A DNA stretch of 64,000 bases. Origin: an uncultured Chloroflexia bacterium (lineage in GTDB: Bacteria; Chloroflexota; Limnocylindria; Limnocylindrales; CSP1-4). The notes below the pieces were generated by a model. The model was given only the letters and a program-made list of their open reading frames with translations. It searched no databases and had not been told where the DNA came from. Shown one piece after another: positions 1 to 64,000 of this stretch; the stretch's first letter is position 1; every line of letters begins with the position of its first letter. The translations under genes were made by a program, and so were the position numbers. The stretch covers positions 96,001 through 160,000 of the forward strand of contig CAVTHS010000006.1 of the NCBI GenBank assembly GCA_963734535.1, in the 5' to 3' direction.

Positions 1-858
1 CCGCTCGGCCTGAAGGACGACGAGGGCACTGCCGTCACGATCCCGGCCCGTCCGACCCGGATCGTCTCGCTCACGCCCGCCACCACGGAGATCCTGTTCG
101 CCGTTGACGCCGGGCCGCGGGTCAGGGGCGTGACCGACGCGGACGACTACCCGCCCGCGGCGAAGCAGATCACGCAGGTCGTGAAGCTGGGCGCAGTCGA
201 CGTCGAGAAGATCGTCGGGCTCGGCGCCGATCTGGTGATCGCCGGCGGGAACAGCTTCACCAGCCCCAATTCGATCGCGAAGCTCCGCTCGCTGGGCATC
301 CCGGTCGTGGTCGTCTACGCCGCGGACGTGGCCGGGGTCCTTCGTGACATCGGGCTGGTTGCCACCGCGGCAGGCGCGGCGGCCGCCGGCGCCTCGCTCG
401 TGGCGTCGCTGCAATCCCAGGTGGATGCGGTCGTCGCCGCGGTCGCCACGGCCGGCGCACCCCGGCCGCGCGTCTTCTACGAGCTCGACGCGACCAAGCA
501 GGTCTATACGTTCGCCGACGGCATCGTCCAGGACGACCTGATCCGGATGGCCGGGGGCGACCCGATCACGACCGGCAGCCCCACGGTCTTCAGCATCCCG
601 CTCGAGAAGCTCGTCGTCGCGGACCCGCAGCTGATCCTGCTCGGCGACGCGGCGTACGGGACGACGCCAGCCCAGGTGGCGGCTCGCCCCGGATGGTCGG
701 TCATGACCGCCGTGAAGACCGGCGCGATCCGCGCGATCGACGACACCATCGTCTCGCGACCCGGTCCGCGGATCGTGGAGGCGCTGCGGGCGCTCGCGCT
801 CGCCATCGACCCGACGCTCACGCTCCCGGTGGCGCCGGCCGCGAGCGCGGCGCCATGA
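1..858 (+). CDS. ABC transporter substrate-binding protein, cobalamin/iron-chelate (BtuF/FecB-like); 5' end lies outside the window
   Basis: Frame is open from base 1 (PLGLKDDEGTAVTIPARPTRIVSLTPATTEILFAV). Also contains DVEKIVGLGADLVI, EKLVVADPQLILL and SRPGPRIVEAL, and is followed by permease and ATPase genes. Confidence 0.88.
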   Translation, partial: PLGLKDDEGTAVTIPARPTRIVSLTPATTEILFAVDAGPRVRGVTDADDYPPAAKQITQVVKLGAVDVEKIVGLGADLVIAGGNSFTSPNSIAKLRSLGIPVVVVYAADVAGVLRDIGLVATAAGAAAAGASLVASLQSQVDAVVAAVATAGAPRPRVFYELDATKQVYTFADGIVQDDLIRMAGGDPITTGSPTVFSIPLEKLVVADPQLILLGDAAYGTTPAQVAARPGWSVMTAVKTGAIRAIDDTIVSRPGPRIVEALRALALAIDPTLTLPVAPAASAAP

Positions 859-906
859 GAAGGCCGATCGCGCGATGAACCCGCGGCCTGCCGGACGTCC
901 GGCACG

Positions 907-1986
907 ATGAGCATCGGCGCACGCAGCCTCGCCCTGGCCCGCGCCCACGTCGGGCGACCCGCCCATGCCCCGAGCGCAGCCGCGCTCGCGCTCGTCGGTC
1001 TCGTCGCCCTGGCGAGTGCGGTCGTCGTGGCCGTCGCGGCCGGATCGGTCGCTGTCGCCCCGGGCGACACGGTGGGCATCCTGCTCCGGGCGATCGGCCT
1101 GCCGATCGACCGGTCGTGGACCCCCGCGGCGGAGACGATCGTCCTGGAGCTGCGCCTGCCGCGCGTGCTGACCGCGATCATGGTCGGCGGCGGCCTGGCC
1201 GTGGCCGGTGCGGCGTTCCAGGGACTGCTCCGCAACCCGCTGGCCGACCCATACGTGCTGGGGACCGCCTCCGGCGCGGCCCTTGGCGCGGCCGTCGCCG
1301 TCCTGGTCCCGTTCCGCGCCGTCTTCCTGGACCTGGGCCTGCTCCACCTCCTCTCGTTCGTGGGTGCGTTGGCGTCCGTGGCGGTGGTCTACCGGCTGGG
1401 GCACGGCGGAGGGCCGTTCGCCCCCCTCACCGGGCTCCTGCTGACCGGCTACGCGGTCGGCTCGCTGCTCGCGGCAGGGCTGGCGATGACGATGTTCCTG
1501 GCCGGCTCGAACCTGCGCCAGATCTTCGCCTTCCTGCTCGGCGGGCTCGAGGGCGCGAGCTGGCTCCGGCTCGCGTTCGCCGCGCCCCTGATCGCCGGCG
1601 GCTCGCTCGCGATCGTCGCCCGTGCCCGCGTGCTCAACGGGCTGCTCCTCGGCGAGGAGGCGGCCGCCCACCTCGGAGTCGACGTCCGCCGTGAACGGGC
1701 AGTCCTGCTGGCGCTCGCGAGCCTCGTCACGGCGGCGGCGGTCGCCGTCGCCGGGCTGGTCGGCTTCATCGGCCTCGTGGCGCCGCACCTGGTCCGGCTG
1801 CTCGTGGGGCCGGACGCGCGGCGCGTCCTGCCGCTCGCCGCGATCCTCGGCGCGATCCTTCTCGTGCTCGCCGACCTCGGCGCCCGCCTCCTCGGCGAGA
1901 TCCCCGTGGGCGTCGTGACGGCCGTCGTCGGCGCCCCGTTCTTCCTCGCGCTCCTGCGCGGCACCCGCTCGGCGTACGAGCTGTGA
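907..1986 (+). CDS. FecCD/BtuC-family ABC transporter permease
   Basis: Motifs LRLPRV, QGLLRNPLADPYVLG, LGEEAAAHLGVDV, GFIGLVAPH and GAPFFL; hydrophobic throughout. Confidence 0.93.
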   Translation: MSIGARSLALARAHVGRPAHAPSAAALALVGLVALASAVVVAVAAGSVAVAPGDTVGILLRAIGLPIDRSWTPAAETIVLELRLPRVLTAIMVGGGLAVAGAAFQGLLRNPLADPYVLGTASGAALGAAVAVLVPFRAVFLDLGLLHLLSFVGALASVAVVYRLGHGGGPFAPLTGLLLTGYAVGSLLAAGLAMTMFLAGSNLRQIFAFLLGGLEGASWLRLAFAAPLIAGGSLAIVARARVLNGLLLGEEAAAHLGVDVRRERAVLLALASLVTAAAVAVAGLVGFIGLVAPHLVRLLVGPDARRVLPLAAILGAILLVLADLGARLLGEIPVGVVTAVVGAPFFLALLRGTRSAYEL

Positions 1987-2801
1987 CGCCGCCGACCGCC
2001 GAGCTCGGCGGGGTCACGGTCGCGTATCGCGACCGGCTCGTCCTGCGCGGCGTGGACCTCGCGGTCGCGACGGGCGAGCGGGTGGCGCTGGTCGGCCCGA
2101 ACGGGGCAGGCAAGTCGACGCTGCTGCGCGTCCTCGCCGGGCTGGTCGTGCCGCGCGAGGGCCGGGTGTCGCTCGGCGGTGACCCGGTCGCGGGCCTCGG
2201 CCGCGCGGCGATCGCCCGCCGCCTCGCCGCGGTTCCGGGCCAGGCCGCGCTGCCCTTCGCGACCCGCGTGGAGGAGGTCGTGGCGCTCGGCCGGCTCCCG
2301 CACGAGGACCCGTTCCGCGGCCCCCGGCCGGCCGATCACGCGGCCGTGGACGCGGCCATCGAGCGGGTCGGGATCGGCCACCTGCGTGGCCGCGACGCAC
2401 GCGAGCTGAGCCTCGGTGAGCGCCAGCTCGTCCTCATCGCCCTCGCCGTGGCCCAGGCCGCCCCGCTCCTGGTCCTCGACGAGCCGACCGTCCACCTGGA
2501 CCTGCGCCACCAGGTCGCCGTGATGGAGCTCCTCGCGGACCTCAACCGCCACGACGGCGTCGCCGTGCTGGCCGTGCTCCACGACCTGGCACTCGCCGCG
2601 CACTTCTTCCCGCGTCTCGTCCTCCTCGACGCCGGGCGCGTCGTCGCGGATGGCCCGCCTGCGCGCGTGCTCGCGCCGGAGCGGATTCGCGCGACGTTCG
2701 GGGTCGACCCCGCGATCTTCACCGGGCCCGCGGCGTTCGCGGGTCCGAGCGCGCTCCACGTGGCGCCGCCCGAGTTGACCGCGGGCACCGGCGGCCGCTA
2801 G
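1983..2801 (+). CDS. Iron-chelate/cobalamin ABC transporter ATP-binding protein (BtuD/FecE-like)
   Basis: Walker A GPNGAGKST, signature LSLGERQ, Walker B LLVLDEPT, H-loop LHDL; GTGA overlap with the permease. Confidence 0.93.
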   Translation: MTPPTAELGGVTVAYRDRLVLRGVDLAVATGERVALVGPNGAGKSTLLRVLAGLVVPREGRVSLGGDPVAGLGRAAIARRLAAVPGQAALPFATRVEEVVALGRLPHEDPFRGPRPADHAAVDAAIERVGIGHLRGRDARELSLGERQLVLIALAVAQAAPLLVLDEPTVHLDLRHQVAVMELLADLNRHDGVAVLAVLHDLALAAHFFPRLVLLDAGRVVADGPPARVLAPERIRATFGVDPAIFTGPAAFAGPSALHVAPPELTAGTGGR

Positions 2802-2816
2802 GCTCCGGGCGTGCCC

Positions 2817-3504
2817 ATGACCCGCCCGCGCCCCGGCCGCGCGACCCGACTCGTCGCGATGCTGGGCATCGCCGTGCTCGTCGCGGCGTGCGGCGCGACC
2901 CAGACGTCGCAACCTCCCGCGAGCGGATCGCCGGCCGCGTCGCAGGCGTCGGCGGAGCCCGCCGCGTCGCCGAGCGGGACCGACCAGGCGTCCGCTGCGC
3001 CGAGTGCCGGGTCCGACGGGTCACCGTCACCCCAGGAAAGCGCCCTCGCCGCTCCCGTCGGCTGGTGCCTCGGCTCGCCCCGGCTCCGCGGACGCGTGCA
3101 GCGGCACGGCCGAGAACCGCGACTTCTACACCGCCCTCGCCGCGAGCGTTGCCTGGGACGTCTACTGTGCGACGCTGCCGCAGGGCTGGTTCGTCGAGAG
3201 CGGCTCGTACCGGCTCTCGAACGGCGGCCAGCTGTCGATCACGTACAAGGGCCCGGGCGGCGCCCGGCTCGTCGTCCGCGAGGGGGGCTACTGCGCCGGG
3301 CATCCGGACTGCATCCCGGCAGGGACCGACGCCGGCGCGGCCCGCTTCGGGGACCGGGATGCGCGGCTCCTCGACATCGGCAACGGCTCGTGGCTGGTTG
3401 TCGTCGTGCCGACGGCTGACGTCGGGTGGCAGGCGGTGGGCACGGGCATGGATGGCACCGTCCTGGGGGCATTCACGGCCGCGTTCGCCCGCGTCGACCA
3501 GTAG
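2817..3504 (+). CDS. Putative lipoprotein of unknown function (one frameshift near 3060-3085)
   Basis: Signal peptide with lipobox VAAC and a Ser/Pro/Ala linker in one frame. A globular Cys-containing domain (ACSGTAENRDFY...YCATLPQGWFVESG...YCAGHPDC) continues in the 3004..3504 frame. Confidence 0.65.
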
Positions 3505-3564
3505 GGTAGGCACCACAAGCCGTCGCGTCGTCCGGTGCCGCCGGTGCAACGGCCGGCCCGGGCG

Positions 3565-3601
3565 CGTCGTGTGCTATCTTTGCACACGACGTTGCACACG
3601 A
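3565..3601 (+). promoter_or_regulatory. Extended -10 promoter inside a palindromic operator upstream of the toxin-antitoxin pair
   Basis: Perfect inverted repeat CGTCGTGTGC (3565-3574) / GCACACGACG (3582-3591) around TATCTT (3575-3580), which is preceded by TG-n. A third half-site TTGCACACGA lies at 3592-3601. Confidence 0.7.
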
Positions 3602-3624
3602 TTCCTCACATGGATGGTCGCGCC

Positions 3625-4002
3625 ATGCCCCTTGTCCGCACGAATGTCACGCTCCCCGCTGAGACGCTCGCGATCATCGACGAGGTAGCCGGCCCGCGCG
3701 GCCGGAGCGCCTACATCGCGGAGGTGCTCCTCAAGCAAGCGAAACGCGACCGGATGATGAAGGTATGGCGCGCGAACCGCGGCGTCCTGAAAGACTCGAC
3801 CACGTGGGGTCGGACACCGGAAGAGGTTCTCGAGACCCTCAAGGAGATCCGGGCGAGCTGGGATCGTCCGTGGGTCGACGCGCTGTGGGAGGAACGATCA
3901 CCGGATGCCGAAGCTTCTCGACACGACCCTCCTGATCGACCACTCGATCGGCCTGCCAGGCGCGGTCGCGATGCTGGAGCGCCTGTTCGCGGAGGCGGAT
4001 GA
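3625..4002 (+). CDS. Ribbon-helix-helix antitoxin (VapB-like)
   Basis: N-terminus VRTNVTLPAETLAIIDEVAGPRGRSAYIAEVL fits an RHH fold; directly upstream of and overlapping a PIN gene. Alternative start at 3610. Confidence 0.75.
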   Translation: MPLVRTNVTLPAETLAIIDEVAGPRGRSAYIAEVLLKQAKRDRMMKVWRANRGVLKDSTTWGRTPEEVLETLKEIRASWDRPWVDALWEERSPDAEASRHDPPDRPLDRPARRGRDAGAPVRGGG

Positions 4003-4300
4003 CCTGCTCGTCTGCGACGCGGTGGTCGCGGAGGCGCTTTCGAGCGGAACGATGGACGAGCGGCGGACGATTGCGAGCCTGATCGACGCGGTCGAATACG
4101 TTTCCACCGCTCCCGACGCAGCCAGATGGGCCGGCGAGGCGCGCCGGCTGCGAGGAGCGGCCAGCCCGCGGACGCTCGGTGACGCGATCATCGCCGGCGT
4201 CGCGTGGTCCCTGGGGGCCGCGATCGTGACCCGCAACCCGGACGACTTCGTGCGGATGGGCGTGCCCGTCCTTACCTACGAGGCGGACGCACCGGCCTGA
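3905..4300 (+). CDS. vapC: PIN-domain ribonuclease toxin (VapC family)
   Basis: LLDTTLLID, VVAEAL, LGDAIIAGVA and IVTRNPDDF give the acidic PIN residues; 131 aa. Confidence 0.88.
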   Translation: MPKLLDTTLLIDHSIGLPGAVAMLERLFAEADDLLVCDAVVAEALSSGTMDERRTIASLIDAVEYVSTAPDAARWAGEARRLRGAASPRTLGDAIIAGVAWSLGAAIVTRNPDDFVRMGVPVLTYEADAPA

Positions 4301-4439
4301 CCTCGCGCGGCGGCGCGCCGGTGCAAGCGTCAGCCGGCCCGCGTCGGGCACAATGGCCCGCACATCCCGGACGAAGCCCCGGGCGATCCGGCCCGACGCC
4401 GGCGCCCCGGCATCGGCGCCAAGCGGAGGAGCATCTGAC

Positions 4440-5642
4440 GTGACCGTCGGGACGGCGTTCCACCCGCGCACCGCGCCCCTCAATGCGCATCTCCAGTGGC
4501 GCGAGTGGTCCGGCTTCTTCGCCGCCAGCGCGTACCACGCCTCGCACGTCATCGAGTACAACGCGATCCGCGAGGCGGCCGCGCTCATCGACGTGAGCCC
4601 GCTCTTCAAGTACGAGCTGCGCGGCCCCGACGCGGTCCGCCTGGTGGACCGGCTGATCGTCCGCGACGCCGCGAAGCTCACGCCGGGCCGTGTCTTCTAC
4701 ACGCCGTGGTGCGACGAGCACGGCAAGGTGATCGACGACGGCACGATCCACCGGCTCGACGACGAGGATGGGGCGCAGGTCGTGCGCTGGACCGCCGCCG
4801 ACCCGCAGCTCCGCTGGCTTCGCATGAACGCGCAGGACCTGGACGTGGAGGTCCGGGACGTCAGCGAGTCCGTCGCGGCGGTCGCCCTGCAGGGGCCGCT
4901 CAGCCGGGAGGTCCTGCAGGCGGCGACCGGCACGTCCTTCGTCGACCTGCGCTTCTTCCGGCGCCGCCGGGCGACCCTTGCCGGCATCCCGGTCGACGTC
5001 TCGCGGACCGGCTACACGGGCGACCTGGGCTACGAGCTGTGGATCCCGGCAGATCGCGCGGTCGACGCCTGGGACGCGCTGGTCGCCGCGGGCGAGCCGT
5101 ATCGCATCCGTCCGGCCGGCATGCTCGCGCTCGACGTTGTGCGCCTCGAGGCAGGCCTGATCCTGATCGAGGCCGACTACACCAGCGCCGTCCACTCGCA
5201 CATCCCGAGCCAGAACTACTCGCCCTATGAGGTCGGGCTCGGCCGCCTGGTCGACCTTGACGCGGGAGACTTCATTGGCCGGCGCGCGCTCGTCGCGGAG
5301 ATGGCGGCCGGCGGGCCGCCGCGCCGGCTCGTGGGCCTCGACATCGACTGGCCGGAGATCGAGGCGCTCTACGCCGCACAGGGCCTGGCCCCGTACGCGC
5401 CTCCCTCCGTGAGCCGGGCGCCGGTCCCGGTCTTCGCTGCCGGCCGCCAGGTCGGGCGCGTCACCAGCACGGGCTGGAGCCCGCTCCTCAAGAAGATGCT
5501 GGGCCTCGCCTCCGTCGGGCTGGCCCACGCGCGAACCGGGACACGTCTCGCGGTCGAGTGGACGGTCGAGGCCCGCCGGGGCACCGTCTCCGCGACCGTC
5601 GTGGAGCTTCCGTTCTTCGACCCGCCCCGCAAGCGCGCCTGA
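4440..5642 (+). CDS. GcvT/aminomethyltransferase-family (folate-binding) protein
   Basis: ALIDVSPLFK, GKVIDDGT, ALQGPLS, SRTGYTGDLGYELW, RLEAG and PFFDP; GGAGGA before GTG 4440. No gcvH or gcvP nearby. Confidence 0.88.
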   Translation: MTVGTAFHPRTAPLNAHLQWREWSGFFAASAYHASHVIEYNAIREAAALIDVSPLFKYELRGPDAVRLVDRLIVRDAAKLTPGRVFYTPWCDEHGKVIDDGTIHRLDDEDGAQVVRWTAADPQLRWLRMNAQDLDVEVRDVSESVAAVALQGPLSREVLQAATGTSFVDLRFFRRRRATLAGIPVDVSRTGYTGDLGYELWIPADRAVDAWDALVAAGEPYRIRPAGMLALDVVRLEAGLILIEADYTSAVHSHIPSQNYSPYEVGLGRLVDLDAGDFIGRRALVAEMAAGGPPRRLVGLDIDWPEIEALYAAQGLAPYAPPSVSRAPVPVFAAGRQVGRVTSTGWSPLLKKMLGLASVGLAHARTGTRLAVEWTVEARRGTVSATVVELPFFDPPRKRA

Positions 5643-5698
5643 CGGCCGTGAACTCGGCGCGCACGGAGATCCGGACATCGAGCCAGGGAGGGACCCGC

Positions 5699-7300
5699 GT
5701 GGCGCAGCGCTACGACGCCGTGATCATCGGCGGCGGTCACAACGGCCTCACGACCGCCGCCTACCTCGCGAAGGCGGGCTGGAAGACGCTGGTCCTCGAG
5801 AAGCGCCGCATCCTGGGGGGCGCGACGACGAGCGACGAGATCGTCCCCGGGTACACCTTCAGCGTGCTCTCCTACGTCGTCAGCCTGCTTCGACCAGAGA
5901 TCATTCGCGACCTGGAGCTGGCGAAGCACGGCCTGGAGATCCTGCCGCTCGACGGCACCTTCACGCCCCTGCATGGCGACTACCTGTGGCGAACGGACGA
6001 CCATGCCCAGACCATCCGCGAGATCCGGCGCTGGTCGGCCACCGACGCCGACGCGTACGAGGAGTACGGCCAGCTGATGGCCGACATGGCGCGCTTCATC
6101 AAGCCGATCCTCGGGATGGTGCCGCCCGACCCGACGAGCATCGACCCGCGCGACTGGCTGGGCGTGCTGGGCCTGGGTCGCGACTTCGCGCGGCTCCCTG
6201 AACGGCAGCAGTCCGCCTTCATCGGGCTCATGACGATGAGCGCGGCGGATTTCCTGGACCAGTGGTTCGAGACCGAGCCGCTCAAGGCCACCATGTCCGC
6301 GTCGGGGATCATCGGGACCTTCCTGGGCGTCCGCTCGCCGGGCACCGCCTACGTGCTGCTCCACCACTACATGGGCGAGATCGACGGCGCGTTCCGCGCC
6401 TGGGGCCTTCACAAGGGTGGCACCGGCGCCATCAGCGCGGCGATCGCGGGCGCGGCCCGGGCGCACGGGGCGGAGATCCGCACCGAGGCGGGGGTCAGCC
6501 GCGTCATGCTCACGCCGTCCGGTGACCGCGCCACGGGCGTCGTCCTCGAGAGCGGCGAGGAGATCGCGGCCAACGTCGTGGTCTCCTCGGCGGATGTGCG
6601 GCGCACGTTCCTCCAGTTCCTCGAGCCCGGGATCCTGCCGGAGGACTTCGAGGCGCAGGTGCGCCGCTTCAAGTTCCGGGGCAGCTCCGGCAAGGTCAAC
6701 CTCGCCCTCGATGCGCTGCCGACCTTCACGACGAACCCGGGTGGCACGGAGTACCTCCGGGGCGCGGTGAGCATCAGCCCCTCGCTCGAGCACATGGAAC
6801 GTGCCTACGACGAGGCGAAGTACGGCCGCTTCAGCCGCCGGCCGTACGTCGACATCGTGTTTCCCAGCCTCGTGGACCCGTCCGTGGCGCCGCCGGGCCG
6901 GCACGTCATGAGCTGCTTCGTCCAGTACGCGCCCTACAACCTGGCCGAGGGGCCGGCGGACTGGGACAACCAGAAAGAGGCCTTCGGGGACGCCGTGATC
7001 GACCTGGTCAGCGAGTTCGCGCCGAACCTCCGGGACGTGATCGTGGAGCGGCACGTGGTCTCGCCGCTCGACATGGAGCGCGACTGGGGCCTCACCGAGG
7101 GCAACATCTTCCACGGTGAGCTCTCGCTGGAGCAGCTCTTCTTCAGCCGGCCCATCCCCGGCTGGGCGCGCTACCGGACGCCGATCCGCGACTACTGGAT
7201 GTGCGGCTCGTCGACGCACCCCGGCGGCGGGATCATGGGCGCGAACGGGCGGCTCGCCGCGCTCGAGCTGATCCGGGCACGCCGGACGAAGGTGGCCTGA
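5699..7300 (+). CDS. FAD-dependent oxidoreductase, phytoene desaturase/PYROXD2 family
   Basis: YDAVIIGGGHNGL...LEKR dinucleotide fold, GNIFHGELSLEQL, MCGSSTHPGGGIMG; AGGGAGG RBS. Confidence 0.88.
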   Translation: MAQRYDAVIIGGGHNGLTTAAYLAKAGWKTLVLEKRRILGGATTSDEIVPGYTFSVLSYVVSLLRPEIIRDLELAKHGLEILPLDGTFTPLHGDYLWRTDDHAQTIREIRRWSATDADAYEEYGQLMADMARFIKPILGMVPPDPTSIDPRDWLGVLGLGRDFARLPERQQSAFIGLMTMSAADFLDQWFETEPLKATMSASGIIGTFLGVRSPGTAYVLLHHYMGEIDGAFRAWGLHKGGTGAISAAIAGAARAHGAEIRTEAGVSRVMLTPSGDRATGVVLESGEEIAANVVVSSADVRRTFLQFLEPGILPEDFEAQVRRFKFRGSSGKVNLALDALPTFTTNPGGTEYLRGAVSISPSLEHMERAYDEAKYGRFSRRPYVDIVFPSLVDPSVAPPGRHVMSCFVQYAPYNLAEGPADWDNQKEAFGDAVIDLVSEFAPNLRDVIVERHVVSPLDMERDWGLTEGNIFHGELSLEQLFFSRPIPGWARYRTPIRDYWMCGSSTHPGGGIMGANGRLAALELIRARRTKVA

Positions 7301-7303
7301 CCG

Positions 7304-8926
7304 ATGTCCAGCCAGCCCTCCGGCCCGTACGAGGCGATCGTCGTCGGCGGCGGCCACAACGGCCTCGTGGCCGGCGCCTACCTCGCGAAGGCCGGCCTCC
7401 GGACGCTCGTGCTCGAGAAGCGCGCCACGCTCGGGGGCACTGTCGAGACGCGTCCGCTCGCCGACGGCAAGCGCGCGCCGGGCCTCTTCCATACGGTGGG
7501 CCGGCTGCGCCCGTCCGTTGCCCGCGAGCTCGGCCTCCGCGGCCACGGGCTGGCCCTGGTCGCACCCGAGGTCCGGGCCTTCGCCCCCCAGCCGGACGGC
7601 CGTGCCGTCACCCTGTGGGCCGACCCCGCGCGCACGGCCGACGAGCTCCGGGCCTGGTCCGTTGCCGACGGGGCGGCCTGGGCCGGGTTCGACCGGCACG
7701 TCCGGTCACTTGCCGCGTTCATCGCCTCTCTCAACGACGCGACGCCGCCCCCGACGAGCGGCGCGGGCCTCGGCGACGCGATCACCGGGCTCCTGCTGGG
7801 CCGCGCGTTCAAGAAGCTCTCGAGGGACGATGCCCGCCAGCTGCTGCGCGTCCTGCCGATGGCGATCGCGGACTTCGTGGCGGAATCGTTCGAGAGCGAG
7901 CCCGTGCGGGCGGCAGTCGCGATGCGCGCTGTCGCGTTCTCCGCGCTGGGCGCCTGGTCGATGGGCACGACCGCTGCGTTGCTCGCGGATTCGGCCGGCA
8001 ACGACGGAGGGGCGGCGGGCCAGACCGTGTTCGCGAAGGGCGGCCCCGGCTCGCTCGCCGACGCGCTTGCCGCGGCCGCACGCTCCTTCGGGGCGGAGAT
8101 CCGGACCGGCGCGGAGGTGGTCGGCGTGGCAACGCTCGACGGCCGCGTCACGGGCGTGGTCCTCGCTTCGGGCGACGAGATCGCGGCGCCGATCGTGGCG
8201 TCCGGCCTCGACCCGAAGCGGACGCTCCTGGGGCTCCTGCCGCCGCTGGAGCTCGGCCCGAACCTTCGCTGGCGCGCCGGCAACATCCGGCAGCCCGGCC
8301 GCGTTGCGCGCGTCAACCTGGGCCTGTCGGGCCTGCCGGAGTTCCCGGCTGCCGGCGCGCGCGAGGAGGCCGCCAGGCGACTCCGGGGCAGGATCCTCGT
8401 CGGGGCAACCGGGATCGACGACATGGAGCGCGCCTTCGACGCCTCGAAATACGGCCGCATCTCCGACGCGCTCCTGCTGGAGGCGACGATCCCGTCGCTG
8501 GTGGACCCGTCGCTGGCGCCCGACGGCGGCCACGTGATGAGCGTCATCGCGCAGTACGTTCCGTACCGCCTCGCCGACGGGACCTGGGACGACGCGGCGC
8601 GCGAGGCGCTCGGGGACCGGGTCGTGGCGCGGCTGGAAACGGTCGCGCCCCGAATCGCGGGGCTCATCACGGCCCGCGAGGTCCTCACGCCGGTCGACCT
8701 CGAGGCCGAGTACGGCCTCACCGGGGGCCATCCCTATCACCAGGAGCCTGCCCTCGACGCGTGGTTCGCCTGGCGCCCGCTGGTGGGCCACGCCCGTTAC
8801 CGGATGCCGGTCGAGGGCCTCTACCTGGTTGGGCCCGGCGCCCACCCGGGCGGGGGCGTGACGGGCGCGCCCGCCCAGAACGCCGTGAAGGAGATCCTGG
8901 CCGACCGGCGGAAGCGGCGCCGCTGA
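7304..8926 (+). CDS. Second FAD-dependent oxidoreductase, phytoene desaturase/PYROXD2 family
   Basis: YEAIVVGGGHNGL, ERAFDASKYG, PSLVDPSLAP, GAHPGGGVTG; starts 3 nt after its paralogue. Confidence 0.85.
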   Translation: MSSQPSGPYEAIVVGGGHNGLVAGAYLAKAGLRTLVLEKRATLGGTVETRPLADGKRAPGLFHTVGRLRPSVARELGLRGHGLALVAPEVRAFAPQPDGRAVTLWADPARTADELRAWSVADGAAWAGFDRHVRSLAAFIASLNDATPPPTSGAGLGDAITGLLLGRAFKKLSRDDARQLLRVLPMAIADFVAESFESEPVRAAVAMRAVAFSALGAWSMGTTAALLADSAGNDGGAAGQTVFAKGGPGSLADALAAAARSFGAEIRTGAEVVGVATLDGRVTGVVLASGDEIAAPIVASGLDPKRTLLGLLPPLELGPNLRWRAGNIRQPGRVARVNLGLSGLPEFPAAGAREEAARRLRGRILVGATGIDDMERAFDASKYGRISDALLLEATIPSLVDPSLAPDGGHVMSVIAQYVPYRLADGTWDDAAREALGDRVVARLETVAPRIAGLITAREVLTPVDLEAEYGLTGGHPYHQEPALDAWFAWRPLVGHARYRMPVEGLYLVGPGAHPGGGVTGAPAQNAVKEILADRRKRRR

Positions 8927-8957
8927 CCCACCGTCGGCCCCCTCGCGGCGGCGTCCG

Positions 8958-9755
8958 TCAGTCGGGCAGTCGCAGCTCCCAGCCCCGGAGGCGTTCCAGG
9001 AAACGATCCGCCGTCAGGTCCAGCTGGATCGGCGTGATCGAGACCCGGTCGTGGAGGACCGCGTGGACGTCAGTCCCTGGGATCGCCTGCCCGGTTGGCG
9101 GCGGTCCGCCAACCCAGTAGTAGGGAACACCGCGCGGGTCGGCGCGCCGGATGAGCTCGTCCTGGTAGATCCGCTTGCCGAGTCGCGTGACCTCGATCCC
9201 GGCGCACCGGTCGAGCGGGATCGCCGGGACATTCACGTTGAGGAGCTGGGCCGGCTCGAGGCCGCGCTCCAGGATCGCCCGCGCCACGACGACGGCAGCC
9301 GCGGCGGCCAGCGAGAAGTCGTCGGGCGCGAAGTCGTCGTGGCTGATCGCGAACGCCGGGCATCCCGACAGCACGGCCTCCATCGCGGCGCTCACGGTCC
9401 CCGAGTAGGTGATGTCGTCGCCGAGGTTGGCGCCGTGGTTGATGCCGCTCGCGACCAGGTCGATCGGGCCCGGCAGCAGGCCAAGGAAGACGAGACCGAC
9501 GGCGTCGGACGGGGACCCGTCGATCGACCACGCCGGCGTGCCATCGGCAAGCGTCCGCTCCCGGACGCGAAGCGGTCGCCACATGGTCCGCGAATGGCCC
9601 ACGGCGCTCTGGTTCGTGTCCGGGGCGATCACGACGACCTCCCCCAGCGTCGCCATCGCCTGCGCGAGTGCGAGCAGGCCGCGCGACTCGATCCCGTCGT
9701 CGTTCGTGACGAGGATGCGCGGCCGGCCGCCTCGCGCGGGGATCGCCGGGCTCAC
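8958..9755 (-). CDS. surE: 5'/3'-nucleotidase SurE
   Basis: ILVTNDDG, APDTNQSAVG, SGINHGANLG..YSGTVSAAMEA, SITPI; GTG start overlaps the AI-2E stop. Confidence 0.95.
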   Translation of the reverse strand: MSPAIPARGGRPRILVTNDDGIESRGLLALAQAMATLGEVVVIAPDTNQSAVGHSRTMWRPLRVRERTLADGTPAWSIDGSPSDAVGLVFLGLLPGPIDLVASGINHGANLGDDITYSGTVSAAMEAVLSGCPAFAISHDDFAPDDFSLAAAAAVVVARAILERGLEPAQLLNVNVPAIPLDRCAGIEVTRLGKRIYQDELIRRADPRGVPYYWVGGPPPTGQAIPGTDVHAVLHDRVSITPIQLDLTADRFLERLRGWELRLPD

Positions 9756-10945
9756 TCCGGCGACGCGTCGGCGGCGGGATCGGGCTCCCGCGGGACCCGG
9801 ACCGGGCGGCCCTCGCGAGCCTCCAGCCGCCGGGCAGCGCGGACGGCCACGCTGCCCTGGTCCGTCATCGAGCGCTGCAGCCCGAACATGACGACCGCGC
9901 TGATGACCGCCGCGATCGGCAGGCCGAAGATCGCCCCGGCCACGCCCGCCACCTTGGAGCCGATCAGGACGCTGGCGAAGACCAGGATCGGCGGGATCCC
10001 GACCACCTCCGCCATCAACCGCGGCTGGACCAGGTTCATGACCACGAACCAGCCGATCGCCATCCCGATGAGCGTTCCAACGGTCGCGTCCGGGACGCTG
10101 ACGAACGCCACCAGGACAGGGGGCACCCACGCCACGAACGGTCCGAAGAACGGGATCGCCATGAGGACGCCTGCCGTGGCGGTGACGACGGGAACGTACG
10201 GCAGCCCGAATGCCACGCTCACGACGAACGCGACGAGCGCATACAGGAACCCGATGATCGCCTGGCCGCGGAGGAAGCCGCCGAACGAGCGGCCGATGGC
10301 ATCCTCGAGAAGGCGCGCCTCCGTGGCGTATCGGGGCGGCACCAGGCGGAGGATGAAGGACAGGATCGCCTCGCTGTCGATGACCATGAAGACCGACAGG
10401 AAGAACAGGATGAGCACGTTGCCGACGACACCGATGCTGGCGACGGCGGCTGCCTGCAGCGGCCCGACGAGGCCCTGGGCCGCGGAGGCCAGCCCGTCGA
10501 GGAACGCGTTCGCCTGCGTGACCAGGTCCACCTGGCCGAGGCCCAGCGCGGCCAGCCGGGTCGCCCACGGCTGGAGGATCGCCGGCAGCTCCTCGCGGAG
10601 GCTCGGGACGTTCCGGATGAACTCCAGGAGCGAGCTGAAGAGCGCCTGGGCCAGGACCACGATGAGCGCCAGGAGCGCCACCGTGAGCACGGCATACACG
10701 GCCACCACGGCCACCACGCGCGGAAGTCGCGGCACGGCACGCAGCAGGAGCCGGACCGGTGACGAGAGGATGAAAGCGAGCAGCCACGCCAGGAAGAACG
10801 TCAGGATGACGTCCGCGAAGAAGTTCCAGTAGGTCGCCAGGTACGAGAGCACGACCAGCGCGAACGCGGCCGAGCCGAGCACGAGGAACGACGTCAGCCA
10901 GCGCTGCTGGCGTTCGCTCAGGGTCGGCGGCTGCGGCTCGGACAT
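9752..10945 (-). CDS. AI-2E family (PerM) transporter
   Basis: Multiple TM segments; FGGFLRGQ, AIPFFGP, NLVQPRLM, GVAGAIFGLP. Confidence 0.9.
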   Translation of the reverse strand: MSEPQPPTLSERQQRWLTSFLVLGSAAFALVVLSYLATYWNFFADVILTFFLAWLLAFILSSPVRLLLRAVPRLPRVVAVVAVYAVLTVALLALIVVLAQALFSSLLEFIRNVPSLREELPAILQPWATRLAALGLGQVDLVTQANAFLDGLASAAQGLVGPLQAAAVASIGVVGNVLILFFLSVFMVIDSEAILSFILRLVPPRYATEARLLEDAIGRSFGGFLRGQAIIGFLYALVAFVVSVAFGLPYVPVVTATAGVLMAIPFFGPFVAWVPPVLVAFVSVPDATVGTLIGMAIGWFVVMNLVQPRLMAEVVGIPPILVFASVLIGSKVAGVAGAIFGLPIAAVISAVVMFGLQRSMTDQGSVAVRAARRLEAREGRPVRVPREPDPAADASPE

Positions 10946-11167
10946 CGGGGCGCGGGGGCTCCCAGCGGCCCGTCGGGCCGGCCGTGGGGGCGGGCGGCGA
11001 CGGCGGTCGGGCGGTCCGCCGGCCTGCCTATCGTACGCGCCACGCCGTGCGCGTCGCCGGGCCCCGTGTCGACGTCTCGCGCGCGGCCGGCGGGGGCGCG
11101 TGGGGATGGGCGCGGCGGGTGGCACCCAACGGAAGGCGCGCGGCCGACGATGCCCGGTGAGACCCGG

Positions 11168-12205
11168 TCAGCGCAGGCCCATCTTCTCCCGGACCTCGGC
11201 CATGGTCGCGTCGACGATCGGGCGCAGGCGCGCCGCGCCGGCCTCGAGCACCCCGTCGACGACCGCCGGGCTCGCCATCAGCTCCGCGTACCGCTCGCGA
11301 GCGGGGGCGTAGTGGCGGAGCATCCGTTCCACGAGCAGCTTCTTGGTGTCGACACAGCCGGTCCGGGCGGTTCGCTCGCCGTCCCAGATCTCCTCGTAGT
11401 CGTCGCCGAAGAACCGGTGGAGCTGGCAGACGTTGCAGACCTCCGGACGGCCCGGGTCCGTTCGCTTGATCCGCTGCGTGTCGGTGACCATGCTCATCAC
11501 CTGGCGCCGGATCTCGTCGGCCGGGGCGAAGATCTCGATCGTGTTCCCGATCGACTTCGACATCTTCCGCACGCCGTCTGTCCCCAGGACCACGGGCGCC
11601 TCGGTGTAGACGGCCTGCGGCTCCGGGAACGTCGGCCCGTAGCGATTGTTGAAGGCCCGCACGATCTCCCGCGAGAGCTCGAGGTGAGCCGCCTGGTCGC
11701 GCCCGACCGGGACCACGCTCGCCTTGTAGAGGACGATGTCGGCGGCCTGGAGCACGGGGTACGTGAGGAGGCCGCTGTTGACGTCCCCGGGCTGGTTCTC
11801 CCGCTTCTCCTTGTACGTCGGCGTCCGCTCGAGCCAGCTCACCGGCGTCACGGTCGAGAAGAGCCACATCAGCTCCGCCACCTCGGGCCGGTGGCTCTGG
11901 ACGAAGAGGGTGCAGGTCTCCGGGTCGAGGCCGAGCGCCAGGAGCGCCGTCGCCATCTCGCGCGTCCGGCCGCGGAGCACGTCCGGGTCATGGGTGCTCG
12001 TGAGGGCGTGGAAGTCGACGATGCAATAGATCGACTCGTACCGATGCTGGAGCGCCACGTAGTTGCGAATCGCGCCCAGGTCGTTGCCGATGTGGGGCGC
12101 GCCCGATGGCTGGATGCCGCTGAAGCAGCGGACCCTGGCGGGCATGCCGGCAGCGTCGGAGGCGGGGGACGCGTCGAGGGTGGGGGCGGAGGCAGGTTCG
12201 GACAT
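11168..12205 (-). CDS. trpS: Tryptophan--tRNA ligase
   Basis: FSGIQPSG.PHIGN (HIGH motif), YPVLQAADI, VPVGRDQAAHLE, KMSKS. Confidence 0.97.
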   Translation of the reverse strand: MSEPASAPTLDASPASDAAGMPARVRCFSGIQPSGAPHIGNDLGAIRNYVALQHRYESIYCIVDFHALTSTHDPDVLRGRTREMATALLALGLDPETCTLFVQSHRPEVAELMWLFSTVTPVSWLERTPTYKEKRENQPGDVNSGLLTYPVLQAADIVLYKASVVPVGRDQAAHLELSREIVRAFNNRYGPTFPEPQAVYTEAPVVLGTDGVRKMSKSIGNTIEIFAPADEIRRQVMSMVTDTQRIKRTDPGRPEVCNVCQLHRFFGDDYEEIWDGERTARTGCVDTKKLLVERMLRHYAPARERYAELMASPAVVDGVLEAGAARLRPIVDATMAEVREKMGLR

Positions 12206-12219
12206 TGCCCGCGAGTGTA
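12206..12219 (-). promoter_or_regulatory. -10 box, probable leaderless trpS promoter
   Basis: TACACT (minus strand, 12214-12219) 8 nt upstream of the ATG; no Shine-Dalgarno. Confidence 0.55.
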
Positions 12220-12300
12220 GCGGAGCATCGAACGCGACCGCGCAACGTTCGGGCCGACGTGTCCGGGCGCGGCACGCCGCCCCGGGTTGCCGTGGTCGCC

Positions 12301-12604
12301 GTTGCGGGCGCTGCAACAAAACACCGGGACGGGCCGATGAGATCGGGCTTCGTCCCGAATTCGGCCGAGCCGTTGCGCGGCGGGCAACAACTGGCCTGTC
12401 CCGGTGCGCAACGCGCCGCCCGGGATCACTGCCAGCCCGGTCTGTTGCGCCGTGGGCAGCAACTGGCCCGTTTCGGTGCCCAACGCGCCGCCCGCGAGCC
12501 GTGCGAGCCCGCTTTGTTGCACGGCGGGCAACAACTGGCCTGTCCCGGTGCCCAACGCGCCGCCCGGGAGCCGTGCGAGCCCGCTTTGTTGCACCGTGGG
12601 CAAC
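12301..12604. repeat. Tandem ~72-bp repeat array anchored by the palindrome GTTGC-N7-GCAAC
   Basis: Palindrome at 12301, 12372, 12444 (GCAGC variant), 12516 and 12588. Units from 12372 onward are near-copies. Lies between divergent trpS and hom. Confidence 0.9.
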
Positions 12605-12681
12605 CCTCGCGTTCGACAGTCCACCGCCGCCTGGCCCCGGGCTGCCGCACCCGGGACGCGGCGGCGGGCCCACGCGTCCGC

Positions 12682-12694
12682 TACGATCGTGCGG
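12682..12694 (+). promoter_or_regulatory. -10 box, probable leaderless hom promoter
   Basis: TACGAT at 12682-12687, 7 nt before ATG 12695; no SD. Confidence 0.55.
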
Positions 12695-13969
12695 ATGTCC
12701 AGGACGCCCTCCCTTCGCGTTGCGGTGCTCGGCGCGGGCACCGTCGGGTGGCCCGTCGTCCGCGCCTTCCTGGAGCGACCCGAGAAGCTGGCGCCGTTCG
12801 ACGGCGTCCCGCTGACGCTCGCGGGCGTCGCCGACAAGCTCATGGATCGCGTGATCGCGCGCGGCGTCCCGGCCGCGATCGTCACGGACGCGCCGGCGCA
12901 CCTCGTGGCGGACCCCGAGGTGGACGTCGTCGTGGAGCTGATGGGCGGCGACGAGCCGGCCCGGACGCTGATCGCGGCGGCGCTGGGGGCAGGGAAGCGC
13001 GTCGTCACCGCCAACAAGCACGTGGTTGCGCACCACGGCGCGGCGCTGGAGGCGACGGCCCGCGAGCACGGTGGCGCCTTCCGGTTCGAGGCGGCGGTCG
13101 GCGGCGGCATCCCGATCCTGGGTCCGCTCGCGTCCGACCTCGCGGCCAACGAGGTCCACCAGGTCCGTGGCATCGTGAACGGGACGACGAACTTCATCCT
13201 GACGTCGATGCGCGAGCAGGGGCGCGCGTACGCCGACGCCCTGGCCGAGGCGCAGGCGCGTGGCTATGCGGAAGCCAACCCGCGCGGCGACGTCGAGGGC
13301 GACGACGCGGTCAACAAGGTCGTGATCCTCGCCCGCCTCGCGTTCGGTGCGTGGCTTGCTCCCGCCGACGTGCGCATTGCGCCACCGACCCTGCGGGGTA
13401 TGGGACGCCCCGGGATCACGGGCGTCACCGTCGACGAGGTCGCCGCCGCCGGAGCGCTCGGCCTGGCGCTCAGGCTGATCGCCCTCGCCGAGATCGGCGC
13501 GGACGGCCGCCCGGCCGCGTCCGTTCTCCCGAGCGCGGTCGATCGGGACAGCCCGCTGGGTCGCACCGACTGGGTCCTCAATCGCATCGAGGTCGTGGCG
13601 GACCCCGTCGGGACCGTGGCATTCACCGGCCCAGGAGCAGGCGGCGACGCGACGAGCAGCGCGGTCCTCGGGGACCTGCTGGCATTCGCCCGCGGCGGCG
13701 GCAGCACGTGGGCGGGGCTCGCACCGGCGTCCGAGGCATCGCCCGGCGGGGATGGAGCCGATCCGCTCGCCGCCCCCCGTTCGTGGTTCGCGTTACTGCC
13801 CGGGGCCGTGGCCGACCAGGTGACCCTCGGCCCGGGGGCCGCGATCGCCGCTGTCCGGGGCGGCACCGCCGTCCGCACCGGCAGGCTGTCGCTCGAGCAG
13901 GTCCGTGCGGCGCTGCTGACGGTCGTCGCGGACGGCATGGACGTCACGCTCTACCCGGTCGTCGAGTGA
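12695..13969 (+). CDS. hom: Homoserine dehydrogenase
   Basis: GAGTVG, VVTANK, FEAAVGGGIP, GIVNGTTNFIL, GYAEANPRGDVEG, GPGAG. Confidence 0.95.
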   Translation: MSRTPSLRVAVLGAGTVGWPVVRAFLERPEKLAPFDGVPLTLAGVADKLMDRVIARGVPAAIVTDAPAHLVADPEVDVVVELMGGDEPARTLIAAALGAGKRVVTANKHVVAHHGAALEATAREHGGAFRFEAAVGGGIPILGPLASDLAANEVHQVRGIVNGTTNFILTSMREQGRAYADALAEAQARGYAEANPRGDVEGDDAVNKVVILARLAFGAWLAPADVRIAPPTLRGMGRPGITGVTVDEVAAAGALGLALRLIALAEIGADGRPAASVLPSAVDRDSPLGRTDWVLNRIEVVADPVGTVAFTGPGAGGDATSSAVLGDLLAFARGGGSTWAGLAPASEASPGGDGADPLAAPRSWFALLPGAVADQVTLGPGAAIAAVRGGTAVRTGRLSLEQVRAALLTVVADGMDVTLYPVVE

Positions 13970-15093
13970 CCGGCCTCGAACGGGGCCAACCGGGCGCGGA
14001 GCGGGGACCCGGGAGCCTGCCGTCGAACACCCCGCGTCCGCGGCTGCTCGAACGCTACCGCGCGTTCCTGCCGCTGACCGACGCGACGCCCATCGTCAGC
14101 CTGGGCGAAGGGGCGACGCCGCTCGTCCACGCGGAGCGACTGGGCGCGGCGTGGGGGATCCCGAACCTCCACCTCAAGTTCGAGGGGATGAACCCGACGG
14201 GCTCGTTCAAGGACCGGGGCATGGTGCTGGCGGTCGCGAAGGCGCTCGAGGAGGGCGCCCGCTCGATCGTGTGCGCCAGCACCGGCAACACGTCGGCGTC
14301 GGCGGCGGCCTACGGAGCGGCGGCCGGTCTCGAGGTCGTGGTCGTGCTGCCGGCGGGCAAGATCGCGGCCGGGAAGCTGCTCCAGGCCCAGGCGGCCGGC
14401 GCCCGGGTCCTCGCGGTCGAGGGGAACTTCGACGCGGCCCTGCGCATCGTGCGCGAGCTTGCGGAGCAGGACGAGCACCCGATCACCCTCGTCAACTCCG
14501 TCAACCCGTTCCGCCTGGAGGGTCAGAAGACCGCGGCGTTCGAGGTCTGCGAGGACCTGGGGCAGGCCCCCGACATCCTCGCGATCCCCGTCGGCAATGC
14601 CGGGAACATCAGCGCGTACTGGATGGGGTTCCGCGCCTGGCACGCGGCCGGGCGGATCGAGACGCTGCCCCGGATGTGGGGCTTCCAGGCGGAGGGCGCC
14701 GCCCCGCTCGTCCTCGGCCACCCGGTCGAGCACCCGGAGACGTTCGCGACCGCCATCCGGATCGGGAACCCGGCCTCGTGGCAGAAAGCCATCGCGGCCC
14801 GCGACGAATCGGGCGGCCTCATCGAGTCGGTCGGCGAGGACGAGATCTTCGATGCGTATCGCGACGTCGTCCGCCTGGCCGGCATCTTCTGCGAGCCCGC
14901 GTCCGCGGCCAGCCTCGCCGGGGTTCGAAAGCTTCGCCTCGCCGGTCGACTCGACGCGGACGCGCTCGTCGTCTGCGTCCTCACCGGGCACGGGCTCAAG
15001 GACCCGGACACGGCTGGCCGCCTGGCCGACCCGCTCGTGACGGCTGCGCCCACCCTGCCCGCGGTGATGGAGGCCCTCGGATGGCACTTCTGA
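13966..15093 (+). CDS. thrC: Threonine synthase
   Basis: KFEGMNPTGSFKDRG (PLP lysine), CASTGNTS, PVGNAGN, EPASAA, LTGHGLKD. Confidence 0.96.
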   Translation: MTGLERGQPGAERGPGSLPSNTPRPRLLERYRAFLPLTDATPIVSLGEGATPLVHAERLGAAWGIPNLHLKFEGMNPTGSFKDRGMVLAVAKALEEGARSIVCASTGNTSASAAAYGAAAGLEVVVVLPAGKIAAGKLLQAQAAGARVLAVEGNFDAALRIVRELAEQDEHPITLVNSVNPFRLEGQKTAAFEVCEDLGQAPDILAIPVGNAGNISAYWMGFRAWHAAGRIETLPRMWGFQAEGAAPLVLGHPVEHPETFATAIRIGNPASWQKAIAARDESGGLIESVGEDEIFDAYRDVVRLAGIFCEPASAASLAGVRKLRLAGRLDADALVVCVLTGHGLKDPDTAGRLADPLVTAAPTLPAVMEALGWHF

Positions 15094-16043
15094 GCAACCT
15101 GGCCGACCTCGATGGCCGCCGTATTGCCGTGGAGGTCCCGGCGACCAGCGCGAACCTCGGGGCCGGCTACGACACGCTGGCGGTGGCGCTCGAGATCGTC
15201 GACCGGATCGAGGTGGAGGCGATCGCCCGGCCCGGCGTCGGAGTCGAGCTCAGCGTGGACGGCGAGGGCGCCGGCGAGCTGCCGGCCGACCGGTCGAACG
15301 GATTCGTGGTCGCGCTCGAGCGCGGGCTCGTCGAGGCGCGCGGGAGCGCACCAGATGGGTTGAGCTGGCGCATCGAGATGGTGAACCGGATCCCGCTCAG
15401 CCGCGGCCTGGGCTCGTCCGCCGCGGCGACCGTGGCGGGGCTCCTGGCCGGTGCCGCGCTCGGCGGGCTGACGCTGACGACGGATCGGGCGCTTGCGCTG
15501 GCCACCGAGCTGGAGGGCCACCCCGACAACGCGGCGGCCGCGCTGCTCGGTGGCTTCACGATCGCGGCCCACGGGGATTCGCCCACCGCGATCCGGTTCG
15601 ACGCTCCTCGCGACCTTCGGGCGGTGCTCTTCATCCCGGAGCTGCGCCTCTCGACCCGCGCGATGCGCGCGGCCCTGCCGGCAACCGTTCCGCTCGCCGA
15701 CGCGGTGGCGAATCTTCAGCGGGTGGCGCTCGGCGTCGCCGGGCTCGCGACGGGCAGCCCGGACTTCCTGCGCCACCTCACGGTCGACCGGCTTCACGAG
15801 CCGTACCGCGCGGCCGTCTACCCGCAGCTGCCCGATCTCGTGGCCGCGGCCCGGGCGGCGGGCGCCCTGGGTGCGTGTCTCTCCGGCGCCGGCAGCACCG
15901 TGATCGCGTTCGTGGACTCGATGCGCTCGATCACCCGGCTCCAGGGCGCCTTCCGGGCAGCCTCGGCGGACCTCGACCTGCCGGGCCGGGTCGAGGTCGT
16001 CGCGCCGAGGAATGCTGGCGCGCGGATCCTGCCGGAGGGGTAG
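15081..16043 (+). CDS. thrB: Homoserine kinase
   Basis: PATSANLGAGYD, IPLSRGLGSSAA, EGHPDN, LSGAGST. Confidence 0.96.
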   Translation: MALLSNLADLDGRRIAVEVPATSANLGAGYDTLAVALEIVDRIEVEAIARPGVGVELSVDGEGAGELPADRSNGFVVALERGLVEARGSAPDGLSWRIEMVNRIPLSRGLGSSAAATVAGLLAGAALGGLTLTTDRALALATELEGHPDNAAAALLGGFTIAAHGDSPTAIRFDAPRDLRAVLFIPELRLSTRAMRAALPATVPLADAVANLQRVALGVAGLATGSPDFLRHLTVDRLHEPYRAAVYPQLPDLVAAARAAGALGACLSGAGSTVIAFVDSMRSITRLQGAFRAASADLDLPGRVEVVAPRNAGARILPEG

Positions 16044-16050
16044 TCGCCAG

Positions 16051-16190
16051 GTCGCGCCGCGCCAAGGCGCGCCTCCTCGGTTCGCGGCCGGTCGCGCCGG
16101 TTCGCGGCCGGTCGCGTCGGTTCGCGGCCGGTCGCGTGGGGGCCGGCGCGTCGCGTGGGGTCGCGGCGCGGTCGCGTGGGGCCGGCGCCG
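16051..16190. repeat. Short GC-rich tandem repeat (10/20-bp period) between convergent genes
   Basis: TTCGCGGCCGGTCGCGYCGG-like units at 16081, 16101 and 16121, plus degenerate GTCGCG decamers either side. Confidence 0.7.
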
Positions 16191-16231
16191 GTGGTCTCGC
16201 CCCTGTCGGGCCGCTTGCTCGGCCAACCTCC

Positions 16232-17011
16232 CTACGCGGCGGGCGTGTTCGCCCGGATGAACTCGAGGACGCGCTCCCAGGCATCCGCCGAGGCGTCCGC
16301 ATAGTCCTCCTGCTTGCGATCGAAGAACGAGTGCGGCGCTCCCGGGTAGGTCACGACCTCGTTCGGCACGCCCGCCGCCGAGAGGGCCGCCTCGAACGTC
16401 TCGACCGCGTCGCTCGTGATCCCCTGGTCGGCGCCGCCGAAGATGCCCAGCACGGCGCCGCGCATCAGCCCCGTCGAATTGGCCGGGGCAGGGACGTCGC
16501 TCCGGGCGCTTCCCACCGGCCAGCCGTAGAAGCCGATCACGCCTGCAAGGCCGAGACCCATCGTCGCCGTCATGTATGCGAGCCGCCCGCCGAAGCAGAA
16601 GCCGATCGTGAAGATCGCCCGGCCCCGCCCCTCGCCGAGGTCGCGCAGGCGCTCCGCTGCCGCCTGGACGTCCCACGACAGGCTCGAGAACCGCGTCTCG
16701 CCGACGTGCGTCATGAAGTCGAAGTCGCCGGACCGCTCGCGGACGCCGATCCCGGCGGTACGGCCGAAATAGTCGACCGCCAGCGCGTCGATCCCGGCCT
16801 CCGCGAACCGCAGGGCGAGCTCCTCGTAGTAGGGATGCAGGCCGCGAACGTCGGGAAGGATGACGATCGCGGCCCCGATCGGCTTCTCTGCGCGCGCCAG
16901 GAGACCCGCGAACCGCCCCCCGTCGCCGGCCCGCAGGACCAGCTCCTCGGTGTCGATCGCGCCGCCCGCGATCGGGGCGATCGGCGGCTGGCTGTCGAGG
17001 TCGAAGCACAT
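16232..17011 (-). CDS. Dienelactone hydrolase family protein (carboxymethylenebutenolidase)
   Basis: PDVRGL, GFCFGG nucleophile motif, FGGADQGI, YPGAPHSF; GGAGG upstream. Confidence 0.92.
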   Translation of the reverse strand: MCFDLDSQPPIAPIAGGAIDTEELVLRAGDGGRFAGLLARAEKPIGAAIVILPDVRGLHPYYEELALRFAEAGIDALAVDYFGRTAGIGVRERSGDFDFMTHVGETRFSSLSWDVQAAAERLRDLGEGRGRAIFTIGFCFGGRLAYMTATMGLGLAGVIGFYGWPVGSARSDVPAPANSTGLMRGAVLGIFGGADQGITSDAVETFEAALSAAGVPNEVVTYPGAPHSFFDRKQEDYADASADAWERVLEFIRANTPAA

Positions 17012-17260
17012 GGCGGGCGGATCCTCCGGAGCTTGACTGGATGCGCTCTTTGGGGAACGGTTGGCTTCGGCGGCCGGTACGGCGGGTCGTGCCGGTCCCG
17101 GGGCAGGGCCGGCGAGACAGCCGTTCGTGGCCGCGGTTGCGCGCATCCTGCCACGTTCGCGGGTTTCGACGGAAGTCCGGGGCCGCGTTCTGCCCCGACC
17201 GCGGTCACCGGGCCCGGTCGGGCCGGGCGGATCGGGTCGGCACGGACCGGGAACACGGCC

Positions 17261-17375
17261 CCGGGCAGCCGCTCTCGTGCGTGCCGGGCGGGTCGGCTCG
17301 GGCCGGGCAGCCGCGCTCAGGTCGGGCCCGGCGGGCTCGGTCGGCCGGGCAGCCGCGCTCGTGCGGGCCGGGCGA
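17261..17375. repeat. Tandem 42-bp imperfect repeat, about 2.7 copies
   Basis: CCGGGCAGCCGC(G/T)CTC begins at 17261, 17303 and 17345. Confidence 0.75.
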
Positions 17376-17580
17376 TGGCCCGCCCGGAGAGATCGAAGCA
17401 CCCCGGGGTGGAACGCGGGGGTCGAACTCATCCCGCTCCCGAATCACCGAGACAGCAACCAGGCGACTGGTAAGCATCTCGTGCGCGGTTCTCGACCGGT
17501 CCGCACCCGGGCCTTCGGACCGATTGAGCACGGGTTGCAGGGTCGCCGGGCCGCCGTCGCCCGGCACGGGCAGGACGACG

Positions 17581-17738
17581 CCACGTACCAGCACCGGGGC
17601 GCATATCCCGGAGCAACGGCGGCCCGTGCGCCACGTACCAGCACCGGGGCGCATATCCCGGAGCGATGGCGGCCCGTGCGCCACGTACCAGCACCGGGGC
17701 GCATATCCCGGAGCAAGAGCGGCCCGCGCGCCACGTAC
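17581..17738. repeat. Tandem 50-bp repeat, 3 copies plus a partial
   Basis: CCACGTACCAGCACCGGGGCGCATATCCCGGAGC... at 17581, 17631 and 17681, partial at 17731; internal CCGGG..CCCGG hairpin. Confidence 0.92.
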
Positions 17739-17863
17739 GACTGGCGTCCGGTCTCCTATCCGAAGACGCGCGCATGCGGCACGGCCGATCCCGGCCGTCG
17801 GTGCCCTGCCGGCTCCCCACGTGGCCCTCGCTCCCGTCCGCCGCCTCGAACCCGGCGCGCCGG

Positions 17864-17877
17864 TACAATCCGGGCCG
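17864..17877 (+). promoter_or_regulatory. -10 box, probable leaderless lysC promoter
   Basis: TACAAT at 17864-17869, 8 nt before ATG 17878. Confidence 0.65.
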
Positions 17878-19155
17878 ATGTCGCATCCCCTCGTCGTCAT
17901 GAAGTTCGGCGGCTCGTCCGTGGCGAACGCCGATCGGATTCGCCGCGTCGCGCGCCGGATCGCCCGTGCTCGCGCGCACGGTGCCGACCTGTGCATCGTC
18001 GTATCGGCGATGGGCGACACCACGGACGAGCTGCTCGCCCTCGCGGCCGCGATCACGGAGGAGCCCGACGCGCGCGAGCTCGACATGCTCCTCGCCACGG
18101 GCGAGCACCAGAGCGCGACCCTCGTCTCCATGGCGCTCCACGCGCTGGGAGTGGCCGCGATCAGCCTGACCGGCGCGCAGGCCGGGATCACCACGGACGG
18201 TACGTACGGCCGCGCGCGGATCGCCGGGATCGATCCGGCCCGCATCCGCGCCGAGATGGCCGCCGGCCGGGTCGTCATCGTGGCGGGCTTCCAGGGCACG
18301 AGCGCGGCCGCGATGGAGCTCGCCGAGACCACGACGCTCGGGCGGGGAGGCTCGGACACGACCGCGGTCGCGCTCGCCGCGGCGTTGCGCGCCGACCGCT
18401 GCCAGATCTACACGGACGTCAAGGGGATCTACACGGCGGACCCGCGGATCGTGGACGACGCCCGGCAGCTCCCGGTGATCGGCTACGAGGAGATGCTGGA
18501 GCTGGCCCACCAGGGTGCCCAGGTCATGCAGGTCCGGGCCGTCGAGCTCGGATGGGTCAACAACGTCGTCATCGAGGTCCTCAGCTCCTTCGAGGAGGCG
18601 CCCGGGACGTTGATCAGGGAGGACCCGCTCGTGGAGCAACGCAACAAGGTCCGCGGGATCGCCCACGACCGGAACGTCGCGAAGGTCACGCTTGTCGCGG
18701 TGCCCGACCGGCCGGGCGTGGCACGTGCCGTCTTCGCGCCGCTTGCCGAGCAGGGCATCAGCGTCGACATGATCGTCCAGAACGTCGGCCACGGCGGCGC
18801 AACCGACATGAGCTTCACCGTGCCGCGCGGCGAGCTGGCGAAGGCGAAGCGCGTCCTCGAACCGATCGTGCGTGAGCTCGGCTTCCGCGAGATGACCACC
18901 GATGCGTCGATCGCGAAGGTCTCGATCATCGGGGCGGGCCTCCACAACGCCCCGGGGTACGCGGCGCGGATGTTCGGGACGCTTGCCGACGCCGGCGTGA
19001 ACATCGAGATGATCTCCACGTCCGAGGTGCGGATCACGTGCACGATCGCGGAGGACCAGCTCGAAGCCGCCGCGACCGCGCTCCACGCCGCGTTCTCGCT
19101 GGCGGTGCCGGACCCGCTCGATGCCGCCGTCGCCACGCCGGAACCGGCCGGCTGA
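17878..19155 (+). CDS. lysC: Aspartate kinase (alpha subunit)
   Basis: VMKFGGSSV, VSAMGDTTD, TTLGRGGSDTTA, YTDVKGIYTADP, two ACT domains. Confidence 0.97.
   Translation: MSHPLVVMKFGGSSVANADRIRRVARRIARARAHGADLCIVVSAMGDTTDELLALAAAITEEPDARELDMLLATGEHQSATLVSMALHALGVAAISLTGAQAGITTDGTYGRARIAGIDPARIRAEMAAGRVVIVAGFQGTSAAAMELAETTTLGRGGSDTTAVALAAALRADRCQIYTDVKGIYTADPRIVDDARQLPVIGYEEMLELAHQGAQVMQVRAVELGWVNNVVIEVLSSFEEAPGTLIREDPLVEQRNKVRGIAHDRNVAKVTLVAVPDRPGVARAVFAPLAEQGISVDMIVQNVGHGGATDMSFTVPRGELAKAKRVLEPIVRELGFREMTTDASIAKVSIIGAGLHNAPGYAARMFGTLADAGVNIEMISTSEVRITCTIAEDQLEAAATALHAAFSLAVPDPLDAAVATPEPAG
18631..19155 (+). CDS. Nested in-frame aspartate kinase beta subunit (ACT domains)
   Basis: GGAGGA at 18618-18623, 7 nt before in-frame GTG (codon 252) at the kinase/ACT boundary, as in alpha2beta2 aspartokinases. 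Confidence 0.6.
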   Translation: MEQRNKVRGIAHDRNVAKVTLVAVPDRPGVARAVFAPLAEQGISVDMIVQNVGHGGATDMSFTVPRGELAKAKRVLEPIVRELGFREMTTDASIAKVSIIGAGLHNAPGYAARMFGTLADAGVNIEMISTSEVRITCTIAEDQLEAAATALHAAFSLAVPDPLDAAVATPEPAG

Positions 19156-19165
19156 TCGGCAGCCG

Positions 19166-20107
19166 GTGACGCCCTTCATCGCCCGCCAGGAGCGTTTCGC
19201 GCAGGTCGGCTCCACCCAGGACGTGGTCCGCGCGTGGCTCGCCGCTGGCACCCCGGAGGTCTGCCTCGCCGTCGCCGACGAGCAGGCCGCGGGCCGCGGC
19301 CGTTCGGGCCGGACGTGGGTCGCGCCGCCGGGGCGTGCGTTGCTCCTCTCACTCGGGTTTCGCCCGACGTGGCTCGTGCCAGAGCATGCATGGCGGCTGG
19401 CCGCGACGGTGAGCCTGGCGATGGCCGACGCGGCCGAGGATGCCGCCGGGCTCCGCGATCGGGCGATCCGCCTCAAGTGGCCGAACGACCTCGTCGTCGA
19501 GGAGGATGCGCCCGGGGAGGCGGGGACCGGGTTCGGAGGGGGCGCCGTGCGCAAGCTCGGCGGCGTCCTCGGCGAGACCGATGGACTCGGGACGGCCGCG
19601 CCACAGGTCGTGGTCGGGATCGGGATCAACGCCGACTGGGCTGCCGGCGAATTCCCACCCGCCCTCGCGGAGATCATGACGAGCCTGCGCGAGGCGTCGG
19701 GCGGCCGGCCGATCAGCCTCGCCATCCTGCTCGACGGCTTCCTCTCTCGCCTCGAGGCGCGCGTCGAGGCGCTCCGGGCGGGCCGCTTCGACGTCGGCGA
19801 CTGGGTGGCCAGGCAGCTCACCACGGGCCGTCTCGTGCGGCTGGAGGGGCACGGGCCGGTCGCGGAGGAGCGGCTGGCAGTCGGCGTGGACCCGGCGACG
19901 GGAGCCCTCCTCGTCGCGGACGACGCGGCGCCGGGCGGGGAGCGCGCGGTCCACGCCGGCGAGGTCACCCGTATCCGGCTGGCAGGCCCGGCGAGTCCGG
20001 GGACCGGGGCACCGCCGCCGGGTGTCGAGCGGCCATCCGCGGCCGGCGCGACGCGATCGACCCCCGCGGCCGGCGCGACGCGATCGACCCCCGCGGCCGG
20101 CGCGTAA
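19166..20107 (+). CDS. birA: Biotin--[acetyl-CoA-carboxylase] ligase (no HTH domain)
   Basis: VGSTQD, ADEQAAGRGRSGRTW, LKWPNDL, KLGGVL, VGIGIN, AGEV. Confidence 0.93.
   Translation: MTPFIARQERFAQVGSTQDVVRAWLAAGTPEVCLAVADEQAAGRGRSGRTWVAPPGRALLLSLGFRPTWLVPEHAWRLAATVSLAMADAAEDAAGLRDRAIRLKWPNDLVVEEDAPGEAGTGFGGGAVRKLGGVLGETDGLGTAAPQVVVGIGINADWAAGEFPPALAEIMTSLREASGGRPISLAILLDGFLSRLEARVEALRAGRFDVGDWVARQLTTGRLVRLEGHGPVAEERLAVGVDPATGALLVADDAAPGGERAVHAGEVTRIRLAGPASPGTGAPPPGVERPSAAGATRSTPAAGATRSTPAAGA
20037..20104 (+). repeat. 27-bp coding tandem repeat at the birA C-terminus (AAGATRSTP)
   Basis: CCGCGGCCGGCGCGACGCGATCGACCC, about 2.5 copies. Confidence 0.8.
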
Positions 20108-20130
20108 CGGACGGGTGGGCGCGGTGTTGG
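20104..20130 (+). promoter_or_regulatory. Candidate ECF-type autoregulatory promoter
   Basis: GTAAC (20104-20108), a 17-nt spacer, then GTTGG (20126-20130), just upstream of in-frame GTG 20136 of the ECF gene. Confidence 0.4.
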
Positions 20131-20135
20131 GACGG

Positions 20136-20801
20136 GTGAGGGAACGCGGAACGCTCCGCAGCTCCGGGCGGGTGGTGCCGCTCGACCAGGACCGGGCGCT
20201 CGTGCGAGCCGCCCAGGCCGACCCGCTGCAGTTCGACCCGCTCTACCGGAAGTACCTCGCCCAGGTCTACAACCTTGCCTATCACGAGCTCGGTGATCAT
20301 CACGAGGCGGAGGACGTGACGGAACGCACGTTCATGCTCGCCCTCGGCGGGCTGCCGCGATTCCGGGAGACCGCGCCCGACGACGCGGGCCCGGAGGCAT
20401 CGACGTTCCGCATCTGGCTCTTCCGAATCGCCCGGAACGTCGTCGCGAACCATCGCCGCACCGTGCGACGTCGGCCGACGGCGCCGCTCGAGGCCGCCGC
20501 TGGCGTGGCCGCACCGGACGACGTGGAGGGCGGCGCCATCGCCCGGTCCGAGGCATCGGCCGCGTGGGCGGCGGTGCGCCGGCTGCCGGGTGACCGGCGG
20601 CGTGCCGTGGTGCTCCGCTTCGTCGATGACCTGAGCACCGCCGAGATCGCCGGGATCCTCGAGCGTTCCGAGGGCGCGGTCCGGGTGCTGCTCCACCGCG
20701 CGCTGCGAAGCGTGGCACGCGAGCTCTCGCGCGACGACGATCGCGGACGCTCGGGCCACGGCCGGGGCCGCGACCGGGGCAGCCAGCGAGGCTCCCAGTG
20801 A
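20136..20801 (+). CDS. ECF-family RNA polymerase sigma factor
   Basis: Region 2 FDPLYRKY..EAEDVT..FRIWLFRIARN; region 4 LPGDRRRAVVLRFVDDLSTAEIAGILERSEGAVRVLLHRA. Start uncertain (20124-20175). Confidence 0.92.
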   Translation: MRERGTLRSSGRVVPLDQDRALVRAAQADPLQFDPLYRKYLAQVYNLAYHELGDHHEAEDVTERTFMLALGGLPRFRETAPDDAGPEASTFRIWLFRIARNVVANHRRTVRRRPTAPLEAAAGVAAPDDVEGGAIARSEASAAWAAVRRLPGDRRRAVVLRFVDDLSTAEIAGILERSEGAVRVLLHRALRSVARELSRDDDRGRSGHGRGRDRGSQRGSQ

Positions 20802-21553
20802 TCCTCCAGCCGGCGAACCTCGACGCGATGGAGGTCGAGGCGCTCCAGACGGACCGCTACCTCGACGCGCTCCTGGCCGCCGTCGAGCGGCGAGCCCTCG
20901 ACGCGCCGGCCGACGCCGCCGTCGACCCGACCCTGCGCCGGGCGGCGCGGCGCCTGCGCGACGAGCTGGTCCGCACCCACCCGTCGTTTCGCTTCGAGGA
21001 GCGGCTCGCGCGCCGGCTCGCGGACGCTGCGGTGCGGATGCGCCTGGCGACCGCCGCCGGCGGGGAGGCCGAGGCGGCACTGATCCCGTTCCCGACCCCG
21101 CTGCTGGCCGACCCGACGCTCGCCGCCGAGCTGGCGAACCCCGAGCTGGCTGCGCTCCTGGGTTTGGGTGACGCTGCTGCCGAGTCGAGCACGGAGGCCC
21201 CGGTGGACTCCCGGGTCGCAGTGCCCGGTCGCCCGTCCGCCACTGCGCCGGCGGAGGGGCCTGCCGGGCTCGCCGCGCCGCTCCGCCCCGTCGTGACGCG
21301 GCCGCTGCTCGTCGGCGGTGCGCTGACCTCCGCCGCGCTCTCCCTTGCCGGCGCCGCCTTCGTGGCGTGGCGGCTGACGCGCGGCGCGCCGGCGGACCCG
21401 ATGGCACGCGCAGTGCGCGCGACGCGCGCAGCCCGCGAGGCCGCGGCGGTGACAACGAGCCGCTTGACGGCGGTCGCCACCTCGGCCACGACGCGCCCCG
21501 TGACGGCCCGGCGCGCCGGGAACGCCGGCCCCCGGCGCCGGGGGCCTGGCTGA
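20798..21553 (+). CDS. Putative membrane-anchored anti-sigma factor
   Basis: GTGA overlap with the ECF gene; N-terminal helical domain (LDALL...HPSFRFEERLARRL) and one TM segment (LLVGGALTSAALSLAGAAFVAW). Confidence 0.55.
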   Translation: MILQPANLDAMEVEALQTDRYLDALLAAVERRALDAPADAAVDPTLRRAARRLRDELVRTHPSFRFEERLARRLADAAVRMRLATAAGGEAEAALIPFPTPLLADPTLAAELANPELAALLGLGDAAAESSTEAPVDSRVAVPGRPSATAPAEGPAGLAAPLRPVVTRPLLVGGALTSAALSLAGAAFVAWRLTRGAPADPMARAVRATRAAREAAAVTTSRLTAVATSATTRPVTARRAGNAGPRRRGPG

Positions 21554-22419
21554 TGCCGCTCACGCTTCCGTTCCGCCCGCGCCGCGAGACCTACCCGCCG
21601 GACATGTGGACCAAGTGCCCCAGCTGCTCGGAGATGCTCTTCAACAAGCACCTCGAGAAGAACCTGCGCGTCTGCGGCACGTGTGGCCATCATTTCCGGA
21701 TCTCCGCGAAGGCGCGCCTCGACCAGCTGCTGGACCCGGGGACGTTCCGCGAGCGCGACGAGGGGCTCGCCTCGCGCGATCCGCTCGGCTTCGTCGATTC
21801 GAAGCCCTACGCGGACCGCCTCGTCGCGGCCCAGCTGGCGACCGGGCGCCGCGACGCCGCGAGCTGGGGATTCGGCGCGATCGGCGGCAGGCGTGTCGCG
21901 ATCTGCGCGCTCGACTTCGGCTTCATGGGCGGCTCGATGGGCTCGGTCGTCGGCGAGAAGGTGACGCGCGCGGCGGAGGGCGCGTTCGTCGAGCGGGTGG
22001 CGCTCATCGTGGTCAGCGCCTCCGGCGGCGCCCGGATGCAGGAAGGGACGCTGGCCCTCATGCAGCTGGTCAAGACGATCGGCGCGCTGGAGCGGCTCCG
22101 CGCCGCCGGGCTGCCCTACATCTCCGTGCTCGCCGACCCCACCACCGGCGGCGTCTTCGCCTCGTTCGCCGCGCTCGGCGATGTCAACGTGGCCGAGCCG
22201 AAGGCCCTCATCGGCTTCGCCGGCGCCCGGGTCTCGGCCGGCACGATCGCGGAGGAGCTGCCGCCCGGCTTCCAGCGTTCCGAGTTCCTGTTCAGCCACG
22301 GGTTCGTGGACCGGATCGTCACCCGCGCGGACCTCCGCGACGAGCTCGCCCTGCTCCTGGCCCTGCTCGGACCCGCCGGCGCGACCGACGCCACGTCCGG
22401 GGGTGTGCGGCGTGGTTGA
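21553..22419 (+). CDS. accD: Acetyl-CoA carboxylase carboxyltransferase beta subunit
   Basis: WTKCPSC..CGTC zinc finger, FMGGSMGSVVGEK, SGGARMQEG, PTTGGV, FQRSEFL. Confidence 0.97.
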   Translation: MPLTLPFRPRRETYPPDMWTKCPSCSEMLFNKHLEKNLRVCGTCGHHFRISAKARLDQLLDPGTFRERDEGLASRDPLGFVDSKPYADRLVAAQLATGRRDAASWGFGAIGGRRVAICALDFGFMGGSMGSVVGEKVTRAAEGAFVERVALIVVSASGGARMQEGTLALMQLVKTIGALERLRAAGLPYISVLADPTTGGVFASFAALGDVNVAEPKALIGFAGARVSAGTIAEELPPGFQRSEFLFSHGFVDRIVTRADLRDELALLLALLGPAGATDATSGGVRRG

Positions 22420-23524
22420 CCGGCTGCTCGGGCGCCCGCGAGACCGCGAGACGGTGCCCGCTTCCCCGCCGCCCGGGATCGATCCCCGCGACGCCGTGTG
22501 GGCCCGTGTCCAGCTGGCCCGGAACCCGCGCCGGCCGCACACCCTGGAGCTGGTCGGCCACATCACCGATGCCTTCGTGGAGCTCCACGGCGACCGGCTC
22601 TACGGCGACGACGGGGCGATGGTGGGGGGCCCGGCCCGGATCGACGGCCGCCGGGTCATGATCGTCGGTCACCAGAAGGGCGCCGACACCGATGAGAACA
22701 TCCGGCGCAACTTCGGGATGAGCAAGCCCGAGGGCTTCCGCAAGGCGATCCGCCTGTTCGAGCTGGCGGAGCGGCTGGGCCTGCCCGTCGTCACGTTCGT
22801 CGACACCCCGGGCGCCTACCCGGGAGCCGAGGCGGAGGAGCGCGGGGTCGCCGATGCGATCGCCCGCTCGATCGGCGCGATGACGCGGCTCCGAGTCCCG
22901 ATCGTCACCCTCATCACGGGCGAGGGCGGGTCGGGCGGCGCGCTCGCGATCGCCGCCGGGGACGTGGTGGTGGCCCTCGAGAACGCCGTCTACGCGGTGA
23001 TCAGCCCGGAAGGGTGTGCCTCGATCCTCTGGCGAACGGCCGAGAAGGCGCCGGACGCCGCCCTCGCCATGCGGATGTCGGCCCAGGACCAGGCGGAGCT
23101 GGGCGTCGTCGACCGCGTCGTGCCCGAGCCCGGCGAGGGTGCGCACGTCGACGCGGCCGAGACCGGGAGGCGGCTGCGCGCGGTCATCCTCGAGGAGCTC
23201 GACAAGCTGGCGGTGCTCACGCCCGACGAGCTCGTCGCGAAGCGTGGCGGTCGCTATCGCGCATTCGGCGCGTTCGACGACCTCGGCATCAGCGAGCCGG
23301 GCGGCGGCGGGGCAGAGCGCCCGGGCCTCGCCGACCGCCTGCGCAGGGCGCTGGAGCCGGTGGGCAAGTCGGTGGGCGATGCCCTGGGCGGCCGGACCGG
23401 CCGCGAGGCCCGGGACGCGCGGAACACCCTCGACGGGCGTGAGCCTCGCGAGAGCCGCGACGCACGCGAGACCCGCGAGGGTCGCGATGGGCGTGACGAG
23501 CCGCCCGCGCGCGAGGAGGTGTGA
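22412..23524 (+). CDS. accA: Acetyl-CoA carboxylase carboxyltransferase alpha subunit, with C-terminal extension
   Basis: ARNPRRP, ELHGDR..DD, RNFGM..PEGFRKA, DTPGAYPG, GEGGSGGALA, VISPEGCASILW. Confidence 0.97.
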   Translation: MVDRLLGRPRDRETVPASPPPGIDPRDAVWARVQLARNPRRPHTLELVGHITDAFVELHGDRLYGDDGAMVGGPARIDGRRVMIVGHQKGADTDENIRRNFGMSKPEGFRKAIRLFELAERLGLPVVTFVDTPGAYPGAEAEERGVADAIARSIGAMTRLRVPIVTLITGEGGSGGALAIAAGDVVVALENAVYAVISPEGCASILWRTAEKAPDAALAMRMSAQDQAELGVVDRVVPEPGEGAHVDAAETGRRLRAVILEELDKLAVLTPDELVAKRGGRYRAFGAFDDLGISEPGGGGAERPGLADRLRRALEPVGKSVGDALGGRTGREARDARNTLDGREPRESRDARETREGRDGRDEPPAREEV

Positions 23525-24311
23525 GCGTGCCCAACGACCGCCGCAGCCCGGCCCCGCGCCGCGTGCAGGACCGGCTGGACGATCACGCCGCGATCGACCA
23601 GCTCTCGGACGAGCTGCTCCCCGCTCTCGTCGCCAAGCTTGGGGCGAGCGGCCTCGGGGAGATCGAGATCCGCGAGGGCACGTGGCGGGTCCGGCTCCGG
23701 ATGCCGGCCGACGGGCTCGCCGTGGCCGGCCGCCGTCCAGGTCCCGGTCGCGGGGGATCGCGTGCAGGCGACGGCTCGCACGTGGAACACGTCCGCGCCG
23801 ATGCCTCCGGGCCCGCCGGGACGGTGACCGTGGCGGGTTCGCAGGGACCCGCGACCGAGCCCGCGTCCGAGGTCGGTCCGTCGCGGGTCGTGGCCACGTC
23901 GCCGGCCGTGGGCTATTTCCGGCCCCGGAACGACCTCCGCGCCGGAACGAAGGTCCGGGCGGGCGACCGCATCGGGAGCGTTGACGTGCTCGGCATCGGC
24001 CAGGACCTCGTGGCGCCCGGCGACGGGCTGATCGGCGCGACGCTCGTGGCGCCCGGCGAGCCCGTCGAGTATGGCCAGGCGATCATCGTCCTCGAGCAGC
24101 TCGGGGAGCCGCGGTCACAGCCCGGGCACGCGGCGGACGCCGGCGGCGCGATCGACGCACCGGCACGGCGGACGCCGGCGGCGCGTTCGACGACACCGGC
24201 GCGGCCGCCCGGAGGGTCGCGCCCGACCCGCTCCCCGCCGATCCGGACGTCCCGCCGCCGGCCGCGCCAGACGGGGCCCCCGACGCGGCCCCGCCCAGCG
24301 GTGGTGCCTGA
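23521..24311 (+). CDS. BCCP-like protein lacking the biotinylated lysine; probable indel in its low-complexity tail
   Basis: BCCP N-terminal motif (LVAKLGASGLGEIEIREGTWRVRL) and biotinyl-fold (TSPAVGYF..GTKVRAGDRIGSV-DVLGI-..VAPGEPVEYGQAII), with EAMKM replaced by DVLGI. TGA at 24309-24311 overlaps the accC ATG but is out of frame as given. Confidence 0.8.
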
Positions 24312-25675
24312 TGTTCGACCGCGTCCTCATCGCCAACCGCGGCGAGATCGCCGTCCGGATCCTGCGCGCCTGCCGGACCATGGGCATCGGGGCGGTCGTC
24401 GCGTACAGCGAGGCCGATCGCGACTCGCTGGCCGCCCAGCTTGCCGACGAGGCCATCTGCATCGGTCCCGCCGACGCGAAGCGGAGCTACCTCTCGCCAT
24501 CGGCGATCATCTCGGCCGCGATCGTGACGGGTTGCGACGCGATCCATCCCGGCTACGGCTTCCTGTCCGAGGATGGCGGGTTCGCCGAGGCGGTCGCCGC
24601 GCATGGGCTCACCTTCATCGGCCCGTCCGCCGAGGTCCTCGAGCGGTTCGCCTCGAAGGAGGCCTCGCGCAGCCTCATGGCCCGCCACGGGCTCCCCACG
24701 ATCCCCGGATCGGAGGGGATGCTCCGCGACGACGAGCACGCCCTGTCCGAGGCGGCGCGCGTCGGGTACCCGGTCCTCATCAAGCCGTCCGCCGGCGGCG
24801 GCGGCAAGGGGATGCGCATGGTGCGCACGCCGCGCGAGCTGGAGGCGTCGCTCCGCGTGTGCCGCTCCGAGGCCCGCGCCGCGTTCGGCGACGACTCGCT
24901 GTACCTGGAGAAGTGGCTGGAGGACAACCGCCACGTCGAGGTCCAGGTGGTCGTGGACCGCTACGGCCGCGGCGTCCACCTGGGCGAGCGCGACTGCTCG
25001 GTCCAGCGGCGCCACCAGAAGATCGTGGAGGAGGCGCCAACCCCCGCCCTGCCGCCGGCATCTCGCGCCGAGCTCTGCGACCGGGCGATCGCCGCCGTCG
25101 TGGCGGCCGGCTACGAGAACATCGGGACGCTCGAGTTCCTGGTCGACCGGGACGAGCGCTTCTACTTCATCGAGATCAACTGCCGGATCCAGGTGGAGCA
25201 CCCCGTCACCGAGATGCTCACCGGGATCGACATGGTCGCGACGCAGATCCGGATCGCGGCCGGCGAGCCGCTCGGCTTCGGCCAGGAGGACGTGGAGATC
25301 CGCGGCCACGCCTTCGAGTTCCGGATCAACGCCGAGGACCCGGTCCACGACTTCCGCCCCCAGGCCGGGCTCGTGGAGCGCTTCTACGCGCCGGGCGGCC
25401 CGGGCGTTCGCCTCGACTCGCACCTCTACGCGGGCTACGAGGTTCCCCCGTTCTACGACTCGCTCCTCGGCAAGCTCGTCGTCTGGGGGCCCGACCGGCC
25501 GGCCGCGATCGCCCGCTCCAAGGCCGCCCTGGACGAGCTGGTCGTGGACGGCATCGTGACCAACCGCTCGTTCCACCGCGCGCTCCTGGAGAACGCCGCG
25601 TTCGTCGAGGGCCGGGTCACCACGAACCTCATCGACCGCGTCGGGACGGCGGCGTTCCTCGCCCCGCGGAGCTGA
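24311..25675 (+). CDS. accC: Biotin carboxylase
   Basis: LIANRGEIA, HPGYGFLSE, GGGGKGMR, ERDCSVQRRHQK, EINCRIQVEHPVTE, RINAED. Confidence 0.97.
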   Translation: MFDRVLIANRGEIAVRILRACRTMGIGAVVAYSEADRDSLAAQLADEAICIGPADAKRSYLSPSAIISAAIVTGCDAIHPGYGFLSEDGGFAEAVAAHGLTFIGPSAEVLERFASKEASRSLMARHGLPTIPGSEGMLRDDEHALSEAARVGYPVLIKPSAGGGGKGMRMVRTPRELEASLRVCRSEARAAFGDDSLYLEKWLEDNRHVEVQVVVDRYGRGVHLGERDCSVQRRHQKIVEEAPTPALPPASRAELCDRAIAAVVAAGYENIGTLEFLVDRDERFYFIEINCRIQVEHPVTEMLTGIDMVATQIRIAAGEPLGFGQEDVEIRGHAFEFRINAEDPVHDFRPQAGLVERFYAPGGPGVRLDSHLYAGYEVPPFYDSLLGKLVVWGPDRPAAIARSKAALDELVVDGIVTNRSFHRALLENAAFVEGRVTTNLIDRVGTAAFLAPRS

Positions 25676-25759
25676 GGCGACCCGTGCATGCCTGCATCCA
25701 TCCACCCGCTCGGCGCGCGATCGCCGGGCGACACTGAGCCCGACGAAGCGGAGTCCCAC

Positions 25760-26215
25760 GTGACCGAAGCCATCCACACCACGCGCGAGATCGAGGCGCT
25801 GATCCCGCATCGCTGGCCGTTCCTGCTGGTCGACCGGATCGACGAGTACGACGCGGACGCCCACCAGATCGTCGGCCGCAAGGCCGTGACCGCCACCGAG
25901 TGGTTCTTCCAGGGCCACTTCCCGGGGATGCCGGTCATGCCCGGCGTGCTCCAGGTGGAGGCGCTCGCGCAGACGATGGCCGTCTACGTGGCGAAGCAGG
26001 AGGGCTTCGGGGACAAGATCGGGCTGTTCGCGGGCGTCGACGAGTGCCGCTTCAAGCGGGTCGTCAAGCCGGGCGACGTCCTGCGCCTCGAGGTCACGAT
26101 GGACAAGCTCGGCCGGCGCTTCGGGCGCGGACGCGCCGTCGCGAGCGTGGACGGCGAGGTCTGCTGCGAGGCCACCCTGAGCTTCGTCATCCCCGACGCG
26201 TCCGTGCTCCGCTGA
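25760..26215 (+). CDS. fabZ: 3-hydroxyacyl-ACP dehydratase
   Basis: IPHRWPFLLVDR, FFQGHFPGMPVMPGVLQVEALAQ, FKRVVKPGD. Confidence 0.96.
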   Translation: MTEAIHTTREIEALIPHRWPFLLVDRIDEYDADAHQIVGRKAVTATEWFFQGHFPGMPVMPGVLQVEALAQTMAVYVAKQEGFGDKIGLFAGVDECRFKRVVKPGDVLRLEVTMDKLGRRFGRGRAVASVDGEVCCEATLSFVIPDASVLR

Positions 26216-26961
26216 TGACGCGGCTCGCGCTCTTCTCGGACCTCCACGGCGTCGCGCAGGCGCTCGACGCGGTGCGTGCGGCAATCGCCGCCGCGGCGCC
26301 CGACGTCATCGCGGTCGCCGGCGACTACGCGGTCAACGGCGCGGACCCCGCGGCCGTCATCGACGGCATCCGCGAGCTCGAGTCGCGCGGTGCGCTCGTC
26401 GTGGCCGGTAACACGGACATCGCGGTGGCCGACTTCGACTACGGCGCCGCCTACCCGTGGCTCGGCGACGGAATCCCGGAGTCGACCCGCTCCGCCGTGG
26501 AATGGGCCCACGAGGCGATCGGCCCGCAGCGCGTCGACTGGCTGCGCCGCCTTCCCGCGGAGCGGCGCTTCCGCGCCGACGACGGGACGCTGGTCCTCGT
26601 GACGCACGCGTCGCCGGGCAGCCAGACCGCGGGCTTCGACCGCGGCCTCGACGAGAGCGTCTTCATGGAGCGCCTTGGCCGGACCGACGCGCGGGTGATC
26701 TGCTGCGGCCACACCCACGTCCCGGAGGTCCGCGACTTCGGCTGGAAGGTGGTCGTCAACGGGGGGAGCGCGGGTTACGTCTTCGACGGCGACCCGACCG
26801 CCTCCTGGGCGCTCGTCGACATCGTGGACGGCGAGATCACGGCCGAGATCAAGCGCGTCCCGTTCGACGTGCTCGCGGCGGCCGACGCGGTCGCCGCGCG
26901 CGGCCTCCCCGGGGACGTCTACCGCGCGGCCACGATCCGGAACGGGAAGCTGGTGCGGTGA
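26215..26961 (+). CDS. Calcineurin-like metallophosphoesterase
   Basis: SDLHG, AGD, AGNTD, THASP, CGHTH, NGGSAG. Confidence 0.88.
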   Translation: MTRLALFSDLHGVAQALDAVRAAIAAAAPDVIAVAGDYAVNGADPAAVIDGIRELESRGALVVAGNTDIAVADFDYGAAYPWLGDGIPESTRSAVEWAHEAIGPQRVDWLRRLPAERRFRADDGTLVLVTHASPGSQTAGFDRGLDESVFMERLGRTDARVICCGHTHVPEVRDFGWKVVVNGGSAGYVFDGDPTASWALVDIVDGEITAEIKRVPFDVLAAADAVAARGLPGDVYRAATIRNGKLVR

Positions 26962-28251
26962 GCGTCGCGAGGCCGGGCGGGCAGCTCACCACGGCGGACG
27001 GCGCGCCACGGGTCGTCGTGACCGGCACCGGCATGCTGACCGCGCTCGGGGCGGACGTCGCGAGCACCTGGGCCGGCCTCGTCGCCGGCCGGTCCGGGAT
27101 CGCCACGATCACGGCGTTCGACCCGGCCCGGGTCTCGTCGCGGATCGCCGGCGAGGTGCCCGGCTTCGACCCGTCCGGGGTGCTCGACCGCAAGGAGCAG
27201 CGCCGAAACGACCGCTACACGCAGCTCGCGCTCGTGGCGGCACGCGAGGCGCTCGACGAGGCCGGCCTTCCCGGCCGCCTGGAGGGCGACGCTTGCGGAG
27301 CGGACCGGGATCCTGATCGGCACCGGCCTTGGTGGCGGGATCACGTTCGGCGAGCAGGTCGCGGTCAGCATCGAGAAGGGCGCGGACCGGGTCAGCCCGT
27401 TCTTCGTCCCGATGGCGATCCCGAACCTGGCAGCGGGCCAGGCGGCCATCTTCTTCGGTGCGCTGGGGCCCAACTACGCGATCGCGTCGGCCTGCGCGAG
27501 CGGCGGCCACGCGGTCGGCGAGGCCTGGGAGATCATCCGGCGCGGCGACGCGGACATGATGCTGGCAGGGTCCGCGGAGGCGGTGATCTCGGAGCCGCTC
27601 GTGGCGGGCTTCGCGGCGATGCGCGCGCTCTCCACGCGCAACGACGACCCGGCCGCGGCCTCGCGCCCGTTCGATCGCGGCCGTGACGGCTTCGTGATCG
27701 GGGAGGGGGCCGGGGTGCTGGTCCTCGAGACGCTCGCCCACGCGCGCGGCCGCGGGGCGCAGCCGCTCGGCGAGGTGGTCGGCTATGGCGCCACGGCGGA
27801 CGCGAGCCACGTCACGCTCCCCGCGCCGGGCGGCGTCGGCGCCATTCGCGCGGTCCGGCGGGCACTGGAGAAGGCGCGCCTCACGGTCGACGATGTCGAG
27901 CACGTCAACGCGCACGCGACCTCGACGCCCGAGGGCGACCGGACCGAGCTGGAGATGCTCCGCGGCCTGTTCGGCCCCAGGGCCGGCGAGGTCAACGTGA
28001 CCGCGATCAAGTCGATGATCGGCCACACGCTCGGGGCGGCCGGCTCGATCGAGGCGATCGTCACGCTCCGCACGCTGCGCGAGGGCGTGGTTCCGCCCAC
28101 GATCAACCTCCACGATCCCGACGAGGCGGCCGCGGGCCTCGACCTGACGCCGAACGTCGCCCGCGAACGGCGGATGAAGATCGCGGTCAGCAACTCGTTC
28201 GGCTTCGGCGGGCAGAACAGCGCGCTCGTGCTGCGGCGGTGGGACGAATGA
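26958..28251 (+). CDS. fabF: 3-oxoacyl-ACP synthase II (one frameshift near 27290)
   Basis: RVVVTG.G N-terminus in one frame. ASACASG (catalytic Cys), RPFDRGRDGFVIGEG, NAHATST, KSMIGHTLGAAG and SNSFGFGG in the next frame. Confidence 0.93.
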
Positions 28252-28948
28252 CGGATCCACCGGCCGAGGGCACCGGCGGCGTGCCCGGCCCGGCGATCGA
28301 ACCCGCGACCCCGACGGTCGACGCATCCGTCCTCGGCGCCGATTCCGCGGCCGGCGCCATGCCGGGGGGCGCCGTCGTTCCCGCCGCCGGCGAATCGCTC
28401 TCCGGCGACGCCGTCGGCGACGCGTCCCTCCTCGCGCTCCTTGACCGACTCGCCGGGCTGCTCGAGCGGAGCGACCTCACCGAGCTCGAGGTCGAGGCGG
28501 GTGGCACGGGCCTGACCCTTCGCAAGTCCGCCGCCCTCGCGCCGTTGGCGACGGTCGCCACGGCCGGGCAGCCGGCCGGTTCGGGGCAGCGATCGGACGC
28601 TGCCGCCGGGACGGCCCGGGCCGCCGTCGGTTCATCGGGCAGCTCCAATGCCGCGTCCGGTTCGTCGGAACCCGGCGTCGCCTCGTGCCGCCCGCTGCAG
28701 CCACATCCGTGCTCGCCGTCCGCGCGCCGCTCACCGGGATCTTCTACGCGTCGCCCGGGCCGGGGTCGCCGCCGTTCGTCGCGGTCGGTCGCGAGGTCGT
28801 GGTCGGCCAGGTGATCGGGCTCATCGAGGCGATGAAGCTCTTCAACGAGATCAAGTCGGACCAGGCCGGCCAGGTGGTGCGGGTCATCGCGGAGGATGGT
28901 GCGCTGGTGAAGGCGAAGCAGCCGCTCATCGAGGTCGTGCCGCTGTGA
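28248..28948 (+). CDS. accB: Biotin carboxyl carrier protein, canonical (frameshift in the linker near 28660-28710)
   Basis: LERSDLTELEVEAGG N-domain; RAPLTGIFYASPGPGSPPFV (thumb) and IEAMKLFNEIKSD with Lys at 28835-28837. Confidence 0.9.
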
Positions 28949-30453
28949 ACGCCGGTGTCGCCGGCGGGCCTGCGTCCGCTGCTCTCCCGGGAGCCACCGG
29001 CCCAGCGTCTGCAGCCGGCATGCCCCGCCATGCCCGGATCACCGGCTGGGGCTCCTACGCGCCGACGGCCGTGCTCACGAACGCCGACCTCGAGCGGATC
29101 GTCGAGACCTCCGACGAGTGGATCGTCAGCCGGACCGGCATCCGCGAGCGGCGCGTCGCGGCCGCGCACGAGACCACCGCCAGCATGGCCGCCGTCGCCG
29201 GCGCCCGCGCGATCGCCGTCGCGGGCCTCGACCCCGACGAGATCGACCTGATCCTCGTCGCCACGTTGACGCCGGACTACTGGATGCCATCCACCGCCGC
29301 GCTCGTCAAGGAGGCGATCGGGAACTCCAGGGCGGCCGCGATGGACGTGTCCGCGGCCTGCTCCGGCTTCGTCTACGCGTACGCCACGGCGAGCGCATAC
29401 GTGACGTCGGGGATGGCGCGCCACGTGCTGGTCATCGGCGCGGAGCTTCTCACCCGCTTCCTCGACTACACCGACCGCAGCACCTGCATCCTCTTCGGCG
29501 ACGGCGCGGGCGCGGTGGTGGTCTCGGCCTCCGAGGAAGCGGCCGTCCCGCACGGGATCGAGATGACGACCGACCCGTCCGGCGCCTACATGATCTGGCT
29601 CCCGGCCGGCGGCTCGAAGAGCCCGCCCTCGGCGGCGACGATCGGCCGCGGTGAGCACTTCATCCGGATGGAGGGGAAGGAGACCTACCGCTTCGCGACG
29701 AAGACGCTCGCCTCGACTGCGCTCGCCGCGATCGCGAAGGCGGGGCTGCGCCCGGACCAGATCGACCTGTTCATCCCGCACCAGGCGAACATCCGGATCA
29801 TCGAGGCCGTGGCCAAGGGCCTCGGGCTCCCGATGGAGAAGATGTTCGTCAACCTCGACCGCTACGGGAACACCTCTGCGGCGTCCGTCCCGCTCGCACT
29901 CGCCGAGGCGGTCGACGCGGGGCGGATCCGGAAGGGCGACAACGTCGTGATCGTCGCGTTCGGTGCCGGCTTCACGTCAGGCGCGGTTGCGTTCGAATGG
30001 ACCGCCGACCCCGCGGCCGGCGCACGCGCCGCATCCGTCCGGCCCGAATCGATCCACGTGCGGCTTCCCGTCGACTGGGATTCGGTGGATCCCATCCCGG
30101 CCCAGCTCGCTGCCGTCCTCGCCGCACCCGGCCCGGTGGCCGTCCCGCTCGACGACGTCGTCCCGGGCGATCCGCCGGCGCGGCCGGCCGCCACCCGGGC
30201 GTCCACGGTCGTGCCCGCCACCGCGCCCTCGGCCCCGACTGCGTCCGAGCCCTCGGCCCCGACGCCGTCCGCGCCCTCGGCCCCTGAGCCGCCCGCGCCC
30301 TCGGCCCCTGAGCCGCCCGCGCCCTCGGCCCCTGAGCCGCCCGCGCCCTCGGCCCCTGAGCCGCCCGCGCCAGCACCCGTTCCCGCCACGGCGCCCGAGC
30401 CAGCACCCGTTCCCGCCACGGCGCCTGCGTCCGCCTCGGAGGTTCCCTCATGA
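28945..30453 (+). CDS. fabH: 3-oxoacyl-ACP synthase III, with a long C-terminal extension
   Basis: TSDEWIVSRTGIRERR, AACSGF, LFGDGAGA, PHQANIRII, GNTSAAS, FGAG. Confidence 0.95.
   Translation: MNAGVAGGPASAALPGATGPASAAGMPRHARITGWGSYAPTAVLTNADLERIVETSDEWIVSRTGIRERRVAAAHETTASMAAVAGARAIAVAGLDPDEIDLILVATLTPDYWMPSTAALVKEAIGNSRAAAMDVSAACSGFVYAYATASAYVTSGMARHVLVIGAELLTRFLDYTDRSTCILFGDGAGAVVVSASEEAAVPHGIEMTTDPSGAYMIWLPAGGSKSPPSAATIGRGEHFIRMEGKETYRFATKTLASTALAAIAKAGLRPDQIDLFIPHQANIRIIEAVAKGLGLPMEKMFVNLDRYGNTSAASVPLALAEAVDAGRIRKGDNVVIVAFGAGFTSGAVAFEWTADPAAGARAASVRPESIHVRLPVDWDSVDPIPAQLAAVLAAPGPVAVPLDDVVPGDPPARPAATRASTVVPATAPSAPTASEPSAPTPSAPSAPEPPAPSAPEPPAPSAPEPPAPSAPEPPAPAPVPATAPEPAPVPATAPASASEVPS
30271..30426 (+). 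repeat. Coding tandem repeats in the FabH tail (24 bp x4; 30-bp period x2)
   Basis: GCGCCCTCGGCCCCTGAGCCGCCC x4 (APSAPEPP), then CCAGCACCCGTTCCCGCCACGGCGCC x2. Confidence 0.9.
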
Positions 30454-31199
30454 TCGATCTCACCGGCAAGGTCGCCATCGTCACCGGTGGCTCGCGCGGC
30501 ATCGGCCGGGCGGTGGCGCTCATGCTCGGCCGGCAGGGCGCCGACGTCGCGTTCCTCGACCGGCTGGCCTGCACCGTCGAGGACCACACGCGCGAGGACG
30601 TCGAGGCGCTCGGCCGGCGCTCGGTCTGCATCGGCGGCGACGTGACGGACCCGGCGGCGTGCACCGAGCTCGTCAGCGAGGCGCTCAAGGAGCTCGGCCG
30701 GGTCGACATCCTGGTCAACAACGCCGGCATCACCCGCGACGACCTGATCATGCGGATGACCGACGAGGCGTGGCATGACGTCCTGAACGTCAACCTCACC
30801 GGCGCGTTCAACATGACCCGGGCGGTCCTGCGACCGATGATCAAGGCCCGCTCCGGGCGGATCATCAACATGTCGAGCGTCTCGGGGCAGATGGGCAACG
30901 CCGGCCAGGCCAACTACTCCGCGTCGAAGGCCGGCCTGATCGGCCTCACGAAGGCGACCGCCCGCGAGGTCGCCTCACGCGGCATCACCGTCAACGCGGT
31001 TGCGCCCGGTTTCGTCATCACCGAGCTCACGGACGGCCTGCCCGACACCGTCAAGGACGCCATCAAGGCCGCCACGCCGCTGGGGCGCTTCGCCTCGGTG
31101 GACGAGATCGCCGCGGCCGTCGCGTTCCTCGCCTCCGACGAGGCCGGCTACATCACCGGCCAGGTCCTCGGCGTCGACGGCGGCCTCGCGATGATGTAG
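30450..31199 (+). CDS. fabG: 3-oxoacyl-ACP reductase
   Basis: TGGSRGIG, NNAGITRDDL, NYSASK, GQVLGVDGG. Confidence 0.96.
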   Translation: MIDLTGKVAIVTGGSRGIGRAVALMLGRQGADVAFLDRLACTVEDHTREDVEALGRRSVCIGGDVTDPAACTELVSEALKELGRVDILVNNAGITRDDLIMRMTDEAWHDVLNVNLTGAFNMTRAVLRPMIKARSGRIINMSSVSGQMGNAGQANYSASKAGLIGLTKATAREVASRGITVNAVAPGFVITELTDGLPDTVKDAIKAATPLGRFASVDEIAAAVAFLASDEAGYITGQVLGVDGGLAMM

Positions 31200-31217
31200 C
31201 GAGGGGCGGGCGAGGCG

Positions 31218-31482
31218 GCCGCCACGCCGTTCGGTCGCCACGTCGCCGCGTCTCTCGGTCGCCTCTCCGCCGCGCCGCCACGTCTCTCGGCCGCCACTCC
31301 GCTGTGTCTTTCGGCCGCCACGTCGTTCGGCCGCCACTCCGCTGTGTCTTTCGGCCGCCACGTCGTTCGGCCGCCACTCCGCTGTGTCTTTCGGCCGCCA
31401 CGTCGTTCGGCCGCCACTCCGCTGTGTCTTTCGGCCGCCACGTTGTTCGGCCGCCACTCCGCTGTGTCTTTCGGTCGCCACT
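31218..31482. repeat. Tandem 40-bp repeat array (about 4.75 near-exact copies plus a degenerate lead-in)
   Basis: CCGCCACTCCGCTGTGTCTTTCGGCCGCCACGTCGTTCGG at 31291, 31331, 31371 and 31411, partial at 31451. The core TCGGYCGCCAC recurs from about 31218. Confidence 0.95.
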
Positions 31483-31552
31483 CCGCCGCGCCGGATGGCC
31501 TTCCTCGACTGCCCTGACATTGGTTTCCTCGGCAATGTCGATCACCTGATCA

Positions 31553-32542
31553 CTAACCCGGACCCTCCGCGCGCCGCGACGTCGGAACCGCCCCGGACGG
31601 GCCGTGGGACGCCCAATTTCCTCGCTGTTGCCTTCCCTGGGCCGCATTCGCGAGGATCCGTCGCGCCCGCACCCGTTTCGTCGGCCCGAGACGCGGGTTA
31701 GTGATTCCTGGGCCCGCATTGGCGAGGAAAGCCAGCCCGCGGACCGCCCGGCTGACCGCCGCGCCCTCCGCCCGGCTGACCGCCGCGCCCTCCGCCCGGC
31801 TGACCGCCGCGCCCTCCGCCCGGCTGACCGCCGCGCCCTCCGCCCGGCTGACCGCCCCGGCGCCCGCCACCGCCGCCGCGCCCGCCGCCGACCCGACCTC
31901 AGCAGTCCCCGCACCTCCCGGGTCGCGAAGCCACCGCCGCAGCGTGCGGCCGTCGAGCGGGAACGCGTTGCGGAGCATGGTCCGGTGTCGCGCCAGCTGT
32001 CGCCGGTTCATGTCCGACTCCGCGAGCAGCACCCATGTCGCGACCGACGTTGCGTCCCAGCCTCGCTCCCGGCCGATCTGCGGCGCAAGACGTCGATACC
32101 GGTCGACCTGCGCGATCGTGCCGGCCGGGTCGGGGATCTCCGTCTTCAGCTCGACCACGAGCAGGACGCGCCGCGCCGCATGCCAGGCGAGGATGTCGAT
32201 CACCCCGCGCTCGCCCCAGGACGAGAACGAGACCTCCGTCGCGAACTCCCAGCCCGGCGTGCTCGCAAGATGCGCCGCGAACAGCTCGTGCAGGCGCGAA
32301 TGCCGCTCATTGACGATGCGCGCCACCTCGCCGCCCCGCCAGGTGGGCACGATCTCGATCCCGACCTCGAGCACGCCGGCAATCGCTCGCAGGCGCCCGG
32401 TCGAGACATCGCGCACCTGGCCGCGTTCGGTCCGCGAGACCCACGACCGGTCGACGCCGGCGGCAGCCGCGACGTCCTCCTGTCGAAGTCGGCGCCGAAT
32501 CCGGATCGCCCGCAGGAGCGCGCCAAGGCGCTGGTCGTCCAT
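31553..32542 (-). CDS. XRE-family HTH fused to a PD-(D/E)xK nuclease-like domain
   Basis: HTH_3 LRAIRIRRRLRQEDVAAAAGVDRSWVSRTERG; nuclease-like motifs E..(TEVSF)..IDILA..VELK..AQVDRY. Confidence 0.82.
   Translation of the reverse strand: MDDQRLGALLRAIRIRRRLRQEDVAAAAGVDRSWVSRTERGQVRDVSTGRLRAIAGVLEVGIEIVPTWRGGEVARIVNERHSRLHELFAAHLASTPGWEFATEVSFSSWGERGVIDILAWHAARRVLLVVELKTEIPDPAGTIAQVDRYRRLAPQIGRERGWDATSVATWVLLAESDMNRRQLARHRTMLRNAFPLDGRTLRRWLRDPGGAGTAEVGSAAGAAAVAGAGAVSRAEGAAVSRAEGAAVSRAEGAAVSRAEGAAVSRAVRGLAFLANAGPGITNPRLGPTKRVRARRILANAAQGRQQRGNWASHGPSGAVPTSRRAEGPG
31744..31858 (-). repeat. 24-bp coding repeat (AVSRAEGA, about 4.5 copies) within the XRE-nuclease gene
   Basis: CCGCCCGGCTGACCGCCGCGCCCT repeated in tandem. 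Confidence 0.9.
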
Positions 32543-32784
32543 TCCACGATCATGCCGATCGGCGCTCACCCGCCGATTACCGCGCACCCCGACCGATCGC
32601 CCGCCTCCCGCCGACTACCGCGCGCCGCGGCCCGCCTCGGTACCCGGTCCCGCAATGCCGCAGGGACGCGAGGGCCAGGTCGCGCTCCACCCGGCGATCG
32701 AACCTGGCACCTCCGTGACGAGCGGCGAACGCGGCCCGACCATGCTCATCACGCCCTCGGCTCCTCTTCCAGGGCGCAGGGACT

Positions 32785-32823
32785 TTCACAGCCCGTCCTC
32801 GTGGCGGATACACTCCCGCCATC
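32785..32823 (+). promoter_or_regulatory. Sigma70-type promoter for the glycan island, probably near-leaderless
   Basis: TTCACA (32785-32790), 18 nt, TACACT (32809-32814), 9 nt, then GTG 32824. Confidence 0.65.
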
Positions 32824-33627
32824 GTGAAAGTGGTCATCCTCGCCGGCGGTCTCGGCACACGCCTGTCGGAAGAGACTGCCTCGCGGCCCAAGCCCATGGT
32901 GGAGATCGGCGAGCGCCCGATCCTGTGGCACATCATGAAGAGCTACAGCCATTACGGCTTCAACGACTTCGTGGTGTGCCTGGGCTACAAGGGCTACGTC
33001 ATCAAGGAGTACTTCTCGAACTACTTCCTGCACATGTCCGACGTGACGTTCGACATGAGCGACAACTCGATGAAGGTGCACCAGAACGCCGCCGAGCCGT
33101 GGCGCGTGACGCTCGTGGACACCGGGGCCGAGACCCAGACGGGAGGCCGGCTCAAGCGGGTCGGCGAGTACGTCCGCGATGGCACCTTCATGCTGACCTA
33201 CGGGGATGGCGTCGCCGACGTTGACATCGCGAAGCTGCTCGAGTTCCACCGGGCCCACGGGAAGCTCGCGACCATCACGGCCGTCCAGCCGCTGGGGCGT
33301 TTCGGGGCGCTCCTGATCGACGAGGACAAGCCCGATGGACCCGTCTCCGCCCCCGTCGTCCGTGCCTTCCAGGAGAAGCCGGAGGGCGACGGCGCCTGGG
33401 TGAACGGCGGGTTCTTCGTGCTGGAGCCAGCCGTATTGGACCGTCTCGGGGGGGATGACATGCCGTTCGAGCGCGCGCCGCTCGAGGGCCTTTCGGCCGA
33501 CGGCGAGCTGCGGGCCTACCGCCATCGCGGCTTCTGGCAGCCCATGGACGCCCTTCGCGACCTTCGCACGCTCGAGGCGCTGTGGGACGCCGGCGCAGCG
33601 CCCTGGGCGGTCTGGACCAGAACGTGA
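32824..33627 (+). CDS. rfbF: Glucose-1-phosphate cytidylyltransferase
   Basis: ILAGGLGTRLSEET..PKPMVEIG, TGGRLK, LTYGDG, NGGFFV, GFWQPMD. Confidence 0.96.
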   Translation: MKVVILAGGLGTRLSEETASRPKPMVEIGERPILWHIMKSYSHYGFNDFVVCLGYKGYVIKEYFSNYFLHMSDVTFDMSDNSMKVHQNAAEPWRVTLVDTGAETQTGGRLKRVGEYVRDGTFMLTYGDGVADVDIAKLLEFHRAHGKLATITAVQPLGRFGALLIDEDKPDGPVSAPVVRAFQEKPEGDGAWVNGGFFVLEPAVLDRLGGDDMPFERAPLEGLSADGELRAYRHRGFWQPMDALRDLRTLEALWDAGAAPWAVWTRT

Positions 33628-34841
33628 CGGGTGCACCGTCCAGGCCAGAGCCGGTGCCGAGCGGGCAGCGGGTCAGGCCCTGCCCGGTCTGCGGGTCCGT
33701 TTCGCAGGATCTTCTCTACCAGCAGCGATTCGAGCACTTCGCCGCAGGCAGCATCACCGACGCCTACGACGTCGTCGCATGTCGAACCTGCGGGATGTGC
33801 TTCGCCTCAGGTCTCCCGGATCAGCAGCGCTTCGCCCAGTACTACGCGGATTCGTCGAAGTACGACCTCACTGCCGAAGGTGCACAGCTGTCGACTCGAG
33901 ATGTCGACAGGTACGCGGACCAGGCTCGATTCGTCGCGACGAACGTCGCCGACCGGACCCTCCCTGTCCTGGATGTCGGCACCGCCACCGGTGGCTTTCT
34001 CCTTGCACTTCGAGACGCGGGATTCGCACGGCCGTTTGGCGTCGATCCTTCGCCGGACGCGGTCCGCGTCGCTCGAGACTCGTTCGGTCTGGACGTCGCC
34101 GTCGGCGGGTTGGCGGAAGCGAAAGCGTGGGGCCAGGAGTTCGGGCTCGTGACCTACGTCGCGGTCCTGGAGCATGTCCTTGAACCACGCGAACAGGTGC
34201 GCGCCGTCAGCCGCCTGCTCCGACGCGACGGGCTCCTCTTCGTCAGCGTTCCCGCCGGGGGGTCGTTCAAGGATCACGTTGACGCCCCATTCCAGGAGTT
34301 CAGCGTCGAGCACATCAACTACTTCACGAGCCGTTCGCTTGCGAACGCGATGGGAGCTGAGGGATTCAGCCCGGCTGCGGAGCGCGTCGTCGTGCTGCCG
34401 CTGGGCACGGACGGCCACGGACCTGCGCTCGAAGCCGTGTACCGCTGGGACGGCATCGTGCGCCCACCGCAGCCCGACCCGTCAGGGGCGGACGACCTCC
34501 GCGAGTACATACGTCGCTGCGGGGGCGTGGAGGCGACGAATCTCGAGCGCATCGCACGCCTGGCTTCCTCAGGAGAGCGAATCTACGTGTGGGGGACCGG
34601 CACCCACACTCTTCACCTGCTCAAGACCTCGCGCTTGGGCGACTGTCGGATCGAAGCCTTCCTCGACTCGAACCCGCACTATGCCGGCGGCGTGCTGGCC
34701 GGTCGCCGCGTGATCGCGCCGTCTGACCTGCCAGTAGCCGATGCGCCCATCCTGGTGTCCTCGGCTGTCAGCCAGTCGGGCATTGCAGATGCTGCACGTG
34801 AACGATTCGGGCCTGACGTGCAGCTCATCCTGCTCTACTGA
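33624..34841 (+). CDS. Class I SAM methyltransferase with an N-terminal Zn-ribbon and a C-methyltransferase-like C-terminal domain
   Basis: CPVC..CRTC, VLDVGTATG, VLEHV, EHINYF, IYVWGTG..FLDSNP. Confidence 0.8.
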   Translation: MTGAPSRPEPVPSGQRVRPCPVCGSVSQDLLYQQRFEHFAAGSITDAYDVVACRTCGMCFASGLPDQQRFAQYYADSSKYDLTAEGAQLSTRDVDRYADQARFVATNVADRTLPVLDVGTATGGFLLALRDAGFARPFGVDPSPDAVRVARDSFGLDVAVGGLAEAKAWGQEFGLVTYVAVLEHVLEPREQVRAVSRLLRRDGLLFVSVPAGGSFKDHVDAPFQEFSVEHINYFTSRSLANAMGAEGFSPAAERVVVLPLGTDGHGPALEAVYRWDGIVRPPQPDPSGADDLREYIRRCGGVEATNLERIARLASSGERIYVWGTGTHTLHLLKTSRLGDCRIEAFLDSNPHYAGGVLAGRRVIAPSDLPVADAPILVSSAVSQSGIADAARERFGPDVQLILLY

Positions 34842-34849
34842 CGCGGCAG

Positions 34850-35965
34850 ATGGGCCTGGCTGAGAGCTACGCCGACCGTCGCGTCTTCGTCACCGGCCAC
34901 ACCGGGTTCAAGGGGGCGTGGCTCGCGGAGTGGCTCGGGTCCCTGGGCGCCGAGGTGACCGGCTACGCGTTGGATCCGCCCACCCAGCCGAACCTCTTCG
35001 ACGCGCTCGGCCTCGGTGCACGACTCAAGCACGTGGTCGCCGACATCCGCGATCGTGACCGCGTGGTGGCCGAAGTCCATGCCGCGCAGCCGTCCGTGAT
35101 CTTCCATCTCGCCGCCCGGGCACTCGTCCGCCGCGCGTATGCCGAGCCGCACGAGACCTTCGAGACGAACGTCATGGGAACCGTCAACGTGCTCGAGGCG
35201 GCGCGTGCCTGTCCTTCGGTACGCGCCGTCGTGGTCGTCACGAGCGACAAGTGCTACCAGAACCTGGAGGTCGGGCGGCCCTTCCGCGAGACCGACGCGA
35301 TGGGCGGCCGCGACCCGTACAGCGCGAGCAAGGGATGCGCCGAGCTCGTAACGGCGGCCTACCGCGAGAGCTACTTCACCGAGGGCGCGGCCGTCGCGTC
35401 GGCGCGGGCCGGGAACGTCATCGGCGGCGGCGACTGGGCTGCTGATCGGATCGTCCCCGACTGCGTGCGCGCCCTGGCGGCCGGCGATCCGATCGTCGTT
35501 CGGAATCCCGATGCCGTTCGGCCGTGGCAGCATGTCCTCGAGCCGCTGTCGGGATATCTCTGGCTCGGCGCTCTCATGCTTCGCGAAGGTCACCGATACG
35601 AGGGCCCCTGGAACTTCGGACCCACCGAGGCTGGCGGCGCCCGGCCCGTGCGCTGGGTCGTGGACCGATTCGTGGACGAGTGGGGCTCCGGTTCGTGGAC
35701 GACGCCCGCGGATGCGGGGCGGCAGCCGCACGAAGCCCACCACCTGAGCCTCGACAGCTCCAAGGCACGCGAGCAGCTCGAATGGGCGCCGGTCTGGGAC
35801 CCGCAGACGGCGGTGCACCGGACGGCAGCCTGGTATCGCGAGTACTACCGGGCGCCGGAGACGGCTCGTGAGCTGGTCGAGCACCAACTCCGAGCCTACC
35901 AGGGTGATGCCGTTGCCGCGGGTCTGCCCTGGGCCGGCGCCGGCGAGACAGGGCGGATCGTATGA
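34850..35965 (+). CDS. rfbG: CDP-glucose 4,6-dehydratase
   Basis: VTGHTGFKGAWL, VTSDKCY, DPYSASKGCAE, RAGNVIGGGDW, RPWQHVLEPL. Confidence 0.96.
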   Translation: MGLAESYADRRVFVTGHTGFKGAWLAEWLGSLGAEVTGYALDPPTQPNLFDALGLGARLKHVVADIRDRDRVVAEVHAAQPSVIFHLAARALVRRAYAEPHETFETNVMGTVNVLEAARACPSVRAVVVVTSDKCYQNLEVGRPFRETDAMGGRDPYSASKGCAELVTAAYRESYFTEGAAVASARAGNVIGGGDWAADRIVPDCVRALAAGDPIVVRNPDAVRPWQHVLEPLSGYLWLGALMLREGHRYEGPWNFGPTEAGGARPVRWVVDRFVDEWGSGSWTTPADAGRQPHEAHHLSLDSSKAREQLEWAPVWDPQTAVHRTAAWYREYYRAPETARELVEHQLRAYQGDAVAAGLPWAGAGETGRIV

Positions 35966-37338
35966 GCCATACGCGCAACGCGGCGGCAGACACCCGCGAC
36001 GAGATCCTGGCGCTCGTGAGCAGGTACTACCAGGAGCGGCACGCGCCCCCGCCGTTCGACCCCGGCCGTGACCCGGTCCGCTATGCCGGGCGCGTGTTCG
36101 GCGAGGAGGAGATGCGCCTCCTCGTTGACTCGAGCCTCGACTTCTACCTCACCGCCAGCCGGTTCACGGAGCAGTTCGAAGCGGGCATCGCCGACTACCT
36201 CGGTCTCTCGGACGCCCTGTTCGTCAACTCCGGCTCGTCGGCGAATCTCGTGGCACTGACGACGCTCACCTCCCCCAGGCTCGGTGATCGGCGCCTCAAG
36301 CCCGGCGACGAGGTCATCACCGTGGCCGCGGGCTTCCCGAGCACCGTGGCGCCGATCGTCCAGAACGGCCTGGTGCCGGTGTTCGTCGACGTCCGCCTCG
36401 GCGACTACAACGCGGATCCCGAGCAGCTCCGCGCGGCAGTCTCGCCGCGGACGCGCGCCATCATGCTGGCGCACACGCTGGGCGTCCCGTTCGACCTCGA
36501 CGCGGTCATGGCGTTGGTCGAGAAGCACGAGCTGTGGCTGGTCGAGGACAACTGCGATGCCCTGGGCTCGCGCTTCCGCGACCGTCTCACCGGGACCTTC
36601 GGCCACCTCGCCACGTCGTCGTTCTATCCGGCGCACCACATCACCACCGGCGAAGGCGGCATGGTGGTCACCGACCACGACGAGCTGGCGCGCATCGCCC
36701 GCTCGATCCGCGACTGGGGCCGCGACTGCTACTGCGCGGGGGGCGAGAACAACACCTGCGGCAAGCGCTTCGGCCAGCAGTTCGGAAGCCTGCCGTACGG
36801 GTACGACCACAAGTACGTGTACAGCCACCTCGGCTACAACCTGAAGGCGACCGACATGCAGGCCGCGATCGGCTGCGCACAGCTGGCGCGCCTCGACGCG
36901 TTCGTCGCGGCCCGGAAGCGCAACCACGCCCGGCTGCTCGAGGCACTGCGCCCGTACGAGGACCGCCTCCTCCTGCCGGTGTCGCCGCCGCACACCGACC
37001 CGTCGTGGTTCTGCTTCGTGATCACCGTGCGCGACGACGCCGGCTTCACGAGGAACGAGCTGACCGGCTTCCTCGAGGCCAACCGCATCGAGACCCGGAC
37101 CCTGTTCAGCGGCAACCTGCTCCGGCATCCGGCGTTCGAGGCGATCGAGCGCCGCGTCGTCGGCGACCTGGCCAACACGGATGTCGTCATGAACCGGACC
37201 TTCTTCGTCGGCGTCTACCCGGGCATCGACGACGCGCGCCTGGACTACGTGATCGACGCGTTCGGACGGTTCATGGCCGGTGGGAGAGCGGCCGCCAGGT
37301 CCACGGACGCTGACACGCCGTCGCCCGCGGAGCGGTGA
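35962..37338 (+). CDS. rfbH: CDP-4-keto-6-deoxy-D-glucose 3-dehydratase (E1, DdhC/RfbH)
   Basis: NSGSSANL; SFYPAHHITTGEGG (His in place of the Schiff-base Lys); WGRDCYC..NNTC Fe-S motif; YDHKY. Confidence 0.95.
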   Translation: MSHTRNAAADTRDEILALVSRYYQERHAPPPFDPGRDPVRYAGRVFGEEEMRLLVDSSLDFYLTASRFTEQFEAGIADYLGLSDALFVNSGSSANLVALTTLTSPRLGDRRLKPGDEVITVAAGFPSTVAPIVQNGLVPVFVDVRLGDYNADPEQLRAAVSPRTRAIMLAHTLGVPFDLDAVMALVEKHELWLVEDNCDALGSRFRDRLTGTFGHLATSSFYPAHHITTGEGGMVVTDHDELARIARSIRDWGRDCYCAGGENNTCGKRFGQQFGSLPYGYDHKYVYSHLGYNLKATDMQAAIGCAQLARLDAFVAARKRNHARLLEALRPYEDRLLLPVSPPHTDPSWFCFVITVRDDAGFTRNELTGFLEANRIETRTLFSGNLLRHPAFEAIERRVVGDLANTDVVMNRTFFVGVYPGIDDARLDYVIDAFGRFMAGGRAAARSTDADTPSPAER

Positions 37339-37345
37339 GGCTCGC

Positions 37346-38039
37346 GTGGCGGTCGTTCGCAAGATCCCCTGCCTGGTGCGCGCGGTGACCGATCATGGCG
37401 AGCATGTCTACACCGTCGAGCTCGAGCCGACCATGGCGGTGCCGAGCTTCAAACCCGGGCAGTTCCTCCACCTTGCCCTCGACGAGCCCCAGCCGGGCGG
37501 CTTCTGGCCGGAATCGCGGGTGTTCTCGATTGCCAGCTCTCCCCGGGATCGGGACCGGCTGGCGATCACGTACGCGGTCAAGGGTGCGTTCACGACGCGG
37601 ATGGAGCGCGAGCTGGCCCCGGGAGGGAGCGCCTGGGTGAAGCTGCCGTACGGCGAGTTCGTGGTCGACTCGACCAGGGACGCCGTGCTGTTCGCAGGCG
37701 GCACGGGCGTCACCGCGTTCACGGCATTCCTGCAATCGCTGCAGGCGGAGCAGGCCACCCGCGTGCTGCTCTTCTACGGCGCACGGAAGCCGGACCTCTT
37801 CGTCTACGGGCCTCTCGCCGAGGCCCGTGCTCGCGAGGTCCCCGCGCTGACGCTGCAGCCTCGTGTGCGAAGAGACCGACGGCCGCCTCCAGGTGGACGC
37901 CGCATGGCCGGCCATCGCGCCGCTGCACGACCCGGTCTTCTACCTGAGCGGGCCGCCGCCGATGCTCGAAGCGCTCACGGCACAGTTGCGGGTCCGCGAG
38001 GTGCCAACGGAGGCCATCCGTACCGATGCCTGGGAGTGA
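37346..38039 (+). CDS. FAD/NAD(P)H-dependent ferredoxin-reductase-type protein (E3/DdhD-like); frameshifts after ~37860
   Basis: FKPGQF, RVFSIAS, GAFT, LPYGEF, AGGTGVT, LFYGAR; other frames carry FYLSGPPPML and ..DAWE* (TGA 38037-38039). Confidence 0.78.
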
Positions 38040-39129
38040 GGATCAGCGGGCGCGAGGGCGGGCCGTCTCTTCCCGAGCGACCTCGACGAAGTCGTCCGGC
38101 AGGACCAGACCCTGTTCGAGGGACTGCGAGGAGCGCGCGCTCTTCATGACCGGTGGCACCGGGTTCGTCGGCCGCTGGATGCTCGAGAGCCTCCTCTGGG
38201 CCGACGCACGCCTTGGCCTCGATGTGCAGGGTGGTAGTTGCTGACTCGAGACCCCGAGGCATTCCGACGACGATTCCCGCATCTGGCTACCGCCCGCCGG
38301 AGTCGAGCTGCTGCCGCGGCGACGTTCGCACCTTTGACTTCCCGGACGGCAGGTTCGACCGGGTCATACACCTGGCCGCGGAGACGAACACACAGCTTCG
38401 CGACCCCGATCCCGAAGAGTATTTCGACGTCATTGTCGGTGGGACCCGACGAGTGCTCGATTTCGCCGGCCATTCAGGAGCTCGCTCGTTCATGCTCGTG
38501 AGTTCCGGTGCCGTGTACGGTCGCCAACCGGAATCGGTGGAGCGTTTGAAGGAGGACGATCCATACGGACCGCTGCCAACCCGTCGGGGTTCAGCCTACG
38601 GAGAGACGAAGCGGTGTGCTGAGATGCTCGCTTATGCTCGTGCCGAACGGGGCGGCCTCCACGGCAACCGTCGCCCGCTGCTTCGCGTTCGTCGGTCCGT
38701 ACCTGCCTCTCGACTCGGGCTTTGCGGTCGGCAACTTCATACGGGATGCGCTAGCCGGTGCAGAGATCGTCGTTAACGGAGACGGGACGCCTCGGCGCAC
38801 GCTCATGTATGCCGGCGACATGGCCACCTGGCTGTGGTCGGTCGCGCTCGCAGGCCGCAGTGGGCGGCCATACAACGTCGGCTCTGACGAAGTGGTGACG
38901 ATCGCCGACCTTGCTCGCCTCGTTGCGGCCTCAACCGGGGGAAGTGTCCCGGTGCGAGATCGTCGGCGACGAGAGCCAAGTGGGAGTGGGCGCCTCCTAC
39001 ATTCCTGACGTGACGCGCGCAACCACCGAGCTGGGCCTCGGTGTGACTGTCAGTCTCGCGGACGCTCTGAAACGGACGCTCGACTGGCACCGGCAGGCAG
39101 TCAGCTCCCACCTAAGTGAGGGACTCTGA
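38036..39129 (+). CDS. NAD-dependent epimerase/dehydratase/reductase (extended SDR), several frameshifts
   Basis: TGGTGFVGRW, HLAAET, VSSGAVYG, YGETK, RCFAFVGP, YNVGSDE spread over successive frames. Confidence 0.8.
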
Positions 39130-40963
39130 GTGAACGTCGCGGATATGGTCGTCGAGTTCCTGGCCCAGCGTGGCGTGCGCGACGTATTCATGGTGAGTGG
39201 CGGGGGGATCATGTACCTCACCGACGCTCTGGGCCGAGCCGGGTCACCTCGCTACTGGTGCAACTACCACGAGCAGGCCTGCGCCATCGCGGCCGAGGGC
39301 TACGCGCGCATCCTTGGGACGCCCGGTGTCTGCCTCGTGACGTCCGGCCCAGGGGCCACCAACGCATTGTCCGGAATCGCGGGTGCATGGGTGGACTCGA
39401 TCCCCGTGATCGTCATCTCCGGCCAGGTTCGGCGCGACCTGATCGCGGACTACTCGCGCTGGCGCCAGCTTGGTCCGCAGGAGATCGACATCGTCGACAT
39501 GGCCAGGCCGGTGACGAAGCTCGCGCTCGAGATCGGCTGCTCCTGAAGAGGTTCCGGACGCTCTCGAGGCTGCGTGGCACGCCGCGACCAGTGGCCGACC
39601 CGGACCCGTGTGGCTGAGCATCCCGCTGGACGTCCAGGGCGCCGAGTCACGTGGCCGAGCGCATGTCAACGCGTCCGACGGCCGGCATCGAGCGCGAGTC
39701 GGGATCACCGCCTCCTCACGCGACGTGGTGTCGGCGCGATGTGCTCGACCGGTTGCGAGCGGCCGAGCCGTCCGTTGATCGTCTGCGGCAACGGCATCCA
39801 TCTCGCCGGGGCAGAGGCGCAGTTCGACGCATTCGTGCGGCGGCTGGGTGTCCCGGTCGTCGCCACCATCGGCGCCATGGACCTGCTCGGTGAGGACCAC
39901 CCGTACTTCGTCGGACGCTTCGGGCCCACCGGCCAGCGTCGGGCGAACTTCGCGCTGCAGAACGCCGACCTGCTGCTCTGTCTGGCGACGGGCATGTCGG
40001 TCGCCGCCGTCGGCTTCGACAGCGCAGGGTTTGCGCCGGGCGCCGCCAAGATCATGGTCAACATCGATGCGAACGAGATGACCCGGCCCCATCTGCGTCT
40101 CGATCTCGCGTTGGCGATGGACGTGCGGGACTTCATGCGAGCGCTGGAGGCGGCGCTGTCTCCCGGCGAGTCGCTTCGAGCGCGACCCGCTGGATCTCGG
40201 CGTGCCGCGACTGGAAGGCCCGCTATCCGCTCGTGACCCGCGAGTACGTCGAGGATCGCGAGCACGTCAACAGCTACTACCTCGCGCACGCGCTCTCGCA
40301 GGTCCTCTCCGCCGATGACGTCGTCCTCACCGGCAACTCGCTCGACGCACACTCGGTGTTCCACTCCTTCGCGGTGAAGCGGGGCCAGCGGTTGGTGACC
40401 AACGTGAACTACGGTGCGATGGGCTGGGATCTGCCGGCGCTGGTCGGCGCCTGTGTCGCGCGCAGAGGGCGCCGGGTCGTTCTGGTGACCGGAGACGGCA
40501 GCATCCAGTTCAACTCCAGGAGCTGCTCACCATCGGCGCGGGTCGGCTCAATGCCCTGATCTTCGTGCTCAACAACGGTGGCGTACCAGTCGATCCGCAG
40601 CACACAGGAACGGTTCTGCGAGGGGCGATTTGTCGGCTGCGACGAATCATCGGGAGTCTTCCAATCCATCATTCGCGGCACTCGCGGAGGCCTACGGCCT
40701 GCGGTACTACCGGCTCGAGAACAACGAGCAGGTTGATGCTCGACTCGCAGAAGTGATTGGCCGCGACCGGGCCGACGATCTGCGAGGTCAACGTCGCCTA
40801 CGGGCAGGAGCGCATCCCCCGGGTCGTCGCGAGGAGGCTCGAGGATGGGACGCTGGTGTCCGGCGCCCTGCACGACCAGTACCCGTTCCTTCCCCAATCG
40901 GAGATCGAGGTCAACATGAGCGTGTCCGCCTCGCACGACGACGTAGCCGACCAAGGAGCCTGA
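39130..40963 (+). CDS. Thiamine-diphosphate-dependent enzyme (acetolactate-synthase family, YerE-like), several frameshifts
   Basis: HEQACAIAAEGYAR, TSGPGATN, SGQV, QEIDI, GAMGWDLPA, GDGS..NN, SGALHDQYPFL. Confidence 0.82.
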
Positions 40964-41037
40964 AGTTGTCTGAGTCCACCATCGGCCATGTCGCGGCCCG
41001 CGGGATCGGCCAAGCCGAACCAGGAGGTCTGGCACCC

Positions 41038-42043
41038 ATGCTGAACCAGGCCAGAGTGCTTGTGACAGGTGGCACTGGGTCGTTCGGGCAGGCCTTCGTG
41101 CAGCATGTCCTCGCCAACTACGAGGTCGGCGAGATCGTCGTGTTCAGCCGCGACGAGTTCAAGCAGCACGAGATGGCGCAACGGTGGCCGGTGGACTCGC
41201 ACCCGATCCGCTACTTCCTGGGCGACATCCGTGACAAGGAACGTCTGCTGCGGGCGTTCAATGGCATCGACTACGTCGTGCACGCGGCTGCACTCAAGCA
41301 GGTCCCGGCCCTCGAGGAGAACCCGATCGAGGCAGTACGGACCAACATCGTCGGGGCTCAGAACATCGTCGAGGCGGCACTTGAGCGGGGCGTTCGGCGT
41401 GTCGTGGCCATCTCGACCGACAAGGCCGTGAACCCCGTCAATCTCTATGGCGCCACGAAGCTGGTCATGGAGAAGCTGATGCTCGCGGCGAACACATACG
41501 TCCGATATCGCGACGTTCGGTTCTCAGCCGTGCGCTACGGCAACGTGGTTGGCAGTCGCGGCAGCGTCATCCTTCTCTACGCCAATCTGATCGCGCAAGG
41601 TGTGCGGGTTCTGCCGGTCACGGACTCGACCATGACCCGTTTCTGGATCACCCTCGAGCGGGGCGTCTCGCTGGTCCTGAAAGCGCTCGACGAGGCGCAG
41701 GGCGGCGAGGTCTTCGTGCCCAAGATCCCCAGCATGAGCGTGGGCGACTTGCTCGCGGCGATGCCGGTGGAGTGCTCTCCGCGGGTCATCGGCAGAAGGC
41801 CGGGCGAGAAGCTGCATGAGCTGCTGATCGGTGAGAACGAAGGCGTGCGCACTCTCGACTGCGGTGACTTCTTCGTTGTGCATGCCGGATTCCCCGAACT
41901 ACCGACCCGGACCCTGGGCCGAAGACGCCCGTCCCGTGCCGCCTGGATTCAGCTACGCGAGCGACACCAACACCGACTGGGTGACTGTGGAGGAGATGCG
42001 CCAGCTGGTGGCGTCGATGAGCGGCGCATCCGGGGTCACCTAG
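41038..42043 (+). CDS. pseB: UDP-N-acetylglucosamine 4,6-dehydratase (inverting), frameshift near the C-terminus
   Basis: VTGGTGSFG, FSRDEFKQ, HAAALKQVP, STDKAVNPVNLYGATK, RYGNVVGSRGS, MTRFW, RPGEKLHE; AGGAGG RBS. Confidence 0.9.
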
Positions 42044-42428
42044 AGAAGCGCACCTCAACGCGCAGGTTGTTCCCCATCCCGATCATTCTGTCGATCGGAA
42101 CCACCCGCAGCAGCTTCAGCGCAACGCTGAGCGCATGGCCAGTTGGGATGCAGTCCACGTCCTCGCCTGAGGTCTCACTCACTAGGCGCAACCACCTTGC
42201 CTCGCCGCAGCGCCGACGATCTTTCCAGCGATAGCGGCGTCCTTCCAGTCGAACGGGAGACGGCTCCCCCAACCGTACACCCGGCCGATGTCTCGCACGG
42301 CCACCATCGTGGCAGCCTAACGCCTCGCCAAACCTCCAACGAACCGCGCTGGAGGAGTTCAGAGGACGCAACCCGAATAGATCAGCCTCGTGGTGAGTGA
42401 CCCGGCAAACAGGAGGTCGCCATGCCAC
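42036..42428 (-). CDS. Hypothetical protein, probably frameshifted
   Basis: The C-terminal stretch VDCIPTGHALSVALKLLRVVPIDRMIGMGNNLRVEVRFSR looks protein-like; no recognisable family. Confidence 0.3.
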   Translation of the reverse strand: MAWRPPVCRVTHHEADLFGLRPLNSSSAVRWRFGEALGCHDGGRARHRPGVRLGEPSPVRLEGRRYRWKDRRRCGEARWLRLVSETSGEDVDCIPTGHALSVALKLLRVVPIDRMIGMGNNLRVEVRFSR

Positions 42429-42449
42429 TTGGGCCTCAGGTGCCCGAGT

Positions 42450-43514
42450 TCAGGAGTCGGCGATCGGCGGGATGACATCGTCCTGTCGAATTCCTCTCCC
42501 GCCACGATGTTTCGCGCCGCGTGACGTCCCCGCAACGCGTCGAGGTGGCGCGGGTGCATGCCCACGGAACGCTTGCCTGGTCGGAGGACATCGAAGTTGT
42601 CGCCCTCGACCAGAGGATCGCCGGGCGCGAGGTCCCGAGTTGCCTGGATCATGCGAACGGCGAAGCGTTTCAGTTCCGTTTCGTGAGATCCGACGGCCTT
42701 CATGCCATCGCCGCGTGCCTGTTCGGCGTGCCGGATCGACCTGACCATTGCCGTGAGCTCCTCCGGCTCGACGGCAAAGGGATGGTCCGGACCGGGCAGC
42801 CGGTTGTCCAAGGTGAAGTGCTTCTCGACGACGGTCGCGCCGAGAGCGACAGCGGCGACCGGTCCCACAATCGGATTGCGGCTGTTGATCTGAAAACCCG
42901 ACTGGCACCCCGAACCGTTGGCTGAGATAGGGGATTAACCGTCAGGTTCAAGCTGTCGGGTGGGGCAGGGCGTCCTCGAGGTGCACTGGAGCAGCGTGAT
43001 GTCGCGTGCGCCCCGCCTCCCGCACGGTTCTCAGGCAGAACTCGATGTCGTCCTCAGCGGCAGCCCCCGTGCGAGATGATGAGTGGCTTGCCGGTCGCGG
43101 CGAGCCACTGCAGCAGGCGGACGTGGTTGATCTCGTAGCTGGCCACCTTGTGTCGTCGCACGTCGATCGACGGCCTCTGCATCTGCGACGGAGAATGGCG
43201 TCGACATGAATCGATCCCCCAGTTGCTCACAGTGGGCGGCGATCTCGCCGACCAGGTCATACGGCATCTCGAGATCCGTGAAGATCTCGTTGATCGACCG
43301 ATGGATGCCCAGATCGGCGAGGTAATCGCTGGCGCCGGCGTCGACCACGTAGGTGTCACGCGCTCGGTAGGTCTGGAACTTGACGGCGTCGGCACCAGCC
43401 TCGACCGCGACCTGAACGAGTGCACGTGCCATCTGTCGGTCGCGATCCGGCGTGCCCATCCGCCAGTTGCTACCAGGCCTCGGCAATGACGAATACGTGC
43501 TGGGCGCCGTTCAT
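42450..43514 (-). CDS. pseI: Nonulosonic acid synthase (PseI/NeuB family) with a C-terminal SAF domain, several frameshifts
   Basis: VFVIAEA.SNW, AGADAVKFQTY, FMSTPF, KVASYE, GFSD, GATVVEKHFTL..PGPDH, LRPG; AFP/SAF tail. Confidence 0.85.
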
Positions 43515-45030
43515 CCAGGGCCACCCCTTCCGATTGACCTGTCGCGCCCTCGAACGCGGACGCTTGGTACAGGAGCACTCCTCTTCGTTCGCCGACCAGC
43601 CGGAACCCGGCGCCCTCGAACAGCCGCCGCGATGGTTCGTTGTCGATCCTGACTTGGGCGAGCAGACGCGCCTCGGACGTTTGGCGACGGAATCGGCGCA
43701 GCGCCGTTTCAAGGAGGAGCCCGCCAACGGTCCCTCGGTGCTCGGGCGCGACCGAAATCGACACTTCTGCATCGGCCTCGCGACGGTCGAACCGAACCTG
43801 CCCCAGCGCCCCAACGCCGTTCCATCCGATCAACAACAGGCACGACCGGTCGGCCAGTCGAGCTCGTAGCCAGCGTACATGTTCACCGTACGGGATCGGC
43901 GCGCGGTTGAGTGACGCGGCGCGAGTGTCCGGGTCGTTCGCCCAGCGCGCCACAGAAGTCGGGCATCCGCCATCGTTGCGCGGCGAACTCGAACTCCATC
44001 AAGATGATGCGCAACTCGTTCGACTCCTCTGCCGTCGACAAGGTCCCAAGCCACGTCGCTCATCTCCTGACGTCGGGATCGATCGTCTGCCAACCGATCG
44101 GATCAGCACCGCAAGGGCGGCGCGTCGAGTTGTTCCAGCGGGCCGGCGTCCGCCGCGGCTCCGGCCGCATGCAGGCGGCTGGCGATCGTGTCCTGGTTTG
44201 GGGCGAGGCGAGACGATCACCGTCGGCAAGCCGAGAGAACATCGCTCCCAGGACGTTGTGCCACCCGCGCCAATCGCGAGGTCGGCGTCAAGATCAGTCT
44301 GGCCGTGGTTCCTCACCGATGGCGTGATGGACACGAACGCCCGGGCCGTCGACGAGCCTGCCCTGGTAGAGCGGACCGAGGACGACGTCGATCCGCGCAT
44401 TCGGGAGCGCCACTCGCAGCGAGCGGTGACGGCGAGTGTTGTGGCGTCGGCGGGATCACTGCCACCCATTGCGACAAGGACGTTATCGATCGCGCCGGCG
44501 GGCGTCGGCCGGTGAGCGAGTGATCCGGAATGACGGACGCAGGAGGACAAAGCGCGCGCCGAGCAGCATGCGAGTGTTCGGGCTACGAGGCCCCCGTAGT
44601 CGTCGGGCGCCACTCGAGGTTCGGGTTGAGAGGAGTTCGCACGGGAGCCGTCGGTCTGCGAGGTCGTCGATGACAAGTCGTCGCGTCGCGAGATGACGAG
44701 CCTCGGTCAGCCACGCCTGAGCCAAGACCGTAGTGGTCCATGACGAGCGCAGCAAAAGGTCGGCGTCTGGGTGTGCGCGGCATCGCGGTCGTGATGGCCG
44801 CAGCCTCGGAGGAAGTCGGGCCGTTAGGCCGAATCAGCGGATGTCCACTGGCCTCGATCTGGTCCGCGGACTCGCCGGTCACCGAACGGTCGCGAACCAC
44901 GACTCGATGCCGCCTGCCGCTCTTCGAGCTCCGCCGAGAGCGCAAGGCAACGCACGAGGTGGCCCGAACCGATCGAGCTTGATGCGTCAACCCGAGCAGC
45001 GCCCCTGGATGGCCTCGGACGATTGATCGA
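43470..45030 (-). CDS. pseG: PseG-like UDP-sugar hydrolase with a C-terminal GNAT (PseH-like) domain, many frameshifts; ends approximate
   Basis: RVDASSSIGSGHLVRCLAL, DHYGL, IDDLADR, VAMGGSDP, AGGTTSWERC.LGLP, VDGRGVERV, then WANDP..HVRW..GQVRFD..NEPSRRLFEGAGF. Confidence 0.78.
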
Positions 45031-45035
45031 CGGCG

Positions 45036-46192
45036 CTACGCCAGCACCTCCCGCGCGACGGCCGTGACGGCGTCGATGACTCGTGCGACATCACCATCGG
45101 TGAGCCCGGGGAAGATCGGGAGCGACATCGCGCGCGCAGTAGAAGCGCTTCGGCCAGCGGGCATAGACCCTGCCGGGTACCCAGATCCTGGTAGTACGGG
45201 TGGCGATAGACGGGCAGGTAGTGCACCTGCACTCCGATTCCGCGACGCCGTAGAGCCTCAAAGAACGGCCTGCGCCGCGGAGGTTCCGAGACCCGAACCA
45301 CGTAGAGGTGCCACGCTGACTCTGCGCCCTCGCGGCGTCCCGGCAGTTCTAGCCCGGAGATCGACGAGAGGTCCGTTGTCGTACCGTGTCCGCGATGGCT
45401 CGGCGGCGGGCGAGGAAGCGCGGCAGCTTCCTCAGCTGGCTGCGGCCCAAGGCGCATTGGATGTCGCGTCATCCGGTAGTTGAAGCCGAGGCTCCTGCAT
45501 CTCCATGTACCACGGCCCGTCGTCGCGGGTCAGGCGAGACCGCTCGACGGACCATGCCGTGTGAACGGAATTCCGTGACACGAGCATGAACGTCGGCGTC
45601 GTCGGTCAGAACTGCCCCACCCTCGCCCGTCGTGATCAGCTTGACGGGGTGGAACGACAGTGCCGTGACGTCGGCGAGCGTGCCGACCGGCCCGGCCCGG
45701 CATCGGTGGCTCCGAGTGAATGCGCGGCATCGGCTACGACCGGCACGTTGTGCCGCTCGGCGATCCGGTGCAGAGCGTCGTAGTCGGCAGGCTGCCCCGC
45801 GTAGTCGATCGCCACGATGGCGCGGGTGCGGCTGGTGATGGCGCTCTCGACCAATGCGGATCGATCAGGCCGGTCGAAGGGACGATGTCCACGAAGACCG
45901 GCCGCGCCCCGAGATACAGGGCAGCGTTGCCGGTCGCCGCAAACGTCAGGGGCGAGGTGACGATCTCATCCCCGGGACCGACCCCGATCGCTGCGTAGGC
46001 GGCGTGCAATGCCGAGGTGCAGGAGTTCAGGACCGCGGCGTGAGATGCTCCACTCTCAGCGGCTAGATCGGCCTCGAATGCCGCGACCTCCGGTCCGGTC
46101 GTCAGGAAGTCTGACGCCAAGACCCGGATCACGGCCTCGATGTCGTCCGCGTCGAGCGTCTGGTGTCCGTACGGCAGATAGGTGTCAGCCAT
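45036..46192 (-). CDS. pseC: DegT/DnrJ PLP-dependent sugar aminotransferase (PseC-like), several frameshifts
   Basis: LPYGHQ..FLTTGP, NSCTSALH, PLTFAAT, DAAHSLGA, SFHPVK.ITTGEGG, SAWHLY, VQVHYLPVY. Confidence 0.88.
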
Positions 46193-46328
46193 TGATGGGT
46201 AGCTCGACGAGGAACGCCGCCAGGAGACTGGAGGCGCGCGGCGAATGTGCCCTGACATTGGGGGCGACCACTTCCTCATCTCCCGAGGCCCGGCGAGACA
46301 TCTTCCGACCACACCGCAATACCCTCGA

Positions 46329-47341
46329 TCATCGTTTGGCGCTCACGAGGCGAGGTCGTGGGCGCTGGCCCCTGGGATTCGCAGGCTGTTCAGCGTCCAC
46401 ATCGAAGTTGATGCGCTCCTTCTCCACGACCAGCGGTCGACTTGTGGACCTGTGTGTGAATCGACGCCGATGTACTCGCCGAGCACCCCGATGAAGAAGA
46501 GCTGCACCGCTGCCGAAGAAGTAGACGCCGATGACCAGCGGTGCCGTGCCCGAGCTGGAACGTCGTTCCAGAACATGAGCTTGGCGATGAGGTAGACGAA
46601 GGCGACAAGCAGAGCCAGGACGAAGATGGCGAAGCCGGCCATCGTGGCGAGCCGCAGTGGAACCTTCGAGTGGTTGGTGATGCCCAGCATCGCCATGTCG
46701 TAGAGGCTGAAGAAGTTGTTCTTCGTCTTGCCGCTGACGCGGGCCGGCTGCACGTAGTCGATCTCGGCCCGCTCGTACCCGAAGTCGCTGACGAGCCCGC
46801 GGAAGTATGGGTACTGCTCGTCGGTGTCGCGGAACTGCTCGACGACCTCCCGGTCGTAGAGGCCGAAGCCCGGTGAAGTTCTGGACAAGCTCCACGTCCG
46901 ACGAGAGCCTGGTGACGAGCCAGTAATAGAGCTTCCGCGTGCGCGACATGAGCCAGCGATTCCGGGCTGCCCTGCTTCACGCCGATGACGACCTTGTAGC
47001 CCTCCTCCCACTTCGCGACGAACTGGGGGATCAGCTCCGGGGGGTCCTGCAGGTCGGCGACACAGCTCATGACCGCGTCCCCGCGTGCCTGGAGGAACGC
47101 GTGGTAGGGAGAGCGGACGTGGCCGAAGTTGCGCGTGTTGACGATGACCTTGACCCGCCTGTCCGCCGCACGCGAGCTCGCGCAGGATCTCGACGGTCCG
47201 GTCCTTCGACGCGTTGTCGATGAACAGGTGCTCGTAGTCGTAGCCCGGCAGGGTCTCCATCGCCGCCTTGACCTGCTGGTAGACCTCGCGGACGTTGTCT
47301 TCCTCGTTGAAGCACGGGGTGAGCATGGTCAGCAGAGGCAC
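46329..47341 (-). CDS. GT2 polyprenyl-phosphate glycosyltransferase (GtrB-like), frameshifts
   Basis: PCFNEE, IDNASKD, RNFGH, ADLQDPPELI, GFGLYDR, PYFRGL, two C-terminal TM helices, GVLGEYIG. Confidence 0.88.
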
Positions 47342-47372
47342 TCACGGGTCTCTTCGGCAGTCCGGGCACCGG

Positions 47373-47908
47373 TCAATCCTTCGGTTCGGCAGTGGGATCG
47401 TAGTCGAGCGCGTCGCGGAGTCTCCGCGAGACCTGCCGCCGAAGCTGAAGTACTTGTGGCTCAGGTAGCTGCAGACGATCACGACCACCGTCAAGGAGCG
47501 CCTGCACGACGTAGATGTTGAACGGCATCACCCGCAAGGCGATGGGCAGCGCACGAGGTTCACGAGGAGCGTCACGACGTAGACGAGCGAGAAACGAGGG
47601 AGCTCTCGGAGCACCGAACCCCGGCTCCGGAACACGACGTAGCGATACCCGAGGTAGGCGTTGAGGACGGCGATCGGCCAGGACAGCACGACGATGACCA
47701 GGTAGTGAAGGTGGTCGCCGAGCAGGTGTTGCAGGAGCGCCCACACGCCGTACCCGAAGACCGTGTTCCAGCCCCCGACCGCGAGGTAGAGCAGCTGCTC
47801 CCGGCGCCGGAAGTAGAACCTGACGGGTCGGCCAAGCACAGGATGATCGCGCAGCCCGTCGAGATGCCGCTCAAACCAATCTGATGTCGCGGGCGCCTCC
47901 GGCTGCAT
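47373..47908 (-). CDS. GtrA-family small flippase, frameshifted
   Basis: YLAVGGWNTVFGY, NAYLGYRYVVFRS..ELPRF, C-terminal SYLSHKYFSF. Confidence 0.8.
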
Positions 47909-47921
47909 GGGAGCCATGCTA
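47909..47921 (-). promoter_or_regulatory. -10 box, probable leaderless gtrA promoter
   Basis: TAGCAT (minus strand, 47916-47921) 7 nt before ATG 47908. Confidence 0.45.
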
Positions 47922-47968
47922 CCCCCCCTCGAGGCTCTCGCCGCTCATGGGAGGGGGCCTTGGGCGCC

Positions 47969-48014
47969 GGAGGGCGAGAACCTCCTCAGGAGACTGCAGG
48001 GGATTTTGCCCTCC
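47969..48014 (+). other. Long intergenic hairpin capped by a GNRA tetraloop
   Basis: GGAGGGCGAGAACCTC-CT-CAG-GAGA-CTG-CA-GGGGATTTTGCCCTCC pairs end to end with G:U pairs and small internal loops. Confidence 0.5.
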
Positions 48015-48163
48015 CAGGCAATCACGGACCCCACGTCAGGTCGCCCCCGCAATGGTCCCGAAGAGGCCCCATTCGGTTCCTGGCGCGACTGTGGTCATGT
48101 TGCTCGGATCGATCCCAAGCTCGGTCGGCGAGGTGGTCGCCAGTCCTGGGCCGTGCGGGCCAT

Positions 48164-50130
48164 TTAGAAGGCGGGGAGTAGATGCCGACAAGGGGGCGGC
48201 CGACACGTACAGGCGAGCCGATCCAGCTGCATTGAGACGGCTCCACTCGTCGCGACCATGAAGTCACGGATCTTCCCAAGCAGGGCGTATCCATTGTCCT
48301 CCCAGGCCGACCCGTACTTGAGGTAGTAGAAGTTGTCTTGTGGCGAAATGGAGTACGTGCGGCAGCCGTCGGCCGATGTGGAGGTAGGCGTGGTCGCCCG
48401 TATGGTCTCGACGGCCTTCGCAACCGTCATCATCGGCCCCACGGTGACGCCCGCTTGTCCAGTGAAGAACGGCGGCACGCCACCAACATCCCAGCCGGCT
48501 CAGAGCCGTCGATCACGACGCTGGCGTCCGCTGGTACCCCAGTGAACAGCCCCCTCTCCAAGGCCGCCCGACCATTGCTCGCGGGTACCACACGTTCGCG
48601 TTTCCGGTCTCCACCTGATGCCGTTGTTCGCGTGGTTCACGAAGCCACATATGCCATCCCCACCGCAAGAGCGAGCGTGATCACCGGGACGACGCGACCG
48701 CCCCGAACGCTCCGCGCCGCTTGCAGACGCTGAATAGCCCGTAGATGAGAGCAACCGGGACGAGCGCCACGCCGAGATTTACGCCGGTTCACGTCGCAGC
48801 GCGGCGACGATACCCACCGCAAGCGCGAGCGTGATCACCGTGGCCGACGCGACCGCGCCCGAACGCTCCGCGCTGGCCGCGAGCCTGGAACAACTCCGTA
48901 GATGAGAGCCACGAGGAGGAGGGCGACCCCGAAATAGGAGAGATAGACGGGCAGGTATCCGATGCCCCAGGACGTGTCGGCCTGGTACCTCGGAGACAAC
49001 GAGATCAGCAGCGTTGGGCAGGATCAGCAAGCCCGCACCCCAGCAGGCTGAGAAGGCCCGGCCGAAAGCCGTGCGAGCGTGCCAGGACCTCGCGCCAGAG
49101 CTGCCAGCCGAGCGCAATCGCCATCGCTCCGTATCCGGCGATGAGCACGAGACCGACGCACCGGTTGTGCCGCCAGGTCGGCGGAGAAGCTCGGGAAGAG
49201 CCTGCCGGGGACCCCAAGCTGCTGGAATCCCAGCGGCAGTGCTGCCGACACTTGGTGGGCGAGCGTCGCAAGGACGGCACTCCGGCGCGAGGTTGGGGAT
49301 GTACGCCCCGGCGACTAGAGCCCCCGGAGACCGCCTGGGCGTACTCTGCGGCCGATCCGGAGAGCGCGACCTTGAAGACGAGGCGGAGACCCACGTTCAG
49401 CGCCACCGCGGCTCCCGCGAGCGCCGCGAACGGCCACGAGATCCGTGCCGCATCGAGCGGGGTGCGCCGCTCCGGGTACAGCCAGGCCAGGACGGCGAAC
49501 AGGAGGAAGAAAGGGATCGTGATCTCGTACGTCAGCAGGCTGGCGGCGTAGATGGCCAGCGCTCCCCACGAGGTAGCGACGCTTGGCGGACTTCAGGTAG
49601 AGCAGCAGGAGCACCAGGGAGATCAGCGTGGAGGTGAGGACGACCTGGAGCAGGCCGGCGAAGGCCGCGATCGGGTCGTGGTATACGGCGATCCGAAACT
49701 GGAACAGCAGGGGCGTGATCAGGATCGCCAGGACTCCCAGCCGCCCGGGAGCTTGTGATCTGAGTGGTCAGGTAGCCCAGCAGGCCCAGGTCCACGAGGA
49801 TCAGCGCGAGCACGAAGAGCTTCAGAGCCAGCGCGTGTCCGTCAACGAAGTAGAACAGAACGCGGCTGTACGCCGACAGGGGGAAGAAGCGTCCGGACTG
49901 GGCCCACCCTCGGGACGGCGGCCAGGCTGAGGTGGATGAGGTCGCCAAGCCTAGTGCCTGGGCGTGCAGCACGGACCGGCGGAGCCCCAGAATTGGGCAG
50001 GTCATCGCCATGAACCCGCTCCCGAGCAGAGGGGAGAGCGAGATACCACGGCCAGCGCGAGCGCCGCGCCGCAGAGGAGGAGGTACCGCCCGTTGGCGAC
50101 GGAGGCTATCGCGCGATTCCTGCCCCCAGG
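48164..50130 (-). CDS. Polytopic membrane protein, GT-C/GtrII-like glycosyltransferase; many frameshifts, ends approximate
   Basis: GRFFPL, LFQFR..HDPI.AF, SLLTYEITIPF, many TM segments and a soluble C-terminus; adjacent to gtrA/gtrB. Confidence 0.55.
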
Positions 50131-50166
50131 TGCTCGGCCTTCGTGTCGCCGGTCGCCCGCCGACGC

Positions 50167-51968
50167 CTAGAGCCGCCAGACCGCGAAGACGCCGTCGCTG
50201 CTCTCCACGGCCGGGGGTACCCAGGAGTCCGTCCAAGGCGGCGAGGACGGAGGTGCCGCCGTCTTCGAACCCGTTCAGCTGAACCCAGATCGCGTTGAAT
50301 CCCGCCGCGCGAAGCCGCTCGACCATCGCGGGGGCCGGCAAAGCGGCGGTGGCTTGCTGCCAGGCCGCGTCGGGCCGGCCCTTCATGGCTGCGTAGCTCC
50401 ACCGCAGTCCCGTGGTGTTCAGGTAGCCGCGGACCGGGTCATAGTCCGTCATGCCGAACACGGGTGGAAACTCCGGAAAAGGTCGGTATGGGAGCTGGAA
50501 GACGTGGCCCCCGACGGCAGCGCGGCCTGGACCTGCTGACCGAACGTCACGTCCGCGGAATATCCGGCCGCCGCGCCCGAACGGGGCCCTCAAGGCTCGA
50601 GGGTGTCTGATCAAGGACGCCGAGGATCACGACGAGTGTGACCGCGATCGGCCCCGCGACGCGCCATGCCGCACCCTTGCGCTGCCCAAGGAAGCGGTCG
50701 GCCAGCACACCCAGGGTGGTAAGTGCGAAAAGCCCGATGAACACGCTGAGGCGGTTGTAGGCTCGTATCTCGGCGAGACGGCGGCGGCGAAGACCGCGCC
50801 GAACCCTGCCACGGTGCCGAGCAGCAGGCCGGCCACCGTCAGGACTCCGAGCAGACGGAGACTCACCGGCTCGATCCTGTCCGGACTCTCACGGCGCTGA
50901 CCTGTCCGCGGCCAGCCGAGGACGAGCGCCGAGATCGACAGAAGGAAGCCGAGCGAGCCCACGATCCCGAGCGCGGCCATGTTGGCCTCGGTGTTGCCGT
51001 CCACGCTCGTGGAACGGTAGGTAGCCCGCATGGCCGCCATTGATGGCAATCCGGTGGTTGTCGATCGGCAGCAGCATCTGCGTGATCCGCAGCCCGTACG
51101 TCTCGGCCTCGAAGGGATTGCGCACGGCGGCTACGGCGTTCTTGCCGTCCTGTGCCGCAGAACACGAAGCTCGGGACCATCTGCGCCGCGAACACGAGCC
51201 CTGTCGCAAGGATGAGCGCCGGCGGCAGCGAGCGCCACGCGGAAGCTATGGCGACGCAGCGTGGCGCGCAGGCCGACTACGGCAAGGAAGAAACAGCCGA
51301 AGAACGTGTAGTAGGAGCCGCACGCCCCGGCAGCAAGACAGATTACCAGCGCTGCGATGGACCGCCGATTGCGCAGGTGAACGGGAACCACCCGCCTGCG
51401 GCGCGTTTGACGAGGGGGGGATCCGGACGAGTCCAGCCACACGAGAACCAGTAGGAGCAGCGGGATGATCCAGTACATCGACAGGAACAGGTGCCCTTCA
51501 CCACGCATGTAGTGGTACGGGAGAAGGGCAAAGAGGACGGCGACTCCCAGGGAGGAGAGGCGAGACACGTGGAGATGCCGCAGGACGAACGCAGTCGCCA
51601 CGCCGACGGCCGAGTATCCCGCCAGGTAGAAGATGTTGACGACGACTTCGGCGTTGATCCCGAAGAGCCCGATGACTCGCATCGGCGAGGAAGTTGAGGC
51701 CGTCCGCGCCGGGCATGTCGTAGAACTGGGCGATGCCCGGCGCTCCGAGGGACGGGTTGGTGAGGTAGGAGCCGGTCTCGATGAGTCCTTTCACCCCCGC
51801 CAGGGCGAACAACCCGTCGCCCCAGTAGGTGAAAGGGACCGAGAGGTCGGCAATCCGCAATCCCATGATCGACGCGATGATGCCGAGCGGCAGGACCGCG
51901 GCGGCCAGATAGAAGGACACATCGGCAAGCAGCTCGACGTCGCCAAGGTTCCTGATGCGCTCCAGCAT
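50167..51968 (-). CDS. Polytopic membrane protein, probable GT-C glycosyltransferase; frameshifts
   Basis: [72 protein letters not shown]. Confidence 0.65.
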
Positions 51969-52196
51969 CAGATTCAGGTCTCCAACCGCCGCTGCTAAAC
52001 GGCGCGGGTGTCTGGATACCGCCGCGCCACCGCCAACGCTCGAGATCAGCCGCCCGCTGGCCACGCAGCAACCTCCAACCTCATGGGCCCCGAACGCCAA
52101 CTCTGCTGCGATGCTCTGACGGCTCGTCCTCCAAGTGCGGGCAGGATACTCGCTCTCCACCTCCAGCTTGCGAGGGCCCGGGGCCTCGCGCGGGTC

Positions 52197-52231
52197 TTGG
52201 CGGCTTGGCGGTCTGCGATATACTCGTCTCG
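52197..52231 (+). promoter_or_regulatory. Sigma70-type leaderless promoter for gmd
   Basis: TTGGCG (52197-52202), 16 nt, TATACT (52219-52224), 7 nt, then ATG 52232. Confidence 0.6.
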
Positions 52232-54184
<1,953 letters not shown>

Positions 54185-54196
54185 GCGAGTAGCTGG

Positions 54197-55469
54197 GTGT
54201 CCGTCCCCGACGTCACGCGCGCTGAGTCCGTGGCCATCCTCGTCGATGACCTCGCGACGTGGATCGTGACGGGCTACCAGCCGACCGGCATCCAACGGGT
54301 CGTGTCCGAGCTTGTCGACACCGCGACCGCCCGAACTGACATCGACAGCTGGCCAGCCGTCTCGCTGGGCGGCGGCAATCCGGACACCGACGTGCGCCTC
54401 GTGGAGGTGGACCGGGACAGCCTTCGGTGGGAGGCGCCCGCTGCGGGACTACGCCTTCGGCGCCGATACCTCCGGCCGTCCGCCGAACCGTGCGTCGCGC
54501 CCCGCTGCCGCCTTCTCTTCGGCGCGGCGCAAGGCTCGCATATCTGCGCCTGGCCCTCGCGGTCGGTGGGATCCGGGCCTCCACTAAGACGGGCGGCCGA
54601 CGGGCCGACCTCCTCCTCGTTCCGGGCGGATTCTGGAGCGGGGACTCGGCCGCGCGGATCGTGAGGCTCGCGGCACGCGGCACGAAGGTGCGAGTGATCG
54701 TATATGACCTCTTCCCCGTGCGGAACCCGGAATGGTGCGATCCGCGCCTCTGCCGCGACTTTGCCTCGGCCCTGGCTGTGGTCGTCTCCGTGGCCGACCG
54801 GGTCGTCACCCTGAGCGACGAGGTCGCCCGACAACTCATCGCCGACTACCCGATGCTGACCGCCAGGGTCCGCGCGGCCGTTCCCGCTCTCGGAGCGCAC
54901 GCGCCGCGGCGATCGGTCGGTCCCGGCCCGCGTCGCGTCCCAACCCTCGCCAACCCCTTCGTCCTTGCTGTCGGAACCGTTGAGCCGCGCAAGAACTACC
55001 GGGTGATCCTCGATGCCTGGCGGATCGCCCGACAGGATCCAGGAATGGCAACGCGCGTCGCTCGTCGTCGTCGGTCGACTCGGCTGGATGGCGGACGACA
55101 TCGAGGCCGAGATCGCTCGAGACGGCGGACGCAATCGGATCGTCCGGCTCACCCACGCGACCGACGACGAGCTCGAGGCGCTGTACGCTGACTGCCATGC
55201 GACCGTCCACGCCTCCTGGGCCGAAGGCTTCGGTCTTCCGGTCCGGGAGAGCATCGCCCGCGGGATCCCGACGCTCATATCATCGACGATCCCGACAGGA
55301 CGGCCTTGTTGCCGGCTCATACCTGACGTTCGACCCGGCGGACGTGCGCACGCTCGCGTCGCTTATGCTGGACGCCCTCCTCGCCGAGCGGGTGAGAGCA
55401 CCCTGGCAGCCGAGAGCCCGTGACGGCACCGGGTGGGAACCGGTTCTCGCGGCACTCACCGACGATTGA
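54197..55469 (+). CDS. GT4 glycosyltransferase, frameshifted
   Basis: PTGIQRVV, IVYDLFPV, VGTVEPRKNY, SWAEGFGLPVRES. Confidence 0.82.
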
Positions 55470-55647
55470 GGACCACGGTTGATCGCGTGTCAATCGAGGG
55501 AGGACATTCCTGCCGGACCGGGCTCCTGACTCCAGATGGTGCCGGACGCATGCGGTTGTGCCGGGCGTGCGGTTGCCGGGACTCGCGGCGTCAGAGCCGC
55601 GTGCGAGGCAGCAGATGCGGTGATCGCCACCCGGCGCACTCGCGGCG

Positions 55648-57088
55648 GTGAGACGCGTGCGAGGCAGGATGAGCGACGGCATCCCGGACGCCATGTACGC
55701 GGCCTTCGAGGAGCAGTTCAGGGGTTCGCGAGAAGAGGTAGCTCGACGGCTGACCGTGTACCTGTCCGTCCTCGACAAGGCCGGCGTACGTGACGCCGCT
55801 TCGCCGGTGCTCGACCTCGGCTGCGGACGCGGGGAGTGGCTGGGGCTCCTTCTGCAGCATGGATATGCGGCCAGGGGCGTGGACCTCAACGAGGACTTCG
55901 TGGCCCACGGTCAGCAGTTGGGCCTGGACCTCGTGTACGCAGAGGCCGTCGGATACCTGGGATCCCAGCCCGAAGGCTCATGTGCCGCTGTCACCGCGTT
56001 CCACCTGGTGGAGCATCTTCCTCCCGGCCGACTGGTCGACCTCCTTGCCCAGATCCATAGGGTCCTTCGTCCCGGGGGTATCGTCATCCTCGAGACGCCC
56101 AATCCCGAGAACCAGGTCGTGGGCGGCTGCACGTTCTACCTGGATCCCTCACATGTGGCCCCTATTCCGCCTGCGTTACTGCAGTTCCTCACCGAGCAAG
56201 CGGGCTTTGCCGCCACGTGGGTCGCGCGCGTGAATGCGGACACCTTGGAGATCCCGCTCCAATACGTCCCACGTGACGCTCCGCACGCACTGCAGATGAA
56301 TGCCGCGATCCACCTGCTCAACCTGAATCGCTACTCTGCTCCGGACTACGCGATCATCGCCCAGAAGGAAGGCGGGATTGGTGAGCATCGCCGGATCTCC
56401 GGAGCTTGACGCCATCTGTGGTCCCGGACCCATGGACATCACAAGCTTCCGACGACTCGAAGCCGAAGCCAAGGCGCAGGAAGCCGAGGCCCGGGCGCAG
56501 GAAGCCGAGGCCAGGGCGCAGGCGGCCGAGGCCAGCACGAACGAGGCCGAGGCGAGGCCCGGGAAGCCGAAGCCAAGGTGCAGGAAGCCGAGGCAAGGGC
56601 GCACGCGGCCGAGACGCAGTTCGTGGCGGCCGAGTCGTGGGCCCGGGAGTCCGAGGCGCAGTTCGCGGCGGCCGAGGCGCGGGCCCAGGAAGCCGAGGCG
56701 CAGTTCGCGGCGATCCTCCGAGGCGCCTCGTGGCGGATCACGCGACCTCTGCGCTGGGGGAAGCGGACCGCCCTTCGACTACCCAGGTCAATGAGATCCG
56801 GCGGTGGCGCCGGTCCGTGGCTCAAGTCTCGCGCGAAGGTGATCATCGGCCACCCCATGCGGTGGCTCCTGGCTCGCCCGCACGTCGGGCCGTGTCGTCG
56901 ACCGGCAGCTCGCCCATGTCCCGGCGCTCGATCGCCGGGTCAGGGCGGCCGTACGCGAGGTGAGCCGCTCGCCGATTCCGGCCGGGCCGGCCGACGAGAC
57001 GGTACCGACCGACCTCGAACACCTGCCGGTGTCTGCTCGTGAGGTGTTCGCCGATCTCGAGCGAACGTTCGACCGCCGGGACCGGTGA
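55648..57088 (+). CDS. SAM methyltransferase with coiled coil (WbdD-like chain terminator/ruler); frameshifts, start uncertain
   Basis: YAAFEEQFRGS, LDLGCGRGEW, FHLVEHL, LETPNP..FYLDPSH, DYAIIA; then heptads AQEAEAR ending in ASWRITRPLR. Confidence 0.78.
56460..56710 (+). repeat. 21-bp heptad-coding repeats (coiled coil)
   Basis: GCGCAGGAAGCCGAGGCCCGG-like units encoding AQEAEAR. Confidence 0.75.
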
Positions 57089-60000
57089 AGCCGGCACCGA
57101 TGCGGATCGTCCTCGACCTGCAGGCCTGCCAGACGGAGGACGGCGGCGGCGCGCCGGGTCGTTACTCGCTCTCCCTGGCGCGGGCGATTGCCCGAAATGC
57201 GGGCGAGCACGAGATCGTCATCGCCTTGAACGGCCGGTTTCCGGCGAGCGTCGAACCACTCCGCCTGGCTTTCGACGGACTGCTGTCCCGTGATCGCATC
57301 GCGGTGTTCTCGGTGCCTCGGTCCATCTCGGCGATCGACCCGGCCAATGACTGGCGGCGCCATGCAGCCGAACAGGTCCGTTCGAGCTTCCTGGCCGGCT
57401 TGAGGCCGGACGTCGTCCACGTCTCGAGCCTGTTCACGGGCCTGGAGGATGACGCCGTGGCGTCCGTCGCCGGCGGATACGGGCCGTTCGCCTCGACCGC
57501 GACGCTCTCCGATCTCGATCTCCTGCGACATTCGCCGTCCGTCGAGGGGCGGCGCAGCGACTGGAGTCTCGGCAGGCTGGAGGAGGCAAGGCGCGCAGAC
57601 CTCCTGCTGGTGACCTCGGACCACGCCCGCGACCTGGCCATGGCGATCCTCGAGGTGCCTGAAGAGCGGATCGTGACCGTCCCTGCGGCTGCCGACGAGA
57701 CGCTCGAGCCGCGCGATCTCCTGCCCGCAGAGCTCCGGGCCCTGCGACGCCGCGCGGGGATCCGCAAGCCGTTCCTGCTGTCCCGGGTTGGTGCGGACGA
57801 GACCGGGACGGCCGAAGCGCTGATCCACGCGTTCGCGCTGCTGCCCGAGACGATCAGGACCGAGCACCAGCTTGCCCTCATCGCCGATCTCGGTGACGGC
57901 GAGCGACGGAAGCTGAAAGCAGCCATCCAGCGCTTCGGCCTGCGTGCGGATGACGTGGTCATCGCGAGTGGCGTCAGCGGCGACGAGCTGATGGCGCTCT
58001 ATGGCGACTCGACGCTGGTCGTGTCCGCCTCGGAGAGCGATTGCCTCGGCTCGTCCGCCCTGGCGGCCATGATGTGCGGGGCTCCGGTGGTCGCCTCGAC
58101 CGCCGGGGCGATGCCCGAGGTGATCGGCAGGACAGATGCCCTGTTCGATCCCCGTGATCACCACGCGATGGCCTCCAGGATCGGTGAGGTCCTGACCGAC
58201 GACGGCTTGCGGCGCGACCTGAAGGATCACGGCTCGCTGCAGGCCCGCCGATGCTCCTGGGATGCCAGCGCCGTCCGCGCGCTGGGGGCGTTCGCGCAGC
58301 TTGACGAGCGGGGCCAGGCGAGCAGAGCCACCGCGATCGTGACGAACCGGCCGCGCCCGCGCCTGGCGTTCGTCTCGCCTCTCCCACCGGAACGATCCGG
58401 CATCGCGGACTACAGCGCCGAGCTGCTGCCCGAGCTGGCTCGGCACTACGACATCGACGTCGTGCTCCAGCAGGACTCACTCGACGCTCCGTGGGTCGCC
58501 GCCAATTGCGCGATGCGGTCCGCGGCCTGGTTCGACTCGCACGCTGACGAATACGACCGGATCGTCTACCAATTCGGCAACTCCCCGTACCACGAGCACA
58601 TGTTCGCGCTGTTGGCCCGGCACCCGGGCGTGGTCGTCCTGCATGACTTCTTCCTGAGCGGGGCCGTGCACTACTGCCACGAGACCCGCCGCCTGAAGGG
58701 CGGCTTCGCGCGGGCTCTCTACGAATCGCATGGATATGCGGCGCTCACCGACGAGAGGCAGATCGGCCGAGAGGCCGCGGTCTGGAAGTACCCCTGCAAC
58801 AAGGAGGTACTGGACCGCGCCCAGGGTGTCATCGTCCACTCGCGATTCGCGATGCGACTGGCCGAGACGTGGTACGGGCCGGGTAGCGCAGGAGACTGGA
58901 CGTACATCCCGCTCGCCAGGGCTCAGCCTCCGGCCATCGAACGGCGAGCGGCGCGGGAGCGCCTCGGGATCGCGGATGCGGATTTCCTCGTCTGCTCCCT
59001 GGGCATGCTCTGGCCGTCAAAGCTGAACGACCGCCTGCTGAACGCGTGGCTGAGCTCTCCGCTCGCGGACGACCCGGGATGTCACCTGACCTTCGTCGGG
59101 GAGAACCAGTCCACCGAGTACTGCAAGGACCTGGTCCGCATGATCAGGGGCAGTCGCTCCAGGGAGCGCATCCGGATCACCGGGTTCGTTCCCCGGCAGC
59201 AGTACGAGGACTACCTCGCGGCCGCGGACATGGCCGTCCAGCTGCGCGCGTTGTCTCGCGGGGAGACGTCCGCATCGGTCCTCGATTGCCTCGCGCGTGG
59301 CGTTCCGACGATCGCGAACGTGAACGGCTGGGTTGCTGAGCTGCCCGACGAGACGCTGTCGAAGATCCCGGACGAGTTCTCGCAGGCGGAATTAGTCGAC
59401 GCACTGGTCCGGCTGTGGCGCGATCCCGGCGCACGGGCCGAACTCGCCCGCTGCGGGCGCGCGCACGTCAGGACGGTGCATGCTCCGCCGCGCGCCGGCG
59501 ACCTGTACCGCGACGCGATCGAGAGGTTCGCGGCGGACAGTCCCGATGGGCGATATCGACACCTGGTCCGCTGCCTGGCGGACGGCAGAGATTCGGCTGC
59601 GCCGACCAGGGAGGATCTGATCGACGTGGCCGCAAGCGTCTCCGCGAACCAGACCCCCCGTCCGCCAGGCCAGCTGCTCGTGGACGTCACGGCGCTCGTT
59701 CGCGAGGATCTCAAGACGGGTATCGAGCGCGCATCCCGCGCCGTCCTCCGCTCCCTGATCGGCCGATCGCCTGACGGATACCGCGTGGAACCTGTGTACG
59801 AGGCCGGCGGACACTATGCGTACGCCCGGCGTTTCACGGTAGGGCTACTCGAGGCGAAGGAGTCGGGGCTCGAGGATGCGCCGATGGAGGCGGCTCCCCG
59901 CGACATCTTCCTGGGGCTGAACCTCTCACAGCAGTGGATTCCTGAGAATCGAACCTGTTCATCGATCTCAGGAACCGTGGCACGGGCGTGTTCTTCGTCC

Positions 60001-60935
60001 TGTACGACCTTCTGCCCGTGTTGCGTCCCGAGGTCTTCCCCGACTTTGTGCAGCCGACCTTCACCCGCTGGTTGGACACCGTCGTCCGCATATCGGACGG
60101 CGTCGTGTGCATCTCCCGCGCGGTGGCGGACGAGTTGCTCGGCTGGTTGCAGCGCACGACACCGGTGCGTTGCGGGCAGCTCCAGATCGGGTACTTCCAC
60201 TTGGGCGCTGACCTCGCGGCCAGCGTGCCGACCAGCGGGTTCCGGCCGGACGCCGCGTCCGCACTTGCGCAGTTGCGGACGCGGCCGAGCTTCCTGATGG
60301 TCGGCACCATCGAGCCGCGCAAGGGACATGCGCAGGTGCTCTCCGCATTCGAACGTTTGTGGGCTGCCGGCGTGGACGCGAGCCTTGTCGTCGTCGGCAA
60401 GGAGGGCTGGGGCGTGGAGCGACTCGCGGCGCGCCTGCGCACGCACCCGGAGCGAGGCAAACGCCTGCATCTGCTACCCGGCGTCAGTGACGAAGTACTT
60501 CTGAGTCTCTACGAGTCTGCGTCTGTCCTTCTGGCTGCCTCCGAAGGAGAGGGCTTCGGCCTGCCGCTGATCGAAGCCGCCCGGCATGGCATGCCGATCA
60601 TCGCCCGAAACATACCGGTGTTCCATGAGGTCGCCGGGGAGCACGCCTTCTACTTCACTGGCAAGGCGCCAGAGCACCTTGCCGACGCGATCTCCACCTG
60701 GCTCGCACTGCGCGAGCGCGGCGAGGCGCCCTCTTCGAACAACATGCCGTGGCTGACCTGGGCCCAGAGTGCGACGCAACTGATGGACGTGATCCTCGGT
60801 GGGCGGTGGTATGCGCGCTGGCCCGAGATCCCCGATCCGTTCGATCCGGGGCTGCTGATGCGCACGGGGATCACCCGCCAGGGACGTCCGCCTCTGCCGT
60901 CGCCGGCGGCGCGACGCCGAGTCATCGCCGCATAG
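57085..60935 (+). CDS. Three-domain GT4 glycosyltransferase (WbdA-like polymerase), frameshift near 59960
   Basis: MRIVLDLQ (ATG 57100); second domain SPLPPERSGIADYS..GNSPYH..RGETS; third domain LLVDVT..KTGIER..VGTIEPRKGH..EGFGLPLIEA. Confidence 0.88.
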
Positions 60936-61630
60936 GTCGCGAGCCCGCTCTGCGATCGAGCCGCGCGCGACCGTCTGTCCGTGGTCGAGGACGATCGACT
61001 CGTCGGCGAGCGACTCCGCGAGGTCGACGCTGTGGGTCACGAACAGGAGCGACGTCCCGGACCGCCGAAGCGTCCGGAAGTGATCGAGGCACGTCGCGAT
61101 GAAGGCGGCGTCGCCCACGGCGAGGATCTCGTCCACGAGGAGGAGCGGTCCGGGATCGGCCAGGGCGGCGGCCATCGCGACGCGCATGCGCATCCCGGTC
61201 GAGTAGGTCCTGATCGGCTCCTCCCAGGCGTCCTCGATCCCGGAGAACTCGCGCGCTTCGGCGAGGCGCAGACTTCAGCGCGCGTCCGCTCAGGCCGCGC
61301 AGGAGAAGCTCGAGCCGTGCGTTCTCGGCACCCGACAGCTCCTCGTCGAAGGCTCGTCCCCACCTGGAAGAGGAGCGTCGGGTCGACGCGCCGGTCCACG
61401 CGACCGACCGTGGGCGCGATCGTCCCGGCCGCGATCCCGAGCAGCGTGGACTTCCCGGACCCGTTCCGGCCGAGGATCGCGACCGACTCGCCCGAGGTGA
61501 CCTCGAGGTCGAGCGGTGCGAGCGCCCAGGGTCGGTCACTCGGTCGGCGGAGCAGGCGGGCCGTCAGCCCGAGCTCCGAGCCACTCGGGTACTGCTTGCC
61601 GACGCCGGCCATGCGGACGAGGAGGGTCAT
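60922..61630 (-). CDS. wzt: Polysaccharide-export ABC ATPase (Wzt), frameshifted; end approximate
   Basis: GRNGSGKSTLL, FDEELSGAEN, TYSTGMRMR, LLVDEILAVGD, FVTH. Confidence 0.88.
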
Positions 61631-61641
61631 CGGGCGACCGG

Positions 61642-62527
61642 TCAGATGTAGTCGGCGAAGTTGGCCGACGTGCGCCGGAACACGATCGCGGCACGCCCAC
61701 AGGGCGACGAACGCCGAGACGAGGCCGACGACCGCGTGGACCGGATGGTCCGGGATCCAGCGCATGCCGTAGAGGATGAGATCCATCGAGATCGTCAGCG
61801 GGTTGAGCTTGAGGGCAGAAGACCGAGGAGCCCGCCGCCCTCGGGGTTCAGGTAGAGGGGCGACACGAAGATCAGCGCCATCGTGATGACCGGTGCGGCA
61901 AGGATCGCGTCGCGCAGGTAGACGCCGAGCGCTGCGAACGCGAGACCCAGGGCGGTGCCCCAGACGATCGCCAGGAGCAGGCCGACCGTGAACGCCAGTG
62001 AGCGTGGCCAGGCCGGCCGCCAGTGCCGTCGCCGATCGCCACGGCGCCCACCCCGAGCAGGCCGCCCGGGATGATCCGGTAGAGCGCGACCCCAACGGCG
62101 GTGGGCGCCAGCAGCTCGAGCGGGAAGAGCGACCCCTTCACCCAGCCAGGCTCGCTCCGCGACCAGCGTGGGACCGCGGCCCACGATCTCGCCCATCCCC
62201 TGCCCGATGATGAACGCCGCGAAGAAGATCCCGAACCCGCCGAGCGGGGACGTGGACTCCGGGACGCGCACGGCACCGCGGGTCGCCGCGAACAGCAGGA
62301 TCGCCTGCGAGCCCGGCTGGATGATGTTCCACGCCCAGCCGAGAACGCTTCGGCGATGCCGGCGCGCGATCTGTGTCCGGACGAGCGTGGACAGGACGAA
62401 CCGCTGGTCCCAGAACAGGTTCCACGGGAACAGGAGGATCGTGAGGCCGCCCAGGCGCCGGAGACGCCACGAGGTCTGCCGCCGGTTCACCGCCGGCGGG
62501 GGAGTCCGTGAGGACGTCAGTTCCCAT
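61642..62527 (-). CDS. wzm: Polysaccharide-export ABC permease (Wzm), frameshifted
   Basis: RHRRSVLGWAWNIIQP, VKGSLFPLELL, GVYLRD, FVSPLY, LNPL, FADYI*. Confidence 0.85.
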
Positions 62528-63782
62528 CGTTCGAGAGGATAGCCGTCAGCAGGTCGAAGCAGGCGCGGTCCCAGCTCCGAGGCACGAAGCTGTCGCGGAT
62601 CGCCTTCATTCGGGACTCGACGGGCTCGGGGTCGTCCCACCAATGGCGGATGACCCGGTAGAGGGCATCGCCGTCGTTGGCTGGCACGGCCTCCACGAAC
62701 CGCGAGACCTCGTCCGCTGGGATCGCATCGGTGACGATGCTCGGCTTCCCGTATCGCAGCGCCTCCCTGATCGGGAGGCCCCATCCCTCCGCGAGCGATG
62801 GGAAGGCCAGGAATCGGCAGCCCCCGTAGAGAGCCGCGAGCTCTGGGTCACTCGCGTCCGTCACCACGCGGACGCGGCTCTGCAGCGCCGGTTCTGCCGC
62901 GAGGCGCTCGAAGAACGCTCCGTCCTGGGGGTGTCGGCGCCCCCCGATCACCAGCCACGGCACGTTTCCGGCTCCTCGGTCCGAGGCAAGCCAGCGCGAC
63001 CACGCATCGAGCAGGAGGACGTGGTTCTTGCGCGGATGGATCGTCCCGACGCTGAGCACGTACGGTGTCTCCGGGCAGAGGCCCCGCGGGTCGGCGGCCG
63101 CGGGCAGGATCGGATCGGGGGGCAGGACGGCCGTGACGTGTTGGTGGGCGACCTGGGCGACCTCGGCGGCGACCTCGGGCGAGTCTGCCGCCAGCGCATC
63201 CGCCGCACCGAGGAGCAGGGTCAGGTCGGCCGCCGCGGCGACGCCCTGCGCATCGCCGTACCAGCTCGCGCCGGTGATCGGCAGCATGTCGTGCACCAGC
63301 TGTGCCAGCCTTGCCCCCGATCGGGCTCGGGCAGCGACCGCGCCCGCCGCCATCCCCGGCGCGATCCAGGGGGCTCCAAGGACCAGGAGCGTGTCCAGGG
63401 GCCCGATCTCGAGCGGTTGCCCGGTCCTTCCTGCCCGGCGCGCGAGGATGCGCCGACCGACCGAGCGCGCGCGTTCCTGGACACCGCGGGGCGCGTGCGC
63501 GGAGATGCGCAGGGCGAGCTCGGCGCCACGGGCGAATCGCCGCCCACCGGGGGTCGTGGCATCGAGCAGGACCTCACGGACTGCGTCCCGGGTGACCACA
63601 ACCGTCCGCGTCTCGACGCCCACCGTCGCCGCGGCCGCGGGAAGGTGGCGGGCATAGCCGTCGGCGAGCCGCTGGATGCCGGTCGGCTGGGTCGCCGCGG
63701 CCTGGTAGACGAGGAGGTCGTTCACCACGATCAGGAGGCGGCCGGCCACGGCGGCGTCCGCGCGCTCTGTATTGGGGGTCAC
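62517..63782 (-). CDS. GT4 glycosyltransferase
   Basis: PTGIQR, VHDMLP, VGTIHPRKNH, FPSLAEGWGLPIREA. Confidence 0.88.
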   Translation of the reverse strand: MTPNTERADAAVAGRLLIVVNDLLVYQAAATQPTGIQRLADGYARHLPAAAATVGVETRTVVVTRDAVREVLLDATTPGGRRFARGAELALRISAHAPRGVQERARSVGRRILARRAGRTGQPLEIGPLDTLLVLGAPWIAPGMAAGAVAARARSGARLAQLVHDMLPITGASWYGDAQGVAAAADLTLLLGAADALAADSPEVAAEVAQVAHQHVTAVLPPDPILPAAADPRGLCPETPYVLSVGTIHPRKNHVLLLDAWSRWLASDRGAGNVPWLVIGGRRHPQDGAFFERLAAEPALQSRVRVVTDASDPELAALYGGCRFLAFPSLAEGWGLPIREALRYGKPSIVTDAIPADEVSRFVEAVPANDGDALYRVIRHWWDDPEPVESRMKAIRDSFVPRSWDRACFDLLTAILSNDGN

Positions 63783-64000
63783 ACGCCCCTGCCCTGGAAG
63801 ACGACCGGGACCGTCCGGATCGCAATCTCGAGATCCATGAGCAGCGACCAGTGCTCGATGTACTCCAGGTCGTCGGCCATCCGTTGCTCGAAGTCCGCGT
63901 CGACCCGACGACGCACCTGCCAGAGCCCCGTCAGGCCCGGACGGACCGTCAGGCGAATCCGGTGCCGCGGTTCGTAGCGTTCGACCTCGTCGAGGCCGGC
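63779..64000 (-). CDS. Polyprenyl-phosphate sugar-1-phosphate transferase (bacterial sugar transferase), 3' part only
   Basis: RLTVRPGLTGLWQV..DLEYIEHWSLLMDLEIAIRT..GRGV*; GTGA overlap with the GT4 gene. Confidence 0.9.
   Translation of the reverse strand, partial: AGLDEVERYEPRHRIRLTVRPGLTGLWQVRRRVDADFEQRMADDLEYIEHWSLLMDLEIAIRTVPVVFQGRGV

Follow-up and report, generated by a model that had tools for sequence, protein, structure and literature searches.

The analysed window, a stretch of 64,000 nt, carries on its forward strand a run of genes for acetyl-CoA carboxylase (ACC) and fatty-acid synthesis, preceded by a gene for a biotin-protein ligase (Table 1). It comes from a member of the Chloroflexota, class Limnocylindria, a soil or freshwater bacterium. 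The carboxyltransferase genes accD and accA are followed by a biotin carboxyl carrier protein (BCCP) paralogue, by the biotin carboxylase (BC) gene accC and, beyond fabZ, a metallophosphoesterase gene and fabF, by a canonical accB. The start of accD is uncertain, homology beginning at about residue 71 of its ORF; that of accA is approximate, alignments to relatives beginning at 22400, and its TGA stop lies at 23522-23524. In most Limnocylindria loci birA precedes accD, and the metallophosphoesterase gene follows fabZ in most relatives and is missing in the subclade bearing fabD. A 24-nt repeat was found at 30221-30371 within fabH. The canonical accB, with its EAMKLF motif and thumb, had been reported 4 kb downstream of the paralogue by a first-pass annotation of this DNA and is indeed located there, its biotinyl domain lying at 28685-28948. 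No other free-standing BCCP with the lysine was found in the genome; besides this single canonical AccB there is one acyl-CoA carboxylase of the fused type.

Table 1. Genes and features of the ACC and fatty-acid synthesis region of the window (positions in nt; residues are those of the BCCP paralogue)
Feature	Position	Strand	Evidence
birA, biotin-protein ligase without N-terminal DNA-binding part	19121..20107	+	TIGR00121 102.5 bits (cut-off 83.1), PF03099
accD, carboxyltransferase beta, Zn ribbon	21367..22419	+	TIGR00515 353.7 bits; PF17848
accA, carboxyltransferase alpha	22400..23524	+	PF03255 E 1.6e-111; NF004344 374.5 bits
Lysine-less, thumb-less BCCP paralogue	23521..24311 (likely from 23527)	+	Between accA and accC
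N-terminal helix and beta-hairpin (residues 15-60), alpha/beta/beta motif of the BCCP N-domain	23563..23700	+	AF2 model
Disordered Gly/Pro/Ala/Arg-rich linker (residues 63-117)	23707..23871	+	pLDDT <50; alignment variable
Biotinyl-type beta-sandwich domain (residues 120-195), no lysine, no thumb	23878..24105	+	AF2 pLDDT ~95
Gly158 (GGC) replacing the biotinyl-lysine	23992..23994	+	Family profile alignment; 120/120 close homologues
35-nt tandem repeat, 2.1 copies	24131..24205	+	Low-complexity tail; frame-break site
accC, biotin carboxylase, predicted partner	24311..25675	+	TIGR00514 633.9 bits; complex model
fabZ	25688..26215	+	PF07977 E 9.7e-33
Metallophosphoesterase gene	26200..26961	+	PF12850; synteny
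fabF, frame break about 27270-27290	26964..28251	+	PF00109, PF02801 on two pieces
Canonical accB: N-domain, linker, biotinyl domain with thumb and EAMKLF	28239..28948	+	
fabH, Pro/Ala-rich C-terminal extension	29041..30453	+	PF08541, PF08545
fabG	30450..31199	+	PF13561

The matches to PF03255 upstream and TIGR00514 downstream agree with the placement of the paralogue at the accB position, between accA and accC, in the first-pass annotation. The latter had placed it at 23521..24311, overlapping both neighbours, a description that holds in part. A BCCP-like protein can be read there in frame 1 from the GTG at 23521, but this frame is interrupted: the span measures 791 nt, which is not a multiple of three, and frame 1 meets no stop until 25737 while the TGA at 24309-24311 sits in a different frame. 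Comparison with relatives, whose tails agree with the frame-0 tail of the window, localised the break to 24128-24170, confined to the variable, disordered tail beyond the folded domain, and the same comparison revealed further breaks in fabF and in the linker of the canonical accB (about 28655-28715). Judging from these alignments, the three breaks are likely assembly indels of the one-base type, and that of the tail may alternatively be a real frameshift in this strain. The GTG at 23527 is the likely start of the gene, because a GAGGAGG sequence (23513-19) lies 7 nt upstream of it and relatives begin with MPND. With this start the paralogue abuts accA without overlap, whereas its stop does share one base with the ATG of accC.

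The codons from 23980 to 24000 read V-D-V-L-G-I-G, and in the family profile alignment Gly158 falls on the biotinyl-lysine (Lys122) of Escherichia coli BCCP (4hr7_B, E 5.6e-11), in agreement with the earlier reading of DVLGI with a glycine in place of the lysine. The thumb loop, also reported as missing, is short of 1 + 1 + 4 = 6 residues relative to the E. coli protein and likewise of six relative to the AccB of the window itself. Neither alternative frame at the DVLG site contains A-M-K and D-V-L-G is present in 120/120 close homologues, so that an indel cannot account for the lost lysine, as had been argued from this sequence alone. Since the attachment-site lysine is absent and the invariant family columns hold no other lysine within residues 120-195, BirA should be unable to load the protein, and with a glycine at the biotinyl-lysine site no carboxyl group can be carried. 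The paralogue scores 30.7 bits against TIGR00531, below the family threshold of 115.2, and a Pfam search at E 0.01 returned no family match, PF00364 included. The source databases nevertheless name these proteins as functional biotin carboxyl carrier proteins, a widespread annotation error that a conserved bacterial counterpart of BADC would correct.

Apart from these losses the architecture of a BCCP is kept, as the first-pass annotation had proposed for both the N-terminal association motif and the biotinyl fold. In the AF2 model, the N-domain consists of a helix (residues 15-43) and two strands (46-51 and 54-59); it aligns with E. coli BCCP from residue 35 on in the family profile and contains the invariant stretch LPALVAKLGASGLGE..E..W..RLRMP. 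The C-terminal domain displays the motifs PAVG, DVLG and PVEYGQ, and in Foldseek it matched 1bdo, 2ejf_C and 4hr7 best, at TM-scores (target) between 0.81 and 0.90 (0.81 for 1bdo and 0.84-0.90 for the BCCP of P. horikoshii).

The homologue search and synteny comparison suggested in the first-pass annotation were carried out. The gene is carried by 181 of 201 Limnocylindria genomes (completeness of 80% or more, matches accepted at E<=1e-12, five of the 201 being unpublished), including 119 of the 127 in the high-quality subset. None of 150 cluster representatives has a lysine at the site; 142 of them show [DEN]-x-L-G-x, the other eight being fragmentary or misaligned, and the motifs of the paralogue are invariant over 24 diverse members. 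Over 135 pairs from 17 loci, the median dN/dS was 0.115 for its N-domain and 0.205 for its C-domain, as compared with 0.124 for accC and 0.166 for accA in the same pairs. No orthologue carrying MK was found among the 120 close homologues, and these codon comparisons indicate that the gene is under purifying selection and not decaying. The order accD-accA-paralogue-accC occurs in every locus long enough to hold all four genes, and the paralogue is always encoded together with accC; one subclade of six loci has a gap of about 1 kb between the two, which in one locus (L041) contains fabD. A canonical EAMK-bearing accB was present in all 33 Limnocylindria loci with at least 5.3 kb of downstream sequence.

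The first-pass annotation had treated the protein as a single oddity; it is instead one branch of a large, multi-phylum family of thumb-less paralogues, some of which bear the lysine. Genomes of Armatimonadota, of Eremiobacterota-like lineages and of further Chloroflexota contain members, most of them without the lysine and a few with it. The traits of the family, all displayed by the present protein, are the thumb deletion, a C-terminal V-E-[YF]-G-Q strand, location upstream of accC (in several phyla) and the presence of a canonical BCCP at another place in the genome. Jackhmmer missed the short N-terminal motif of the members outside Limnocylindria, and trees were therefore built from 72 columns of the C-terminal domain. 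After removal of the trait columns, the thumb-less rows formed one clade (UFBoot 98, SH-aLRT 97.5, 21 rows), and a larger tree gave an SH-aLRT of 89 for 40 thumb-less rows, five of them with the lysine. For the BCCP part of the tree that had been proposed earlier, the best trees place all lysine-less copies in one clade, while a tree grouping the lysine-less and canonical copies of Limnocylindria was not rejected by the AU test (p 0.137), and an independent duplication inside Limnocylindria is possible on this sequence comparison.

In five genomes (Armatimonadota, Eremiobacterota-like lineages and one Actinomycetota MAG) a copy devoid of the lysine adjoins accC and a canonical BCCP is encoded elsewhere, and such a canonical partner was present in 5/5 and 10/10 genomes checked. 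The lysine is kept in five of the 20 sampled Armatimonadota members, which suggests that the ancestral thumb-less paralogue may have been a working carrier. Among the best 30 loci from other Chloroflexota classes, 26 hold lysine-less relatives that lack any acc neighbour out to about 1.5 kb, so that the role of the family may not be tied to ACC everywhere. A search of the ESM Atlas matched only unnamed Chloroflexota clusters. Natural fusions were also considered: 11 matches to longer proteins, each a singleton joined to parts of AccC or AccA, were read as frame-shifted calls, comparable to the open frame of the window, and set aside. Literature searches found no published description of a bacterial equivalent, in line with the earlier statement that none had been characterised.

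Modelling with AccC, also proposed in the first-pass annotation, predicted binding: the complex of AccC with residues 1-200 of the paralogue reached an ipSAE of 0.80 (median of three runs), against 0.00 for the best of three controls. In the calibration of the tool, the mark was attained by 116 of 157 solved complexes and by two of 215 mismatched pairs, counts that apply roughly here, since the present model was run on separately made alignments. The runs had at least 54% of their contacts in common, with a partner pLDDT of at least 60. Confident contacts on the side of the paralogue involve residues 129-132, 156-157, 159 and 181-186, corresponding to the invariant motifs PAVG, DVLG and PVEYGQ, and on the side of AccC residues 34, 49-53, 59, 64-65, 67-69, 71-73 and 98; the N-terminal motif makes no confident contact in this model. 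The passing score may reflect no more than a likeness to solved BC-BCCP complexes (4HR7, 8UXZ and others).

With fair rather than strong confidence, these data point to the biotin-less paralogue as a non-catalytic AccC-binding subunit, leaning towards a role in assembly. It would probably be a fifth, non-catalytic ACC subunit much like the plant BADC proteins. Of the earlier proposal of a non-catalytic ACC subunit, the conserved lysine-less paralogue coexisting with AccB is supported, and the binding to AccC is a prediction from the model. The biotinyl-like domain would use its biotin-presenting face, formed by PAVG, DVLG and PVEYGQ, to dock on the AccC N-terminal domain, perhaps in the manner of the E. 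coli BCCP parked at the non-catalytic BC site, and the N-terminal motif would perhaps join an oligomerisation hub of BCCP N-termini. A cryo-EM preprint (PMC11160672) describes E. coli BCCP at such a non-catalytic BC site and models the N-termini as a beta-barrel hub. The two jobs of the E. coli protein would then be split, the lysine-less copy anchoring the assembly and the canonical AccB of the fab cluster carrying the carboxyl group. As to the net effect, we lean to assembly ("glue") over competition. A broader proposal is distinctly more tentative: in several phyla (Chloroflexota, Armatimonadota, Eremiobacterota-like and others) an ancient thumb-less paralogue, having repeatedly lost the lysine, could be an obligatory fifth ACC subunit, sitting permanently on the non-catalytic BC site and in the N-terminal hub and organising the assembly for the true carrier, the plant BADCs being a later re-invention or possibly descendants.

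A negative regulator or decoy in the sense of the original BADC model, competing with holo-AccB for places on AccC or within the hub of N-termini, would leave fewer productive carriers and thereby throttle fatty-acid synthesis. Such a reading draws on the same evidence, namely the BCCP fold, the lack of the lysine and the docking modelled through the biotin-presenting face. It also finds an echo in plants, where BADC is presented as an inhibitor displacing BCCP in papers citing Salie et al. 2016. We nevertheless hold it to be unlikely, since the overlap of the stop with the start of accC and the class-wide presence of the gene are more in keeping with a constitutive partner than with a conditional brake, and the modelled contact falls on the AccC N-terminal domain, at no residue that could be linked to the active site.

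The fabD gene lying between the paralogue and accC in one Limnocylindria subclade (L041), together with the relatives of other Chloroflexota classes that do not adjoin acc genes, could alternatively suggest a docking adaptor for other enzymes of fatty-acid synthesis (FabD, for example) or a binding module with a function outside ACC. Such a function appears improbable considering that accC is the constant neighbour in Limnocylindria, Armatimonadota and Eremiobacterota-like genomes and that the protein keeps the complete architecture of a BCCP, its N-terminal motif included.

The N-terminus of E. coli AccB is reported to act as a repressor of the accBC operon, a role in gene expression that might be all that the lysine-less copy has kept. 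Conservation in the protein is highest in the N-terminal motif, by its dN/dS as by its invariant columns, and the AccB N-terminus is discussed as an expression regulator in the cryo-EM preprint (PMC11160672). This reading is very unlikely: purifying selection acts on the C-terminal domain as well, which keeps invariant surface motifs, neither of which an N-terminal-only role needs, and no DNA- or RNA-binding feature was found in the paralogue. A decoy for BirA acting on a repressor was likewise discarded, the BirA of the window (TIGR00121 match over residues 26-268) apparently lacking the N-terminal DNA-binding part. Finally, a decaying accB duplicate or a sequencing artefact, to which the tail frame break in this assembly and the weak match to BCCP models could point, is hardly credible and is contradicted by the D-V-L-G conservation, the motifs invariant over diverse members, dN/dS values like those of accC and accA, the class-wide presence of the gene, the intact orthologues in other assemblies and a lysine loss that spans in-frame codons.

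Heteromeric ACC, for which textbooks give four subunits, catalyses the committed step in the synthesis of fatty acids by bacteria and plastids; antibiotics and herbicides are aimed at it, as is the engineering of oil yield. To our knowledge, the discussion of BCCP look-alikes that carry no biotin is confined to plants, in which it is disputed whether they act as brake or glue. A conserved bacterial counterpart, encoded in an operon and easy to co-express, would provide a simpler system to settle the role of such subunits, and would show that the structural and carrier jobs of BCCP are separable between paralogues.

Among known systems, AccB/BCCP itself (TIGR00531; E. coli 1BDO, 4HR7) shares with the Limnocylindria protein the alpha/beta/beta motif, the disordered Pro/Ala-rich linker, the C-terminal biotinyl-type beta-sandwich with its xVGxF and PVE[YF] strands, and the position directly upstream of accC; the latter differs by the glycine at the biotinyl-lysine site, the six fewer thumb residues and the score far from the family cut-off. 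The epsilon subunits AccE/PccE of actinobacteria are also small non-catalytic proteins of a carboxylase; they are not known to be related in fold or homologous to BCCP, and act on a carboxyltransferase/alpha-subunit enzyme, not on the four-subunit ACC. In PMC11926652 they are described as bacterial "glue" holding and activating the holoenzyme. Chloroflexus aurantiacus BC1, a fused BC-BCCP, offers within the Chloroflexota another ACC with an unusual BCCP arrangement and a structural BCCP role, its BCCP beta-barrel tying two BC dimers according to PMC11077971; there the BCCP is fused to BC and biotinylated on Lys553, whereas the Limnocylindria protein is free-standing and lysine-less.

A close likeness is to the plant and algal BADC proteins (Arabidopsis BADC1-3), BCCP homologues without the biotinyl-lysine motif that exist beside a true BCCP and a heteromeric ACC. 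PMC11926652 presents BADC as a non-biotinylated BCCP homologue that aids BC-BCCP assembly or inhibits it, and PMC11926652 and PMC11889953 have it binding both BCCP and BC, as an inhibitor or as assembly "glue". The Limnocylindria protein differs from BADC in being bacterial, encoded within the acc operon next to accC, and part of a multi-phylum thumb-less family; an origin independent from that of BADC is no less likely than descent from a common source.

Gene X, the BCCP-like gene lying between accA and accC, can be read in frame 1 from GTG 23521 as a protein in which D-V-L-G-I takes the place of the E-A-M-K-M of BCCP. When 24 family members are combined into a profile, it hits E. coli BCCP (4hr7_B) at E 5.6e-11 and aligns the glycine of X with the biotinyl-lysine; six residues of the E. 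coli thumb region have no counterpart in the X family. The first-pass annotation had described the replaced lysine, the missing thumb and a canonical accB downstream that retains both features, and the codons, this profile and the PF00364 match of the downstream gene bear it out on all these points. Biotinylation of X at the canonical site is not possible. With the NCBIfam BCCP model the protein scores 30.7 bits, below the cut-off of 115.2, and it has no Pfam match at E 0.01.

The same annotation placed the gene at 23521-24311, which had to be corrected for start and frame. The start is likely GTG 23527, seven bases 3' of a GAGGAGG, in agreement with the N-terminus MPND of the relatives. The span amounts to 791 nt, the TGA at 24309-24311 is never reached by frame 1, and over the tail the relatives match the other frame of the window. 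Set against intact orthologues, the window shows one frame switch in each of three places within 5 kb: fabF, the canonical accB and the X tail. Because the first two show the same kind of break, that of X is read as an assembly indel, and the sequences suggest this origin for all three; consensus indels in the assembly would thus leave gene calls of this genome fragmented or fused. Such breaks resemble the consensus indels of long-read metagenome-assembled genomes (MAGs). The break in X is located 3' of the folded domain and does not affect the lysine question.

Features discussed in the text and their coordinates
Feature	Sequence	Position	Detail
Tandem repeat	window	17579-17738	50 nt, 3.2 copies, near-perfect; upstream of aspartokinase gene
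Fatty-acid synthesis cluster	window	19.1-31.2 kb	
ECF-type sigma factor gene, then 251-aa ORF	window	20022-21553	Sigma70_r2 and r4_2; between birA and accD
Gly codon of X at biotin site	window	23992-23994	
Frame break, X tail	window	24128-24170	within 35-nt tandem repeat
Frame switch, fabF	window	27270-27290	
Frame switch, canonical accB	window	28655-28715	
Biotinyl domain, canonical accB	window	28685-28948	EAMKLF and thumb; PF00364
Repeats in 3' part of fabH	window	30221-30425	24-nt and 30-nt tandem repeats, PAPSAPEP units
Tandem repeat	window	31274-31481	40 nt, 5.2 copies, near-perfect; downstream of fabG
Tandem repeat	window	31744-31856	24 nt, 4.7 copies, near-perfect; downstream of fabG
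fabD between X and accC	L041 (Limnocylindria)	5495-6454	PF00698
133-aa ORF	L058 (Fimbriimonadaceae)	5231-5632	hydrophobic N-terminus; between lysine-less gene and accC
Fused BC-BCCP alpha subunit	C10 (contig of own genome)	290137-294356	adjoins carboxyltransferase

The genome is metagenome-assembled (3.2 Mb, 14 contigs, 90% complete, 7% contamination) and its nearest public relatives are Chloroflexota, Candidatus Limnocylindria or Limnocylindrales. The stretch containing X has a G+C content of 73-76%; beyond about 32000, in the second half of the window, the value falls to 0.65-0.69 from about 0.73-0.76. X belongs to a fatty-acid synthesis cluster ordered birA, ECF-type sigma factor gene, an ORF without Pfam match, accD, accA, X, accC, fabZ, metallophosphoesterase gene, fabF, canonical accB, fabH and fabG. 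In Pseudomonas, an ECF sigma factor is reported to control fatty-acid synthesis (PMC3875570). The fabH product carries a Pro/Ala-rich C-terminal extension of ~130 residues. Biotinyl domains of this genome comprise one canonical AccB and, on a separate contig, one fused BC-BCCP protein, an acyl-CoA carboxylase of the propionyl- or methylcrotonyl-CoA type; no others were found at phmmer E<=0.01.

The order accD-accA-X-accC is kept in every locus long enough to hold the four genes, mostly with birA upstream. The stop of X falls at, or a few bases from, the accC start, except in one Limnocylindria subclade of six loci (L041, L032, L034, L044, L049, L057) where a gap of ~1 kb separates them; in L041, the one whose gap was annotated, it is occupied by fabD. 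These six also have no metallophosphoesterase gene 3' of fabZ. A canonical EAMK accB follows X in all 33 of the 45 public Limnocylindria loci that extend at least 5.3 kb downstream.

The hypothesis of a decaying copy is contradicted by the conservation of X. D-V-L-G is kept in 120/120 of its best homologues (50-91% identity). A search of 1.84 billion cluster representatives with the family profile retrieved 430 clusters at E<=1e-10, of which 133 reach E<=1e-30; none of the best 150 has a lysine at the biotin site, 142 reading [DEN]-x-L-G-x and 8 being fragments or misaligned. The gene is present throughout the class, with a match at E<=1e-12 in 181 of the 201 Limnocylindria genomes drawn with a completeness of 80% or more (counts including five unpublished genomes, G127, G136, G162, G107 and G140) and in 119 of the 127 high-quality ones; 19 of the 20 misses belong to one family whose matches hover around this threshold. 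Over 135 pairs from 17 loci, the N-terminal motif had a median dN/dS of 0.115 and the C-terminal domain one of 0.205, near accC (0.124) and accA (0.166), values that serve only for comparison between genes because they are Nei-Gojobori estimates in a very G+C-rich genome. Both folded parts display long invariant stretches, the C-terminal domain being without conserved lysine. X retains the architecture of BCCP, is subject to purifying selection and shares its locus with accC.

Lysine-less, thumb-less BCCP-like genes were also found immediately 5' of accC in other phyla, with T/F-A-L-G at the biotin site in Armatimonadota, E-A-V-S in Eremiobacterota-like genomes, E-T-M-G in an Actinomycetota MAG and D-S-M-R in a further MAG; a canonical BCCP with thumb and EAMK lies elsewhere, away from accC, in 5/5 of these non-Limnocylindria genomes. 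Among the best 120 matches to a nine-protein profile of these copies, lysine is never present and R, S, G or H occupies the site. This profile matches 70 of 121 Armatimonadota genomes at E<=1e-22. In 20 sampled from these 70, lysine is absent in 15 and kept in 5, and accC lies a few hundred bases downstream in 19; a second, canonical BCCP was present in all ten genomes checked, five of each lysine state. Loci L120, L125, L127, L128 and L129 of this phylum are thumb-less and accC-linked with the lysine kept as E-S-M-K or E-S-L-K, and a canonical BCCP is present in these genomes too. Such lysine-keeping paralogues could represent intermediate stages or a second carrier that still works. The ORF preceding accC in L058 has no Pfam match; other Armatimonadota loci have comparable gaps, of 300-700 bp. 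Across Chloroflexota, matches at E<=1e-16 were found in 85 of 151 genomes; 27 of the best 30 loci are lysine-less and 3 canonical, an acc-gene neighbourhood being found only at the Limnocylindria locus. Lysine-less, thumb-less BCCP-like genes are frequent in other Chloroflexota classes (L158-L187 except L184), with E-A-L-N, E-V-L-N, E-T-L-G, D-T-L-D and other motifs; none has an acc gene closer than about 1.5 kb.

Trees were built on the C-terminal domain without thumb and motif columns, which left only 72 columns, and many loci had been retrieved with a peptide pattern taken from this very family. The lysine-less copies all group in a single clade (SH-aLRT 98.9, 28 rows; UFBoot 98 and SH-aLRT 97.5 in a 21-row tree). 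An AU test did not reject the union of Limnocylindria lysine-less and canonical copies (p 0.137). With the Armatimonadota sample, 40 thumb-less rows make one clade (SH-aLRT 89) in which lysine-keepers are nested, requiring at least two changes of lysine state by parsimony; in this tree canonical copies from the same phyla have a clade of their own (SH-aLRT 95). In our reading of these sequences, the thumb-less paralogue would be early in origin, and its lysine would have disappeared from most lineages in more than one event, which would imply a selected function that needs no biotin.

AlphaFold2 on the family alignment predicts for X a helix (15-43) followed by a hairpin (46-59), which reproduces the alpha/beta/beta pattern known from the N-terminus of BCCP, then a disordered linker (63-117) and a beta-domain (120-195, pLDDT about 95). 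Its best PDB matches in Foldseek are BCCP biotinyl domains (1bdo, P. horikoshii BCCP and 4hr7; target TM-scores 0.81-0.90). Modelled with AccC, residues 1-200 of X gave a median ipSAE of 0.80 over three runs versus 0.00 for the best of three controls, with at least 54% of contacts common to the runs and partner pLDDT of at least 60. In the calibration, the mark was reached by 116 of 157 complexes with a solved structure and by 2 of 215 mismatched pairs, counts that apply only roughly because our own alignments were fed to the model. Since BC-BCCP complexes are already solved, the score may echo likeness to them rather than actual binding of X. The predicted binding gains weight because the contacts of X (129-132, 156-157, 159, 181-186) fall on the invariant PAVG, DVLG and PVEYGQ motifs; on AccC they involve residues 34-98 of the N-terminal domain. 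The E. coli cryo-EM preprint PMC11160672 places BCCP on a non-catalytic BC site, as in 4HR7, and models its N-termini as a beta-barrel hub at the centre of the ACC tube.

X would bind AccC through the face normally presenting biotin, and its N-terminal motif may join the hub of AccB N-termini. In this role it would be a non-catalytic ACC subunit, with the carrier function left to the canonical AccB. For the plant BADC proteins, PMC11926652 and the bioRxiv preprint 10.1101/634550 attribute to Shivaiah et al. the proposal that they promote assembly and to Salie et al. the proposal that they compete with AccB. We lean towards a role of X in assembly rather than in competition with AccB, because of the start-stop overlap with accC and the constant presence of the gene.

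X is a real, conserved feature, and X-type proteins bear the public names 'biotin carboxyl carrier protein' or 'biotin/lipoyl-containing protein'. Full-text literature searches brought up no account of a lysine-less BCCP from bacteria, in line with the earlier statement that no characterised bacterial equivalent is known. The closest known counterparts of X are AccB, from which lysine, thumb and family score all set it apart, and plant BADC, like which it would work, whether through shared or independent origin. We class X as a bacterial equivalent of BADC-type pseudo-carriers, encoded within an operon and putative in its function.
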